64,000 nucleotides of DNA from Selaginella moellendorffii (lineage: Eukaryota > Plantae > Lycopodiophyta): NCBI RefSeq assembly GCF_000143415.4, contig NW_003314325.1, forward strand, positions 962,086 to 1,026,085. Reading direction: 5' to 3'. The notes under the pieces are model-generated. The model worked only from the letters and a program-made list of their open reading frames with translations. It had not been told where the DNA came from and made no database searches. Shown here piece by piece: positions 1 to 64,000 of this stretch (positions are counted from its first letter, which is position 1; the number at the start of each line of letters is the position of its first letter). The position numbers and the translations under genes were made by a program.

Positions 1-449
1 ACAACATCATAAGGTTTAAGACACTCTCTACATTCTATAGATATGTTTTTTGAGTAGATCTAAACACTTACCATAAATAGTAGTTGAATCTAAAATGGAA
101 CTAACACATAAGGCATAATAGTGAAAGTGTTTGGCAGACATGGTAAGTTATCATGTAGCAATATTAAGGGACTAAACTTAATATGCTAGGATTCTTGCGA
201 AACTAGTGCAAGACAGAGCAAAAGAAAATTAAAAGCTAAGTTGAAAATGCTTAGCAAGAAACACATAGAAGTTCCTACTATATGTCCATCTGGGTAAGTA
301 TAGATGCTAAGCTTAGTTTACTAACAGTTGGATAAAAGGGGCTAATGAAGGGAATCAGTAGTATCGATCTCTTGCCATTATGGCAGTAAAAAGAGTGTTC
401 GTAAGGATTAGCTGACAAATATATTTTGATACCTGAAGTCACATTCACA
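1..449 (-). mobile_element. Decayed LTR fragment, family A gypsy-like element
   Basis: Aligns by eye to 54700-55148 and 43745-43971. Ends in TTTGATACCTGAAGTCACATTCACAACA, the same terminus as the other family A LTRs. Confidence 0.65.
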
Positions 450-1104
450 ACAAATACATACAAATGTTTGTGGGTTTTAGTGTTAGTAATTTTAACTCTT
501 GCCATCTTTCTTTCCAGGGTTCAACGGCTAAGAGATACAACAATTATCTCATTACATAATGCAATTAAACCACACAAAAGAAGGAAAGAAAGGATAATGA
601 AGATAGTGATTATGAGTTAGAGATAAACACAATGATAGAGGGCACAATAAAAAGTGTTGATAAAAATGTAGGGCAAGGAGTATATGTATTCCTATGTTCC
701 TCGCATTTTGTAAAGTCTAAACATGTGTAAGAAGGAAAGTCTTGAATGGCAATTGTGTACTCTCCATCTTCTATTTTGATTATATACTCTTTTACAAGCG
801 TAATGATATACTTCATAAAGAGAATCTCACACTCAAGTGTTTAAGCCAAGTTTATTTAACCTTGCTTCTGCTTGAAAAGGGTACCAATAAATTTAACTAC
901 CTTACCTTTTCTTGCTAACCTCTTATGCATTTATATGGGAATAATCTGGCTTTGTCACTCATGTCTCCAACTTTCCTCTCAAGATTGAAACCAAATTTCT
1001 TAAGGTTTTCAATCTCATCCGAGATAAGCACAACCCTATTAGCAACTGCCCATTCTTTAGGTACTACATCAGAAACCATGGCTCAACAAATGCAAGGTGA
1101 AATC

Positions 1105-1358
1105 AAAATATAATAACTATAATAGTAGTCAATAGTAAAATAATAAAGCTTTACAAAAGATAGATTCTCATGAATTTTATCTTTTTTAAACGACTCAATC
1201 TAATAAAAACTTTTAACTTAGATATTACATATTTCAATATTTTAAAGTTTGTTAGAACCTTCATTTCTTTTATTTAGATTTCCTTTGTAAAACTTCTAGT
1301 TGATTCTGTTGGCTTGAGTTTATTTATGTTGAGTTGAGCTCACATGAGCTCAACTCAA
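1105..1358. repeat. Dispersed AT-rich repeat ending in a 14-bp perfect hairpin; inverted copy at ~50200-50460
   Basis: 1145-1345 is the reverse complement of 50207-50410. TTGAGTTGAGCTCA-CA-TGAGCTCAACTCAA at 1329-1358. Confidence 0.7.
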
Positions 1359-1479
1359 TTTTATCACTTGGCAAAACTTGGACTTTTTTGAGGATGAGCT
1401 AGCACACTTATCTCATGTGGGAGGCAAAATAACATGCTTTAGCCTTAAGTTCACTTCATTTGGATCTAAGAGTTTGAGT

Positions 1480-2075
1480 TACATCATGATTAGACATCAT
1501 TTTGGCACTAGAGACACATTGGTGGTGGAATGCTCTATGGTGGGTTTCACATGTTATAAAGTATAATAGATGACTTCAAGTTTTATGGTGGAGTCACTTA
1601 AGAGGCAAATAGCCCAAGAGCTACATTGGGTATTCATGCTCGTACTTTCACTAGTTTCATTTTGTAAGAGTGCTCTCTCAATGTTTTATTTAGTCCCTAT
1701 AGGACATTGAGGAATATACATATACATTTTAACAAATGTGGGGAATTTTACCAAACATTTCCACCAGCTTGATCTTTGTCAAATCTGTCATAAAGAGACT
1801 AATATGTAGAAAAATTATTGGTTCTAACATTTCATCTATAACCTTTCCACCATCAATAATGAAAAATACTGTTTCCAACAAATTTCTCACCTATTTAGTT
1901 ATTTTGTCTATGTCCTCTTTTTTTGGATAAGTGACTCAAGCTTTATTGGATCATGGAGGAATGTGAAAATGAAAGAAGTGTATAAGACATTAGTTAGCAT
2001 GTGAGAAAATACCTGATATAGGATAAGGCATACAAGTTTTTTGGCACCAACTCCTAATCCCAATTCTACATCTTT
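1480..2075 (+). pseudogene. Possible heavily decayed PIF/Harbinger-type DDE transposase
   Basis: Fragments occur in the expected order across frames: WWW..KMTSSFMVESLKRQI, GILPNI, ISDSSF, KYLI*DKAY (cf. YLLGDxAY). Many stops and frameshifts. Confidence 0.3.
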
Positions 2076-4394
2076 CACAGCTTCTATATCGTGAGGGGCT
2101 TAGATGTTTATCTCTAGCATTTGTATCTTCTATATGTATATCTTCAATGACACCCTATTCCATGCAAGTTGTTGTTCATCTCCTAGAGCTTTTGACTTGT
2201 CATTGTTGGCATCATAGCCTAAATGCCTAGTAGGGCATTTGCTGAATGGCAGCCTAATGCCATAAATCGAAAAACGATGCAAGTGCCAAAACTCATTTGC
2301 CACACCCAAAAGGCCCTGAGTTTCTATCCAATACGTATTTTTGAAACCACTTCTACAACTTCTACAAACTGTTCTCACCCCATGTATCACACCATTTCAA
2401 CAAGAGGAAATGTTGGATATGGAAACTCGTTGGGCTCACTCAAGGGATCTGCCAAATTCTTGCAAACAAACTACAAATCAAATTTCCTATCTCCATGGAA
2501 AGTTTAGGATTTTTTTATCCATGGAAGAGAAGCTTATATGGAGTGGCCAGCAAGCACCCTCTCACTGGTGTCAAGGGAAGAGCATCTAATCAACTTCATA
2601 GGCTTCATAACACTACTGCCGTTGTCAAAAGCCCACCTAGTGGTTGTGGATACACTTGCTGTCTCCAAGATGTCATAGTGTAACCATAATTGTGCAAGAA
2701 TTCATAAACATTATATCATAAGTACACATCTAATTTTATCAACATACTAAATATTGCAAATCTTGTTTTCCTTTTGCCTTTTTGTCTTTATATCTCAACC
2801 TCCTCCACCCAAAAAGTTTAGTAGCAAGTGTGTGGATTTGCAAGGTTTTCTCTAGATTTGATCTTCAAGCTTCAGCCCAAAGTGTTATCCCACACCCAAG
2901 TTTCAAATTAGCATAATCAGTACTTTGTTGGAGGCTACAACATTTTTGTGGTTCTTCACTCTTCTTGAACCTCTACTTGTCCAAGGACAACATGACTACT
3001 TATTTTGATGATATTGATTGGGTTTGTTCTGCCATAATCAAGATCTATTGTTTGATATATGGAACCTAGTCTGCCTTCACCTATGTCATGGAATTCCATC
3101 TTCTTGTATTGGACATTGTGGTCATGAATAAATTCTCAATGATAGTGTTTGTGTTGGCCTGTAGGAGGATGTTAAGGATTTTCTTATCACTATGGATGAT
3201 CCTGTGGATCTTCAGAATACTGTCAACAAAGTTGTGCATGTGGACAAATTGACTCTTATGGTGTTAAGAAAGTTATCAACCACTACCTACATCTAGTTTG
3301 CTTGTACTTGCACCTACATGCTCTCCTATACCTACTAGACTTGTGCCTATGATGACATTTCACAATTTAGTCCCCTCTTGTATGTGGAACATCAGCATCA
3401 ATGGTTTGTGGTTATATTGTGGATCCATGTCTCTATCAAAACTAATAGGCAAAGAACACAAGACTATAATGAAAGACAAGAGAAAGTTAGCAAGAAAACA
3501 CAAGAAGATCAGCCCAAGACTAGTGTTGATTCAATTCAAAGGTTTATATAAGTCTAAATTTTGCTATCACAACCATTAAAAATAGTGTGTGCCATTTGAT
3601 TAACACAACCTGCAAATAAGTGAGTCTAGAACCTGTGGTTAGGACCCACTTGACTTGTCAACATATAGCTTGGCCTACCACCTAAGCCCAGCCTATCAAC
3701 CGTCTAAGCCAGAGCATGAGGCAGTGCCTAAGACTAAGCCTGAGCCACAATCCCTGGTCTTATCAAGGTTTTATTTCATCATCATTTACAAGCCTAGGAA
3801 GTAGTTAGTATATTACATGTATTATCTTAATGTTCCTATTTGGCTCTAAAGCTTGGTAAATCTACATTTGACTAGTAGAATCAAGTTCTTCTTAGTTTTA
3901 AATGACTTCAAGTTATTATCAAGAATCCTAGCTATGGCCTATCTCAGCCTCAAGAAAGTTCAAGATATTATTCTCATGGTCAAACTCACATTCAGCCTCA
4001 AGCATTAGTTATGATAGGATGTTTTGGACTTAGTTATACATAGAGTGTGCTTACTATAATTATCGAAAGTGGTGGCTGATCTATTTCTCAAATTTTAAAA
4101 GAAACACTATTTCTCAAATTAAATAAATATCTCCAAACAATGATAAATGCATAAATTATTATATTTTTTGTATGCTTTTTATTGTTTGGAACTGTATCTT
4201 CAATAATACAGTTTAAATAAAAAAGAATGAAAAAAACTAAATTAGTATTTGCATCATCTTAAATCATGTGAAACTTATATACAAGATAATAAAAAAAAAA
4301 CTTAATTGATTTTAAGCAATATTGATGTATAGTAAGAAAAACTTAAAGCAAGAATTGACTATAATGTTAATTATATTACCTGAATGTTCAAAAA

Positions 4395-5500
4395 AGTTCA
4401 TAGTGTCACATTTTACAAAAAATACATCCTACTACTCAAATACCATTTAGCCATTATTGACAAAAAAATGACTAATGGAGTCAATCACTCAATTTCACCT
4501 AATTTACAAAAAATGATCCCACAAGTGAGAAGCCAAAAGCATTAACCCTCATGAGCAACAAACCAAACTTGTTAGTAAGGTTTAAATAAACTATTGTCAA
4601 TAAGTAATTAAAATTGTTTATATGGTCATGCCTTTTAACATAAATTAAGAATATCAGGAGTTGCATGTGACCAGTCAATAGTAGTTACATTATGATTAGA
4701 GATATCATTATACACATAAAGTTTTGAAGCCACTTTAACTATATTGGCCCAAACTTGAAGATGAATATGATGGATTATATCAAAATCATAGATAAAGATT
4801 TTTTAAAGACAATGATTTATTGGTTAATAAATATTAAATTAGAACACTAAAGTATTCCAAATAAGTTATCACCTGGAAAACACAAAGTATAAAAACCATT
4901 AGAATCAAGCTTGAACTACCAAATATCAAAGATAAAATGCTAAACAATTTATAAAAAAAACTAGAAAGACACAAAATATTATTACTCAATAATAAAAATG
5001 CTTTCTAATGTATTGTCCAAAGAAAATAACATCCCAATTTATCATAACCAACCTTAGTAATAATTAACATATTATAATGAATGTCTAAGGGCTAACCTCA
5101 TTCATGTTAACTATCATATTAGACAATTTAAATAAATCTAAATCAATAATACTAATTAATTAAAGTTGTTAAACTAAGTGTTAGCAATATTTTATTAGTA
5201 TCTCAAACCAAAAAGATCAATTCAAATCAAACCACAAAGGATATGTGTCAAGACAAAAAGGTAAAAGTCATTAAAGAAAATAACTAACTATAATGAAGAT
5301 TATCAATCATCCCATTAATAGATATGTACAATTATTGTTGAAGAATAATCCACCATTCCAAAGAATGATAAATCTTCTATTATTAACAATTATTAAAACC
5401 TCTAATAACAATAGCCCGACCCCCAACCTAAAGAGTTTTTGCTTGCTTTTCCTTACAAGAGAATACAACCCAATCAACTACTATTAACAAACATTATGGC
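4395..5500 (-). mobile_element. Decayed internal region of family A LTR element
   Basis: Collinear with 44055-45250 and 55230-56420 (e.g. TTGGCCCAAAC..AAGAT, TATTCCAAATAAGTTATCA, TATCAATCATCCCATTAAT). Confidence 0.75.
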
Positions 5501-6059
5501 AAACAAGGATGCGAAGGGTTTTGGGATACTCAAAAGGATCAAGTTTCAAACTAGATTGTTTATAAGCCATCTTTAGGTGGTGTATAACTCATAATATAGT
5601 ATATATTCTATACTAGGTTGTGATTTAAACATTCTCTAAGCATTTATAGAAAATAATATATTGAATTCAATACACATATGAGATTTTAAAACTCATATGA
5701 GTATATTTATTTAGCAACCTTCTAGTGCTATAGATTTAGGAGTGTAAGTGTTTTTTATAATGAACTTTCCTTCATAAAAATGGCCTCCTATAATTTGAGG
5801 ATAATGGATAACACACAAAGCTATCCACACACAATCTAACAAACTAAATGTTGCTAATCATAGTCAAAAAGTAATGGAGATCATGATAGTAAACTTCAGT
5901 AGTGAGAGGGGGAACACTTTAAAAAACCAAAACCCTAACTCACTCTCTAGCTAATTGTGCAAGAGTTAAGAAAGTTATGACCCAATTGCATAGCACTAGT
6001 GAGAAAATCACAAGTTCACACTCTCTCTATGTATTGAATATTGTCATCATAAATTCTTA

Positions 6060-6337
6060 GAACCTTGGGCATCCATAAGTATTCTTTTAAAGTAATTGAT
6101 AGATTCAGTGAAGGATAAAGGTATCTACTATGGGACTATAGTACAGGAAAGATTAATAGATTTAATATGAAAATGGAGGTTAATTGGCTTAGTAAAGGTT
6201 ATTAGTAAATAGTTCATAAGGAAGGAGGGTGCATATAACATATGTGATCACAGAATGAGAATTGGATATATTGTCAGTGTAGATCCTTAAAACCCCTTTT
6301 TAGTTGGTTTAAGAGGAGAGAGATAGAGTGTGCTACA
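6060..6337 (+). mobile_element. Decayed family D TRIM fragment
   Basis: Matches 46200-46586 (GGGACTATAGTAC, GATTCAGTG, TGTGATCA, GAGAGATA..GTGCTACA). Confidence 0.6.
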
Positions 6338-6339
6338 TA

Positions 6340-7135
6340 TGTTAACACATACATATAAGCTTAAATATAAATTTATGCAAATGGTATATCTCAATCCATT
6401 TTATAAGCCCAAATGAAAACTTATACAATCTAATATGAAAAAGTAACCAAGCCCAAGCACAAATTTGTGCAAATGATACATTTCAATCTACCTTATGAGC
6501 CCAAGTGAAAGCTCATACAATCTAATATAAAAAAGTAACCAAAATCCATACTTAAAGGACTATAACAATTAAATATACACCCACTATCCTTATTATACAT
6601 TTGTACATTTAGAACCCCCCACAGCACCCTCTAACCCCCCACCCCTTGACCCCAAATCCTAGAAGTTAGTCTCTAAGACAATCACAAAAACTTATTAAGT
6701 ATAGAATGATGCTAGATTGCAAATTTGAGAGCGGGAATAACACCTTCATGTTTAGAACAATCTCTAAATTCTCTAAATCTGCTCAATTAGTAAATCTAAA
6801 CACTTTTTATAAATAGCTAATAGGACCAAATGAAACCAACATATAGGGGAATGATAGCAAGAGTGTCTTAGCAAACATAATAAACTATCATATAGTGAGT
6901 ATTGATGGACTAATTTTAATATTGCAGTGGATTTTGTCAAGCCAGTGCAAGATAGAGCCAAAAAGAACTAATGAACCAGGTCAAATACAAATGTTAAATC
7001 ATGTTTATTAACACTTGAATAAAAGGGATTGAAAAAGGGTCCAATAGTATCAACTTTTTGCTATTGTGGCAATAAGGAAAGAATATCTAAAAAGACTCCT
7101 AATAGTAACTTTTGATACCTGCAATCATGTAACAT
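6340..7135 (-). mobile_element. Decayed family A PBS-side internal region plus LTR, with ~85-bp tandem duplication at 6370-6542
   Basis: Matches 61040-61190 and 54520-55140. The unit AATTTATGCAAATGGTA...AAAAAGTAACCAA occurs twice. Confidence 0.6.
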
Positions 7136-8455
7136 TCTATCACTTAAGATATCACCTAAATATAAAGCTCTAAAATCTATAAATTGCAACTAAATACTTA
7201 GCAATACATTATGATTATGTAAAGGAATCAAAAGAAAAATAAAAAAATCAATGAGAAAGTATACATATGCAATTGAAGCTCTAGATATAATTGTGGCATT
7301 TAGGTTATGATATAGAGATTTAAAGAGAACTAAAAGAAATCAATGCTATAAAGAGGAAGGCAACTATAAAAAAGCTTTACCCTTTTCTTAAAGAAATTAA
7401 TAATGTGCTTAGAATATTTTTAGCTCTAATGAGGGATTACACATAATTTTTAGTGTGATTTAGAGTGTTTTTGAGAGCATTGATTATAGTTCACAATTGG
7501 CCACTAGCAACAGGGCATCCATGAGCAATCCTATGAAGGATAAATTGATTTTACACCATCTTTCTGTCCAAAAAATTAAAAAAACTTAAAGAAGTCAAAT
7601 TTGGTGGAATATTTAAAGTTTTAGCTAAGCTATTGCATAGAACTTGAAACTCCTATGGGACCACTAACCTATAAAATATAGTTGTTGACAACTATGATAA
7701 ACCTAAAGCTATAGCATTCAATTGATGAATGAATTGTGATTTTATATACAATTGTTAATTGCTTAAACTAACTTTGAAACTGTAACTCTAAACTAAAACA
7801 AGGGACTTCGAGGGCAAACTTAATCTCCTAAATATCACTGCAGTAAATGATAAATTCCACTTTTATGTTTACCTTTCAATTAGCCTCTATAAACTCACAA
7901 AAACTTATTTTATGTCTTCTTTTTAGTCAACTTTCAAGACCTATATTAACTCACACAACTTTTATTTTGTTTAGCATTGCATATAAAAAGTCAAAATTAC
8001 TCCATTCATCCTCTTTATACCTTTTTATCCCCTCCTCAAAAATAAAAACGTTTTGAAGTGTTAATTCCATTTGGACTCATTATACTCATTTTCATTTTCA
8101 TTTATATTCATCATCACTCTTATTATATTTGTTTAAATTCATTACATTCATCTCACTTCACAATTTATATCATCAATTCTTGGTCTAGTACTGTATTTGC
8201 TGAAAAACAAAGTTTGAAGTGTTGCGCCAAAAAAGAGAATATATGAAAAATTAATTATAGAAGAAAAAAAGTAGATAAAATGTCATTAGAAAAGGAATTT
8301 TTAGCAATTGTCAAGATGAAAATAAAAAAATAAAAAGAAAGAAATGTGAATTCCTTTACATGCACTCTTAACAAGTTGTGAAATTGAGAATAAAGATTAG
8401 ATCCTGCTCAATTACTTATATTTCTACTTCTCAACTGAAGTGTCTTTTTTTATTG

Positions 8456-11065
8456 TTATTGTGCTGTGATGTCTCTGGCCTTGGCCGGCTCCATCAGCTT
8501 TTGCGCATCCTCAACCCTGCCGAGCTTGATCAAGCTCTCGGAAAGGATCCTAAACGTCTCCGGGTTTGGCACCGCGCCGCTCTTCCTCGTCGCCTCAAAC
8601 ACCGCATAAGCCTGGTCGATGTTTCCCGTCTTGCAAAGCCCTCCAACGAAGCTCACGCAGCTCACGGGATCCAGCAAGAACTTCTTCTCCCTCATCTGCT
8701 TGTAAACCTCCAGAGCTTCGTCCAGCTTCGTCGCTCGAGACAGTCCCGCGATGAGGATGCGATACGTGCAAGTATCGGCCGCGAGACCTTTGGTTCCCAT
8801 CTCCGCGACGAGCTCGTTCGCTCGGCCCAGCTTCCCCAGCTTGCAAAACCCGTCGATGAGCGTGTTGAAAGTCACAATCGTTGGCTGCAAGCCTGCGCCG
8901 CCGGACATCTCCCTGTAGAGCTTTTCGGCCTCGTCCATGCTGCCCCTCTTGCAGTAGCCGGCGATGAGCGAGTTGTAGGCCACCGCGTCCGGGGGAATGC
9001 ACGCTTGAGTCATCTTCTCGAAGAGCTCCCTGGCTTGGATCACCTTCTCGGCCCGGCAAAGCCCCGCGATGAGAGTCGTGTAAGTGTACTTGTTTGGCTT
9101 GCATCCGGCCTCGAGCATGCTGCCGAAGACTTCCAAGGCCTTCTCCAGTTCCCCCGTCCGGCACAGCCCGTGGATGAGCGTGCTGAAAGTGATCACGTTT
9201 GGGACGTAGCCAGCAGCTCGCATCGCCTCGAAGAGCTTGCAGCCTTCTTCCACCCTTCTGGCTTTGCATACCGCGTCGAGCAGCGTGTTGTAAGTCACCA
9301 CGTCCGGNNNNNNNNNNNNNNNNNNNNNNNNNNNNNNNNNNNNNNNNNNNNNNNNNNNNNNNNNNNNNNNNNNNNNNNNNNNNNNNNNNNNNNNNNNNNN
9401 NNNNNNNACGGGGACGTTTGGTTGGCAGCCGTGCTTGGGCATCTGCTTGAAGCGTTCCGAGGCATCTTTCACCTTCCCCGCTTGGCAGAGGCCGAGTATA
9501 AGCTCGTAGAACATAAGTCTGTCCGGGTGGTGGCCGCCTCGAATCATCTCGTCGAACAGGCTGCTTGCGTGGTCGACTCTCCGTGCCTTGGCTAGCGCTC
9601 GAACGAGGCTCGAGTACGCCTGCATGGACGGCGTCTGTCCTCTCATCACCATCTCGGACAGGATCTTCAAGGACTCGTCAAGCTTGCCGATCTTTGCGAG
9701 GCCGTGGATGAGAATGTGGTACGAGACGTTGTCCGGCTTGTATCCGCTTTCCACCATATGTTGGTATACTTCTCTCGCCTTCTCCATGTTGTTGGACCTC
9801 GCAAAGCCTTGCATGACGCCGTTGAAGGCAAACACGTCGGGGTTACACCCGGCTGCCATCATCTCTTCCAAAACTTTGTAGCTCTCCTCGGGCTTTGCCT
9901 CCTTCACCAGGCTCTTGATGATGGAGCTGTAAGTAAAGACGTTGGCCGCGATGTTCTTGTCTCTCATCTCGGACAAAAGCTTCCTGGCTCCTTCGGTGTT
10001 CCCCGAGCTGCAAAGCCCGGATATGAGAGTGTTGTAAGTCCATCTATCCGGCTCCACTCTCTTCTCGCGTTTCATACTCTGGAACAGATCGAGAGCCTTT
10101 CCAAACTCACCAGCGTTGCAGCGGCTGTTGATGAGGACGTTGTAAGTCACGAGTGACGGTACGCAAGACTCGCTCTTCATCGTCTCGAAGACTTCCAGTG
10201 CCTGTGCCAGCATCCCCGCTTTAGCCAAGCTTTGCACGACGAAGTCATAAGCGTCACCACCTATAGCACACTTGGCCTTGCTCATTCTTTTCAAGATCTC
10301 GTAGACGCGAACTCCCTTTCCGGCTTTCCCAAACGCTGCAACGACGGCAGACCAAGTCTTGGACTCCACGGCCACCTTTTGGGATCCCAGGCAGTCTAGC
10401 ACGCTCTCGATCTCTGCGAGACGCTCCTCCGGCTTCGCTGCGAGGAGCTGGATCAAACTCTCCAGCGTCGTCGAGGATCGAGGAGCAAAGTTGGATGCTA
10501 CCATCGTCTTGAACGCGTCCAAGGCCTTGTCCGTGGAGTTCGTCGCGACGAGAATCTCGAGAAGAACGTTGTGGACGTCCTTCTCAGCCATGAAACCATT
10601 CTTTGCCGCGATCATGGCCTCGCAAGCCGGTATCAAAAGCTTGGATCGACCATCTCTCACCAAGCTGTGAAGAACGAGCTTGAAAGTTTCCTCGTCCACG
10701 TCCAAGAAGCCCGGGCCGCGCTGCTGGATCTGCTGAACGAGCTGGTTCACGACTCTCTTCTGGGCATCGAGGGAGACGCTGGAATGAGAGTAACCGCGCT
10801 GGCCTTCCACCCAGCTCAAGAACTTGAGCGCTACTCGGCGATCTTTGATGGATTTCACGACCTCCACGGCATGCTGGGGCTCTACAAGGCCAGCATTTAG
10901 ACCCTCGAGCCTCTTCGCCGTGTCGGGCGTCCATCCCCCACTGAGAACGCGGCCGATCGTCTCAACCACGTCGATCTTCTTGGAAATCTTGGCCCTTGTG
11001 CTCGCGAATCGCGACTGGAAATTCCTGGAGCTGCTACTTACCTGATTGTAGCACGAGCGTAACAT
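8456..11065 (-). CDS. P-class pentatricopeptide repeat protein, likely organelle-targeted; interrupted by an assembly gap
   Basis: Tandem 35-aa repeats (PDxxTYNTLIxGLC...A..L..EM). R/S-rich N-terminus resembles a mitochondrial presequence. Confidence 0.95.
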   Translation of the reverse strand: MLRSCYNQVSSSSRNFQSRFASTRAKISKKIDVVETIGRVLSGGWTPDTAKRLEGLNAGLVEPQHAVEVVKSIKDRRVALKFLSWVEGQRGYSHSSVSLDAQKRVVNQLVQQIQQRGPGFLDVDEETFKLVLHSLVRDGRSKLLIPACEAMIAAKNGFMAEKDVHNVLLEILVATNSTDKALDAFKTMVASNFAPRSSTTLESLIQLLAAKPEERLAEIESVLDCLGSQKVAVESKTWSAVVAAFGKAGKGVRVYEILKRMSKAKCAIGGDAYDFVVQSLAKAGMLAQALEVFETMKSESCVPSLVTYNVLINSRCNAGEFGKALDLFQSMKREKRVEPDRWTYNTLISGLCSSGNTEGARKLLSEMRDKNIAANVFTYSSIIKSLVKEAKPEESYKVLEEMMAAGCNPDVFAFNGVMQGFARSNNMEKAREVYQHMVESGYKPDNVSYHILIHGLAKIGKLDESLKILSEMVMRGQTPSMQAYSSLVRALAKARRVDHASSLFDEMIRGGHHPDRLMFYELILGLCQAGKVKDASERFKQMPKHGCQPNVPXXXXXXXXXXXXXXXXXXXXXXXXXXXXXXXXXXPDVVTYNTLLDAVCKARRVEEGCKLFEAMRAAGYVPNVITFSTLIHGLCRTGELEKALEVFGSMLEAGCKPNKYTYTTLIAGLCRAEKVIQARELFEKMTQACIPPDAVAYNSLIAGYCKRGSMDEAEKLYREMSGGAGLQPTIVTFNTLIDGFCKLGKLGRANELVAEMGTKGLAADTCTYRILIAGLSRATKLDEALEVYKQMREKKFLLDPVSCVSFVGGLCKTGNIDQAYAVFEATRKSGAVPNPETFRILSESLIKLGRVEDAQKLMEPAKARDITAQ
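9308..9407. other. Assembly gap (100 N)
   Basis: Run of 100 N inside the PPR ORF. Confidence 1.
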
Positions 11066-11167
11066 CGCTCGCCATCGTCATCGCGGCCTCATCTCTCTAC
11101 CCTAGCAAAACTAAATTCGTAGGGTTCTTCGCGACCATGAGCTGGGCACTTCTTCAAGAAATCTGTG

Positions 11168-13336
11168 ATGCCTGTCCAAATTCCATCCAAGAGAGCCCCT
11201 TCACACGATGATCTAGCTCGCCTTCTCCAATCGTGCACGGATCTTGAGCGCGCGAAGCGTATCCACAGCCGGATTCACGACTCGATCGCTCACGGGAGTG
11301 GCATCATTCTCGCAAATCTCTGCGTTGCCATGTACGCGCGATGTGGCAGCATTGTCGATGCTAGAGCTACATTCGATTCCATCAAGAACCCTAATGTTTT
11401 CTCCTGGAACATTATCCTTGCAGCATATGCCCGGGCAGGGCATCTGGATCAAGCCCAGCGTTTATTCCATGCTATGCCCTTTTGGCAGCGTGACGTGGTA
11501 ACATGGACGACCATGATTGCTGCGTACGCTCAGAACCAACGGCTCGATGAGGCCCAAGCTCTCTTTCTCTCCACTCCCGAGCACAACGCTGTCTCCTGGA
11601 ATGCTATGATCCAAGCATATGCTGCTTGCGGATATCTTTCCAAAGCAAAAGCTTGCTTTAATACTATGCCGGCTACTGATATTGTTTCCTGGAATATACT
11701 TTTATCTGCTTACGCCGAAAGCATGTTACTCGAGGAAGTAACTTTACTTTTTAACTCAATGCCTCAATGGGATCTTGTGTCCTGGAATACGTTCCTTGCA
11801 GCAAATGCCCATTCTGGGCATCTGTATTATGCAAAGCGCATATTCGATGAGATGCCCGAGCATGGCTCTTGCTCGCGCAGCGTCATGATCTACGCCTACG
11901 TTCACGCTGGATCCGTAGAGGACGCCACGAAAAACGTACCTCTCGGGGAAGACGATGTGGCATCTGGCAACGCGATTATCAGTGGGTGGTCACAGGCGGG
12001 AGATGTCCAACGAGCAAAGCTGGCGTTCGATTCCATGGGCCGCCGGGACCTAGTGACGTGGAATGCCCTCCTCGCCACGTACGCACACAATGGGATGTTA
12101 GTAGCAGCGGCTGCTACGCTGGACAAGATGCCCGAGAGTGACGTGGTGACGTGGATCACCATGATCTCTGCCTACTCACACCACGGCCACGTAGAGGAAG
12201 CCGAGAGGGTGTTCGCATCAGCACCTGGCGGTAACATGATGACGTGGAATGCCATGCTGTCGGCGTATGCCCACAACGGGTGTGCCGCGTCAGCGGAGTC
12301 CTTGTTCCGTACGATGCCACGTCGGGACAGAGTGTCGTGCAATACGATGATCGCTACGTTTTCACAGGCGGGAAAGCTGGGAAAATCCGAGGAGGTGTTC
12401 TTTCAGCTCTTGCCGAACGAGGAGAAAGGGATTACTTCTTGGAACGCGATGATCGAGGCATATGCCCGTAATGGCCATCTTGGAGACGCTCGAAAGCTCT
12501 TGGAGCTCATGCCCGAGTGGAACGCGGTAACCTGGACGACAATGCTTGGGGTTTTTGCCGATGCTGGCCTTGTAGAAGACGCAAAGTCCTTGTTTGATCT
12601 AGCACCAGAGAAGGATTGCGTGTGCTGCAATGCTATGATCCAAGCGTTTGTTGTAACTGGGCTCTTGGAAGAAGCGGAAGCAATGGTTTCGAGTCTTCCT
12701 TATGCCACCATATATGTTTGGTCAACGATGGTGGGAGCTTATGCAAACAGTGTAAAACTCCAGGAAGCCGAGGCTATGTTCTTTGCTATGCCAGAACGGA
12801 ATGTTACGTGCTGGAACGTTTTGATAACAGCATATGCCACGAATGGGCAATTAGAAACATCGAGAAATGTCTTTGATCGCATGCCAGAGAGAGACGTAGT
12901 TTCATGGTCGACGTTAGTCTCCTCGTTTGCTCACGGAGGACATCACCGCGAAGACTCCATGGGTATCTTCCGGGATATGGAATTGGAGGGCGATTGCGCT
13001 CCAGATGCCATATTCTTCTTGAGCATATTGAATGCTTCTAGGCAGCAGGGATTAGTGGATCAAGCATCACATTTTTTCACGTTGATGAGTGCCGAGCATG
13101 GGATTTTGCCATGGCAAGAACACTACAATGCGATGGTGGACACTTTGGGACGAGCGGGGAGAATAGCAGCAGCGGAAGAGCTCATAAACAACATGCCATT
13201 TGAGTCCCAAGTGGCTACGTGGGGATCGCTCCTCACATCTTGCAAGCGTTTTAGTGACAGATCCAAGAGGGCATCTTTGGCTTCCAAGAATATACTTGAA
13301 ATGGATCCCACAAATTGTGCCCCGTACCTTTTATAG
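11168..13336 (+). CDS. PLS-class PPR protein with E-like C-terminus and no DYW domain (RNA-editing factor type)
   Basis: Runs of 31-aa S-type motifs (MPERDVVSWxxMIxAY). C-terminal EHYNAMVDTLGRAG..AEELINNMPF...TWGSLLTSC. First ATG at 11168. Confidence 0.93.
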   Translation: MPVQIPSKRAPSHDDLARLLQSCTDLERAKRIHSRIHDSIAHGSGIILANLCVAMYARCGSIVDARATFDSIKNPNVFSWNIILAAYARAGHLDQAQRLFHAMPFWQRDVVTWTTMIAAYAQNQRLDEAQALFLSTPEHNAVSWNAMIQAYAACGYLSKAKACFNTMPATDIVSWNILLSAYAESMLLEEVTLLFNSMPQWDLVSWNTFLAANAHSGHLYYAKRIFDEMPEHGSCSRSVMIYAYVHAGSVEDATKNVPLGEDDVASGNAIISGWSQAGDVQRAKLAFDSMGRRDLVTWNALLATYAHNGMLVAAAATLDKMPESDVVTWITMISAYSHHGHVEEAERVFASAPGGNMMTWNAMLSAYAHNGCAASAESLFRTMPRRDRVSCNTMIATFSQAGKLGKSEEVFFQLLPNEEKGITSWNAMIEAYARNGHLGDARKLLELMPEWNAVTWTTMLGVFADAGLVEDAKSLFDLAPEKDCVCCNAMIQAFVVTGLLEEAEAMVSSLPYATIYVWSTMVGAYANSVKLQEAEAMFFAMPERNVTCWNVLITAYATNGQLETSRNVFDRMPERDVVSWSTLVSSFAHGGHHREDSMGIFRDMELEGDCAPDAIFFLSILNASRQQGLVDQASHFFTLMSAEHGILPWQEHYNAMVDTLGRAGRIAAAEELINNMPFESQVATWGSLLTSCKRFSDRSKRASLASKNILEMDPTNCAPYLL

Positions 13337-13789
13337 CATTTGAGTATAATTAAAATGTTTTCGGTACATTTTTAACTTAAATTTAGGTCAAGTAAAAATT
13401 TGTCCCTAAAAAGATATGTCTTAAAAGAAAAAGTTATCACCTTAACTTAAGTATTTTTTAATGTGCTACACAATATGAACAAAGGATTTAAGTTTGAGTG
13501 AATCATTTTTAAAACACCTTGTATATTGCTAATATTTTTAAATTTTGTACTTAAACCCTAATAATGAATTATAAAGTTGTTAGGCTATAGTGATAAGTTA
13601 AAATGTTATTAATATTAATTGAGGATTACTTGAATTAAAAAAATCATATATATATATATATAAGATAATGGTAAATAAATATGTTTTAACAGAAAAAAAG
13701 ATTATATTCTCTAGTATCCCTACCACCTGACTACTTGAATACTTAAATTAATTTTTAGTAAATTACCTTTAATATTTTTTTGAGCTTTA

Positions 13790-14500
13790 AATGAATACAT
13801 TATGTATTTGTATTGTTTTTGTAATTTATATATGAATCTATTGTATATTTTAGTTACAAAACTACATGTGAGTGATCTCTAAATGGACAGTTTGTCATGT
13901 TCGATTCACGCATTGCAACTGAATCTTCCTTGGCTTGATCATCATATTTTTCAATTGTGAAAAGAAAGCAGTTAGAAGAGACTAAAATATTTGGAGGATT
14001 TGTCAATAAGCTCTCTTGATTGGATTATTTCAAAACTAAATTGAAGGTTAAAGTAGTTTAAATAGTAAAAATTTATTAAAATTTTTGTGGTAGAATTTTT
14101 TTAAAAAGTTTAATAATAATTTGGAATCAAATGGTAAAAATTTTAAAGGATGGATAGAATATTATTATTGCTAACAAGTATATTATTAAATACATGTAAA
14201 ACTCAAAAATTAATTTTATATCTATAAAGTAAAATTCATTATGAATCCAAAATTTTAAAAAAATTGATTGAGTTTCAAGATGTTTATGAGGCTTATAAAC
14301 ATCTTAAAACTCAATAATTATTTTTTAAGTTTGCATATATACAACTTTAAATCATGGAAAAAATATGTATTAATCATTATGCTTTATATATCTTAGCATA
14401 AAAATAGCATAACAAAATAATATTTATGAAAATTAAGAATGCATAATACACATATTATTTCTTCTAAAATGCTTTTAAAATATATTAAGTTGAAGAAAAA
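13790..14500 (+). repeat. AT-rich direct repeat, copy 1 (copy 2 at ~17960-18400), containing a ~40-bp-arm hairpin at 14248-14333
   Basis: Shared blocks TATTTGTATT.TTTTTGTAA, GGAATCAAATGGT, TATTGCTAACA, CATCTTAAAACTCAATAA, TAATCATTATG. Confidence 0.75.
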
Positions 14501-16443
14501 CATTTTATCCTTGTACTTTTGAGTGTAATAAGTTATTTGGAAATAAATGATAATATAAATTATTATGTAAAATTTTAAATTTGAAATGGGAAAAAAGCAA
14601 CAAGCTGAAATGAGTTGTAAATAATGGAATTGGATTAGATTAAAAGGTTCTTGCAAGTAATAGTCAATAAGAACTCTTATTCCTAAGATTTTGATATTTA
14701 AAATTTACTTTGAACAAAAGAATAATATTTTAATTTTTACTTTCTATGTACTCAGATTTTTGGATAGAGCCAAATATTACTTAGTTTAAGTATTTCTAAT
14801 TACTATATTGCTACCATTTTTTTTGGAGCATTTTAAACTTGTAGTGAAAGAACACTTCTAGTATGTAAAAATTACACTTTGTCAAATACCCTCTTGTACT
14901 TTTTTTAGTGTTATTTAAATTATGTTTTATTTTTCAATTTAGCTGCTTATTTATTTCTTTTTCCTGATGCCTTGGCTTGCTTTGCTTTCTCTTTTGTCTC
15001 CAAACATAAAATATACTTGTCATTGGTGAGAGATGCCCCATAAGGTATCAAGACAAATTGTTATCACACATGAATTTGTGATTAATGCATGACAAATATC
15101 ATCAAATGTAAAGCTATTGGTGGTGGATCTTCTCTTCCAATGCTTAAGTTCTCAATATCTTCTCCCAAGCCCATGGCAAGAAGAAATATCCCCAAGATGT
15201 CATTCCTACTATTGAGATTTGCATACAAACAAATAAAAAAAGATGAGAGCTCTTTTTTGGTACATGATTGAAATTGTCTTTCACATTTCCAAGGATCCAT
15301 TGATGTTAGATGCATAGGATATTATCTAGTCTTCTTGAATCCAACTACAAAGTTTTTTGGTAACATGGCCTCATCCATAGGCATTTCAATTAGCACTTTT
15401 GTAGGAGTAAAAGAAGAATTGCAATGGGAGATTCAGATGGGATTGTTTCAAGTAAAAAGCATAAGTGTGATTTGTAGGCTTCACATCAAGTGTCCCAACA
15501 TTTTCACAAGCTTATATAATACCTTCAAGAGACAAGGTGAGTTTGTCGCCTTTTGTATCATCTCCTTAACTAAGCTCTGGTGGCTTGTTAGAATTTTGAT
15601 CTTGATTGTTTGTTTTGTTTATGTTAAAATCTCAAGTTTGGTATTTAAATTTCTTAAATTGTTCTACTTCATGCTTGTGATTCCTTTCAATGTTGGATTT
15701 TTGAGTTTTAAAGTTGTAATTCTTGAATGGGTGAGTTTCAAGATTATAATTTTCACTTCTTAGATCATTATTTAAAATGGCCATGCCTTTAATCCAAGAT
15801 TGCCACATCAGTTGCCTATGATTATATTTATACATTGAAGTTTTATTATTATTTCACAAAGAGTGAAATTCAAGATTTCTTTAGTGTACAATAGCTGGTG
15901 CCCCAAAACTTTCCACGGCAGACTTTTCCTTGGACAAGTGAGGTTTGTGGGGCGTTAGTGAAGCAGATCTGGAGCCTCTAGCGGCACCACAAGATGAACA
16001 TGCACGATGGGTAAAGCTTTTGAAAAACTTTTCCAGGCTACTATTGTTGCAATGTTTCACGTTGCACAAAGGCCTATGATGTCTAGGCAACCTTGAAGGC
16101 CACCTACAAACAGCAAGCTCTAGCCAACATGGTGTATACTTAATTTAAGTGACTATGGTGACCATGGACATTGAAAAATTCCCCCAAAGATCACTTGACA
16201 AAAAACAAGATGGATATGTATGTGGAAAAGAAAGAGCGGGGCAAAATTCATTCAAGAATCTAACCTCAAAAAAAGTATATGAAAGCGTGTGAGGATTTCT
16301 GTAAAAATTGTGAGAACTGGGTGGAGCTATGACATTTGTCCCAGCTATGGCGCCCTTGGCGGGAAATTTTAACAAACCCTTTGAGCATATTGGAATATCC
16401 GCTTTTATGAAGTCCTTTGCATGGTTAAAAGGTTAGGGCATTC

Positions 16444-17811
16444 ATGGAGAGAGCAGAGGCTGCGAGGAAACGGCGGCGCGTAGCCGGGTATGATACAGGG
16501 GAATCCTGGCAGCAGATCAAGGCGCTAAATTGCAAGGATCTGGTCAAGCCCAACCAGGTGACCATTGTTCCTTACATGGACGCTCGTAATCGAGGCTCTT
16601 TTCTTTTCGTGGGGTCACCGGACATGGATGAATTGCTGTGGCACTGCCTGTCTCTCGAACCCGGGCAAGAGCTTGTTGTTGTCGGTCCCAAGGGCACCGG
16701 CAAAAGCTGCCGGTTAAGGGCAATGGCTGCCGCGCTCTATGCGCGTGGCCCGGAGAAGAGTGTGATCGTTTGCGTGTGGAACTTGGAGAGTGCCAGCTCG
16801 CCGGCTGTGTTGCTGCGACGGCTGCTTGATGGGCTACGCTTTGCATACTCGGGCGCGGACGAGCACAAGCCGGTTCTCGAGGCTCTCGAGGCTCTTTGGA
16901 GGATGGGCGTGAGCGTAGCGAGGCTTCAAGAGTTTCTCAGGGAGAGGGCAGCCGCTGGTGACGATTTTACATTCGTTGCTGACGGTGCCGAGGCTCTGGA
17001 TACTCGCGATTACAGTGGCACCAAAAAAGTGGGCTCTAAGGAGCTGAAAGATACCTTGTTGACGCTCGAAGCCATCGTTTCTCCCTACAAAATCGTGTGG
17101 GGCGCGTCCCCGGAAGCGCGCCAGGCAGAGGCCGCCGACTCGGAGCGAGTAGCGATCTATTGTGTCGGAGGTTTTACCAAGGTTTGGTCGTTTCTATACT
17201 TCTCGTGCTCGCCAACTAAATCCCGGCTGCAGGAACAAAGGGAAGTCTTTCTTCTTCACTCCGTGCTGGGAGCCGTCGTAGCTGGTGATGTGCAGCGGAC
17301 CAAGGACATGGATTTCTTCGCTGGTTTCCATCCCCAGTTTCTGGATGAGCTGGATGGGGCTTGCATGGAGATAGCTCGGATCAAGCAGGCAGGCGGACGC
17401 AAATCAAGGCTTTTGTGGGGGGACACCGTGAGACTTGCTCCACCGGTTGAGCTGGAGCCACATGAAGTCTCTTTACTTTTGAAAGACGAGGAAGATTGGC
17501 AGAGGGTGCTCCTGGAGTTTATCAACGGACGAACAATGTCTTTCGTCCGCAGATCAGTCCAGCAAGTCGTGCGAATGTTGGACAATGCAGAAGCTATATG
17601 CAACTTCCACGGGAAAGCGCAAACGATCGATAAGGATCCAAGGTACTCTGTATCAGAGCACGAGTTCTGCTCGTGTTTCGTGGAGCAGATCTACATGGAG
17701 GAGTTTCGAAAGGCCCAAAGCTGTCCTCAGCAGGAGCATGCAGCATGGTGGAATATATTAAGAGGTAATGACTGGCAAGCAAGACTAAAAGGCAAGAACT
17801 CCAGTGCATGA
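16444..17811 (+). CDS. P-loop NTPase, Crinkler-associated NTPase-like; probable in-frame intron 17182-17232
   Basis: Walker A LVVVGPKGTGKS and Walker B-like FTFVADG. Later motifs WGAS, GGFT, AGFHPQFL and DPRY follow the order remembered for fungal CRN-type NTPases. Splice sites AAG|GTTTGG ... CTGCAG|GAA. Confidence 0.65.
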   Translation: MERAEAARKRRRVAGYDTGESWQQIKALNCKDLVKPNQVTIVPYMDARNRGSFLFVGSPDMDELLWHCLSLEPGQELVVVGPKGTGKSCRLRAMAAALYARGPEKSVIVCVWNLESASSPAVLLRRLLDGLRFAYSGADEHKPVLEALEALWRMGVSVARLQEFLRERAAAGDDFTFVADGAEALDTRDYSGTKKVGSKELKDTLLTLEAIVSPYKIVWGASPEARQAEAADSERVAIYCVGGFTKVWSFLYFSCSPTKSRLQEQREVFLLHSVLGAVVAGDVQRTKDMDFFAGFHPQFLDELDGACMEIARIKQAGGRKSRLLWGDTVRLAPPVELEPHEVSLLLKDEEDWQRVLLEFINGRTMSFVRRSVQQVVRMLDNAEAICNFHGKAQTIDKDPRYSVSEHEFCSCFVEQIYMEEFRKAQSCPQQEHAAWWNILRGNDWQARLKGKNSSA

Positions 17812-17959
17812 TGGAGGAACGCATTCGCTAGCAGAGCTTTTCAAGCTTGCTGCCAACTTTGGTATTTTGGAATAAATAAATCTTAAATACTCAATTATGC
17901 TATAGAGGAGCTCTCAGAGTGCAATAATATAATGAAACAAGAACCCGAATTTGAACAAT

Positions 17960-18400
17960 ATATAAACACTTTATATATTTGTATTATTTTTGTAAATTAT
18001 ATTTGAAGCTTAAGGATTAAATATGTGAAACTCCATTTGACTTTGAAACCAAATTTGAAGTAATTTAAATAGCAAAAAGTTATTAAGATTTATGTGGTAA
18101 AAACTTGGAAAAATATTTAGTGATTATTCGGAATCAAATGGTGGAAATTTTAAAAGAATGGATGGAATATTACTTACTATTGCTAACATAAAATATGTGT
18201 AAAAACTTAAAAATTAAGTTTATGTTTATAAAGGATAAGTCATTATGAATCCTCATAACATCTTAAAACTCAATAAAAAAATTTTAAGTTTATGGAGAAA
18301 ATACACTAATCATTATGTTTTTATATATCTTAGCATAGCAATAACATACTTTCAAAATATTATATGTTAAGTTGAAAATAAATTTTTTTATTAGTGCATT
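17960..18400 (+). repeat. AT-rich direct repeat, copy 2
   Basis: Similar to 13790-14500; left arm of the hairpin is deleted. Confidence 0.75.
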
Positions 18401-18549
18401 ATAAATTTCAAGAGCATTTATGATAAAAAAAATATTTTTTAAATGCTACTTAGCATTCTTATTATCATTTATTAAAATTAAAAATGTGAAGTCTAAGTAT
18501 ACAGCATCGTAGCCGTACATTTCTGTATTTCATTTCCATATTCCAATAG

Positions 18550-18558
18550 AAACCCTAA
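18550..18558 (+). promoter_or_regulatory. Telo-box-like AAACCCTAA upstream of the CbiA-like gene
   Basis: AAACCCTAA lies ~25 nt upstream of the ATG at 18580. Confidence 0.35.
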
Positions 18559-18579
18559 AACTTGGAGTGTGAGAATGCG

Positions 18580-21500
18580 ATGAGGGCGATCGTTGTGGCG
18601 GGGACATGCAGCGGGGCGGGCAAGAGCAGCATCGCGCTCGGCCTCATGGCGGCCTACACGCGCCGCGGCCTTCGCGTCCATCCATTCAAGATTGGCCCCG
18701 GTGAGTGATAAATGCTCTTGAGCTCTAAGATTCCTACCTCCTCCGCGCTCTAGATTTCTCGGATCCAATGCATCACAAGGCCGCGACGGGGCACGATTCT
18801 TACAATCTGGATAGCTGGATGATGAGCAGGCGAGTGAAAATCCCAAGAACTCTTCGCGAATTTTGATATCCCTTTGTATTCTCCAGAGAGGCGAACCAAG
18901 CGTGCTTCATTCGATGCGCTCCAGCTACTGACGTTGCAATCGTGGAAGGAGTCTTTGGAATGTTTGATGGCCGCGATGGGAAATCCGAGGCCGGAAGCAC
19001 TGCCGAAATGGCCAAGATTTTGGGAGCTCCGGTTCTTCTCGTGCTTGATACCAGAGGATTTGCTCGAAGTGCCGCAGCTTTGATTCGAGGATACACCGCT
19101 TTCGATCCAGAAGTCACCTTTGCTGGAATTATCTTCAACAAGGTTTGCTACTAAGTTTTCTCGTTCCTAGTTTATCTTTTTTCTTGTTTTCTTCTATGTA
19201 GCTGGAGAGCTCCGCTCACAAGGCTTGGCTTATGGAAGCTGTGTCTGCCATCGATTCAAGCGTTAAAGTTCTCGGTGGCATTCCTATCGTAGACGGCTTG
19301 CATTTGGCTGAGAATCAGTTCTACCCGAGCCTGAGTGGTGAAGAAGCAGTACCGGCGAGCTACATTCAAGTTTTTGCCGATTTGATTGAGCATCACGTCG
19401 ACTTGGATGGTCTGTTAGAGGCTGCCGGTGTGTGGAAGCCAAAGGGTGGCCCGAACTTTTACTTGGAAAACATCCGTTCAGCGCTGCCTTATGCCAAAGT
19501 CCGCATCGGAGTCGCGAGGGATGCTGCCTTTTGCCTCTATTACCAGGAGAATCTCTCGTTGCTTCAAGGTAATTATTTCGTTTTTCTCTCTTAAGTTGCG
19601 GATTTCTTGTCCTTCTGACAGACGCCGGAGCAGAAATAGTTTTCTTTTCACCTTTGAAGGACTCCCTCCCGACGAGACTGGATGCTATTATCTTTGGAGG
19701 TGGCTATTTGAAGCATCACTTGGAGAAGCTATCTCTGAACAAGAAACTCCTCTACGCGGTGCGAGCATTCGCTGATGCCGGAGGAATTATCTATGGAGAA
19801 GCTGGAGGCGCTATGTACTTGTCACAAGGCATCGAGGTATGGTGTCCAAATGTTAGTTCTTGCGTGGTGCAGAATGACGTTGTCCTTGCAGACAGACAAG
19901 CACCAGCCGTTCACTATGTGCGGCGTTTTTCCTTTTTGGACACGAATGAAATTAGGAGCGACAACAAAAGAATATGTCAAGGTTTGTTTGGTTTTCATTA
20001 TTTGCTTCTTCGTTCGACATTATCAAGAATAAACAGGCAACAACACAAGAAAGTTGCGTATTGTTTCCTCCTCATATTGGCGAAATTCGCGGATACATGT
20101 TAAACTGTAGCGAGGTCTTTTGGCTGCAGGCAGATGGTATAAACATCTGTCCGAGAGGGTACGCCAGTTTATTTGTTTGTTTATTGTCATTTTGATTTTG
20201 TGAATTGCGACAGGTTCGTGTTGAAGTATGAAACCTCAGAAAAGATGGAAGAAGTAGAAGGCTACATGCAAGGAAATGCAATGGCTACGTTTGCGCGGCT
20301 TCATTTCGGCAGCAACCCGGCTATAGTTCACGCTCTCATAGAGCGCTGCAGGTTTGCTCATTCGCCTTTTGCTCCTAACTTCTGACTTATGGCTGAAAAA
20401 TCTTCCAGAATGGATTCGTCCAAAGCTGCTGCCGTTGCCGCTGCTTCTGCTTCTGCAGTAGCGCATGCCGGCCCAGCAGCAGCAGCGGCCGCTGGCTCGG
20501 CTGCAGCAAGAGCTGTGACAGCGGCCCTCGGAGAATCGAGGGAGATGTCCCCTTCCCGTATGGAACGCACAAAGTTTCACGGCAAGCTATCTAGTGGTGA
20601 GTGGAGTGAGCGCGGAAGAGATCCGTTTAGGAGACATACAAGGTCTCTCAGTTCAAGTCCTGTTTACACACGCCTTACTATCGACGAGGAGTGTCCCGAC
20701 ATCGAAGTTGACATCAAAGAGACGACTGAGGATGGCTCTTCTGCCAGGATTGCAAGGTCTAAATCCGAGGTTTGGGATGCTCGCGGACAGGATGCTTTGT
20801 CCCCACAAGATCTTACAGAGGCTGTCACGTCGATGGATGATCAGTTCATAAGTGAGGAGGGTCGAGCAGCTGGGCGACAGTGTTTAGTGACGACGACAAG
20901 AAGAATGGACCCGAATCAAGGCATTTATGTGCCTTTCAACGTGAAAGTGATACCACACAAGATCGTGTCGCTCTTTCCAGTGGCTACGGAGATCCTTCTT
21001 AAGCTTGGTAAAGTTTCCTTGTATTTCTAGTAAAGTTGTACTGTGACACACGCTTTTAGTTTCTGGCAGGGGCTGGACACCGTTTGCTTGGGGTGACCGA
21101 TGCGTGTGATAAGCCGGCTGGAGTCAGAATGGGACGACATATTGTAAGTGTCGTGTTTTGCGCTTGAAAGGTTTTTTTACTATGTTCATGAAAACGTATA
21201 TTGCAGGTGTGTCGCAACCAGCAGCGATCCAGCATTGGGAAGGAGAATGAGTTGTCGTACAAACTCGATCTCCCATGGCTTTCGAAGACCAAGCCTCATT
21301 TAATTATCACTCAGGTTAGAAAATTTCTTTTGAGAATGTCATAACGTGAGGCTTTTGTTCATGCAGAAAGTGTGCTCTCTGTGCTACATGGATAGCAAAG
21401 ACGTGACTGAAGAGATTACCAGAGCAGGCCTCCAAGATACGAGGCTGTTCGTTGTAAATCCACACACGGTACGAGGAAATCTAGCTCTCCATAAGTCGGT

Positions 21501-22165
21501 GCTGATTTTCACTCCTTAGTTATCTGATATCTGGGCGTTCATCATGGATCTTGCGGACATGCTGGGTTTGTACAAGGAAGCCTGCCAACTTATAAACTCC
21601 CTCCGACTCCGCTTGAGAAGAATCGCTGCTAGTGTGGCTGTCCATCACCAGCCGAGACTGCTTCTCCTTCAAGGCCTCGATCCGCTTACTCTCGGGGGCC
21701 GATGGATTGCGGAGATGGAAATCCTGTCCGGTGCCTACGACGGCTTGCAAAAACCAGGCTGTGCGTCTGAGAGGCTACACTGGCAACGTATCACATCCTA
21801 CGCTCCCGAGTTTATTATTCTGGCTCCTTGTTCCACATCCGTCGAGCAGACATTGTCCGAGGTACTTGTTTACGATTCCCCATATCTTTGTCTGCTGATT
21901 TTCGTGCTTCCAGGTGCACAAGCTCGCCAGACAGCCGGGGTTTTGGTCCGTGCCGGCGGTGGAGTCTCGACAAGTCTACATTTGCGACGGATCATACTTC
22001 AGCCAACCCGGTTTGAGGGTGGTGGAGGGAATGGAGCTTGTGGCTCACATCCTCCACCCATCTACAGTCTCGGCTCCATCTGCCAGTGGAGTGCTGAAGC
22101 TTTCGCTCAAGCCGGGGCAAAAATGCCGTCCAGAGGAGCTCTACAGGCACTTTTTAGTCGAGTGA
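18580..22165 (+). CDS. Multi-exon fusion: cobyrinate a,c-diamide synthase-like (CbiA/CobB P-loop + GATase_3) - Ala/Ser-rich linker - BtuF/cobalamin-Fe-chelate periplasmic-binding-protein-like domain
   Basis: Spliced translation: MRAIVVAGTCSGAGKSSIALGLMAAYTRRGLRVHPFKIGPDFSDPMHH..SYNLDSWMM..IVEGVFGMFDG..GSTAEMAKILGAPVLLVLD..GIIFNK..RIGVARDAAFCLYYQENLSLL..GAEIVFFSPL..GGGY..YGEAGGAMYL..LHFGSNP, then KIVSLFPVATEILLKLGAGHRLLGVTDACDKP..KPHLIITQKVC..GGRWIAEM..APEFIILAPC..W SVPAVESRQVYICDGSYFSQPGLRVVEGMELVAHILHP. Introns include 18701-18753, 18830-18886 (GC-AG), 19143-19201, 19569-19621, 19837-19891, 19982-20036, 20352-20408 and 21008-21069. Confidence 0.88.
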
Positions 22166-23389
22166 AACGGTGGTGTATCAGGTACTTTGCTTGTTTCTTT
22201 CCTTTACTTTCTTTCTCTTTCCCGGCTGCTCGAAGCCACTGAGTGCTCACGGACTTTGCGGCGTGGTTTCTCGCAGGATCGTGATCAGACATTCGCTCCC
22301 AGGGGCCCAACCAAAGATTAGTGGGTTATGATCAAGAAAAAGACCCAACCAATGTGCGCATCATGACTGCTGCGTGCTAAAAAGAAAGAGAAGAAGAACA
22401 AACACTCCCTTGGTTGGAGATTGGAGAATTCAATGCATCTTAAAGGTAAGCAGCAATCGCTTTTCAATCTAGAGTTCGATTGACTATTGAATTCTCTTTT
22501 TTGCTTAAATTTTTCTAGAAGCCCATGATGGTATCAATCGACCTCAAACCGACCCATTACAGAAAGTGGAGGAGATAGCAAAGCATGACGCAAAACGCGG
22601 GTGCCATGCGAGCCGTCCGATCTAGGGCTTGGAACTTTGACAAAAGGTGGTGGTGCGCAAATAAAGATTTTTCCTTAGTCCACTGGCGTGATATTTCCAA
22701 ACTTGCATGTGACTTGCCCATGTTCGCGTGCCGAGATTGTCAAAAAATGGGCTCGAAAGTTTCCAAGAACCGAAAGAGAACAAAACAAGCGAGCGAGCAA
22801 CAAATTTAACGAACGAATCAAGCAGGAGTGTGGACGGACGTCGTGAGAGCAAGAGCAGGAAGAAAAAAAAAGAAAAAAAGAAAGCACTTTGAAACAATGG
22901 AAAGAAAAAATAGACAACCATGTTGTCAAACATTTGTATTCCAAGGTTGCATTTTTTGGGGGCCCCGCCTGGCAAATTTAGCGGTCACGTAGGATGACGT
23001 TGGCCGGGGTGGCGGGGTGGGATATAATATAATCTCGCGCTCCAACTTTTAGGGTTCTTGCGTGGCTCACATTTTCAAGAACCTTTTTCTCGCTTGGCTT
23101 TTTTTCCACTGTTTGTTGGAGGGTGGTGGCGCTTGTGCCACTGCTGTGATCGATCCTCCGCCTTTTTTCTTTCTCACAGTAGTGATGTTGAGAGTTTTCC
23201 AAAAAGTCAAACTGGTGGGGAGGATGCTAGACTGCGATGAATCCATAGTGATGAAGATCGAAGAATGCAGGGACAAGGGATTGGCGGTGGTGGGATTAGC
23301 TTAGCCGATCCATCGATCGATTACCAAACGAGGAAAGATTCATAGAGAGGATTTGAATTGGAGGCAAGAAGAAAGGAGAAAAGAAAGAC

Positions 23390-25230
23390 ATGAGTCGATC
23401 GAATAGGAGGGTCTACCCACCGGGAAAGCTTCCACTCCAACACCCTCTGTTCGTGGAAGAGGACCCCCCAAACGACGAGAAATCGAGGTGGGCGACTGCG
23501 CCTCCCAACAGCGGCGGATTTGAGAGCCCTGTGATCGCCGTCCCTTTCAAATGGGAGCTCGAGCCAGGTGTTCCCAAACAAAAGCTCGATCGCCAAGAAC
23601 ACCAGCATCGCTGGAGGAGAGACGAGGAGCTGTTGGCGAAGAAGAGCCCACCACCACCAACTGCTGACCGGGCGACGGTGGTCGAAAAGGATCTCCAACA
23701 GAGTGATCATCCCGGGAGCGCCTCCCCGTCGCCATCGCCATCGCCATCTTCCTCCTCCTCCTCCTCCTCCTCTCTTGCTCCACCCCCGCGATTGATGGTG
23801 ATAAGCAGCAGCACTGGTAGAAAAGCTGGGCCGGCGCTCAGCTCTCCTCGCTCTCCCAGATCCATTTCCCTGTCCCGCAAGATGAAAAGCTTGCTCCAGG
23901 GGAAGCTGGCATCGCCCAGGAAGATCTTCTCGGAGCAGCAGCAGCAGCAGCGCTCGAGCCTGTGGGAGTGTGAATCCGGAAAGGTAGTCCAGGAGTTGGA
24001 TCGTCGCGTCGAGGAAGAACTGGTGGACCGCCGGTGCTGCGTTTCGAGGTGTTGCTCCAGCAACGATATAGTCTTCGAGGGAGAGCTTCTCGATCTTCAT
24101 CACCATCCGAAGCATCCACCACCACCAGCGCCGGCGGGATCGATGCCTTTCAAGAACATGTCCAGCATGCTCCTCGAGCTCTGGTATGGCGGTGGAGGAT
24201 CCAGCTCCGAGTTCCCGAGAAGTCCTGTCCCTGGCTTTTTCCGTGACGAGTTTCCACTCCAGAGCTCCGGTGGCTCTAGCACTGCGAGTAGTAGCGAGTT
24301 TCCAATCCAGAGCTCTGGTTCTAGCACTGCGACTAGTAGCAAGAGCATTGCCTCGCCCGTGACAAGCTCGTCCTCTTCTTCCAGCGACCTGGAGAGCCCC
24401 GGCAGCAGCACGGACAACTCGCTCGGTAGCTTCTCCAGCAGTGACTCCTCCTCTCACCACCATCAAATCTTGCACGTCCCCCGCCACGACCACGAGTTTC
24501 AGACGAGCTTTGATTCCTGCGACGAAGTCAAGCTCTTCGGTTACGCCTCGGACGACGACGAGTACGGCGGTGGCTTCGACTTCGCTGCCGCCGCCAGCCG
24601 CGAGTTCTTCGCCAAAAACTTCTACTACCACTCGGACAGGTTCCGCGTCGAGTCGTGCGACTCTCCCTCGCTGCTCGGCGTCAAGCAGCTCGCTCGCTCG
24701 GCAGTGCCAGTGCCACCGCTCCCCAGCGCTCTCAAGTCGGGGAAGAACTCCAAGAAGTGCTTGAAGAAGGTGAGGTTCGCCTGTGTCGAGGAAGAAGTCG
24801 AGCCGGAGAAGGCCGAGGATGGTCCGGAAGTTGACGAGGAAGAGGACGATGAACTCGTGGTTGCTTCGCCATCGCCGACGAGTCCTGCTCTGTCCCGTTT
24901 CTCGTCGAGGCCAGCGTCGCGGTTCTGTAGCATCGAGGAGGACGACGATGGCGGCTTCTACCGGGACTCAGACGAGCTCTCCTCCGAGCCGTGCAGTCCT
25001 TCGCCTCGTTGTGCCAGAAGAGATCCATCTCAACTCTTGCTGCGGATCATCCAAGCCGATGCCGAGTCCAGCCGGAAGAACAAAGGCGCTCTTAAGGTAC
25101 GATCTTCTCCATAACGAATTTTCTTTTGTTTCTTTCGTCTGGTTTCTTCGGTTCGTTCTCTAAGTTGAAAGGTGACGGCTCGTTTTTTGTTTGTGCGCAG
25201 TCTATGTTTGGTTCACGTTCGCGCTGGTAA
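23390..25230 (+). CDS. Ser/acidic low-complexity plant protein with DUF688-like VPFxWExxPG motif; probable last intron 25097-25200
   Basis: 574-codon ORF with AVPFKWELEPGVPK. Splice AAG|GTACGA ... GCGCAG|TCT gives a C-terminus SMFGSRSRW*. Confidence 0.75.
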
Positions 25231-25442
25231 CCGAGAGTTCGTTTGAAAAGCGAGAGAGCTTGAGCGTCTCCAATTTTGTTTGATACCAAGAGGTCCGAGA
25301 GAAATAACTTAAAAGATATATGGCTTCCAAGTGGGAAGGAAAGAAATCCCACATCTCTGTACATGTCTCCCACACCAAAGAATATTATATACGCGTTTAA
25401 AAGTGCACGACTTACTTGGACAATGGTGGTGTTGTGCGTGCT

Positions 25443-27777
<2,335 letters not shown>

Positions 27778-28268
27778 TCACGAGTGGCTAGGAAGACGCC
27801 ATAGCATTGCGTGCGATCTAAGAACCCTAGAAACAGAGATGAAAATATCAACCTTTTGCCCTTGGAAGAAATGAATATACCTAGAATATGCTAATACTAG
27901 CTTAGTTTCGTGTTTTATGTTTTAATTTCCCAATGATTATAACTTAACAACTTATCAACTTATCTACAAAACCAAGACATGAAATAACAAGAATATACTA
28001 AATCAATCTAGAATAATGTGAACCGCCCCAAAATGTTAAAAAGATGTTTAAACTGAATTTACCCAAATCATAAACTCAATCTAGAACGATGTGAGCCGTT
28101 AGATGAGAACATATACTGGAATATACTCCCACCACCTTTTTCAGGACAGATGATTATTATTTTGACGTTTTCGCGTTTCTAGCATGTTGTGTGTCTTGTA
28201 GCATTCACCTTTAATATCGGGATAAGAGCTCCGCGCACCACAAGATTTTCATTGTGCCTGCACAAGCA

Positions 28269-29778
28269 ATGGGATCATCGTCTCCTCCGCAAGAACTAGT
28301 CCATTTGGTCGCGGTTCCATGGGTGATCCCAGGTCACGTAAATCCGCTCCTCCATCTCTGCTCCAAGCTCGCCGCGCTGGGCTCCTTCCAGATCACATTC
28401 ATCAACACCTTTGAGAATCACGAGCGGATGTTCAAGTCGCGGGAGCCCATCACCCGCGAGGGCATCGATTTCGTGGGAGTCTCGGACGGGATGCCGGAGC
28501 GCGGTGCCAACGATCATCCTCCCCCCGGGATGGAGGGACTGAAGGAGGTGATCAAATCCAGCGACGGATTGCAGCGCGGCGTGGAGGAGCTGCTGGAATC
28601 GATGATCCATGAGCGAGGGATTCCAATCAAGGCGATCATCTCCGACCTTTTCCTCCACTGGATCCAGGACATTGCCACCAGATTCAAGCTCGTGAGAGTG
28701 GCATTCTCCACGACCTCTGCGACCTTTGATCTCGTCACGCTCCACATGAGGAGGCTTCGATCCGAGGGATTCGTCCCGGTCAAGAGTGAGTTCTCGAAGA
28801 TCTTTCTCGTGATGTTAACTTGGATCTCTCCCAGATCGCACCACTGGAGACAAGACGATCGAGTTCTTCCCTGGAATCCCATCGTTCTCGCCATTTGATC
28901 TTCCCCTGGCCTGGTACGAGGAGCACCCGATCATCCCCTTCTTCGAGCCGCCCTACGAGCGTCTCTTCCAGGCCGATTGGATCCTCTCGGGGACGTTCCA
29001 GGCGCTGGAGCCGGACATCGTCTCGATCTTCCACCACCACTACGGCGTCAAGAACTACCTCCCAATCGGCCCCTTTCTCCCCGACGAGCACATGCATGGC
29101 TCTGGCGATGGCGGCCAGGAAGACCTCCGCGCCGCGCTCTCTAGCGAGGATCTCCGCTGCCTGGAATGGCTGGATTCGCGACCCAACTCCTCGGTGCTCT
29201 ACGTCGCGTTTGGGAGCATCGCGGTCATGCCCAGCGATCAGTTCCAGGAGCTCCTCCACGCGCTGGATCACTGCTGCGCCGAGAAGAATGTGGGCGTGCT
29301 CTGGTCGATACGGCCCAATCTCGTGGATGGCGAGTTCCCGCGCGAGATCTTCGATGCGTTCCTGGAGCGCAGTGGCGATGGCGCTTGCGTCGTGTCGTGG
29401 GCGCCCCAGATGCGCGTCCTCCGCCACGCCGCGGTGGGCGGATTCATCACGCACTGCGGATGGAACTCGGCGCTCGAGGGGATGTGCGCGGGCGTGGCGA
29501 TGGTCGGGTGGCCGTGCCTGTCGGAGCAGAACCTCAATTGCTCGTTCCTGGCCAAGAGGAAGCTGATGCTGCGGGTCAAGGATCACTCCAGGGACGGGAT
29601 CCTGGGGCGAGAGGAGATTGCCAGAGCTGTGGACGAGCTCATGCACGGAGAGATTGGAAAGGAGATCCGGGCGAATGTGGGCGCGGCCAAGATCGAGGCG
29701 AGGAAGGCCGTGGCCAGCGGTGGAAGCTCGCACGGCAATTTGCAAGCGTTTGTCAATGCCCTATCTTTCAAAGTTTGA
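28269..29778 (+). CDS. Family-1 UDP-glycosyltransferase; intron 28786-28834
   Basis: N-terminal PGHVNP catalytic His. PSPG box WAPQMRVLRHAAVGGFITHCGWNSALEGMCAGVAMVGWPCLSEQ. Confidence 0.95.
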
Positions 29779-31648
29779 CCCAAGTTTATAATGTCACATC
29801 CACATTCCGTGTTTTCTTCAAATCCGCAAACGACTCTAAGAACAAAAGGATCCACAAATGAGAAAAGACAATCTATCAACAGAATGGAAATAAAGTTTTT
29901 AAAAGAAGTGTTTAAATATGAGCCAATATTCCCTCTCAAGAATACACAAGAACACAAAAATACACCATAAAACCCACTGGATTGAAGGTCAAATGAATAG
30001 GGCTGTGCTTGAGAGGGAAAAAATGATGTGAACTCTAACGTTCACTGCTGTTTTTTTGTTTGTGATGGATATCCAATTTTCTTTCGTAAGAAATAAAAAT
30101 AAATGCTAGAATAAATGCAAAATGAAAGACATATTGCCCAAGCAAGCGACTGTGAATCTGCTTGTGGGTCGCCAGGAGCTCTCGAGAATGGATTTCGACA
30201 CCAGCTAGTGAATGATTAAAATGATAAATCCTTCATTGTTATGCTATGAACGACCATTGAGTAGTTTTGAGCTCGTTAAGTCACACATCTCTCATTGTTT
30301 GGTCCTCTGATCAAATCTTCTCCCAGAAAAGGAGAATGAAACTTAAAACACAAAGAGCTCAAGCTAGGGAAAGTTTGTATCTGAAACTGGCAAGGTAATA
30401 TACTTGCCTTTAGCATACATGACCAAGAATGACCAAGAATGACCAAGAATGTCGGAGTAAATCCTGACAAGAATTTATTCATGCACATGAGTCCTATAGG
30501 CATATTCCTGTTCTAATAGTTGATTCTTGGAGCGTCAACCAATGGCAGGCCATTAGCAAGAAATTGCTAGACTGGATTAAATAGTCAAATGTTTGATTGG
30601 GATAGATTGGGATAAAAATGCTTTGATCAAGAGATAGACATTCTAACAATGAGAGACAACAGCAGTGTGGTCGGATTTGGATGTGTCAGTGCCCACAACA
30701 TTGTAGCAAATGCTAAATCACCCCCTGCAAATCATAACATCTTGACACTCTTGACAACAGTTGGGAAAGAGGAATTTGGTATATAAGTCCTACAAACCCG
30801 GCAAAGTACAAGCAGTTCCAGAAAGGCATTAACGAGCTTCTTGGTGAAGGAGCTGTTCAGGTTTTAGCTAGAGAAGAATATATGGCCGTTGGTGCTGTTG
30901 ACATGCGTCTCACGTAAACAAATGACATAAGTTAACAACAAAAAAAAAAAAAAAACAAAAAAAAACTGCAGATCCACTGACCATAGTGTTTGTATCCATG
31001 GTTTTGCTGAAGCCTGCTGGTAGATATTAAAGAAGAAAGTTGCTCCCTTAAATCTTGGATAGGAGCTGCACAGAAAGAAACTGTAACAATCCCACAACAC
31101 TAGCAGTGATATTATCTTCCAAATAGTATTCTGCTATTAAGCTTCTAAGTTTTGTAGCAATCAGATTAAATAAACTTATTATAGGCAAAAATTCACAGAG
31201 GTGATCTCAATCATAGAGCAACTGTTTGACAACCTACATAACCTCTATAATCACAAATGCAAGGACATGACAATGATAAACGTTTTGGGAAGCCAGCTTG
31301 CTCAAACTCAATGCTCTTTTAGACTTAGTAAACAACAATGAAGTTGTGAATTGCCGCAGTCACATACAACAAAATACTGTACTGGACAAGATTGCATATC
31401 AAGAACACATCAATTCCTGGTTTCACTGCAAAACACTGTTGAGTTTGAGCAATGAAAGGCGTACATCAAAGGAAAACATCACCTCTCATCTGTTGAATCT
31501 CTCTGAGAGCCTTTCCAATGTGAGCAACAATAGCTCTAATCAACGTCGGAGTTCTTCTCAGCGATCTGTCGGGTGGATTAAACCCAAAAAATAGAATCTA
31601 AATTGGAATAAAAAGCCTTTACTCTTTTAATATATATAACTGTGTTGG

Positions 31649-32583
31649 ATGGCAAAGCTTGTGTTTAGGGCAAGCTCGACCATAGCGCTCATCCCGTGTC
31701 TCCACTCTCAAATGTGCAAGGTGAGCATAGCATGGAGGAAGCTCATCTCCAGTGCCAAGTTCTATGATGATCACTCGGCACAGGAAATACTTGTCGCCAC
31801 CCCTCCGCCCGTGTGCAAGGCGGGGGATTGAACAGTGAAATCAGTGATTGAAATGGGAAATCAGTGAGCGTCTTTGATTCACACACGAGTCGATGGAGCG
31901 CCCCAGCGTCAATGCTGTGTCCTCGAGCGTACTGTGCGTCCGTGGCTATGGAGGGTCGGCTCTACGTCGTGAATGGCAACTCAGAGGGGGGATTGGATGC
32001 CGAGGTATATGATCCGGTGGTGGACCGATAGGATCCTCTCCCGTCACCGATGGACTGATGGCCATGGCCACTGGTCGTTCTCAAGCCCCTCCTCGTGGAC
32101 TAACAAAGTTTCCTGGCCAAACTAGTTCCACTAGAGTCCCCCACATTCTCTTTACTATATTTTTGGAACACCCCCACCCCTTCCTAAGAGTTGCTTGTTT
32201 TCTCGGCACAAGATTGATCATTCCTGGGAAGTGGTGGGCATCACTCGATCGCCCGGGTGCCACTGCTTTGTGCACTACGTTCGTATCTCTACAACAGCAC
32301 TTCCGCCATGTCGGGCTCGTATATCCGGCTGGGGTCGCTCCAGCTTACAAACGCTTCTTCCCCCAATGACAAGTTGTTTTTCCGGGCTGTGAGCTGCCAG
32401 AAGAACATCTGGGCGGTCTCAAAGGATGCCAAGGTTGTGACAGTGATCCAAGTTCCCAGCGATGGCGGCTTGGAAGCCAAGGTGGTGGCGGTTTACAAGC
32501 TCAGGGGGTTTTTCAGCCGCCATCAACTAGATCCACTAGTCTTTGACGTCGAGGTTGATATTTACAAGCTGCATTTTGTCTAA
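31649..32583 (+). pseudogene. F-box/kelch-repeat pseudogene
   Basis: F-box-like CKVSIAWRKLISSAKFY. Kelch RWSAPASMLCPRAYCASVAMEGRLYVV..AEVYDPVVDR*DPLPSPM has TAG in place of Trp. Frames are broken. Confidence 0.7.
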
Positions 32584-32736
32584 ACTTATAAACTTACTTC
32601 TTTGGATTAATATTTATCAGCTTACAAGAATATCGTGAAGGCATTGTTTTGGTGCTTAGTCCATGAGAATGTCAAGGTTCTTTGAGTTTGGTGTACTGTT
32701 TTGTCGCTCCAGTGCTTTTCCAACATTAAGTTTGAC

Positions 32737-35275
32737 CTAATTTTTTGAGTTTGGAAGTATTTCTCCCCCTATGCTGTCCTTCGTCTCTACCGGGATCACA
32801 TCCAGATTTTGAGATGGCTCGTTGCATTCCGGGGTCTTTTCTTCCGCTTTGTGTGCCTGCAAACCAAAGATTCTCGCGAGATCCACCCATTGCTGCATCA
32901 AAAGTTTGCTTGAGTAAGCAAAAGAGAAGATATCGATCCAATCTTACCTGCGTTCCCCAGTACGAGTTGGCTGTTCTTGCGACGAATGAGAGTATGTTCC
33001 CAGCGAGAGGCGTCGACGCCAGAAAATAATCTGCAATCCAGTGCTCTACTACTCCAGCGACGATCTAAGAACCAAAAGATCCACATCTTAGAACGAATGA
33101 AAAAGAAAGACACTTGATCAACTTACCTGGTATCTCAAGTTTGCCGAGAGGCCGAGGAACGTAGCATAGACCGCAGCGGTCTTGAAGATCGGAGATCTCT
33201 TGTTTGTCACTCTGGGAGCCAGCTCTGGATTGAGTTTCCGCCGAAGATCCAAGTACGCGTTCGTGAGTGACAAAGTTCCTACGCTGGAGATGAATCCTAC
33301 CGAGAAGAGCTTCACTCCTCCAAGTACAACCGCGAGAAAACGTGTACTCGGATCCCAGTTCGTGCCAGTGTTCGCTCTCTGGAATGCGTTGTCTGGAATT
33401 GATCCTAGAAATCCCTCTAGGCCACCGACGGCCGATTCATCGTTGAAAACTCGAAACGCCAGCCTCGGAGCTGGGAGCCAGACCGTGAAGAAGTCGACGA
33501 CCGATCCCCTCACCGTGTCGGTGATAACGTAGTCCAGCTCTTTCCAAAACCTGCCTTTCCTGCGCTCGTACTGTGCTATGAGTGTGGTGGTGATCGAGAT
33601 GGATTCCTCGATCGCTAGCCTGTGAAGAAATCGTGGATCGGCAAGCAATCTTTCCCTCAAACCCTGCCAAAAGTCATGCGTGAGTTAGTGGTTCCTGAAA
33701 AAGATGAAATCAAAATGCACCTGGAACCTCTTTGTGAGTTCTGCTAGAACCGGGTGCTTGTCCAGATCGAGAAAACTCTGGAGAAGCTCTGGTGATATCA
33801 CTCCTCTCTCTAGTCCTGCTTGTAAATCCTACAAAAAAGAAAGAAATCCATCAGTCCAGGAATGAAGTTTCAAGGACTAAGCGGAACCAACCTGCGGCAA
33901 TGCTTCGCGCCTCCTGCCGGCGGCACTCATCACGCGAGCAACTTCAGCACGATCAAAGCAGTTCCTGACACAAACTTTTGCCGCTGAGTACCACAAAAAG
34001 TCGGCCTGTGGCAGCTCTCCTTCTTTGCGAATATGCTGCCTCTCGGGATTCAGCAAGATCACAGTCTGTGTCTTCTTCGGCAGGATTGGTGCAATCCTTG
34101 ACGGCAAGCCCGATCCCTTAGCTCCATACTGGACGTGCGAAGCGCCGGTTATGACAACCACTAGACCAACCGTGCCCGAGTCCACGAGTGCCTGACGAAC
34201 AACTTGAGCCATTGTGTGATCCTGGACAATCCGAGCTTGAGCAAACCGGTAAGGTCCTGGGCCGAAAGGAACCGATGCATTTGCGAGAACATCCGGCTGC
34301 AAAGACTGCTGAAAAATCTCGTACGAGAGTGCCGAACCGCGCTTGATCGGCGGACTGTATCGCTTGCGGTCACCAACGCTCAGTCCCTGTATGCCTTTGG
34401 TTTGAACAGTGCGAAGAACTTCCGGTGGAGCACCGCATGCCATGAGTCTCACTCCATTGTCTCGGCAGTACTCCAAGAGTGGCTGGTATTGCTCCCAGCG
34501 TCCCTCGGGCCAGTCGAGTACTTGAGCCTTGAGATCAGCACTGTCGGAGCTGCGAAGAAACTATCAGTTACTCATTCACGACTTTATTTCGCTATAGTCA
34601 CCTTTTGTTCATGAACTGATTGAGCAATCCTTGAAGAAGGCATGGAAACGCTTCGATCGCTAGAGTAACAGGTCTCTGCTGCTCGAAACATCTGTCTCGC
34701 AAAGCTCTCACGACTTCCAGCTCCAGCACCTGCGAACTAGACGCAAGTCCATTCTCAGATCATTCTCCAAGAGAAAAACGAAGAACTAAAGTATCAAAGT
34801 GTCGGACCTTATCGTCGGGATCCGGCACACGCTCCGCCTCGCCAAGGTACACCACCCGAGAAGCCAGGAGCTTCTGCCATACTCGATCGCGGTTGCTCGC
34901 AATCGCTACAGGCTCTCCCAGCACCAAGGAGTCGTAAACTCGAGACTCGTCAGCTTTGTCTTCCTCCCCGAGAGACCAGAGCTTCCTCTTCTCCTTCCTG
35001 CTGGTTCCAGCCGGAGCATTCTCCACAGCTCCAGCTCCCTGGTTTTGCAAGGTCAGCGGCAAGAGAAGCGAGGCCCCCAGTAGAATCCTCCTTGTCGGCT
35101 GGAACTGGAATCCCCCTCCATCACCCTGGCATGATTCATCGCGGCTGCACCGAGCGACCAATCTGCTCGCAATTCTAGTGTACCTCACAGCGATCCAGAA
35201 GCTTGAGCGGTGGCCGGATAGCTCGCGAGGATGTAGAACCGATGCCGCCGAGCTCGCGGAAAGCGCTAGCGCCAT
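32737..35275 (-). CDS. RETICULATA-RELATED 5/6-like plastid protein (DUF399/ChaN-like + DUF3411), multi-exon
   Basis: Transit peptide, [81 protein letters not shown]. Stop at 32737-32739. Confidence 0.9.
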
Positions 35276-35414
35276 CGCATTGCCCTAATCATCCATGGCG
35301 AGCTTGAAGGAGAGATTTGGATGGAGCTCGCGGCGCTGGCATCAGCGCCCCAGATTGACCGATCGATCGCGTGTCGCCTTTGCCCTCGTGAAGAGAGTGT
35401 CCGGCCATAATCCC

Positions 35415-35507
35415 GCCACGTCACGCCGCGATAGGGGCTGCCACGTGTAGGGCTGATGGGGCATACCCTGCCGACGTGACAGACGATGCCGGCAATCCGC
35501 CACGTCA
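35415..35507. promoter_or_regulatory. Cluster of four ACGT-core (G-box/C-box-hybrid) elements in a divergent promoter
   Basis: GCCACGTCA 35415, GCCACGTG 35440, GACGTG 35473 and GCCACGTCA 35499, between the RER-like and PACRG start codons. Confidence 0.5.
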
Positions 35508-35611
35508 GCGTGACCATTCGAGAGCTTCATCCCCAGAGAGAAAAGAGAGAGCGCGCCCAGGGCAAAGCGGCGAGGGTGGAGGCGAGCAGCTGAGGCGCGC
35601 CTTCCACAAGA

Positions 35612-37127
35612 ATGGGGGGCGGCACGGACAAGATCGGCGACATCGCCGGGCATTTGCTCTCGGATGAGTATTGCAACAAGCATCTCAAGGGGAAGCCGAC
35701 GATGAAGAAGACCAAGCAATCGCTCTCCTGCTTCGATCAGACGCTCCCAGTCTCGGTAAGAGATCTCTCTCGATCTCTCTCTCAGGGCTTGTGGAGACAC
35801 CATTTCCTGGTTTCTCGCGGATCGGCGCCATCGCCAGGGTTTCTGGGATTCGGCGATCGTGGGATCGAATCCCGTGAGCCGCAACTCTTAGTTTTTTCCT
35901 CGTGGGATTCGAACGTTTGCCCAGCTCTGGACGACTCTCACGAGTACTTGGTTTTTTTTTCTTTGTTGGCAGATACAAAGGAAGGCTGGACGTCACAATT
36001 TGTGTCGGCTCACCGGGAAGGATTTGCCGTATTGGTCTTCCAACAATGAGTATAGGTGAGTGAGCTTATATCCTTCTCTTTTTGCTTTTTTCTTGAGCTT
36101 TTCCTAGAGTTTTTTTCTTGGCTTTCAGCTGACAATCTTTGTGTTACAGACATAAGATGCCGAAAAAATATCCCAGCGACTTTACACGCAAGGGAGACGG
36201 TGAAAGAATCAAGCGGGGAGAGCTGCGTAAGGCTCCACCGAAGGCCGAGCCTCCAGTGGCTGGAGCATACAAAGCTCGCGACAATCCCCCCAACACTCTC
36301 GTAAGAAGAAGTGCCCAAGGCCCACGGGGATTTTCTTAAAGATCACACTGTAAATGAACTTTCTTTCATATTCTTTTTTCTCCTTTTTCGCTTGCTTGCC
36401 ACTTAGATGCTTACTGACATTTTGTTGTGGTTTCCAGTTCAGGAAGCTCTACGAAAGAGGTGACTTGCCGCTCAAAGTAGACCACGGGAGCGCCAAGAAC
36501 ACCATCACTTGGAAGCTCGACATAAACAAGATGGACTACCACCACTATCTGCCAATCTTCTTCGATGGTATTCGGGAAAAGGAGGATCCATACAGATTCA
36601 TTGCTGTCAAGGGTTGTGAAGATTTGCTGAAGGTAAATGTCTCGTACCATTTTCCTGTGGAGCGTTTTAGCTAAAGGCCGTTCGTCCAGGCAGGAGAAGG
36701 GAAAATCTTCCCTGTAATTCCGCAGTTGATTATTCCCATCAAGACCGCTCTCAACACTCGAGATCCATCCGTGATGAACATCACTTTGCAGGTAACTATG
36801 AGTCTGTCCTTCGGAATTCTTGTTTTGGTTCTTATTCCCGCAAGGTGGGAGGGACTCGTGCAGCTTATGATGAAGCTCGTCCAGTCTGAGAAAGACGTGG
36901 GGCAATCTCTGGTTCCTTACTACCGGCAGCTCCTCCCGATCCTCAACATTTTTAAGAACGACATCCCAAACATTGGCCACAACATCGATTACGCGCAGCA
37001 AAAAAAGGCTTGCACGGGAGAGCTTGTACAGAAAACTCTCGAGATGTTTGAGCAACACGGCGGAGAGGATGCCTTCATCAACATCAAGTACATGGTGCCG
37101 ACGTACGAGTCGTGTGTTATTGGGTGA
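35612..37127 (+). CDS. PACRG: Parkin co-regulated gene protein (axonemal inner-junction protein); exons 35612-35755, 35973-36055, 36150-36300, 36438-36632, 36690-36791, 36864-37127
   Basis: [83 protein letters not shown]. All intron phases are consistent; the two 5' exons are less certain. Confidence 0.93.
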
Positions 37128-37666
37128 TTAGTCTGTTTTTTTTTCTTGAGATACAAAATGTTTATAGCTCACCTGGAGCAATACATTTAACGATGTTATA
37201 ATAATAAGTAAATAAATAAATCAAGATTTTATTTTAAAATTTCTTTGTGCCATTATTTTATCGAAGGTACAGCAAAGGGGTGAGTGCTAAACAAAGTCAA
37301 AAACTTTATGTACATAATAAACTGGAACAGGTATTATACCAGATATTCTTATAAATTCCATTCCTTATACAAATCTGAGTTTATATTTCAGCCATGAATA
37401 TACTTCACTTAAGAGTATATCAATTAATATATGCTAATTTCAATGATTAAATACACTAATGCTCTCTTGTATATCTTAACACTATTCAAATGTACATATT
37501 GGTTTATATATTTAATTTATAATTATTAATAAAATATACTGTAGAATTGATCATAAGCCCATTGGCTATAGAATATAAATAGTATTTTAATAAATAAAAT
37601 TGTTTTAATTAACCAGAAGAAATCATTATTTTAAAATATTTTGTAAAATATAAAAGTATAATTTTC

Positions 37667-38004
37667 TTATTTACAGTTAAATTTATATTCAACAAATTCA
37701 GCAGTAAAAGAATCTTCATGTTTATAACAATCTGCAAATGACCAAAATTCCCAATCATGGTCACGTTTAGTTTTATATTCTGCAGTGTTTGGAAAAACAA
37801 CTAATTAATAAAGCTTATAATTTATTCTAAAATCAACAACTTCTAATATAGGAATTTGATCTGTTCTAATTTCAAGGAATAGGGATTTCTTATATATAAA
37901 AACATTTACATCATCATACTTATCAAAGTAAATATTTAAATCACAAGTCACAAGTTTTTCTAAAGAATCATTCAAAGAATTAATACCATCATTTAAACCA
38001 GGAT
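37667..38004 (-). pseudogene. AT-rich unknown exon-like frame with one internal TAA
   Basis: ~113 codons (PGLNDG...RINYKLY*LVVFPNTAEYKTKRDHDWEFWSFADCYKHEDSFTAEFVEYKFNCK) preceded by a GTAAGT...TAG intron. Confidence 0.35.
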
Positions 38005-38396
38005 CTAATTAGATATAATTTAGAGAAATATATAATGTGGCTTGAGAATAATCAATTAAATATTCTAAAAACACACACTGAACTTACTTCTTCCCTCAGA
38101 AAAGAGGTAAAGTGGTGCATGTAGTATGCTCTTCTTTTCTTTTGTTTTGGAGAAGTGTTAGATGCATTGATTGATGTGAATTCTTGTCAATGTTATGGGG
38201 ACTAGTGCTTATGTGGCTCTTCACAAGAACCCTCCCCTTATGAACAGAGCCCAAATTTTATTCTAAATTTTAAATATTCAACTATTCATTATACTATTAA
38301 TTCATTTGTGTGCCATTTGGCTATTATAAAAGACATGCCCAATGTCATTGGCAATTCTATAAATATTAAATATTTTCTTTTAAGGGTTATTTCTAA

Positions 38397-38846
38397 ATGA
38401 AACTCTTAATTAGTATTATAATCTTATGTAGTTTGAGTGTTTTGCAATGCCTTGGTTATTCAAGTCCAGCTCTAGAAAGATGTTATGCTAGGGAGCCACG
38501 TAGAGAAGTTTCTATGGGTTTTGTATGTCAGTCTATACGTCAATTAACCTTACGATGGGCAAGATCACCTTATCGTATTACTTATGTAATACAAGGAAGA
38601 GGTTATAGAATTTTTATGAAAGTAGAAACATGGAGAGCTCATGATCAAAATAGGAATGTTACTGAAAATGATATTGTTGAAGCTTTTAATTTTATTATTA
38701 GGAATTGCATATCTCGTGGCTTTGGTGGAGAAGTTAATTTCCAAGATCAATCTATCTTTATAACTATAAACATATTACCAAGAGATGAACTGTCTATACT
38801 ATTAAATATTTTTCCAAAATCGATCTTGAATGTTTGTAACTTTTAA
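38397..38846 (+). CDS. Small secreted Cys-containing protein of unknown function
   Basis: Uninterrupted 149-aa ORF in very AT-rich DNA. Hydrophobic signal peptide MKLLISIIILCSLSVLQCLG. TATAAA at ~38358. Confidence 0.65.
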   Translation: MKLLISIIILCSLSVLQCLGYSSPALERCYAREPRREVSMGFVCQSIRQLTLRWARSPYRITYVIQGRGYRIFMKVETWRAHDQNRNVTENDIVEAFNFIIRNCISRGFGGEVNFQDQSIFITINILPRDELSILLNIFPKSILNVCNF

Positions 38847-40577
38847 GTAATAGTGATTGCTATTGATTATTTTCTAAATCAAAAATTCTTTAAAGAGGGA
38901 AAATTAATTTAGATGATACTTTAATAATATTTTATTTAATAAAAAATTACTAGTGTAATCATTGTATTGATGTAGATTTTGCTCCAGATGTGCTTAGGCC
39001 TTCCAAATTGACAAAAAACTCATACGTATTCCTTGGAGATGTCAAGAGCTTGTTGTCAAGAAGGGAAGATGACAAACTACTAATAAATCACTAAAACAAT
39101 AGAGGAGAAGATGATAAAAATCCTAAGTATAAAGTCCTTAAAAACCCCATTTTTATTAGGCTATGAAAACTAATCTAGTTTGACCTAATCCATAAATTTA
39201 ATTTAGTTATGGGTATATACTAATTCCATATACCCATATATATGTATAGTTGGTATTGAGTGCAAATCCTATGAAGAGAGGTTTGAGGTTTGACTCGCGC
39301 TTTGGCCAATAATGGTGAATATATTTCTCAAGAGATAGCAAATATATCATATCATCCCCCCCTCTAATGCTGAGAACCAAACAACAACTGAAAGTGTGCA
39401 ATACCAAGCTTAGTATATATCATTAATAAAAATTTGTAACCAACTTTATTAAGCATACCTAGCCTTATAAGGAGTTTTTGTTTTATTGTTTTGCACTAGC
39501 TAATGACAAAAACATCTGCATATTGAGCATTAGTCCATTAATATCACTATATAATAGCTTATTATGTTTGGCAAACACTTTTACTACCATGCCTATATAT
39601 TGGTTCTGTTTCAGTCCCATTAGTTATGTATGAAAAGTGTTTGGGTTTGTCAATTAGGTATATTTATGGGATGAAAAGATTGTCTTGAACACAATATTAT
39701 TATTCCTATGTCCAGATTTACAATATAACACCATTCTATTTTAGTAAGTTTTTGAGATTGTTAATTCCTAGATTATGTATAGGTGACCTATCTAAGACAT
39801 TGTTTAGCTTCTCACTAGGCATGTTTGTCCTTGTTCTACATCTGGTTTGGATCTAAATTCAAGCTCCAAACCATACTAGGTGATAATATCCTTATGTTAA
39901 ATCATTAGTATGTTGAAATATCACCAAACTCCATTTGGCATTATTTCGTATGTTAGTTTTGGCATTGGGATGCTAAAAGCTTTATGACTATTTTAGTATT
40001 TCTTTGTGCTCATATCTTTACTTTCTTTGGCTATACATTTGGGAGTTTAGCTTATTTAGTAGACCAAGTCACACATGTATCCAAGAGTTAGGTTTCATTT
40101 CATGGTTATCCTAAAGGGAAACCACATGCTATATTTGGTATTAAGGAATACATTTAAGTAAGTATTGTATAATGAGATTGGGCAACTAATGTTATTGCAT
40201 ATATAGATATAAAAACAATGATCCAAGTGGGTATATATTTGGTTGTTATAGCTTTGCATATGTCCCTAAGTATGGATTTTTGCAAGTACTATTTTATACC
40301 ATATTATATGAGCTTTCTCTTAAACTTATTAATTTGAGTTGCTCACATAATATGGTATAAAAAGGTAACTAAAATCCATACCCAAGGAACAGCTATGAAG
40401 TCATAGCACCCAAACATATACCCACTTAGATTATTATTTTCATCTCTATATGTACAAGGCTAGTTGCCCAATCTTATTGGATAATACTCATTAAGATTCA
40501 TTCGTTTATACCAAATGTAGCACATGTACTTCACTATATAGTGTTTTACCATAGGATAATCACATAGTGGAACCTAA

Positions 40578-40951
40578 TGTAAGCAACCAAAGAGAATGAC
40601 TTGAGAGACAATCCATAGGGTTCAAATATAGAGGGAAAGGGCTCATGAATAAAAGTGCACCCTTTTTTCCAATTAGTTAAGGGTCTTGGGATATTTGGGG
40701 TTAAATGTCTTTGGATTTGAATAGTATTGGGCTGGGTGACCTCAAGTTCAAATTCAGGAGCTTATATTTGGTATCAGAGGGGGTTTTGAGTCTGACTCTA
40801 TTGATTGGCTGAGGGAAAGGGCCCATGAATAAGAGTGCACCCCCGTTTCCAATTAGTTAAGGGTCTTGGGATATTTGGGTTTAAGTGTTCTTGGGTTTGA
40901 ATAGTACTGGGCTAGGTGACCTCCCGGGAAGTTCAAATTCAAGAGCTTACA
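40578..40951 (+). mobile_element. Cassandra-like TRIM (5S-bearing LTRs), internally deleted, TSD CCTAA
   Basis: TGTAAG...CTTACA termini, PBS TGGTATCAGAG, CCTAA on both sides, 5S-like core at 40880-40934. Confidence 0.85.
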
Positions 40952-41222
40952 CCTAAACCCCCATATACTATATACCATGTATAGAGTAAAACCCATTTAG
41001 CTCCATTTTGCATGATGGTTTTGGCATTGGGATGCTCAAGAGTTAATTTTTGGGACAATCACGAAAACTTACTAAATATAGAATGGTGCTAGATTGCGAA
41101 TTTGGATGTAGGATCAACACCATTATGATCAAGACAATCTCTACATTTCATAAATATGCTTAACTAGCAAATATAGACACTTCCATAAATAATCACTTGG
41201 ATCGAATGGGACAATATATAAT

Positions 41223-41315
41223 GAGCAGGCGTTCGGGGATCTCAAAGAGTTATTGACAACTCCTCCGGTTTTGGCATATCCTGACTACACTGGACCTTTT
41301 ATTTTGCCCGTGGAT
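41223..41315 (+). mobile_element. Intact gypsy RT-RNaseH connection fragment inserted in a decayed LTR
   Basis: Translates EQAFGDLKELLTTPPVLAYPDYTGPFILPVD. CpG-rich and absent from the other LTR copies. Confidence 0.8.
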
Positions 41316-42275
41316 GGGTATGATAGTGAGTGTATCTTAGCAGATACAATAAGCTATCATCTAGCAAATATTGAGGAACTAAGCTCAATATTGCAAGGGT
41401 TCCTAATACTATCAAGTGCAAGCTAACATATAAATTTTTTATACTAGGCCGAATATATTGTAGTGCACATGGTTTTCACCCTTTATCCTATGATGATTTA
41501 CCATAGGATAACCATGAAGTAGAACCTGAACCCTTCATGTGCCATGTGTCACATGCCATATGTCATATGGCACGTGTTCAATGACAATGGAGCAGAACCT
41601 AAGTTTCAAGGTCTTAGGACATTGAATGAAAGAATAGAGGTAAACTTCTAAACATGGAACCAAAGAGTGAAGGAACCAAAACACGGAGTGATTTAAAACA
41701 ATCCTAAAGCATCTAACATCCCAATGCTAGAACTAGCATGCAAAATGGAGCCAAATGAAGTTTGGCACTATTTCAATATATTAGTGGCCTAATACGAGGA
41801 TATGGGTACTCCACAAAACCTCAAATTTACGTGATATTCTCAGAAAATGCAATATGAAACTTAAGTTTAGACCCAAGCCAGATGTAAAACAAAGATAGAC
41901 ATGCAAGTGAGAGCTAGACTATGCCTTAGGTTAGTCAGCCATACCCAACTTATTCCTACTATACATTTGGAACCACCCACAACCCCCACCCCCCCCACCC
42001 GCTTGAGGAACACATGCTTTGGACTTTCACCCCTTGTCATCTTTAATACTAGGAGTTAGTCTTTGGAACAAGCGTGAAAGTTATTAAATATGGAATTGTA
42101 TTAGATTGTGAATTTGGATATGAGACCAACCCCATTGTGTTCAATACAATCTTTGCATTTTATAGATATACCAAAATAAATTAGCAAATCTAGATACTTT
42201 CTATAAATAGCAATTAGGACTAAATATAACAAATACATAGGGCATGAGGTAAGTTAGCAAATTAGAAAGGAAAAA

Positions 42276-42467
42276 TCCGTAAACGAATTCGTAGATAAAT
42301 CGAAATCTGTAGATGTATTCTAAGGAGGTTGGGTTTTGAACCCAGCCTTGCTTTACTAGAGGGTTGGGACTCAAACCCAACCTCTGTAGAATACATCTAC
42401 AGATTCGATTTGTCTACGGATTCATCTATGGAGTCCCAACCCTCTAGTAAAGCAAGGCTGGGTTCAA
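42276..42467. repeat. Interlocked double inverted repeat X-Y-X'-Y'
   Basis: Y 42336-42372 and Y' 42431-42467 are a perfect 37-bp inverted pair. X 42276-42336 and X' 42373-42432 are an imperfect inverted pair. Confidence 0.9.
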
Positions 42468-42655
42468 GTCCCAACCCCATACTAGGGCATGGTGAGGTGA
42501 GGGGTATAGGGATACTTATACTTCGTTGTCGCTGGGGAGGTTAACTTAGGCACACCGCTAAGTGGGGGGATGCCTCCGGAAACATGGTTAACAAGTCATA
42601 GAATTAAAAAGATACTTCGATGTGGGCATTAAACTTCTTATATGGGTGGTAGAGT

Positions 42656-43662
42656 TGTAAGGAACCAACTCCCCAAGGTGTTGTAGGCTAAAGCATCCCC
42701 AAAAACATGACCAAAATAATAAAGAGTTTATCGGACAAGATTGACTCTGAGACCGTATTTGAGACTGAGTATGAGATCGAGTCCAAGACCAACTCCAAGA
42801 TCAGGTCCGAGACCGAGTCTAAGATCGAGTCCAAGACTGAGTCTGAGGTCGAGTCCAAGATTGAGTTCGAGACCGAGTCCAAATACTAATATAGGTCATG
42901 GGGTGAAAGCCCAAAGCATGTGTCTCTTGGGGCGGGGGTTGTAGGGGGTTCCAAAAGTATAGTAAGGATAGTGAGGTCCAGGAACCAGTCTTGAAAGAAC
43001 TCTGTAGTGGTAACTTGAGGTTGAGACTGAGGCTTAGGGGCCTTGGGTGGGAGTGAGCATGGACTCAGGTGGTGCTGGAGGGGCCACCTTAGGAAGTGCT
43101 CAAGAGTAGCTCCCACTCCCAAAAGGGAAATCGACTAGGTGCTCCCAGCTCATGTGGAGTGGTGCCCCACTTGAGTACCTTGCAACTCATTGGTCCTCAC
43201 CCTTCTTAGAGGCTTAGGCCTTCCCTTCGGGATGGAAGTGGGGAAGTAAAGGTACCCATACCAGGCCATTATGCCACAGTGTTTCCCCCCGGTGTCCCAA
43301 AGTAAAGGTTGTATTCAAAGTTTGGGATTGAGAGGGTCCTATAATCAAGTCTTGTTGTACCAAGGGATGTTAGAAATCTAGATGCTTGGTGTGCTTGGAT
43401 GCTTGTGCCTGTGGGGAGTGTAGCTGAACCTTAAGTCTAGTCTAACCCGGAGAGGGGGATTGGGAAAAAATTTGAGAATCCGTAGATGGATGGATAACAC
43501 TCCGTTACTCGTGCAATGAGTTGTTGAGACTAAGTAGGATCAAGTAGGAGCTAGCATAATAGGCGGGAACTTTGGCGAGGGAACTTAATTAAGGCCAAGG
43601 CTGTGGTGGTTGAATAGACGAGATAAGCTCACAAATTGGAAAGAAAAAATTTATGGCTTACA
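42656..43662. mobile_element. Family B solo LTR, opposite orientation to the other two B copies
   Basis: TGTAAGGAACC...GGCTTACA is the reverse complement of 57776-58929. Contains the 12-bp tandem array. Confidence 0.85.
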
Positions 43663-43666
43663 CATG

Positions 43667-43745
43667 TGTAAGCTTATGAGTTTGGACTTCCCGGGACGTC
43701 ACCTAGCCCAGTACTATTCAAACCCATGGACGCTTAACCCCAAGT
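43667..43745 (-). mobile_element. Cassandra-like LTR fragment, 5S-like core only
   Basis: Reverse complement reads GTTAAGCGTCCATGGGTTTGAATAGTACTGGGCTAGGTGACGTCCCGGGAAGTCC...CTTACA. Confidence 0.8.
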
Positions 43746-45917
43746 TTTTCATACTAGGCCGAGTATGCTCAGTAAGAAACACATAAGAGTTTTTACCTTA
43801 TATTTATTTGGTATAAGTACATATATGATACTAAGTTTCTCAACGAGCTTAGGTGGAGACTAATAAAGTGTCTAACAATACTGACCTTCTGCCGTCGTGG
43901 TAGTAAAGAAAAAATATCCGAAAGGACTAGCCAACAAGTAACTATTGATACCTATAGTCACATTTGTGACACTCTCCCCCCCCTTAGGGAAGATCGACGT
44001 CCTCATCAATGGACACTTTAGTCTAGACTACTGGTAAGGATACAATTGTAGAAAAAGTTCACAGTGATCACACTATATAATAAATGCACCAACTTAAATG
44101 AGTTAGGGTAACCTCTCTATTTAATGTAAATGTGTTACAACTCAAACACCTTTTGGCCGTTGTTGACAAGGAAATAACTAATGGAGTTAGCTGCCTTTGC
44201 TACTCTAGGTGTCACCTAGTTTACAAAAGAGTGATATGCCCCTACCCACAAATGACATAGAGAGAGAAGTAAAAGGCCTCAACCCTTGTGAGCAAAAAAA
44301 CCAAACCCATTGGTAAGGTTTAGATAAACTACTATAAACAGGTCATTAGAGCTGTTTACATAGTCATGCCCTTTTTAACAAAATAAAGAATATCGAGAGA
44401 GATGTGACAAATTGACAATAGTTACCCCATAACTAAAGATTTCACTATACATATGAAGTGCCAAAGCCAATTTGTTTATATTGGCCCAAACCCAAAGATC
44501 AAAAGATTGACAATATCAAAGTCATAGACAATGATATCTTAAAGACTTAATTATTAATGAATAAATCTAATATTAAAACATAAATGTATTCTAAGTAAGT
44601 TATCATTTAATAAACAAATAGTAGAGTACAAGAACCACTAAAATCATCAAAATTGGAAAGCATAGGATTCATCATCTAACAAAATTCAATAGCAAGTATA
44701 CCATCAAGAACACTCAATGATAAAACTTAATTATTAATGATTGCAGATAACATGCTAAACAACTTACATAAGATAATTTAAAGAACATAAAATATCATCG
44801 ACTGGTAAGTAAAATGTTCGTGAATGTATCACCCAAAGGAAATAATATCCAATCTATCAAAACTAACTGTAACAATAATAAAAAAATAGAATGAATGCTA
44901 CAATATTAACAAACACTCGTTCATGCCATTATTGGACTGGGAAATCTAAATAGGTCTCAGTCAACCATACTAAAGAACTCAAGTTTATTAAGCAAAAGCT
45001 AACAACATCCTACTAATGTTTCAAATTCAAAAGGCCAATCTAAAAAAAACCATAAAAATACATGTGGTAATTGGAAAAACCATAAACCATCAAAGAGAAC
45101 AACTGACTATTATGAAAGATCAATAATCATCCCATTAATAGAGATATATATAATTCTCATCGAAAAACAAATTCACTATCATAAAGAATGGCAAAGTATT
45201 CTATATTAACAATAATCAAGCAAAACCTTTTGACAAGGATAGTCAATTATCTTAGACAACAGTCAATCATCACCAATAATTCCTAGATGCAAATATTAAC
45301 TTCAACATTAATACTAATGAGCCAAAATGTTTTCCCCAACAACTCATAACAAATGGAATAATGAGCATAAAACTCAAAGAACCAAAAGCTCAAAGAAGTT
45401 TATAGCCAAACCTCAACTAACCATGATCACGAGTCTCATATAAACTAATTTCAATACAAAAGAAGAAATCATAGTACAATATCCTTCTTAACATATCTAT
45501 AAACTAAACTTCATAATGCAAAAGCTAATGAAGAGCATGTTTGCATTAATCTGAAAGCTAAACATAACAAAAATATACTTAAAAAGTGATCATCAAACGA
45601 TCCTCCATGAATCCATCTATAGCAAGACATAACTCACTTCATAACAAGCATAAGAAGAATCATCAATGATCAATATATCCTTAACTCAAATCTAATAAAG
45701 ATTCAATTACTTCAATATTGATCATTAATTCTTCCTCTTGTAAAGTTAGTATAATCCTTGACTAAATCACTTTTCAACTAACTAGCAAATGCACAAATGC
45801 TAATAACACAAAGTTACAACTAAATTAACACTATCTACATCAAGACTAATAAAACTCAATATTAATTCTCAAAGAGACATTTTATTTTAATCGAATCTCA
45901 ATATCAATAATGTCAAC

Positions 45918-46586
45918 TGTAGCACATGTGATCATGGGATGAAATTTAGATATACTATTACCATGGATCTTTGGAACCTTGGGGGATAAATGGGGATAAA
46001 ATAGCCATTAAGGGCTCTCTCATTAAGCAATTGCCCCTTTTTTCAGTTGGCTTAAGGGGAGAAAGATAAGGTGCACTACAGTTGGTAATAGAGGAAATGG
46101 CACGGGTTTGATTCCCATTAATTAGTGGCTACTTGAAAATATAATATACCCTTGAGTAAGGTATATTCCTACCCCTAAATTTGAAATCGTATATATTAGG
46201 CATCCATGCATACGTCCTTCCTCTTGTGTAGAGTATCCATAGACGAAGGTATCCACCGTGGGACTACAGTACGGGTGGATGACTAGTTGCCTCATATGGA
46301 ATAACTAATCTACACAATGGAAGGATTGGTAGATTCAGTGCAGAAATGGAGGTGTTGGTTCTACTTGGCTTAGTAGGGGTTGTTAGTCAATAGTTAATGA
46401 GGACATTGACATCTCTGAAGGGGGGGTGATTGTAGCGCATGTGATCATGGGATGAGATTTGGATATACTGTGGATCTTTGGAACCTTAGGGGATTAATGG
46501 GGATAAAATAACCACTAAAGGCTCTTTCATCAAGCAATTGCCCCTTTTTTAGTTGGCTTAAGGGGAGAGAGATAAGGTGCACTATA
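45918..46586 (+). mobile_element. Complete family D TRIM; LTRs 45918-46080 and 46431-46586, TSD TCAAC
   Basis: TG...CA LTR, PBS TGGTAATAGAG, PPT GAAGGGGGGGTGAT. The empty site is visible in copy 2 at ~57195. Confidence 0.9.
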
Positions 46587-47077
46587 TCAACACTAGGGCA
46601 TCATTTCAATGTCATCAACACTAAAGCAAAGTTAGAAAAAAGCAAGAGTGAATTACCATTCAAAGCTCTTTAGCCAAGCTAACCAAAGTTGAAGATACCA
46701 AATTTAGTATTTAAGACTAATTCTTTAACAAAACTTAGTTATAGATAATATATCATTAAGGAGTGAATCACCACATCCATAACTCAATATAATCCAACAC
46801 CACAGACTAAACATAACTAAAAGATATTGACAGAGGTAGAATCAATATGTCAACATGGAAAAACCATATAAGTCTATAATACAATCCTCTATAACACCAT
46901 CTGGTAAAGTAAGTCTATCATTGCTAAATCACCATCCGGTAAAGTAAGCTTATCATTATTAAATCATTATCGAGCGAAGCAAGTGTCAGCAGTCCTCGAG
47001 GAAATCTTAAGCAATCATTAGTCGCAAAGCAACTAACAATCACTCTTCAACTTGCCTTCATAAGATCTAAACCCTAA

Positions 47078-47648
47078 TATAAGCTCCTGAATTTAATCTT
47101 CCAATACTATTCAAACCCAAGTATGCGTAACCCCAAATATCCCAAAACCCTTAACCGATTGGAAAAGGGTGTACATTTTTGTTCATGGGCTCTTTTCCTC
47201 ACCCCTATAGATTGTTTCTCAAGTCGTTCCTTTTGGTTGCTTACAATCCATTACACTTTCTTATAAGTTCACACCTTTGTAAATGGAAGTTGAGAGCCAT
47301 AGCTCTTTTGAGAGCCCTGCTCTCTTGACACCTTACCCCTCAAGTTGAGCCCAACAAGAGCAAATTGGATATGCCAGATATCAATTAACATGTGGTGTGA
47401 TTCCCTCTAAGCCAATCAATAGAATCGGACTTGATACCCCTTTGATACAAAATGTAAACTTTTGAATTTGGTCTTCTTAAGAGGTCACCCAGTCTAATAC
47501 TAATCAAACCTAAGGACGCTTAACTTTAAATATCCTAAAACCCTAAACCAATTGGAAAAAAGGGGTGCACTTTTGTTCATAAACCCTTTCCCTCTATATT
47601 TGAACCCTTATGGATCATCTCTCAAGTCGTTCCTTTTGGTTTCTTACA
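47078..47648 (-). mobile_element. Complete Cassandra-like TRIM; LTRs 47078-47245 and 47453-47648
   Basis: Reverse complement of the 48504-49097 element. Confidence 0.85.
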
Positions 47649-48503
47649 CTAAATTTATGCCATCGAGTTGCTGGATATGCATCACTAATGGGGATTGGAA
47701 CTAATATTCAGACTATATATTGTAGATATCATCATCTATAAAATTACTTGTCCAACATGAATGTAATACCCCAATATGTGATTTAGGAACATAGACAAAC
47801 ACAAACTAAATGATTACTTGAATCCAATCATATAACAATAAGCTCACCAACACATTTAGCCAATAGCTCTAAGCATGCTTTGAAGAGTCTAGCTATGTAT
47901 AATCAATACTTAGTTGAAAGTAAAGTGAAAACTATAAAATAGACTCATATTGGTATACAACCTCCTCATAAACTAAACTATAGTATGGGTATTAACATCT
48001 CAACATTAAAAAACTAAATTAAATATCACTATCCTCAACCAAAGTGTGGGCCACCAAGACCAAATCAAGATCAGTGGGAGTTCACTACTCTCATAGAGTC
48101 TAATAAAATGGAAAGTTCAACCTACCACCAAATATAATCTATAAAAGAAAGGTATAAGGGCCATTTCTCTAGAAAAGCACAACGGCCACTTTCTTACACT
48201 AATTCCAAACTCTATCCAATTCAATTGCCTTAGCCCCAAAAGTCAACATCTCTTTCAGGTAGCATCATACAAACTACATACTAAAGTCTAAGTAACCAAA
48301 GTTAACTCTAACCCTTTCACTAATTTGTACTGACTTATGAAAATAAAAATGGTTTTTGAGCAAAATGATCAACAGATTAGCTATTGAAAAAGTTTAAGAA
48401 AATTTGTGGAAAATTTCCATCCCAAAGAAAAAATAACTCTCAATCTAGGAATACAAACTTTCAAAACTTAATCAACTTCCTCCTATCAACAACTTCACAT
48501 AAG

Positions 48504-49097
48504 TGTAAGTAACAAAAAAGAATGACTTGAGAGATGATCCATAAAAGTTCAAATATAAAGAGAAAAGGCTTATGAATCAAAATGCACACTCTTTTCCAAT
48601 TGGTTAATGGTTTTGAAATATTTGGGGTTAAGTGTCCTTGGGTTTGAATAGTATTAGGCTAGATGGCCTCTTGGAAAGTCCAAAGTTAGGAATTTACATT
48701 GGTATTAAAGAAGTCTTAGGTCCGACTCTATTGGTTAGATAGAGGAATTGTGCCATATGTTTATTGATATCTAGCAAATCCAATTTGTTCTAGCTAGGCT
48801 CGACCCAAGGGGTAGGGTGTTAAGAGAGCAGGGCTCTTAGGAGAGTTGTGGCTCTCAGCTTTTGTTCATGAGGGCGTCAACTTGCAGACAAGCATGGTAG
48901 ATTATAAATGACCAAAAAGAATGACTTGAGAGACAACTCATAAGGGTTCAAATATAAAGGGAAAATGTGCATGAATAAGAATGCACCTCCTTTTCCAATT
49001 GGTTAAGGGTTTTAGGATATTTGAGGTTAAGTGTCCTTGGGTTTAAATAGTACTGAGCTGAGTGATTTCCCAAGAAGTTTAAATTCAAAAGTTTATA
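48504..49097 (+). mobile_element. Complete Cassandra-like TRIM; ~195-bp LTRs, ~205-bp internal region, TSD ATAAG/ATAGG
   Basis: LTR-TGGTATTAAAG(PBS)-internal-LTR. The empty site CACATAGGTTCA is at 59589 in copy 2. Confidence 0.88.
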
Positions 49098-51806
49098 ATA
49101 GGTTCATTTTAACACTATTTCTTATAACCCAATAGTATGTCTACGCATAAAATATTTTGCCCATATTTCCTACATTTAACACTGATATTTGCAGAATGCA
49201 AATGAATACCTAAGATTTGATCACAAAAACCATATCTTCGGATATACACATTGCACTAACATTCTTCTTCAATCATTTTCAAGATCCAATGTGAAGCTGA
49301 AACATTAACAAGAAAAATGGATTTTGAAGCCAAAACACTAACAAAAAATATGATATGAAAAATCAAGGTCTAAAGAAAATTTTTCATCACTTGAAGCAAT
49401 AATATCACTTCCACTAATACAAATGTTAGTAATGTCAATGCCTTAACTTCACATTTTTTCTATCCAACAATTTACTTTAAGTGCTAACAGACTTACCAAC
49501 AAGTTATAGCAAATAAATGCTATAACTTTTTCCAACACCTTATAAGTAAACTCTCAAAGAAACAAGGTACCAACTCAAGCTTAGCATAATAGACCATCAT
49601 TGAGAATCCAATCAAAGCTACCCTAATACTATTACTTGCAAGTAGACTAACTTCACTATCAACCACTTTGGGGTTGATTATCGTTTGACTAAGCAATTAT
49701 GATGATTTACTATAGGATAACCACGAAGAGGAATTTAAATCCTTTATGTGCCATATGTCATATGGCACATGCCACATACCACATGCTTAATGATAGTGGA
49801 GCAAAACCTAAGTTTCAAGGCCTTAAGGCCACTGAATGAAGGAATGGAGCCAAACTCTTAAGTATAGAGCCAAGGAGCGAAGAAACTAAAACATAGAGTG
49901 ACTTCTGAGCATACAGCCTAATGAATGAAGGGTTAGGGGCACAGAGCGACTTAGAATAGTCCTAAAATATTTAGCATTCTAATGCCAGAACCAACATGTA
50001 AATTGGAGCCAAATAGAGTCTGGCACTATTTCAATATACCGGTGGCCGAATGCGAGGATATAGGTATTCCACCAACTAACATGTTGTGGAACTCAGGCTT
50101 AGTTCCAAACTTGACTCAAAATAAGGATGTGCACGCAAGTAAGAGCTAAACTATGCCTCAAGTTGGTCAACCATGCTCGACCTACCCACTATCGGGGATG
50201 GTCCAAAGTTGAGTTGAGCTCAATTCAACACAAGTCAACTCAAGTCAACATAGTCAACTAGAAGTCTTACAAAGGAAAACTAATTGAATAAATGAAGATT
50301 CTAGCAAACTTTAAAATATTTAAATATGTAAATATTTGAGTTAAAAGTTTTTATAAGATTGAATTGTTTAAAAAAGACAAAGTTCACGAGAACCTATCTT
50401 TTATAAAGCTATATTATTTTATTATGACTATTGTTACAGTGGTCATATTTTGATTTGACTACTTAATATTTTGAATACTTTTATAGCTGTAGATACTATT
50501 CTTTTATTCAAAAGATTTTTTAGAGTTCTTGAGAAGATGGGAAGCAAGTAAAATACAAGATCTGTAAGTAAGAGTTGTAGTGCAAAAGAATGTGAGAATG
50601 CTAATTTTGTTTCACTACCACAATCTCTATATTACACTCCTGGTTCTTATTACCCATCTAGGAATGTGAAGACCACTATCACGATTGATAAAAATGCTCT
50701 TGTTACTTTTAAAACAACAGTCTAGAGTAAGAGAAATGAAAAAATGAATAGCACGGCGGAAAGCACCAAGAAATCTACTCCATAAAACTTTCCATGACAT
50801 TTGTAATTTACATATTAATTCATATTAAAAACTCTGTTGCCTGCCTATATCGCAATCCTCTCATATGATAAGACCAAGGTATATTTTTGCAATGAATCCT
50901 CATTAAAAGTTTTCGGGAGTTGTTTGTGAATAATAATAAAAGAAATCGAAATCTTTCAAAAGACTCAAAAGTAATATCACATCAAAGAATCAACTTTATC
51001 TACATTTCCAAGACTGAAAGGCAATCTTATACGAGAGAATGGTAACATGTTGTGCTTTTCCACTATAATGTGGTTTATATTTCTATGATGAAATCTTACT
51101 TTGCTACACAGATATTCTTTTCTACACATACCAAATGTCTAGGGAAATAGACTGTAAAATGATAGATACACGATAATCTAAAATTCTAGAATCTCTTATG
51201 TTTACAAGAAAGCTATGATTATGAAGCCCCATTTCCAAGACTGACATTTAAAGAATCTGAGTATTGTCAATGTCATAATAAATAAACCTCATTCCCGAGA
51301 CTAAAACTTAGTATATAAACTATCTAGAAAAGTTATAATCATAATAGTTTTTTTGTTTTCCTTGAGCTCTTTGGAAGTTTGTATTGAAATGGCTCAAAAG
51401 AAAGTCACTGCTACTCATATTTGGCCCCCCAGCATTCCATATCAATCTCTACCTCTATCCCCAAGTTCTACCAACATTCCACCTTCACCTCCACAAAACA
51501 ATCCTTTTTCTATTAAGGGCTCTAGTGAAGTTGAACTAGAGCTCCATATATATGAAATTCCAAATCTTGCTACTAGAGAGGGATTGCCTCCAACACTTCA
51601 AAAGCAATGCCACACATTTTTGCAAGATCTTGCTCTTGATATGGTAGGACTGCTTGAAAGCACAGAATGCTATTATATTTGATATCTAATATGCACGGCA
51701 GGTCTAGAAAATGTGCATATATGGATGTACAATAGATTCAAGAATGAGTTACGAACACATACCCACTACTTCTTCATGGTGAGGAACAACATCCCCTTAA
51801 AAAAAC

Positions 51807-51968
51807 TATAGCACACCTTATCTCTCTCCCCTTAAGCTAACTAAAAAAGGGATAATTGCTTGATGAGAGAGCCCTTAGTGGTTATTTTATCCCCATTTTT
51901 CCCCCAAGGTTCCAAGGATCCACGATGACAATATATCCAAATTTCATCCCATGATCACATGTGCTACA
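51807..51968 (-). mobile_element. Family D solo LTR, TSD AAAAC
   Basis: Reverse complement of 45918-46080, flanked by AAAAC on both sides. Confidence 0.85.
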
Positions 51969-52549
51969 AAAACACTACATCGGCTAGTGCAAAATATAAG
52001 GTTTTTAGGCCACCCTATAGTGGAATGTAAGATCTAGAATTACTTTACTATATTATAGTATTGTCACTATTAAAATAAAAATATAATAAAATGATATTAG
52101 TTGTAGGTAACATACTTTGTTCTAGAAGGTGCTATTATATCACATACAATTGTTTATAAAATATTGAAGGAGGAGATGGCAACACATAAACGCTACAAAG
52201 TGATGGTGATAGGTGAGAATGATAATTTGCAATTATGATATCTAATACTGATACTGACATCTGACACTTTCACTAATCTAACACTTTCACAAACATCTGA
52301 CATATAACAAGTTTTTCATTTTATGTAAAGATGCAATTAACTTTCTTTTGCCTCATCATCAACATATTGATTTCTTTTATGCTTCCTCCTATATTAGTAT
52401 TGTGGGGAAGATTCACCTTGAATATGTTGAGCCATAGCTTTTGCATAATCAAGGAGACTTCCAAAGCCTCCAATTCTAGAAACTCTAGGTAATTGTGATT
52501 TATAAAATAGAATTAATCATATATTGAAATTTTAATAAACATAATTTAC

Positions 52550-52966
52550 CTATTTGAGGTTGGAGGCAACTCATGAAATCCTCTAAGCTGACATTTGAAG
52601 AAATGATGTTCTTCAATAGCAAACACCAACCTACCAAAATCATGTGCTACCTCCACCATAGAACTGCTACTTGTTGTGCAATCAATCACAACACCATTTA
52701 GTGGGCAATAAAGCTCAAACAAGACTTGCATTGCTGATGGAGTTCGAAATCAATACCCTGGAAACGTGTTGTAGATCTGCTCATCCACAAGGTTGGGTAT
52801 GATGGATAATAGAATTGTCATACCCAGGAAAAACACGTCATTCGCTATCATGAAACCTATCATGTGTGTTTCTGTAGAAGGTATGATAGTCCACATCATA
52901 ACCTAAAAAATAAAAATGTTTAGAAATTAGATAAAAATATAAAAGACATACTCACCTTTTTAGGCT
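52550..52966 (-). pseudogene. Decayed DNA N6A/N4C-methyltransferase-like exon; intron 52903-52955
   Basis: FRTPSAMQVLFELYCPLNGVVIDCTTSSSSMVEVAHDFGRLVFAIEE resembles the beta-class MTase C-terminus KP..LMxxLIxxYSxxGxxVLDxFxGSGST..AA...GRxxIGIE. Confidence 0.55.
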
Positions 52967-53404
52967 TTGGTTTTTACCCTTTATCCTATGGTGATTTACC
53001 ATAGGATAACACCACGAAGCGGAACCTAAACCCTCTTTATGCCACGTGACAGATGCCACATGTCACATACCACGTGTCCAAAGGACAATGGTGTGGAACC
53101 CGAGTTTCAGGGCTTTAGGCCACTGAACGAAGGAACGGTGCCAAACTCCCAAGCTTGGAGTTAAGGAGTGATGGAACTGAACCACGAGCAACTCCCGAGC
53201 ATATAGCCCAAGGAGCGAAGGGACAGGAGCAACTTGGAACAGTCCTAGAGCAACCAGCATCCTAATGCCAGGACCAGCATGCAAAACGGAGCCAAACGGA
53301 GTCTGGTGCTATTTCGGCATAGCCTAACGTGAGGATATGGGTACTCCACCAGCTAGAATGGAATGGAACTTGGGCTTAGACCCAAGCCGGACGCAAAACA
53401 AAGA

Positions 53405-54455
53405 TGTAAGCTACAAATTTTTCCTTTTCAATTTGCCAGCTTACCTTGTATATCCGACCAACACTGCCTTGGCTTGTGTTAAGTTCCCTCGCCAAGGTTC
53501 CCGCCTATTGTACCAGCTCCTACTTGGTCCTACTTGGTTTCAGCTACTCACTGCATGAGCAACAGAGCATTAACCATCCATCCACGGATTCCCAAATCTT
53601 TCCCAATCCCCCTCCCCGGGTTAGACTGGACTTAAGGTTCAGCTACACTCCCCGCAAGCACAAGCAACCAAGCACACCAAGCCTTCAGGTTCCTAACACC
53701 CCTTGGTACAACAAGACTTGATCATGGGACTCTCTAAATCCCAAGCCTTGGGTGCAACACTTGCTTCGGGACCTCGGGGCGAAACACCGTGGCCTAACAG
53801 CCCGGTATGGGTACCTCTAACCCCCCACTTCCATCCCGAAGGGAAGGCCCAAGCCCCTAGGAAGGGTGAGGACCAATGAGCCACAAGGTACTCAAGTGGG
53901 ACACCACTCCACATGAGCCGGGAGCACCGCAATTGGTTTCTCTTTCAAGAGTGGGAGCTGCTCTTGAGCACTTCCCTGGGTGGCCCCTCCGGCACCACCC
54001 AAGCCCATGCTCACTCCCATCCAAGGCCCCTCGGCCCCAGTCTCAACCTCAAGTCAATTTGGAAGCACCATTGGAGAGTTCCTTCAAGACTGATTCCTAG
54101 ACCTCACTATCCCTACTATACTTTTGGAACCCCCTGCAGCCCCCCCGCCCCCTTGGGAGACGCACGCTTTGGACTTTCACCCCTTAACCCGTATTAGTAT
54201 TCGGACTCGGTCTCGGACTCGATCTCGGACTCGATCTCGGACCCGATCTCAGACTCAACTTTGGACTCGACCTCAGACTTGATTTCAGACCCGATTTGGC
54301 CTCGGCTTGATCCTAGACTCTATCTCGAACTCAGTCTCAGAGTTGGTCTTGGACTCGATCTTCGACTCGGTCCCATCCGATGAACTCTTTGTCATTTCTG
54401 TCATGCTTTCGGGGATCCTTTAGCCTACGACATCTCGGGGAGTCGGTTCCTTACA
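53405..54455. mobile_element. Family B solo LTR inside the family A LTR, TSD AAAGA/AAGGA
   Basis: TGTAAG...CCTTACA. The empty site CAAAACAAGGACAGG is at 61721. Confidence 0.9.
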
Positions 54456-57400
54456 AAGGACAGGCACACAAGCAAGAGCTAGACTATGCCTCAGTTTGGT
54501 CGGCCATGCCCGACCTACCCACTATCCTATCCTTACTATACATTTGGAACCCCCCACAACCCCCTCGCCCCCCCCTTTGAGAACACACGCTTCACCCCAA
54601 GCCTCCCTTAGTATCAGGAGTTAGTCTCTGGGACAAGCTTGAAACTTACTAAATATGGAATGGCACTAGAATGTGAATTTGGATATGGGACAAACACCAT
54701 TGTGTTTAGAACAATCTCCACATTCCATAGATATGCCAAATGAGCAAATCTAGACACTTTCCATATTTAGCATTTGGGACCGAATTGAGACTAACGTTAA
54801 GGGCATGATAGCGAGGGTGTTTGGCAGACACAGTAAGCTATCATTTAGCAATATTGAGGGACCAAGCTCAATATCACGAGGGTTCCCAACACTAGCAAGT
54901 GCAAGTCAACAACATGAGTTTCTCATCACCGTGTCAAGTTCGCTTGACAAATGACAACTTAAGATTTCCTTCCGTAGTGCCCTTCCGGTCTAAGTGCACA
55001 TGTGATGACTAGTTTCTCAACTAGCTCAGGCAAAGACTAATAACGGGTCTAGCAATACCGACCTCCTGCCATCGCGGTAGTAAGGAAAGAATATCTGAAA
55101 GGACTAGCCGACAGGTAACTTTTGATACCCAAAATCACATTCGTGAAACTCTCCCCCCCTAGGGAAGATTGACGTCCTCGTCAATGCATACTCAAGTCTA
55201 GAATACCGCTAAGGAAATAACTCCAGAAAAAGTTCACGGTATTCACACTATGTGAGAAATGCACCAACTTAAATGAGTTAGGGGTAACCTCTTTGTCTAA
55301 CGCAGATGCGCTACCAACTCAGACACCTTCCGGCCATCGCCGACAAGGAAATGACTAACGGAGTCAGCCACCCTTGCTACTCTGGGTGTCACCCAACTAC
55401 AAAATTGTGATATGCCCTGCCTGCAGGGACATAGAGAGAAAAGCTAAAGGCCCCAACCCTCTTGAGCAAAAAAACCAAACCCATCGGTAAGGTTTAGATA
55501 GACTACTGTAAATAGGCAGTTAAAGTTGTTTACACAGTCACACCCTTTCAACGGAATAAGGAACATCGACAAAGAGGCGGGTGATGTGACCAATCGACAG
55601 TAGCTACCCCATGACTAGAGATTTCAACATGCACACGAAGTGCTGAAGCCAGTCTGCCTATACTGGCCCAAACTCAAAGATTAATATATGGACAATATCA
55701 AAGTTATAGACAATGTTATCTTAGAGATTTAATTATCAGTGAATAAAGCTTAGATTAGAACACAAAAGTATTCCAAGTAAGTTATCATCCAATAAACTAG
55801 TAGTATAGGAGAGGAACCACCAAGATCACTATCATTGGAAAACATAGGATTCACCATCTAACAAAAGTCAATAGCAAATATATCATCAAGTAAACTCAAT
55901 GAGAGAACGTAACTACTGAAAATTGTAGACAGTATGCTAAACAACTTATGAAAGATAACTCAAAGAACACTAAGTATCATTCACTGGCAAAATGCTCGCG
56001 AATGTATCACCAAAAGGAAATAACATTCCAACCTATCAGAACTAACTCAAGTAATAATCAACAAAACAGAATGAATGTGGTAAAACCAACAAACAATCGT
56101 TCATGCTAACTATCACACTAGCTAATCTGAATAGATCCCAACCAACAACACCAAGGAACTCAAGTTGCTTAAGCAAGTGTCAACAACATCCTACTGATGT
56201 CTCAAACCCAAGAGACCAATCTAGAACAAACCACAAACAACTTGTGGTATTGCGAAAAGCCATAAGCTATCAAAGAGAATAATTAACCATTATGAAAGAT
56301 CATCAATTATCCCACCAATGAAGAGATGCATAATCATCGTCGAAGAAAGAATCTACCATCCCGAAGAATGGCTAATCATTCTATATCAATGATAATCAAG
56401 CAAAACCCCTAACAAGGATAATCAACTACCCTAAATGATAGTCAATCATCACCATTGATTGCTAGATGCAAATACTAACTTCAACATTGAAGCTAATGAG
56501 TTAAAATGCCTTCCCTAACAACTTATAACAAATGGAATAATGAGCATGAAACTCAAAAAAAAAAACCAAAAGCTCAAAGAATCCTATAGTTAAGTCTTTA
56601 TCTATAATGATCATAAGTCTTGCATGAACTAACTTCAATGCTAAAGAAGAAATCATGGTATGACCCACAATATCTTTTTCAACACATCCATAAGTTAAAC
56701 TTCATAATGCCAAAGCTAATGAAGAGCATGTTTGCATCAATCCAACAGCTAAGCATAATGAAGCTATGTTCAATAAGTGATCACCAAACAATCCTCCATG
56801 AATCCATCTATAGCAAGACGTAATTCACTTCATAACAAGCATAAGAAGAATCATCAATGATCGATATATTCCAACTCAAATCTAATAAAGATTCAAATAT
56901 TGAATATCGATCACTAATTCACCCTCTCGTAAAGCTAGTATAGTTCATGACTAAATCATGTTTCAAGGAAAAGCTAAAGCTCATCCCCTACTAAACAATC
57001 TCATCAAGAACACAACTAACTCAACTTGCCACTTAGTTCATTTGAACGTTAACACAGTTGCTAACTAGCAAATGTATGAATGCCAACAACACAAAGAAGC
57101 CAAATCATCAACACTATCTTCATCAAGACTAATGAAACTCAATATCAATCATTGAAAGGATATCTCATTTCACTTAGATCTCAATATCAACAATGTCAAT
57201 GATAAGGCATCACTTCAATGCCATCAACACCATAACAAAGCTAGAAGAAAGCAAGAGTGAATCACCACTCAAAGCTCTCTAGCAACCAAGCTAACCAAAG
57301 TCAAAAATACTATATTTGGTATTCGAGACTAATCCTTCAACAATACTTAGCTACAGATAACACATCTTCAAGGAGTGAATCACCACATCCAAGACTCTAT

Positions 57401-57775
57401 GAAATCCAACACCACGAACTAAATGTAACCAAATGATATCAACAAAGGTAGAGTTAACATCCCAACATAGAAAACCCATGTAAATCTAACGACATGATCC
57501 TCCGCAACACCATCCGGTAAAGCAAGCCCATCACTGCTAAATCATTATCGAGCAAAGCAAGTGTCAACAGTCCTCGACTAAGTCTACAAGTAATCACTAG
57601 TCGCAAAGCAACTAATAGTCACTCCTCAACTTGCCTTCACAAGACCCAAACACCAACTCTTATCAGCAAGTTATATACTTGTCCAACATGAACATGATAC
57701 CCTAGGTACGAGATAAAAATTCATAGACAAGCATAAATTAAATGATCACTCAAATCCAACTCAACCGCAATAAGC

Positions 57776-58929
57776 TGTAAGCCACAAATTTTTCCTTTCC
57801 AATTTGCCAGCTTACCTCGTCTATCCGACCAACACTGCCTTGGCTTGTGCTAAGTTCCCTCGCCAAGGTCCCCGCCTATTGTACCAGCTCTGACTTGGTC
57901 CTATTTGGTTTCAGCTACTCACTGCACGAGCAACGGAGCGTTAGCCATCCATCCACGGATTCCCAAATCTCTCCCAATCCCCCTCCCCGGGTTAGACTGG
58001 ACTTAAGGTTCGGCTACACTCCCCACAGGCGCAAGCAGCCAAGCACACCAAGCCTCCAGGTTCCTAACACCCCTTGGTACAATAAGACTTGATCATGGGA
58101 CCCTCTAAATCCCAAGCCTTGGGTGCAACACTTGCTTCGGGACATCGGGGCGAAACACCGTGGCCTAACAACCCGGTATGGGTACCTCTACCCCCCCACT
58201 TCCATCCCGAAGGGAAGGCCCAAGCCCCTAGGAAGGGTGAGGACCAATGAGCCACAAGGTACTCAAGTGGGATACCACTCCACATGAGCCAAAAGCACCG
58301 CAGTCGGTTTCCCTTTCGGGAGTGGGAGTTGCTCTTGAGCACTTCCCTAGGTGGCCCCTTTGGCACCACCCAAGCCCATGCTCACTCCCACCCAAGGCCC
58401 CTCGGCCCCAGTCTCAACCTCAAGTCAGTTTGGAAGCACCACTGGAGAGTTCCTTCAAGATTGGTTCCTGGACCTCACTATCCCTACTATACTTTTGGAA
58501 CCCCCTGCAGCCCCCCCCTGGGAGACGCATGCTTTGGGCTTTCACCCCTTGACCCGTATTAGTATTTGGACTTAGTCTCAGATTCGATCTCGGACTCGAT
58601 CTCATACCCGATTTCGGACTCGGTCTCGGACTCGATCTCGGACTTGATCTCGGACCCAATCTCGGACTCGACTTCGGACTCGACCTCGGACTTGGTCTCG
58701 GACCCGATTTGGATCTCGGACTCTGTCTTGAACTCGGTCTCGAACTCGGTATCGATCTCGGTCTCCGATTCGGCCTCGGCTCGATCCCAGACTCTATCTC
58801 GAACTCAGTCTCAAAGTCGGTCTTGGACTCGATCTTCGACTCAGTCCCATCTGATGAACTCTTTGTCATTTCGGTCATGCTTTCGGGGATCCTTTAGCCT
58901 ACGACATCTCGGGGAGTTGGTTCCTTACA
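57776..58929. mobile_element. Family B solo LTR, TSD TAAGC/AAAGC, with a (TCGGACTCGATC)n-like array at ~58566-58845
   Basis: TGTAAG...CCTTACA. The empty site CAATAAGCTCACC is at 47836 in copy 1. Confidence 0.9.
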
Positions 58930-61811
58930 AAAGCTCATTAAAACATTTAGCCAATAGCTCTGAGCATGCTTTGAAGAAGCTAGCTATGCATGATCAACAC
59001 TCAGTAGAAACTAAAGTGAAGACCATGAGATGGACTTATATCGGTACACAACCTCCTCATAGACAAAGTTATAGTATGGGTACCAACATCTCAATCTCAA
59101 ACAACTAAGTTAGACATCACCATCCTCAACCAAGGCACAAGGCCACCAAGACCAAGCCAGGATCAGTGAGAGCTCACTACTCTCATAGAGTCTAAGCAAA
59201 ATGCAAGGTGTAACCTGCCACCGAGCACAATGCTACAGAAGAAAGGCACAAGGGTCACCTTTCTAGAAAAGTACAATGGCCACTTTTCTATACCAACTCC
59301 AGACTCTATCCAACTCAATTGCCTTAGCCCCAAAAGTCAGCATCCCTTTTGGGTCGCATCATACAAACTACTTACCAAGGTTTAAGCCAACCAAAGTCAA
59401 TTCCAACCCCTTCACTAGTTTGTATTGACTTACAAAAATGGAATGGTTTTCGGCAAAGTGATTAACAGATCAGCCATTGGAGAAGTCTAAAAAAATTTGT
59501 GGAAAATTTCCATCCTAGAGAAAGAATAACTCTCAGTCTAGGATTGCAAACTTTCAAGACTCAACCAACTTCCTTTTACAAACAACTTCACATAGGTTCA
59601 CCTCAACATAAATTCTCATGATTCAACAATATGCTTAAGAATCAAACATCTTTTTGCCCATACTTCCGACATTCAACACTGACATCCGCAAAGTGCAAAA
59701 TGAACATCCAAGGCTTGATCATGAAGACCACATCTTCGGATATCCACATTGCACTAACACTCTTCTTCAATCACCTTCAAGATCCAATGTGAAGCCAAAA
59801 CACTAATAAGAAAAATGACATGGAAAATCAAGGTCTAAGGAAAATTCCTCATCACTCAAATCAACAATGCCACTTCCACTAACACAAGTGCTAGCGATGT
59901 CAATGCATCAACCTCACACCTTCTCCATCCAATAATCTACTCCAAGTGCTAACGGATCAACCGATGAGCTATAACAAATGAATGCTATAACCCTTTTCCA
60001 ACCCTTTAGTGGGCAAATTCAAGGAAACAAGGTACCAACATAAGCTTAGCATAATGGACCACTATCGAGAATCCAGTCAAAGCTACTACAATGCTACTTC
60101 ATGCAAGTAAACTAGCTTTATTATTAACCACCTTAGGGTTGATCATCGTTTAACCAAGCAACTTCGTAAACACATTGCTCACTATCACATGGATATGATA
60201 TAAAATCACAATGATTTGATCATCAATTGAGTAATACCATGAATAATGCCTATGTCATTACTTCAAAGGTTTATGTAAGTATCAAGTGCCAACTCGATTC
60301 GAAAAAATGCAACATAAATGCCACACTCCACTAATAGAGATTTACAACACCCAACACTACTAACGTTTTTTTCACAACACGGGCAAGCTCATGCCACTCT
60401 CTCTCCGACCAAACTTAACACTAAGTGGTCACCAAACTACTCAAGGAGCAATAGCAAGATTCCCCGGAAAAGAATTGAGCATTGTAACCCAAGTCTTCCA
60501 ATAGCAAGCCTAGACAAAATGGTATAGCGCTTCACTGCCATCCATCCCACGACTCACCACTTGCAAGACCATCATTTCCAACATGCATCAAAGTAGGGAC
60601 CCTTGATTGCATACCATGAACATAAACAATGAGTCACACCTCGTTGCAAATCATCTCTCCAAGAGAAAATAATTTACATGTTTGATCCTTTGTCCCTAAC
60701 GACTCTCTTTTCTGTCTCATCTTTGACTAAACCTCAAGTTTGCTTTCGCACTGCCTTCAGTCCAATCCAAGAAAAGTTTATAAGAGAGTACAGCAATGAC
60801 TACTTCAACCAATAGACTAATCCCTATAGTCTTGATTGATCCACTTGTAAACATGCCTAGGAAGGATCCACTAGTGCTGTGCTTAACAGCTACGAACCAG
60901 CTTATTTGCCACTTATAGCAAACCCAAGGAAAGTTTACTTTCAACTATGGTACAAGGAACAACTCATGGAACTACCAATAGGCTAACATTAATCCTGCCA
61001 ACTCAAAGTGCAACCTTGAGTTGCTAATGTGCCTCACTCATGAGCCCAAGCACAAACTTGTGTGAAACAGTACACCTTAAATCCATCCTATGAGCCCAAG
61101 AGCAAGCTCACATCATAAGGTACAACAAGGTAACCAAACTTCATACTCAATGAACGAATGCGAAGCCTTTGCACCCAAACGTGTACCCACTCAGATCATC
61201 GTTTTCATCTCTGCGTATACAACAAGACTAGTTGCCCAATCTCATTGGATAGTACTCGCCGAGACTCTTTCTCTAATACCAAATGTAGCGCACATGGTTT
61301 TTACCCTTTATCCTATGGTGATTTACCATAGGATAACACCACGAAGCGAAACCTAAACCCTCTTTGTGCCACATGTCACATACCACGTGTCTAAAGGACA
61401 GTGGTGTGGAACCCGAGTTTCAGGGCCTTGGGCCACTGAATGAAGGAATGGTGCCAAACTCCCAAGCTTGGAGTTAAGGAGTGACGAAACCGAACCACGG
61501 AGCAATTCCCAAGCATACAGCCCAAGAAGCGGAGGGACAGGAGCCTAGAGCGACTTGGAACAGTCCTAGAGCAACTAACATCCCAATGCCAGGACTAGCA
61601 TGCAAAATAGAGCCAAACGGAGTCTAGCGCTATTTCAGCATATCGGTGGCCTAACGTGAGGATATGGGTACTCCACCAACTAGCATGGAATGGAACTTGG
61701 GTTTAGACCCAAGCCGGACGCAAAACAAGGACAGGCACATAAGCGGGAGCTAGACTATGCCTCAGGTTGGTTGGCCATGCCCGACCTACCCACTATCCTT
61801 ACTATACATTG

Positions 61812-63150
61812 TTGGGTATATTCCTCCATCCCTTACACTCTTTGCAACAAATTGAGTGCAAATTAGTGCCTCAAATGGCATGCCTCTATATCTATGCACT
61901 TTGTTTGACATTCACCAAAGGCTAAAAACCAAAATAATTAAAAAAGGCCCTTATAAAATGAAAGGGAAAAATATACCTTACACCACACAACGAGCATAAA
62001 ATTGATTGAGTTGTTGAACCAAGTTGTATTGTCATTTCGAGTGCGTGAGTGCCAAACAAGTGTTGCAAGATCATCACTATAATGTTGGCAGATGTCATCA
62101 TCACTCAAGTTTGCTAAAAATCAAAGTTGCTCGATGTCATAGACAAGGTTTTGCTTTTGAACAACAAATTGCCCAAGCCTACATTTAAACACGACAAAAC
62201 AAGTTAAAGTGGGGTTAGAGGTAAACTTATAAAACTTACGCATTGATCTTTTGGCAGGCCAAGATAAGTCTGTTGACATCCAAAAGTCCCCTCGCATAGA
62301 CACGGTTGACTGGAATGTTGATATGGTAGATGGGATCATCGTGAAAATGATCGTCAATACACATCATCCAAGTCTCATATTGGTGGTTACTGTCAATAAT
62401 TTAGAATATTGTCCCCATAAGCTGTCGAATCTCAGGATGTCTAATAAGTATGTTATCAAATTTCAAGGACTTCTTCCTCCAAATAGGATCCTAGCTATTC
62501 ACAATCTCGGGTGTGATGGTAACGATCTCCGTTATTCCTGACTTGCAAAAAGAGACTAAAAACATACCGATATTTGTCGCAAGGCCATTTTATTTGAACA
62601 AACTGTATATATCTGGGTTGACATACTTGGATGCTGTGTAGACAAGGTTTGTCTGCTGCAAACAGCAAAGGGGGATTTTTCTGATCAAGTCATAAGGGCT
62701 TGGCCATTTAAACACCTCAAGTGTTTGGTGAATTGCTTTTTCTCTTGTCTGCATAACAGTCTTTTAGAAGTGTTTGTCCACCATGTTGTCAGGAAGGTCT
62801 GCAACTCTTTCAATTCTAGGTTGTTCCTCAAGCTCCCTATTGTGAACACCACTAGATTGCCCAACTTCAGGGATTTATGCCAGTGGTGGGCCAGTGAGGA
62901 GTAAAGATGGAGGTGGTAGTGGTGATGGTGGGGGTGGTGGTGGTGGCGGTGGGGGCGGAGGCAATAGTGGCAGTGGTGGTGGCAATGGTGGCAGTGGTGG
63001 TGGCGGTGGCAGTGGTGGTGGTGGTGGTGGAGATGGTGATGGTGGTGGTAATGGTGGTGGTGGGGGTGGTGATGGCGGAGGTGATGGTGGTGGAAGAGGT
63101 GGAATTCTACGTAAATGTGTTTCTGTTGATGTGCCAATGGACATGTCAAT
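61812..63150 (-). pseudogene. Decayed intron-containing gene: polyproline N-terminus + ParB/Srx-like domain
   Basis: (GGT)-rich polyPro at 62910-63102. IIDSNHQYETWMMCIDDHFHDDPIYH at 62400-62323 is DGNHR-like. Intron ~61923-61978. Confidence 0.45.
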
Positions 63151-63314
63151 TATGATGTCATCGTCAATGCTGAATTGAACTTCTCATGTTTTCTTGGCTC
63201 TAACATCCTTTTTATATGGTATAATTTTCCTTTTTTGAAAAAGAATTTTTTTTTAGTTAAAATAAATAAAGATAATAAGAAATTCAAACAATCAAAGAGA
63301 GAAAAAAAATAAAT

Positions 63315-63595
63315 CAAGTGGGCCTAAACTCCACCTTGGGCACTTTGGTTGCCCAAGGGGCTGACAGCCACCGAAGTGCCCGAGGTGGCGAGCCCGGGCT
63401 GGACCTTGGGCAATTTGGCCACCTGAAAGGGCTGAGGTTATTCAAATAACCTAGGCCCCTTAGGCAGCCAAACTACCCAAGGTGGCTGGCCTGGGCTGGA
63501 CTTCAGGTAGTTTGGCCACCCGAGGGGCCGAGGTTATTCAAATAACTTCGGCCCCTCGAGCGGCCAAACTGCCTGAGGTAGCTGGCCCTAAAGAA
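63315..63595. repeat. GC-rich palindromic subterminal-type repeats
   Basis: GGGCTGAGGTTATTCAAATAACCTAGGCCC (~63429) and AGGGGCCGAGGTTATTCAAATAACTTCGGCCCCT (~63523), plus repeated GGGCTGGAC.T..GG.A.TTTGGCCACC. Confidence 0.7.
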
Positions 63596-63704
63596 GCGAT
63601 CAAGAAAGAAGCAAAGAGAAGAAAATGGAAGTGGAAGCAATTAAATCAAAACTCACCTTTAGTGGCATCTTTCCTTCTCGATTTCTCGATCGTGCTGGAT
63701 TTCT

Positions 63705-63910
63705 CGCACTCTCTCACTCTCTCACTCTCTCACTCTCAATCTCAACTCGTGTTCATACTGGCGCACTCTATCTCCTACACTCTCCCACACTAGATCTCTC
63801 CCACTCGTGCACTCAATCTCTCAATCTCTTGCGCACTCAATTGCTCGATCTCTTGCGCGCTTAATCCCTCGATCTCCTTTGCGCTCAATCCCTTGATCTC
63901 TCATGTGCTT
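63705..63910 (+). repeat. CT-rich (CTCTCA)n-like low-complexity tract
   Basis: Direct inspection. Confidence 0.8.
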
Positions 63911-64000
63911 CACTCACAGTGCGAACAGTAACCTAATCAACCAATCTCTCATCCTGGCCGTTCATTCTGAATAACCTAAATCTCAACCATCATAATATCT

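Follow-up and report, generated by a model that had tools for sequence, protein, structure and literature searches.

Structure of the LOC9648553 gene

The window analysed here, a stretch of 64,000 nucleotides of Selaginella moellendorffii DNA, carries the gene LOC9648553, whose features are listed in Table 1. A gene model assembled by hand from GT/GC-AG sites comprises 14 exons and 13 introns of 51–63 nt, and its spliced product of 953 residues is identical to XP_024545628.1 (hereafter P0154), isoform X1 of LOC9648553. The RefSeq name of this protein is "uncharacterized protein". An earlier note, made from the DNA letters alone, had proposed that a complete module of CobB/CbiA type and a domain of the class III binding-protein type are joined in one spliced land-plant gene; this is confirmed. 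Every motif quoted there is present, the junction intron lies where it had been placed and is phase-consistent, and the introns are indeed short, their number being 13 instead of about 12. Shorter products are also annotated: the exon 13 segment omitted in isoform X2 encodes 19 residues (LSDIW...GLYK; comparison of P0153 and P0001), and 760-residue isoforms end just past exon 12 (comparison of P0154 and P0151).

Because an in-frame TAA lies 27 nt upstream of the first ATG and streptophyte orthologues begin at the same Met, the protein has neither a transit nor a signal peptide, as the note had read, and its sequence predicts a cytosolic location. Plant PPR genes flank the locus, which is present as two haplotypes; it is therefore nuclear, as had been claimed, and not bacterial contamination. 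ORFs derived from transcripts of a fern, Chloropicon and Diacronema likewise encode one continuous protein of this kind across the position of the intron 8 junction.

Table 1. Position in the window of LOC9648553 and of the features of its product (aa, residues of P0154).
Feature	Position	Strand	Basis
Whole coding region of LOC9648553, ATG to TGA	18580..22165	+	Hand-built model identical to RefSeq P0154
Exons 1–7	18580-18700, 18754-18829, 18887-19142, 19202-19568, 19622-19836, 19892-19981, 20037-20158	+	
Exons 8–14	20214-20351, 20409-21007, 21070-21143, 21207-21314, 21367-21468, 21520-21861, 21914-22165	+	
Intron 2, GC-AG donor	18830..18886	+	Sole junction yielding ...MMSREANQ..., shared with RefSeq protein and orthologues
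Intron 8, joins CobB module to remainder of protein	20352..20408	+	Phase-consistent; unspliced frame stops after 12 codons
First 57 nt of exon 13	21520..21576	+	Missing from RefSeq isoform X2 at the second haplotype
CobB synthetase (P-loop ATPase) half, aa 1–245	18580..19483	+	Pfam CbiA, AAA_26; NF002204 and TIGR00379 above cut-off; motif alignment
P-loop GTCSGAGKS	18601-18627	+	Motif alignment
GPDFSDP, across intron 1	18694-18767	+	Motif alignment
EGVFGMFDG	18945-18971	+	Motif alignment
GATase_3 glutaminase-type half, aa 252–450	19502..20316	+	Pfam GATase_3, 76.5 bits; alignment columns
Ala334 at nucleophile position (Cys in other sequences)	19801-19803	+	Alignment columns
GYMLNCSE where bacteria have GHEFHYSE; Asn398 at second His	within 20088-20114	+	Alignment
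Ala-rich element, aa 467–502, two predicted helices	20422..20529	+	Near-identical in Marchantia, Physcomitrium and Diphasiastrum; pLDDT 77–90
Disordered low-complexity linker, aa 504–641	20533..20946	+	pLDDT 25–35
Class III binding-protein (Peripla_BP_2) domain, aa 645–953	20956..22162	+	Pfam; AF2; Foldseek; PDB profile search; Cys table
Predicted cleft cysteines C674, C725, C728, C860	21105-21107, 21373-21375, 21382-21384, 21829-21831	+	Cys conservation table
His918	22055-22057	+	
Cys941, tail cysteine specific to eukaryotes	22124-22126	+	

The CobB module

The HMM search of the spliced protein suggested in the note, for CbiA, GATase_3 and Peripla_BP_2, matched all three Pfam families. It was run on the protein of the second haplotype, P0153, which differs from P0154 by 13 residues, and placed CbiA at 4–185 (56 bits) and GATase_3 at 252–450 (76.5 bits). 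With the NCBIfam models, P0154:1–480 scored 377 bits against the CobB equivalog NF002204 (cut-off 254) and 344 bits against TIGR00379 (cut-off 261.4). Ordinary cobyrinate a,c-diamide synthases of bacteria align with 98% of the module at 42–49% identity. A PDB sequence search with the CobB half did not find a solved relative. Like bacterial CobB/CbiA, the protein is collinear over the full length of the enzyme, with the P-loop, GPDxxDP, EGxxGxxDG and GATase_3 in order, and in the alignment its GTCSGAGKS, GPDFSDP and EGVFGMFDG line up with the bacterial motifs. The roles of the P-loop and of the acidic ATP/substrate motif residues were reportedly worked out by mutagenesis of CbiA. Unlike the bacterial enzymes, it is eukaryotic, encoded with introns and fused to a binding domain, its glutaminase Cys and His are replaced, and its host is not known to possess the remainder of the corrin pathway.

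The catalytic Cys (ECGG) and His (GHEFH) of the glutaminase are not found in the Selaginella sequence, where the alignment places Ala334 and Asn398. Most orthologues (Marchantia, mosses, algae, an oomycete and a dinoflagellate) retain all catalytic motifs, the glutaminase Cys and His included. The catalytic Cys was lost repeatedly, in lycophytes, ferns, Riccia and Ostreobium. Judged from these alignments, the glutaminase site of Selaginella appears dead (Cys to Ala and, at the likely catalytic His, Asn), with the ATP/substrate motifs retained. With such a site, the protein would have to use free ammonia or to serve as an ATP-dependent binder or chaperone.

What had been described as an Ala/Ser linker behind this module does connect the two halves, but consists of two parts. 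The first is an element conserved across land plants, with helices predicted at 467–478 and 484–502; the second is a disordered stretch of about 138 residues whose length and sequence differ among orthologues and whose dN/dS between the haplotypes is about 1.3. A transmembrane nature of the Ala-rich element was considered and ruled out, its maximum 19-residue hydropathy being about 1.2.

The binding-protein domain

The C-terminal half matches periplasmic binding proteins, a point on which the note had let its reading depend: Peripla_BP_2 (PF01497) was found at 647–897 of P0153 with 30.1 bits (cut-off 27.5; orthologues reach 54 bits), the AF2 pLDDT of the domain is 93.8, and the Foldseek probability is 1.00 to many class III binding proteins. 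The whole domain was required for this, single exons of the C-terminal half giving weak or no matches in Pfam and the PDB. The top structural and profile matches are the tetrapyrrole binders ShuT, RhuT, PhuT, BhuT and BtuF, together with 4m7o.

The proposal of a BtuF-like corrinoid-binding domain holds as regards the class III fold and fails as regards BtuF itself. The domain shares with the B12 binder of BtuCDF the two-lobe fold with its backbone helix (Foldseek E about 1e-12 to 1e-14), and the family profile matches BtuF of V. cholerae and E. coli. In contrast, the BtuF model NF002894 gave no match for Selaginella and 16.7–20.4 bits for algal orthologues (cut-off 234). Haem binders and 4m7o score equally well or better, and the domain is equally close to ShuT, RhuT and PhuT, to an uncharacterised iron-binding protein and to BtuF. 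The class III fold does not discriminate B12 binders from haem or siderophore binders. Nor is the domain secreted as BtuF is: it has neither signal peptide nor transporter partner and lies inside a protein without targeting peptide, and its prokaryotic relatives are equally signal-less. Four cysteines absent from BtuF-type descriptions are all retained in Selaginella, and the fold topology suggests that they group in the cleft. Three of them are lost in liverworts, Diphasiastrum and others; Cys674 is invariant even in proteins lacking the other three. Together with the losses of the catalytic Cys, this suggests that the ancestral chemistry is dispensable in some lineages.

Prokaryotic relatives of the binding domain

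The nearest prokaryotic relatives of the domain form an unnamed four-cysteine Peripla_BP_2 family, with members in Chloroflexota, Binatia, Acidobacteriota, Nitrospirota, Thermoplasmata, Bathyarchaeia and others. They are uncharacterised stand-alone proteins of about 300 residues, start at the first beta-strand without a signal peptide, are 26–35% identical to the Selaginella domain and lack the eukaryotic C-terminal tail that bears Cys941. C30, QxxCxVC and PC are kept in 30–31 of 31 of them, and the positions equivalent to Selaginella C674 (xxCDxP), Q722, C725, C728, C860 and H918 (LHP) are conserved in 26–31 of the 31. The Selaginella domain has the same signature: no signal peptide, the Cys of xxCDxP, QxxCxxC, PC and LHP.

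The gene neighbourhoods of 80 sampled prokaryotic loci, retrieved with a prokaryote-only alignment, were then compared. Cobamide genes adjoin the binding-protein gene at 6 loci; at the other 74 none was recognised nearby. cobB lies within 6 kb at 4 of the 80, where about 0.25 would be expected by a rough estimate (Poisson p about 1e-4). At one locus (L006) cobB is 12 nt from the binding-protein gene, in the order of the fusion; at another (L002) the order is CbiB, aminotransferase, binding protein, CobQ, FecCD, ABC, CobB, and at a third (L043) binding protein, CobU, CobB. Clustering of neighbours did not reveal a universal operon around the 80 relatives. The second-largest neighbour "family" proved to be an antisense ORF artefact, and a cluster of ABC ATPases was set aside as generic.

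The note had set a cytoplasmic CbiA against a periplasmic BtuF, a union that would be a topological paradox. This paradox dissolves: among prokaryotes the nearest relatives lack a signal peptide and are therefore already cytoplasmic, and some are encoded beside cobB, cobQ or cobU. A periplasmic BtuF moved into the cytosol is thus not what the binding domain represents.

Distribution, phylogeny and selection

The fusion was found in more than 30 eukaryotic proteins, transcript-derived ORFs among them, from liverworts, mosses, lycophytes, ferns, streptophyte and green algae and a haptophyte; copies of an oomycete and a dinoflagellate carry additional Kelch and DUF5522 domains. The fusion is thus a novelty neither of Selaginella nor of land plants. 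No seed-plant homologue was among the matches of the homology searches. Queried with the binding domain by itself, a word-indexed search returned a single match and is uninformative on stand-alone plant homologues. In the CobB-domain tree the eukaryotes form a clade (SH-aLRT 99) whose land-plant groupings agree with accepted relationships, and in the binding-domain tree they form a group (88; land plants 99) to which the four-cysteine prokaryotic family is nearest. Since both halves form one eukaryotic clade, a single fusion event preceded green-algal diversification, and the fusion is old and has been inherited vertically.

Between the two haplotype copies, divergence is 0.9% in exons versus 1.9% in introns, and the exons contain no indels. 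dN/dS is 0.30 overall (binomial p 0.003), 0.34 in the CobB half and 0.10 in the binding domain. Purifying selection, whose absence the note had held would count against it, is thus detected. Together, these results show that the S. moellendorffii fusion is a real nuclear gene, vertically inherited, which encodes a 953-residue protein without targeting peptide.

Discussion

The LOC9648553 protein is most likely a cytosolic corrinoid- or isobacteriochlorin-handling protein, whose ligand and activity we infer. The functions that the note had put forward, in handling B12, in sensing or as a chaperone, are candidates in the same sense. The explanation that we favour, and to which we give about an even chance, is a vertically inherited fusion in which the binding domain captures the macrocycle and the CobB module processes or holds the a,c-diamide. 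The macrocycle captured by the binding domain would be of corrinoid type or an isobacteriochlorin closely akin to it, with the invariant Cys674 as candidate axial or metal ligand and the other three cysteines as a possible site for a metal or an Fe-S cluster. The CobB module on its tether would then ATP-activate and amidate the a and c acetate side chains, or receive or hold the a,c-diamide; in Selaginella the protein might draw on free ammonia, or else act in an ATP-dependent manner as binder or chaperone. A cysteine as axial ligand to B12 cobalt has a precedent in BtuM (PMC6072759). All known B12-dependent metabolism is reported to have been lost in mosses and vascular plants (PMC11439496), so that a corrinoid role would be one without known downstream user.

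We know of no other part of the corrin pathway in plants. In place of an imported corrinoid, the substrate could be an isobacteriochlorin of endogenous origin (precorrin-2, sirohydrochlorin or siroheme), and the product an amidated sirohydrochlorin or siroheme derivative, as made by CfbB, the Ni-sirohydrochlorin a,c-diamide synthase of F430 synthesis. We regard this as unlikely. CfbB is homologous over its full length, has the same two-domain chemistry, and its model comes near to the CobB model in score (328 versus 377 bits); however, at 327.9 bits the Selaginella protein is below the NF033195 cut-off of 560, and CfbB is known as a methanogen enzyme. To our knowledge, the other F430 genes are not to be expected in plants. 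Several fusion-bearing lineages lack known B12 enzymes, all, the oomycete included, are expected to make siroheme, and the binding domain is at least as similar to haem binders as to BtuF. On the other hand, the neighbours recognised beside prokaryotic relatives are cobamide and not sirohaem genes, and plant siroheme synthesis is plastidial, whereas the streptophyte proteins have no transit peptide.

Of similarly low probability, in our estimation, is a non-catalytic pseudoenzyme in Selaginella and perhaps throughout the vascular plants. It would bind, buffer or sense a microbial tetrapyrrole or a metal in the cytosol, or be a relic heading to loss as in seed plants. Consistent with this, lycophytes and the full-length fern protein P0201 have both the Cys and the His of the glutaminase replaced, the CobB half has a higher dN/dS than the binding domain, and homology searches did not find a seed-plant homologue. 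The intact P-loop and acidic ATP/substrate motifs and the full open frame, free of indels in both haplotypes, argue against it, and CobB-type enzymes can in principle use ammonia directly.

It is quite improbable that the four cysteines make the C-terminal domain chiefly a site for a metal or an Fe-S cluster instead of a macrocycle pocket, and so a redox or metal-delivery partner of CobB that would, for example, reduce or metallate the a,c-diamide. The four cysteines are invariant in the 31 prokaryotic members, on loops after beta-strands of both lobes, and three tend to disappear jointly in eukaryotes, which suggests one joint site; but Cys674 persists without them, which gives at least one of the cysteines a role of its own. 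That the locus is two distinct genes, an artefact of annotation or contaminating bacterial DNA can be dismissed almost entirely, for although an ATG directly follows intron 8 (20410) and Chara is annotated with two adjacent genes, the locus carries 13 spliceosomal introns, lies among plant PPR genes and is present as two haplotypes, and the identical architecture recurs in transcript-derived ORFs and more than 30 species, with congruent domain trees.

The other eukaryotic protein described as BtuF-like in structure and connected with B12 is the algal cobalamin acquisition protein CBA1, which is also widespread among streptophytes without METH (PMC10828217). CBA1 differs in having a signal peptide and being ER- or membrane-associated, and CrCBA1 is devoid of Pfam domains and carries no fused enzyme. 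A literature search did not find a description of the fusion of CobB with a binding domain: a 2014 transcriptome paper merely lists a "CobB-like" protein in a haptophyte, and the gene is absent from the gene sets surveyed for plant B12 metabolism (PMC11439496).

Land plants except hornworts are regarded as free of B12 metabolism; mosses and Marchantia nonetheless keep an apparently complete CobB-type enzyme fused to a domain of tetrapyrrole-binder type, and in Selaginella the fusion is under purifying selection, with its glutaminase site apparently dead. The results also draw attention to a large family of "periplasmic-binding-protein" homologues in prokaryotes that are cytoplasmic, bear four cysteines and are uncharacterised; the genes of some lie beside cobamide genes. 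The fusion offers a handle on a possible binding or modification of corrinoids, or of compounds resembling sirohaem, by early-diverging plants and numerous algae, and knock-outs are feasible in Physcomitrium or Marchantia. A bolder claim, in which we place little confidence, is that non-seed land plants (liverworts, mosses, lycophytes and ferns) keep a cytosolic machine that binds and processes bacterial corrinoids and that was lost only in seed plants. If true, this would mean an unrecognised corrinoid physiology of plants, including lineages without any known B12-dependent enzyme, which may lie in salvage or repair, detoxification of analogues, microbe sensing or a still-unknown corrinoid-dependent process.

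Gene structure and domain architecture

The gene model, assembled by hand from three-frame translation and GT/GC-AG splice sites, has 14 exons and a CDS of 2862 nt encoding 953 aa. Its introns are short (51–63 nt, with a GC donor in intron 2), as the earlier note had read them, and number 13 rather than about 12. The translated model matches P0154 (XP_024545628.1, "uncharacterized protein LOC9648553 isoform X1", Selaginella moellendorffii) at every residue; the second copy, LOC9659294 (protein P0153), differs from it by 13 residues. An in-frame TAA lies 27 nt 5' of the first ATG. The start Met, directly at the first beta-strand, is common to streptophyte orthologues and therefore no targeting peptide is visible, in agreement with the earlier reading that the protein has no signal or transit peptide. 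Next to it are two PPR genes and an FtsH-like gene, all of a kind usual in plant nuclear genomes.

The predicted CbiA, GATase_3 and Peripla_BP_2 domains were all found by Pfam in P0153 (residues 4-185, 252-450 and 647-897 respectively, the last with 30.1 bits for a cut-off of 27.5). Residues 1-480 of P0154 matched the NCBIfam CobB equivalog NF002204 (377 bits, cut-off 254) and TIGR00379 (344 bits, cut-off 261.4), while the F430-enzyme model CfbB scored 328 bits, under its cut-off of 560. The CobB part shares 42-49% identity over 98% of its length with ordinary cobyrinate a,c-diamide synthases of bacteria (Acidobacteria, cyanobacteria, Thermodesulfobacteriota).

The C-terminal domain was modelled with a mean pLDDT of 93.8. 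Foldseek retrieved class III binding proteins, with 4m7o (a possible iron-binding protein) as top match; the haem binders ShuT, RhuT, PhuT and BhuT came next, ahead of V. cholerae and E. coli BtuF. A family profile run against PDB sequences gave 4m7o (2e-29), V. cholerae BtuF (3e-27) and ShuT (4e-22). Judged by these rankings, the predicted domain does belong to the group of BtuF and the haem binders. The curated BtuF model rejected it (20 bits at most, 234 needed), hence "BtuF-like" holds for the class III fold and not for BtuF proper. The two halves are joined by a linking region, which is not the single Ala/Ser linker first described: in the full-length model, two confidently predicted helices (residues 467-502), whose sequence is almost the same in Marchantia, Physcomitrium and Diphasiastrum, precede a disordered tether (residues 504-641).

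Distribution and phylogeny of the fusion

The same architecture was found in liverworts (Marchantia polymorpha, M. paleacea, Riccia), mosses (Physcomitrium, Ceratodon), a second lycophyte (Diphasiastrum), streptophyte algae (Spirogloea, Chlorokybus, and Mesotaenium with a truncated binding domain), green algae (trebouxiophytes, Tetraselmis, Ostreobium, Chloropicon, Mamiellales) and the haptophyte Diacronema. For ferns, a Pteridium transcript runs from the end of the GATase domain through both linker and binding domain, and a full-length protein groups with Pteridium. The two parts are annotated as adjacent genes in Chara, and the Closterium database entry holds the CobB part only. Several orthologues are transcriptome ORFs and therefore cannot be gene-model artefacts; together with the identity to P0154, they bear out the single spliced frame proposed from the sequence. 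In the oomycete Saprolegnia (P0235) and the dinoflagellate Polarella (P0238), CobB and binding domain are followed by Kelch repeats, forming a propeller, and the Cys-rich DUF5522 (PF17653). Two database proteins (P0053, P0082) carry binding domain, Kelch and DUF5522 with no detectable CobB part. No seed plant was among the top matches of either CobB-based search despite dense angiosperm proteome sampling, suggesting that the fusion is absent from this group.

Maximum-likelihood trees placed the 18 CobB domains from eukaryotes in a single clade (SH-aLRT 99), within which land-plant and Zygnematophyceae groupings agree with accepted relationships; its position among cyanobacterial and acidobacterial enzymes was not resolved. 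The 25 binding domains from eukaryotes likewise fall into one group (support 88; land plants 99). A single eukaryotic group in both trees points to one ancient fusion, vertically inherited. The fusion is real and old.

We found no description of it in the literature searched. A 2014 haptophyte transcriptome paper merely lists a 'CobB-like' protein (PMC4057078), and a plant B12 gene survey does not include the gene (PMC11439496). CBA1, which has a BtuF-like structure, is a different protein, being secreted and membrane-associated (PMC10828217).

Selection and conserved residues

Between the two haplotypes, exons diverge by 0.9% without indels and introns by 1.9% with 25 gap columns. The codon differences (13 non-synonymous, 12 synonymous), small counts from two haplotype copies, give an overall dN/dS of 0.30 (binomial p 0.003 against neutrality), in line with purifying selection. 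By section, and again on small counts, the CobB half has a dN/dS of 0.34, the linker ~1.3 and the binding domain 0.10. Constraint thus seems to act on both folded halves, and most strongly on the binding domain.

In Selaginella, the P-loop, GPDFSDP and EGVFGMFDG motifs are all retained. The glutaminase nucleophile (bacterial AECGG) is Cys in Marchantia, mosses, streptophyte algae, most green algae, the haptophyte, the oomycete and the dinoflagellate; since it is kept across most lineages, the ancestral protein looks like a complete enzyme. Selaginella has Ala at this position, Diphasiastrum and the fern have Ser, and Riccia and Ostreobium have Gly. Lycophytes and the fern have also lost the second His of GHEFH, which we take to be the catalytic one by reference to the related enzyme GatD. 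The glutaminase half has been inactivated several times independently, including in the vascular plants sampled. A purely non-catalytic role, one of the main rival explanations, has to be set against the motifs retained in the CobB module.

Another main rival is a metal or Fe-S site built by the four cysteines of the binding domain, which the general topology of class III folds would group in the cleft. Cys674 is invariant in 56/56 sequences. The remaining three, all present in Selaginella and most algae, tend toward joint loss in liverworts, Diphasiastrum and Ostreobium; mosses and ferns show partial loss.

Prokaryotic relatives of the binding domain

Among prokaryotes, the domain is closest to ~300-aa proteins without signal peptide, whose sequence opens with M-R-I-V-S-L-L-P-S-A-T-E at the first strand. 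The earlier note had opposed a cytoplasmic CbiA to a periplasmic BtuF; given this signal-peptide-less ancestry, the paradox disappears. Four cysteines (in xxCDxP, QxxCxVC and PC) are essentially invariant among these relatives, which also have an LHP motif. This apparently uncharacterised cytoplasmic Peripla_BP_2 family is widespread (Chloroflexota, Binatia, Acidobacteriota, Nitrospirota, Thermoplasmata, Bathyarchaeia).

No universal operon was found among 80 genomic loci. Dedicated cobamide genes occur at 6/80, and cobB lies within 6 kb in 4/80, where ~0.25 would be expected by chance (our own estimate; Poisson p ~1e-4). BtuCD-like transporter genes occur at two further loci. This cobamide-gene neighbourhood is the only evidence here tying the binding domain to corrinoids in particular.

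Positions of features in the window and at loci of prokaryotic relatives
Feature	Position (strand)	Observation
Fusion gene	window 18580-22165 (+)	
PPR-repeat ORFs	window 8456-11065 (-); 11165-13336 (+)	two, long, intronless; divergent, ~100 bp between
FtsH_ext + AAA ORF	window 26410-27732 (-)	probably exon of FtsH-type protease gene
ORFs of 455 and 574 aa	window 16444-17811 (+); 23390-25114 (+)	on either side of fusion gene; Pfam match absent or sub-threshold only (AAA_22, 22.9 bits); in the other haplotype, genes of 411 and at least 583 aa are called there, likewise without Pfam matches
Alternative acceptors, RefSeq isoforms	window 21469-21576	intron 12 and exon 13 start; one isoform drops 19 aa of binding domain, others end at 760 aa
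5' flank	window 17080-18579; L082 (second haplotype) 1501-3000	AT-rich, fast-evolving; 6.4% divergence and 278 gap columns, versus 0.9% in exons
L002	4011-11754	CbiB, aminotransferase, binding protein, CobQ, FecCD, ABC, CobB
L006 (Bathyarchaeia)	4591-6924	cobB and binding-protein gene 12 nt apart, one frame, fusion's order
L043		binding protein, CobU, CobB
L062		CobB near binding-protein gene
L019		CobU near binding-protein gene
L048		CobQ near binding-protein gene
L001 (metagenomic contig)	6368-8939	four-cysteine homologue after D-Glu_cyclase and GLUCM-like_C genes; context unrelated to cobamides

Possible function

B12-dependent metabolism is reported to have been lost in mosses and vascular plants (PMC11439496), which weighs against a corrinoid role, as does a binding-domain fold that suits haem-like ligands too. 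Endogenous sirohydrochlorin or siroheme as the substrate is the remaining main rival, to be weighed against the cobamide genes near the prokaryotic relatives. From the sequence, the fusion is most likely a cytosolic protein handling a corrinoid-type macrocycle, which would be captured by the binding domain. The tethered CobB module would activate the a and c acetates of the macrocycle with ATP and amidate them, or else retain the product. The Selaginella protein would need ammonia as its nitrogen source, or may act as a binder.

What the first reader, a model, noticed from the sequence alone, without database searches (positions are those of the whole stretch)
19790..20320. Glutaminase half of the CbiA-like protein looks catalytically dead while the ATPase half is kept
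Seen: the nucleophile motif YAECGG reads YGEAGG (Ala codon GCT at 19801-19803). RGHEFHYS reads RGYMLNCS, SYxHxHF reads TFARLHF, GGGYPE reads GGGYLK, and the LPSRHLGL linker motif is gone. The P-loop and VEG motifs persist. Established: class I glutamine amidotransferases need this Cys and His. Inference: it is a pseudo-amidotransferase that uses free ammonia or another amine, or acts as a nucleotide-gated switch coupled to the binding domain.
Basis: partly seen in the sequence, partly recalled or inferred. Interest (0 to 1): 0.72.

Follow-up and report, generated by a model that had tools for sequence, protein, structure and literature searches.

The report
Plant B12-type enzyme with dead glutaminase
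A spikemoss gene for a vitamin-B12-type amide-adding enzyme has lost the residues that split glutamine but keeps the rest under selection, and a clubmoss and a fern-like relative share the loss, so vascular plants appear to have used a changed enzyme for over 400 million years.

Summary
The stretch lies in a spliced, expressed 14-exon gene (18580-22165, +, 953 aa). It is an allele of Selaginella moellendorffii LOC9659294. The protein is a CobB/CbiA-type a,c-diamide synthetase joined by a linker to a BtuF/heme-binding-like domain.

The glutaminase nucleophile reads Ala (GCT, 19801-19803) in the DNA, in RNA contigs of four studies and in the second haplotype. The catalytic His reads Arg. The GGGYPE, RGxxxH and PERHLGL motifs are also lost.

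This is not family-wide. Green algae, streptophyte algae, mosses and Marchantia keep Cys and His. It is also not private decay. A clubmoss and a fern-like transcript carry Ser at the nucleophile and share five other losses, which points to one loss before lycophytes and ferns split.

The dead domain still folds with high confidence. It is 60-62% identical among vascular plants, as conserved as the ATP-binding half, against 16-20% in the linker. The ATP-site residues are intact.

The likeliest reading is a glutamine-independent, probably ammonia-using, ATP-dependent amidoligase, as in human CPS1. No assay exists.

The scan noted the same fusion on another piece of this genome (s1-402642), but not the dead glutaminase.

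The parts
18580..22165 (+). Whole coding region. It has 14 exons and encodes 953 aa plus a stop. The exons are 18580-18700, 18754-18829, 18887-19142, 19202-19568, 19622-19836, 19892-19981, 20037-20158, 20214-20351, 20409-21007, 21070-21143, 21207-21314, 21367-21468, 21520-21861 and 21914-22165.
   Evidence: Spliced RNA contigs from four studies show every joint. Introns are 51-63 nt and GT..AG, except intron 2, which is GC..AG. The reading frame stays open across all exons.
18580..19320 (+). ATP-binding synthetase half (DTBS-like, CobB/CbiA N-domain), exons 1 to 4. It holds the P-loop at 18601-18627 and IVEGV at 18939-18953.
   Evidence: Each exon hits the NCBIfam CobB models. It keeps 48 of 54 columns that are at least 90% conserved in Cys-bearing homologues, including K15, D41, D44, N58, D60 and E86.
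19298..19321 (+). Degenerate interdomain motif: LHLAENQF where homologues have (L)PERHLGL.
   Evidence: Alignment. L191F and G192Y are changed. The AlphaFold model has pLDDT below 50 at residues 190-198.
19496..20351 (+). Glutaminase-like (GATase_3) domain, residues about 250-462: the end of exon 4 through exon 8.
   Evidence: Pfam PF07685 scores 76.5 bits on allele P0001, against 105.4 for Marchantia. pLDDT is mostly above 90. Foldseek matches GatD with TM 0.62-0.66.
19696..19713 (+). GGGYLK in place of GGGYPE. Position 303 is Pro to Leu. Position 304 is K in this allele and E in the other haplotype.
19801..19803 (+). Ala codon GCT at the glutaminase nucleophile position (residue 334, motif YGEAGG at 19792-19809).
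   Evidence: RNA contigs are identical here. The position aligns with the PdxT and GatD nucleophile Cys.
20088..20111 (+). RGYMLNCS in place of RG(H/Q)xFH(Y/F)S. The conserved His398 reads Asn (20103-20105).
20296..20298 (+). Arg codon CGG at the catalytic His position (residue 444, motif TFARLHF at 20287-20307).
20352..20408 (+). Intron 8. It is retained in one contig (run X1). Read-through meets a stop at 20383-20385 and would give a product with only the CbiA-like half.
20409..21007 (+). Exon 9. It holds a conserved Ala-rich segment (residues 463-505), a poorly conserved linker, and the start of the binding domain.
   Evidence: The Ala-rich part is 74-86% identical among land plants. The linker is 16-25% identical.
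20940..22162 (+). C-terminal BtuF/heme-binding-like (class III periplasmic-binding-protein fold) domain: the end of exon 9 through exon 14.
   Evidence: Pfam PF01497 scores 22.2 bits on allele P0001, below the 27.5 cut-off; Marchantia and Diphasiastrum pass at 43 bits, while the fern-like P0154 scores 25.4, also below the cut-off. A profile search hits solved B12- and heme-binding proteins with E from 1e-24 to 1e-8. The AlphaFold model has pLDDT 88.9 and matches PhuT and BtuF.

Best explanation
The gene encodes a probably cytosolic protein; it has no N-terminal extension. The protein has three parts: (1) a CobB/CbiA-type ATP-dependent carboxylate-amidating 'synthetase' domain, (2) the glutaminase domain that normally feeds it ammonia, and (3) a tetrapyrrole-binding-protein-like domain (BtuF/heme type).

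In the ancestor of vascular plants the glutaminase site was inactivated. The nucleophile Cys became Ser, and the glutamine-site Pro303 and His398 and the PERHLGL interdomain motif were lost. In the Selaginella line Ser then became Ala, and the catalytic His became Arg. These steps are shown by sequence comparison.

The dead domain has been kept as a folded, constrained scaffold. The synthetase active-site residues have also been kept. This too is shown.

Inferred: the protein still binds ATP and activates a tetrapyrrole or corrinoid acetate side chain, but it cannot draw nitrogen from glutamine. It would either take free ammonia, as human CPS1 does after the same Cys-to-Ser change, or work without amidation.
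For: - Gene structure and expression.
- Ala at the nucleophile in the DNA, in RNA of four studies and in both haplotypes.
- Nucleophile and His assignment. GatD C94A and H189A are inactive (PMC5871853).
- Orthologue states. Cys is kept in 33 of the 41 aligned sequences. Diphasiastrum has Ser, the fern-like P0154 has Ser (codon TCA), and Selaginella has Ala (GCT). This fits the path TGY to TCN to GCN.
- The three vascular-plant sequences form one clade with SH-aLRT 94. They share six changes at positions that are otherwise at least 90% conserved.
- Synthetase invariants kept: 48 of 54.
- The dead domain is 60-62% identical among lycophyte and fern lineages, against 57-60% for the synthetase half and 16-20% for the linker.
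- Its branch length relative to the synthetase half is not raised: ratio 0.73-1.01, against 1.08-1.23 in bryophytes.
- The model is confident (pLDDT 87.9, pTM 0.88) and the GATase fold matches GatD.
- CPS1 precedent: Cys to Ser, external ammonia (PMC4655335).
- From my own memory, not checked here: purified P. denitrificans CobB and Salmonella CbiA accept ammonia at millimolar Km.
Against: - No biochemical data exist for any eukaryotic member.
- The vascular-plant sample is only three full sequences plus one partial fern sequence.
- The His assignment rests on weak local alignments.
- Both N-terminal domains evolve about 1.5-2 times faster in vascular plants than in bryophytes, and six of 54 synthetase positions have changed. 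Some loss of synthetase function cannot be excluded.
- No seed-plant orthologue was seen, so the function is dispensable in some lineages.
- The substrate is unknown.
- Land plants other than hornworts are reported to lack B12-dependent enzymes (PMC11439496).
Confidence: 0.6

Rival explanations
1. Slow decay after loss of purpose. With B12 metabolism gone from vascular plants, the whole CbiA-like half is losing function. Only the binding domain, or nothing, still matters, and the gene is on its way out, as in seed plants.
For: Branches are longer in vascular plants in both N-terminal domains. Six of 54 synthetase and nine of 45 glutaminase conserved positions have changed. Position 304 is polymorphic K/E within the species. 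No seed-plant orthologue appears among the hits. The literature reports no B12 enzymes in vascular plants.
Against: The 953-codon frame is intact in two haplotypes and the mRNA is fully spliced in four studies. There are no amino-acid differences between haplotypes in residues 1-234, against four synonymous changes. The N-terminal domains are 57-62% identical across roughly 400 million years, against 16-20% in the linker. Mosses and Marchantia also lack B12 enzymes and yet keep Cys and His, so the loss does not simply track B12 use.
Confidence: 0.15
2. Non-catalytic nucleotide switch. The N-terminal half binds or hydrolyses ATP only to control ligand capture or release by the BtuF-like domain, and no amide is made.
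For: The P-loop is kept. The fusion to a binding domain is conserved from algae to ferns. Loss of the PERHLGL motif and the disordered loop at residues 190-198 suggest the link between the two catalytic sites is gone.
Against: The residues kept include the acidic PDxxDP, NLD and VEG motifs typical of the ligase chemistry of this family, not just the nucleotide site. The family belongs to the DTBS/CTP-synthase-like amidoligases by fold, not to the MinD/ParA dimer switches. Cys-bearing algal members have the same fusion, so the fusion itself does not imply a switch.
Confidence: 0.2
3. The glutaminase is still active, through another nucleophile or a partner subunit.
For: Fern and clubmoss sequences carry Ser, which could in principle act as a nucleophile, and they keep the catalytic His.
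Against: Selaginella has Ala and Arg at the two dyad positions, and has also lost P303 and H398. Cys-to-Ser CPS1 cannot use glutamine (PMC4655335). No Cys-bearing Selaginella paralogue appeared among the 120 best of 221 hits.
Confidence: 0.04
4. Artefact: an assembly error, a wrong exon model, or RNA editing hides a normal Cys.
For: None found.
Against: In all four runs, each from a different study, the contig over exon 5 (19620-19834) has no difference from the window. The independent haplotype protein has the same residues.
Confidence: 0.01

Closest known systems
Bacterial cobyrinic/hydrogenobyrinic acid a,c-diamide synthase (CbiA/CobB; NCBIfam NF002204, TIGR00379)
   Same: The same two-domain N-terminal architecture. 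The allele's N-half scores 382 and 350 bits, above the cut-offs of 254 and 261. The P-loop, PDxxDP, NLD and VEG motifs are conserved.
   Different: The Cys-His glutaminase dyad, the GGGYPE, RGHEFH and PERHLGL motifs are lost. It is fused to a linker and a binding-protein domain. The host is a eukaryote with no known corrin pathway, and the gene has spliceosomal introns.
Eukaryotic CobB-BtuF fusion orthologues in green algae, streptophyte algae, mosses and Marchantia
   Same: The same three-part architecture and one well-supported clade. They are 52-62% identical in the N-half to Selaginella.
   Different: They keep Cys334, His398 and His444 and, mostly, PERHLGL. None has been studied in the papers searched.
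Human/mammalian carbamoyl phosphate synthetase 1 (CPS1) glutaminase-like domain
   Same: A class I-type glutaminase domain is retained, folded but inactive, after the nucleophile Cys was replaced by Ser. The synthetase takes external ammonia (PMC4655335). The same first step (Cys to Ser) is inferred here.
   Different: The synthetase chemistry and fold are unrelated. Ammonia use is proven for CPS1 and only inferred here. Selaginella has gone further (Ala, and His to Arg).
GatD of the MurT-GatD lipid II amidotransferase (GATase_3 family)
   Same: The closest solved structure to the glutaminase-like domain (Foldseek TM 0.62-0.66). It has a Cys-His dyad without Glu. C94A and H189A are inactive (PMC5871853).
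   Different: GatD is a separate subunit with an intact dyad, and its partner synthetase is Mur-ligase-like.
CTP synthase
   Same: The closest solved two-domain architecture: a DTBS-like amidoligase domain plus a GATase domain.
   Different: Overall TM is low (0.3). The substrate is different, the glutaminase is active, and there is no binding-protein fusion.
Ni-sirohydrochlorin a,c-diamide synthase CfbB (coenzyme F430 pathway)
   Same: It is homologous over the full N-half (333 bits). The chemistry is the same on a different tetrapyrrole (PMC7242693).
   Different: The score is far below the curated cut-off (560). No methanogen context, and the glutaminase is dead.

Membership tests
CobB/CbiA a,c-diamide synthase (NF002204 / TIGR00379) | Full-length match above the curated model cut-off | tested here: met
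   The allele P0001:1-478 scores 382.3 bits (cut-off 254) and 350.2 bits (cut-off 261.4). Window exons 1-5 each hit the same models.
CobB/CbiA a,c-diamide synthase (NF002204 / TIGR00379) | ATP-binding synthetase domain with P-loop GxxSGxGK[ST] and the acidic motifs PDxxDP, NLD and VEG | tested here: met
   GTCSGAGKS, GPDFSDP, NLDSW and IVEGV are present. 48 of 54 conserved columns are kept.
CobB/CbiA a,c-diamide synthase (NF002204 / TIGR00379) | Glutaminase nucleophile Cys in the (A/G)ECGG motif | tested here: not met
   Ala, codon GCT at 19801-19803, in DNA, RNA and both haplotypes.
CobB/CbiA a,c-diamide synthase (NF002204 / TIGR00379) | Catalytic His (first His of SYxHxHF) | tested here: not met
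   Arg, codon CGG at 20296-20298.
CobB/CbiA a,c-diamide synthase (NF002204 / TIGR00379) | Glutamine- and ATP-dependent amidation of the a and c acetate side chains of a corrin | not testable with these tools
   This needs an enzyme assay.
CobB/CbiA a,c-diamide synthase (NF002204 / TIGR00379) | Occurs alongside the other corrin-biosynthesis genes | not tested
   Only a word search of the scan's notes was made. The literature says plants do not make B12 (PMC11439496).
CfbB Ni-sirohydrochlorin a,c-diamide synthase (NF033195) | Score above the curated cut-off | tested here: not met
   333 bits against a cut-off of 560.
Active class I / GATase_3 glutamine amidotransferase | GATase alpha/beta fold | tested here: met
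   PF07685 scores 76.5 bits. pLDDT is mostly above 90. GatD matches with TM 0.62-0.66.
Active class I / GATase_3 glutamine amidotransferase | Cys-His catalytic dyad | tested here: not met
   Ala334 and Arg444.
Retained pseudo-glutaminase domain feeding an ammonia-using synthetase (CPS1 type) | Nucleophile replaced while the domain stays folded and constrained and the synthetase site stays intact | tested here: met
Retained pseudo-glutaminase domain feeding an ammonia-using synthetase (CPS1 type) | The synthetase uses free ammonia | not testable with these tools
   This needs an ammonium-dependent amidation assay.
Class III periplasmic-binding-protein fold (PF01497; BtuF, heme-binding proteins), C-terminal half | Pfam match above cut-off, and the fold | tested here: inconclusive
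   The Selaginella allele scores 22.2 bits, below 27.5; Marchantia and Diphasiastrum pass at 43 bits, while the fern-like P0154 scores 25.4, also below the cut-off. A profile hits solved B12- and heme-binding proteins at E from 1e-24 to 1e-8. The fold matches PhuT and BtuF with TM 0.5-0.69. The ligand is unknown.

The most novel reading that the evidence does not exclude
Vascular plants that are thought to ignore vitamin B12 keep, under selection, a cytosolic ATP-dependent enzyme that binds a corrinoid or another tetrapyrrole through its BtuF-like domain. It would amidate or otherwise process that ligand with free ammonia instead of glutamine. This would be an undescribed tetrapyrrole-handling or repair pathway, rewired more than 400 million years ago. 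The recurrent loss of the nucleophile (at least five times in eukaryotes) would mark repeated switches of nitrogen source or of function.
Probability: 0.25. Interest if true: 0.8.

Novelty: new variant of a known kind. Interest (0 to 1): 0.55.

Why it matters
CobB/CbiA enzymes are known only from prokaryotic B12 and F430 synthesis. A conserved eukaryotic branch fused to a tetrapyrrole-binding-like domain has no described role.

Finding that vascular plants inactivated its glutaminase site early, yet kept the whole protein, has three consequences:
- It splits the family into a likely active form (algae, mosses, Marchantia) and a glutamine-independent form (lycophytes, ferns).
- It provides natural 'mutants' for working out what the protein does.
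- It adds a second natural case, next to CPS1, of an amidotransferase that kept a dead glutaminase domain.

It also bears on the open question of how much B12-related metabolism survived in land plants (PMC11439496). Mosses and Marchantia are tractable, so the function can be tested directly.

Tried and rejected
- Pfam on single exons gave little. NCBIfam was more useful.
- Single exons against solved structures gave nothing.
- The word search with the glutaminase-like domain alone found only bacterial fragments and no further plant sequences.
- The exact look-up of the Diphasiastrum protein's locus failed, so its Ser codon is unknown.
- Debussche 1990 (PMC526805) is not held. The ammonia Km values for CobB and CbiA are therefore from memory only.
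- Literature searches for the plant or algal protein found only a passing mention of a CobB-like transcript in a haptophyte.
- I considered a link between loss of Cys and loss of the PERHLGL motif and rejected it as a rule. Riccia lost Cys but keeps the motif, and several Cys-bearing algae lack it.
- I considered a simple link to loss of B12 use and did not adopt it. Mosses and Marchantia lack METH but keep Cys.
- The database allele P0001 stood in for it.
- Residue-level contacts in the model could not be read, because no coordinates are returned.
Full report
**What is there**

Six-frame reading showed CbiA-like pieces in different frames.

Contigs of four public runs from four different studies lie on the stretch in spliced form. 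They define 13 coding introns of 51-63 nt, plus one intron in the 3' UTR. Eleven of the 13 coding joints stand in all four runs and the other two in three. All introns are GT..AG except intron 2, which is GC..AG.

With these joints the frame stays open from the ATG at 18580 to the stop at 22163-22165. That is 14 exons and 953 codons.

Exons were searched by reference. For full-length work I used the database protein P0001, 'uncharacterized protein LOC9659294 isoform X2 [Selaginella moellendorffii]'. It differs from the window's exons at 13 of the 934 aligned residues. It also lacks 19 residues at the start of exon 13, and it is evidently the other haplotype or another isoform.

**Check of the observation**

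- YGEAGG, with Ala GCT at 19801-19803.
- GGGYLK.
- RGYMLNCS.
- TFARLHF.
- LHLAENQF in place of PERHLGL.
- An intact P-loop and VEG.

The contig over exon 5 has no difference from the window in any of the four runs. The other haplotype also reads Ala. Sequencing error and RNA editing are therefore excluded.

A profile of the glutaminase domains places this Ala on the nucleophile Cys of PdxT and GatD. A profile of the C-terminal part places the first His of SYxHxHF on the 'YFHG' His of GatD. That alignment is weak on its own, but it hits the same proteins. GatD C94A and H189A are inactive (PMC5871853). In the window this His is Arg.

**Family**

Exons 1-5 hit the CobB/CbiA models. The allele's N-half passes the curated cut-offs of NF002204 (382 against 254) and TIGR00379 (350 against 261). 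It does not pass that of CfbB (333 against 560).

The C-terminal half is a class III binding-protein fold. Its nearest solved relatives, by profile and by fold, are heme- and B12-binding proteins.

A search with exon 13 against 1.8 billion representatives, followed by a word search with P0001, found the same fusion widely:
- Chlorophytes: Chloropicon, Ostreococcus, Trebouxia, Micractinium and others.
- A haptophyte.
- Streptophyte algae: Chlorokybus, Mesotaenium, Spirogloea, Chara.
- Liverworts, mosses, the clubmoss Diphasiastrum and the fern Pteridium (partial sequence).

No seed plant appeared. No paper on the protein was found. The survey of B12-related genes in plants does not mention it (PMC11439496).

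**Is the Cys loss fixed?**

The answer depends on the clade.
- The nucleophile is Cys in 33 of the 41 aligned sequences, including all 15 bacteria, the mosses and Marchantia.
- It is Ala in Selaginella.
- It is Ser in Diphasiastrum and in P0154. P0154 is a transcript whose nearest named relative is Pteridium.
- It is Gly in two Riccia species and in Elliptochloris.
- It is Ser in Tetraselmis and in a short Asterochloris protein.

On a tree of the N-halves the eukaryotes form one clade, and so do the land plants (SH-aLRT 99 for each). Selaginella, Diphasiastrum and P0154 group together (94). At least five changes of state are needed on the tree.

The three vascular-plant sequences share changes at six positions that are at least 90% conserved in the Cys-bearing sequences: G153, L191, G192, P303, C334 and H398. 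The codons fit a path from Cys through Ser to Ala, TGY to TCN to GCN. P0154 has TCA and Selaginella has GCT.

The simplest reading is one inactivation before lycophytes and ferns split, with further erosion in Selaginella (His444 to Arg).

**Is the dead domain decaying?**

No.
- Among the three vascular lineages it is 60-62% identical. The synthetase half is 57-60% identical and the linker 16-20%.
- On a fixed topology its branch length relative to the synthetase half is 0.73-1.01 in vascular plants. In bryophytes the ratio is 1.08-1.23.
- An AlphaFold model of the N-half is confident (pLDDT 87.9, pTM 0.88). Only the former PERHLGL loop (residues 190-198) falls below 50.
- The glutaminase-like part matches GatD, and the two-domain layout matches CTP synthases.
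- Within the species, the haplotypes show no amino-acid difference in residues 1-234, against four synonymous changes.
- Position 304, the Glu of GGGYPE, is K in one haplotype and E in the other. This fits a glutamine site that no longer matters.

**Mechanism**

Shown:
- The glutaminase dyad is gone.
- The loss is old and shared.
- The domain and the ATP-site residues (48 of 54 conserved columns, including K15, D41, D44, N58, D60 and E86) are kept.
- The gene is expressed.

Inferred:
- The protein still carries out ATP-dependent chemistry on a bound tetrapyrrole-like ligand, without glutamine.
- Free ammonia is the obvious nitrogen source. CPS1 made the same Cys-to-Ser change and takes external ammonia (PMC4655335). 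From memory, purified CobB and CbiA accept ammonia at millimolar Km.

A non-catalytic switch role, or partial decay, cannot be excluded without assays.

**Verdict**

This is a new variant of a known enzyme kind.

The scan had already noted the fusion on this window (s1-411619) and on another piece of the genome (s1-402642). The dead glutaminase and its age are what this report adds.

Noticed in passing
window 20352-20408: One contig of run X1 retains intron 8. Read-through stops at 20383-20385 and would give a protein with only the CbiA-like half and no binding domain. It could be unspliced RNA or a real short isoform.
   Followed up: no
window 21520-21576: The NCBI isoform X2 (P0001) lacks the first 19 residues of exon 13, which suggests an alternative acceptor. 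All four RNA runs laid here use the acceptor at 21520.
   Followed up: partly
window 20410-20540: The Ala-rich segment just after the enzyme half looks like low complexity. Yet it is 74-86% identical from mosses to ferns, it is present in Chara, and it is absent from Mesotaenium and the chlorophytes. Its role is unknown (a hinge, or a membrane or partner contact?).
   Followed up: partly
window 18830-18886: Intron 2 uses GC..AG ends. All the other introns of the gene are GT..AG.
   Followed up: yes
window 22179-22273: An intron of about 95 nt lies in the 3' UTR, downstream of the stop codon. It is spliced out in all four runs.
   Followed up: no
window 16444-17811: An intronless 455-aa ORF lies just upstream on the same strand. 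It gives only weak P-loop NTPase matches (AAA_22 and AAA_16, below the Pfam cut-offs). Function unknown.
   Followed up: partly
window 23390-25114: A 574-aa Ser-rich ORF lies downstream, with no Pfam match. A long ORF overlaps it on the opposite strand (23321-24631).
   Followed up: partly
window 9308-9407: A run of 100 N (an assembly gap).
   Followed up: no
P0158 and P0010 (Chara braunii CBR_g32417 and CBR_g32415): In Chara the enzyme half and the binding half are annotated as two separate gene models on one contig, with gene numbers two apart. This is either a real split or a mis-called single gene.
   Followed up: no
P0204, P0235 (Prorocentrum, Polarella): Dinoflagellates have CobB-like domains fused to Kelch repeats and a PF17653 domain instead of the BtuF-like domain.
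   Followed up: no
P0016, P0023, P0076 (metagenomic or algal members): Some members keep the nucleophile Cys but have Gln or Arg at the catalytic His position. The glutaminase may therefore be impaired in more lineages than the Cys count shows.
   Followed up: partly
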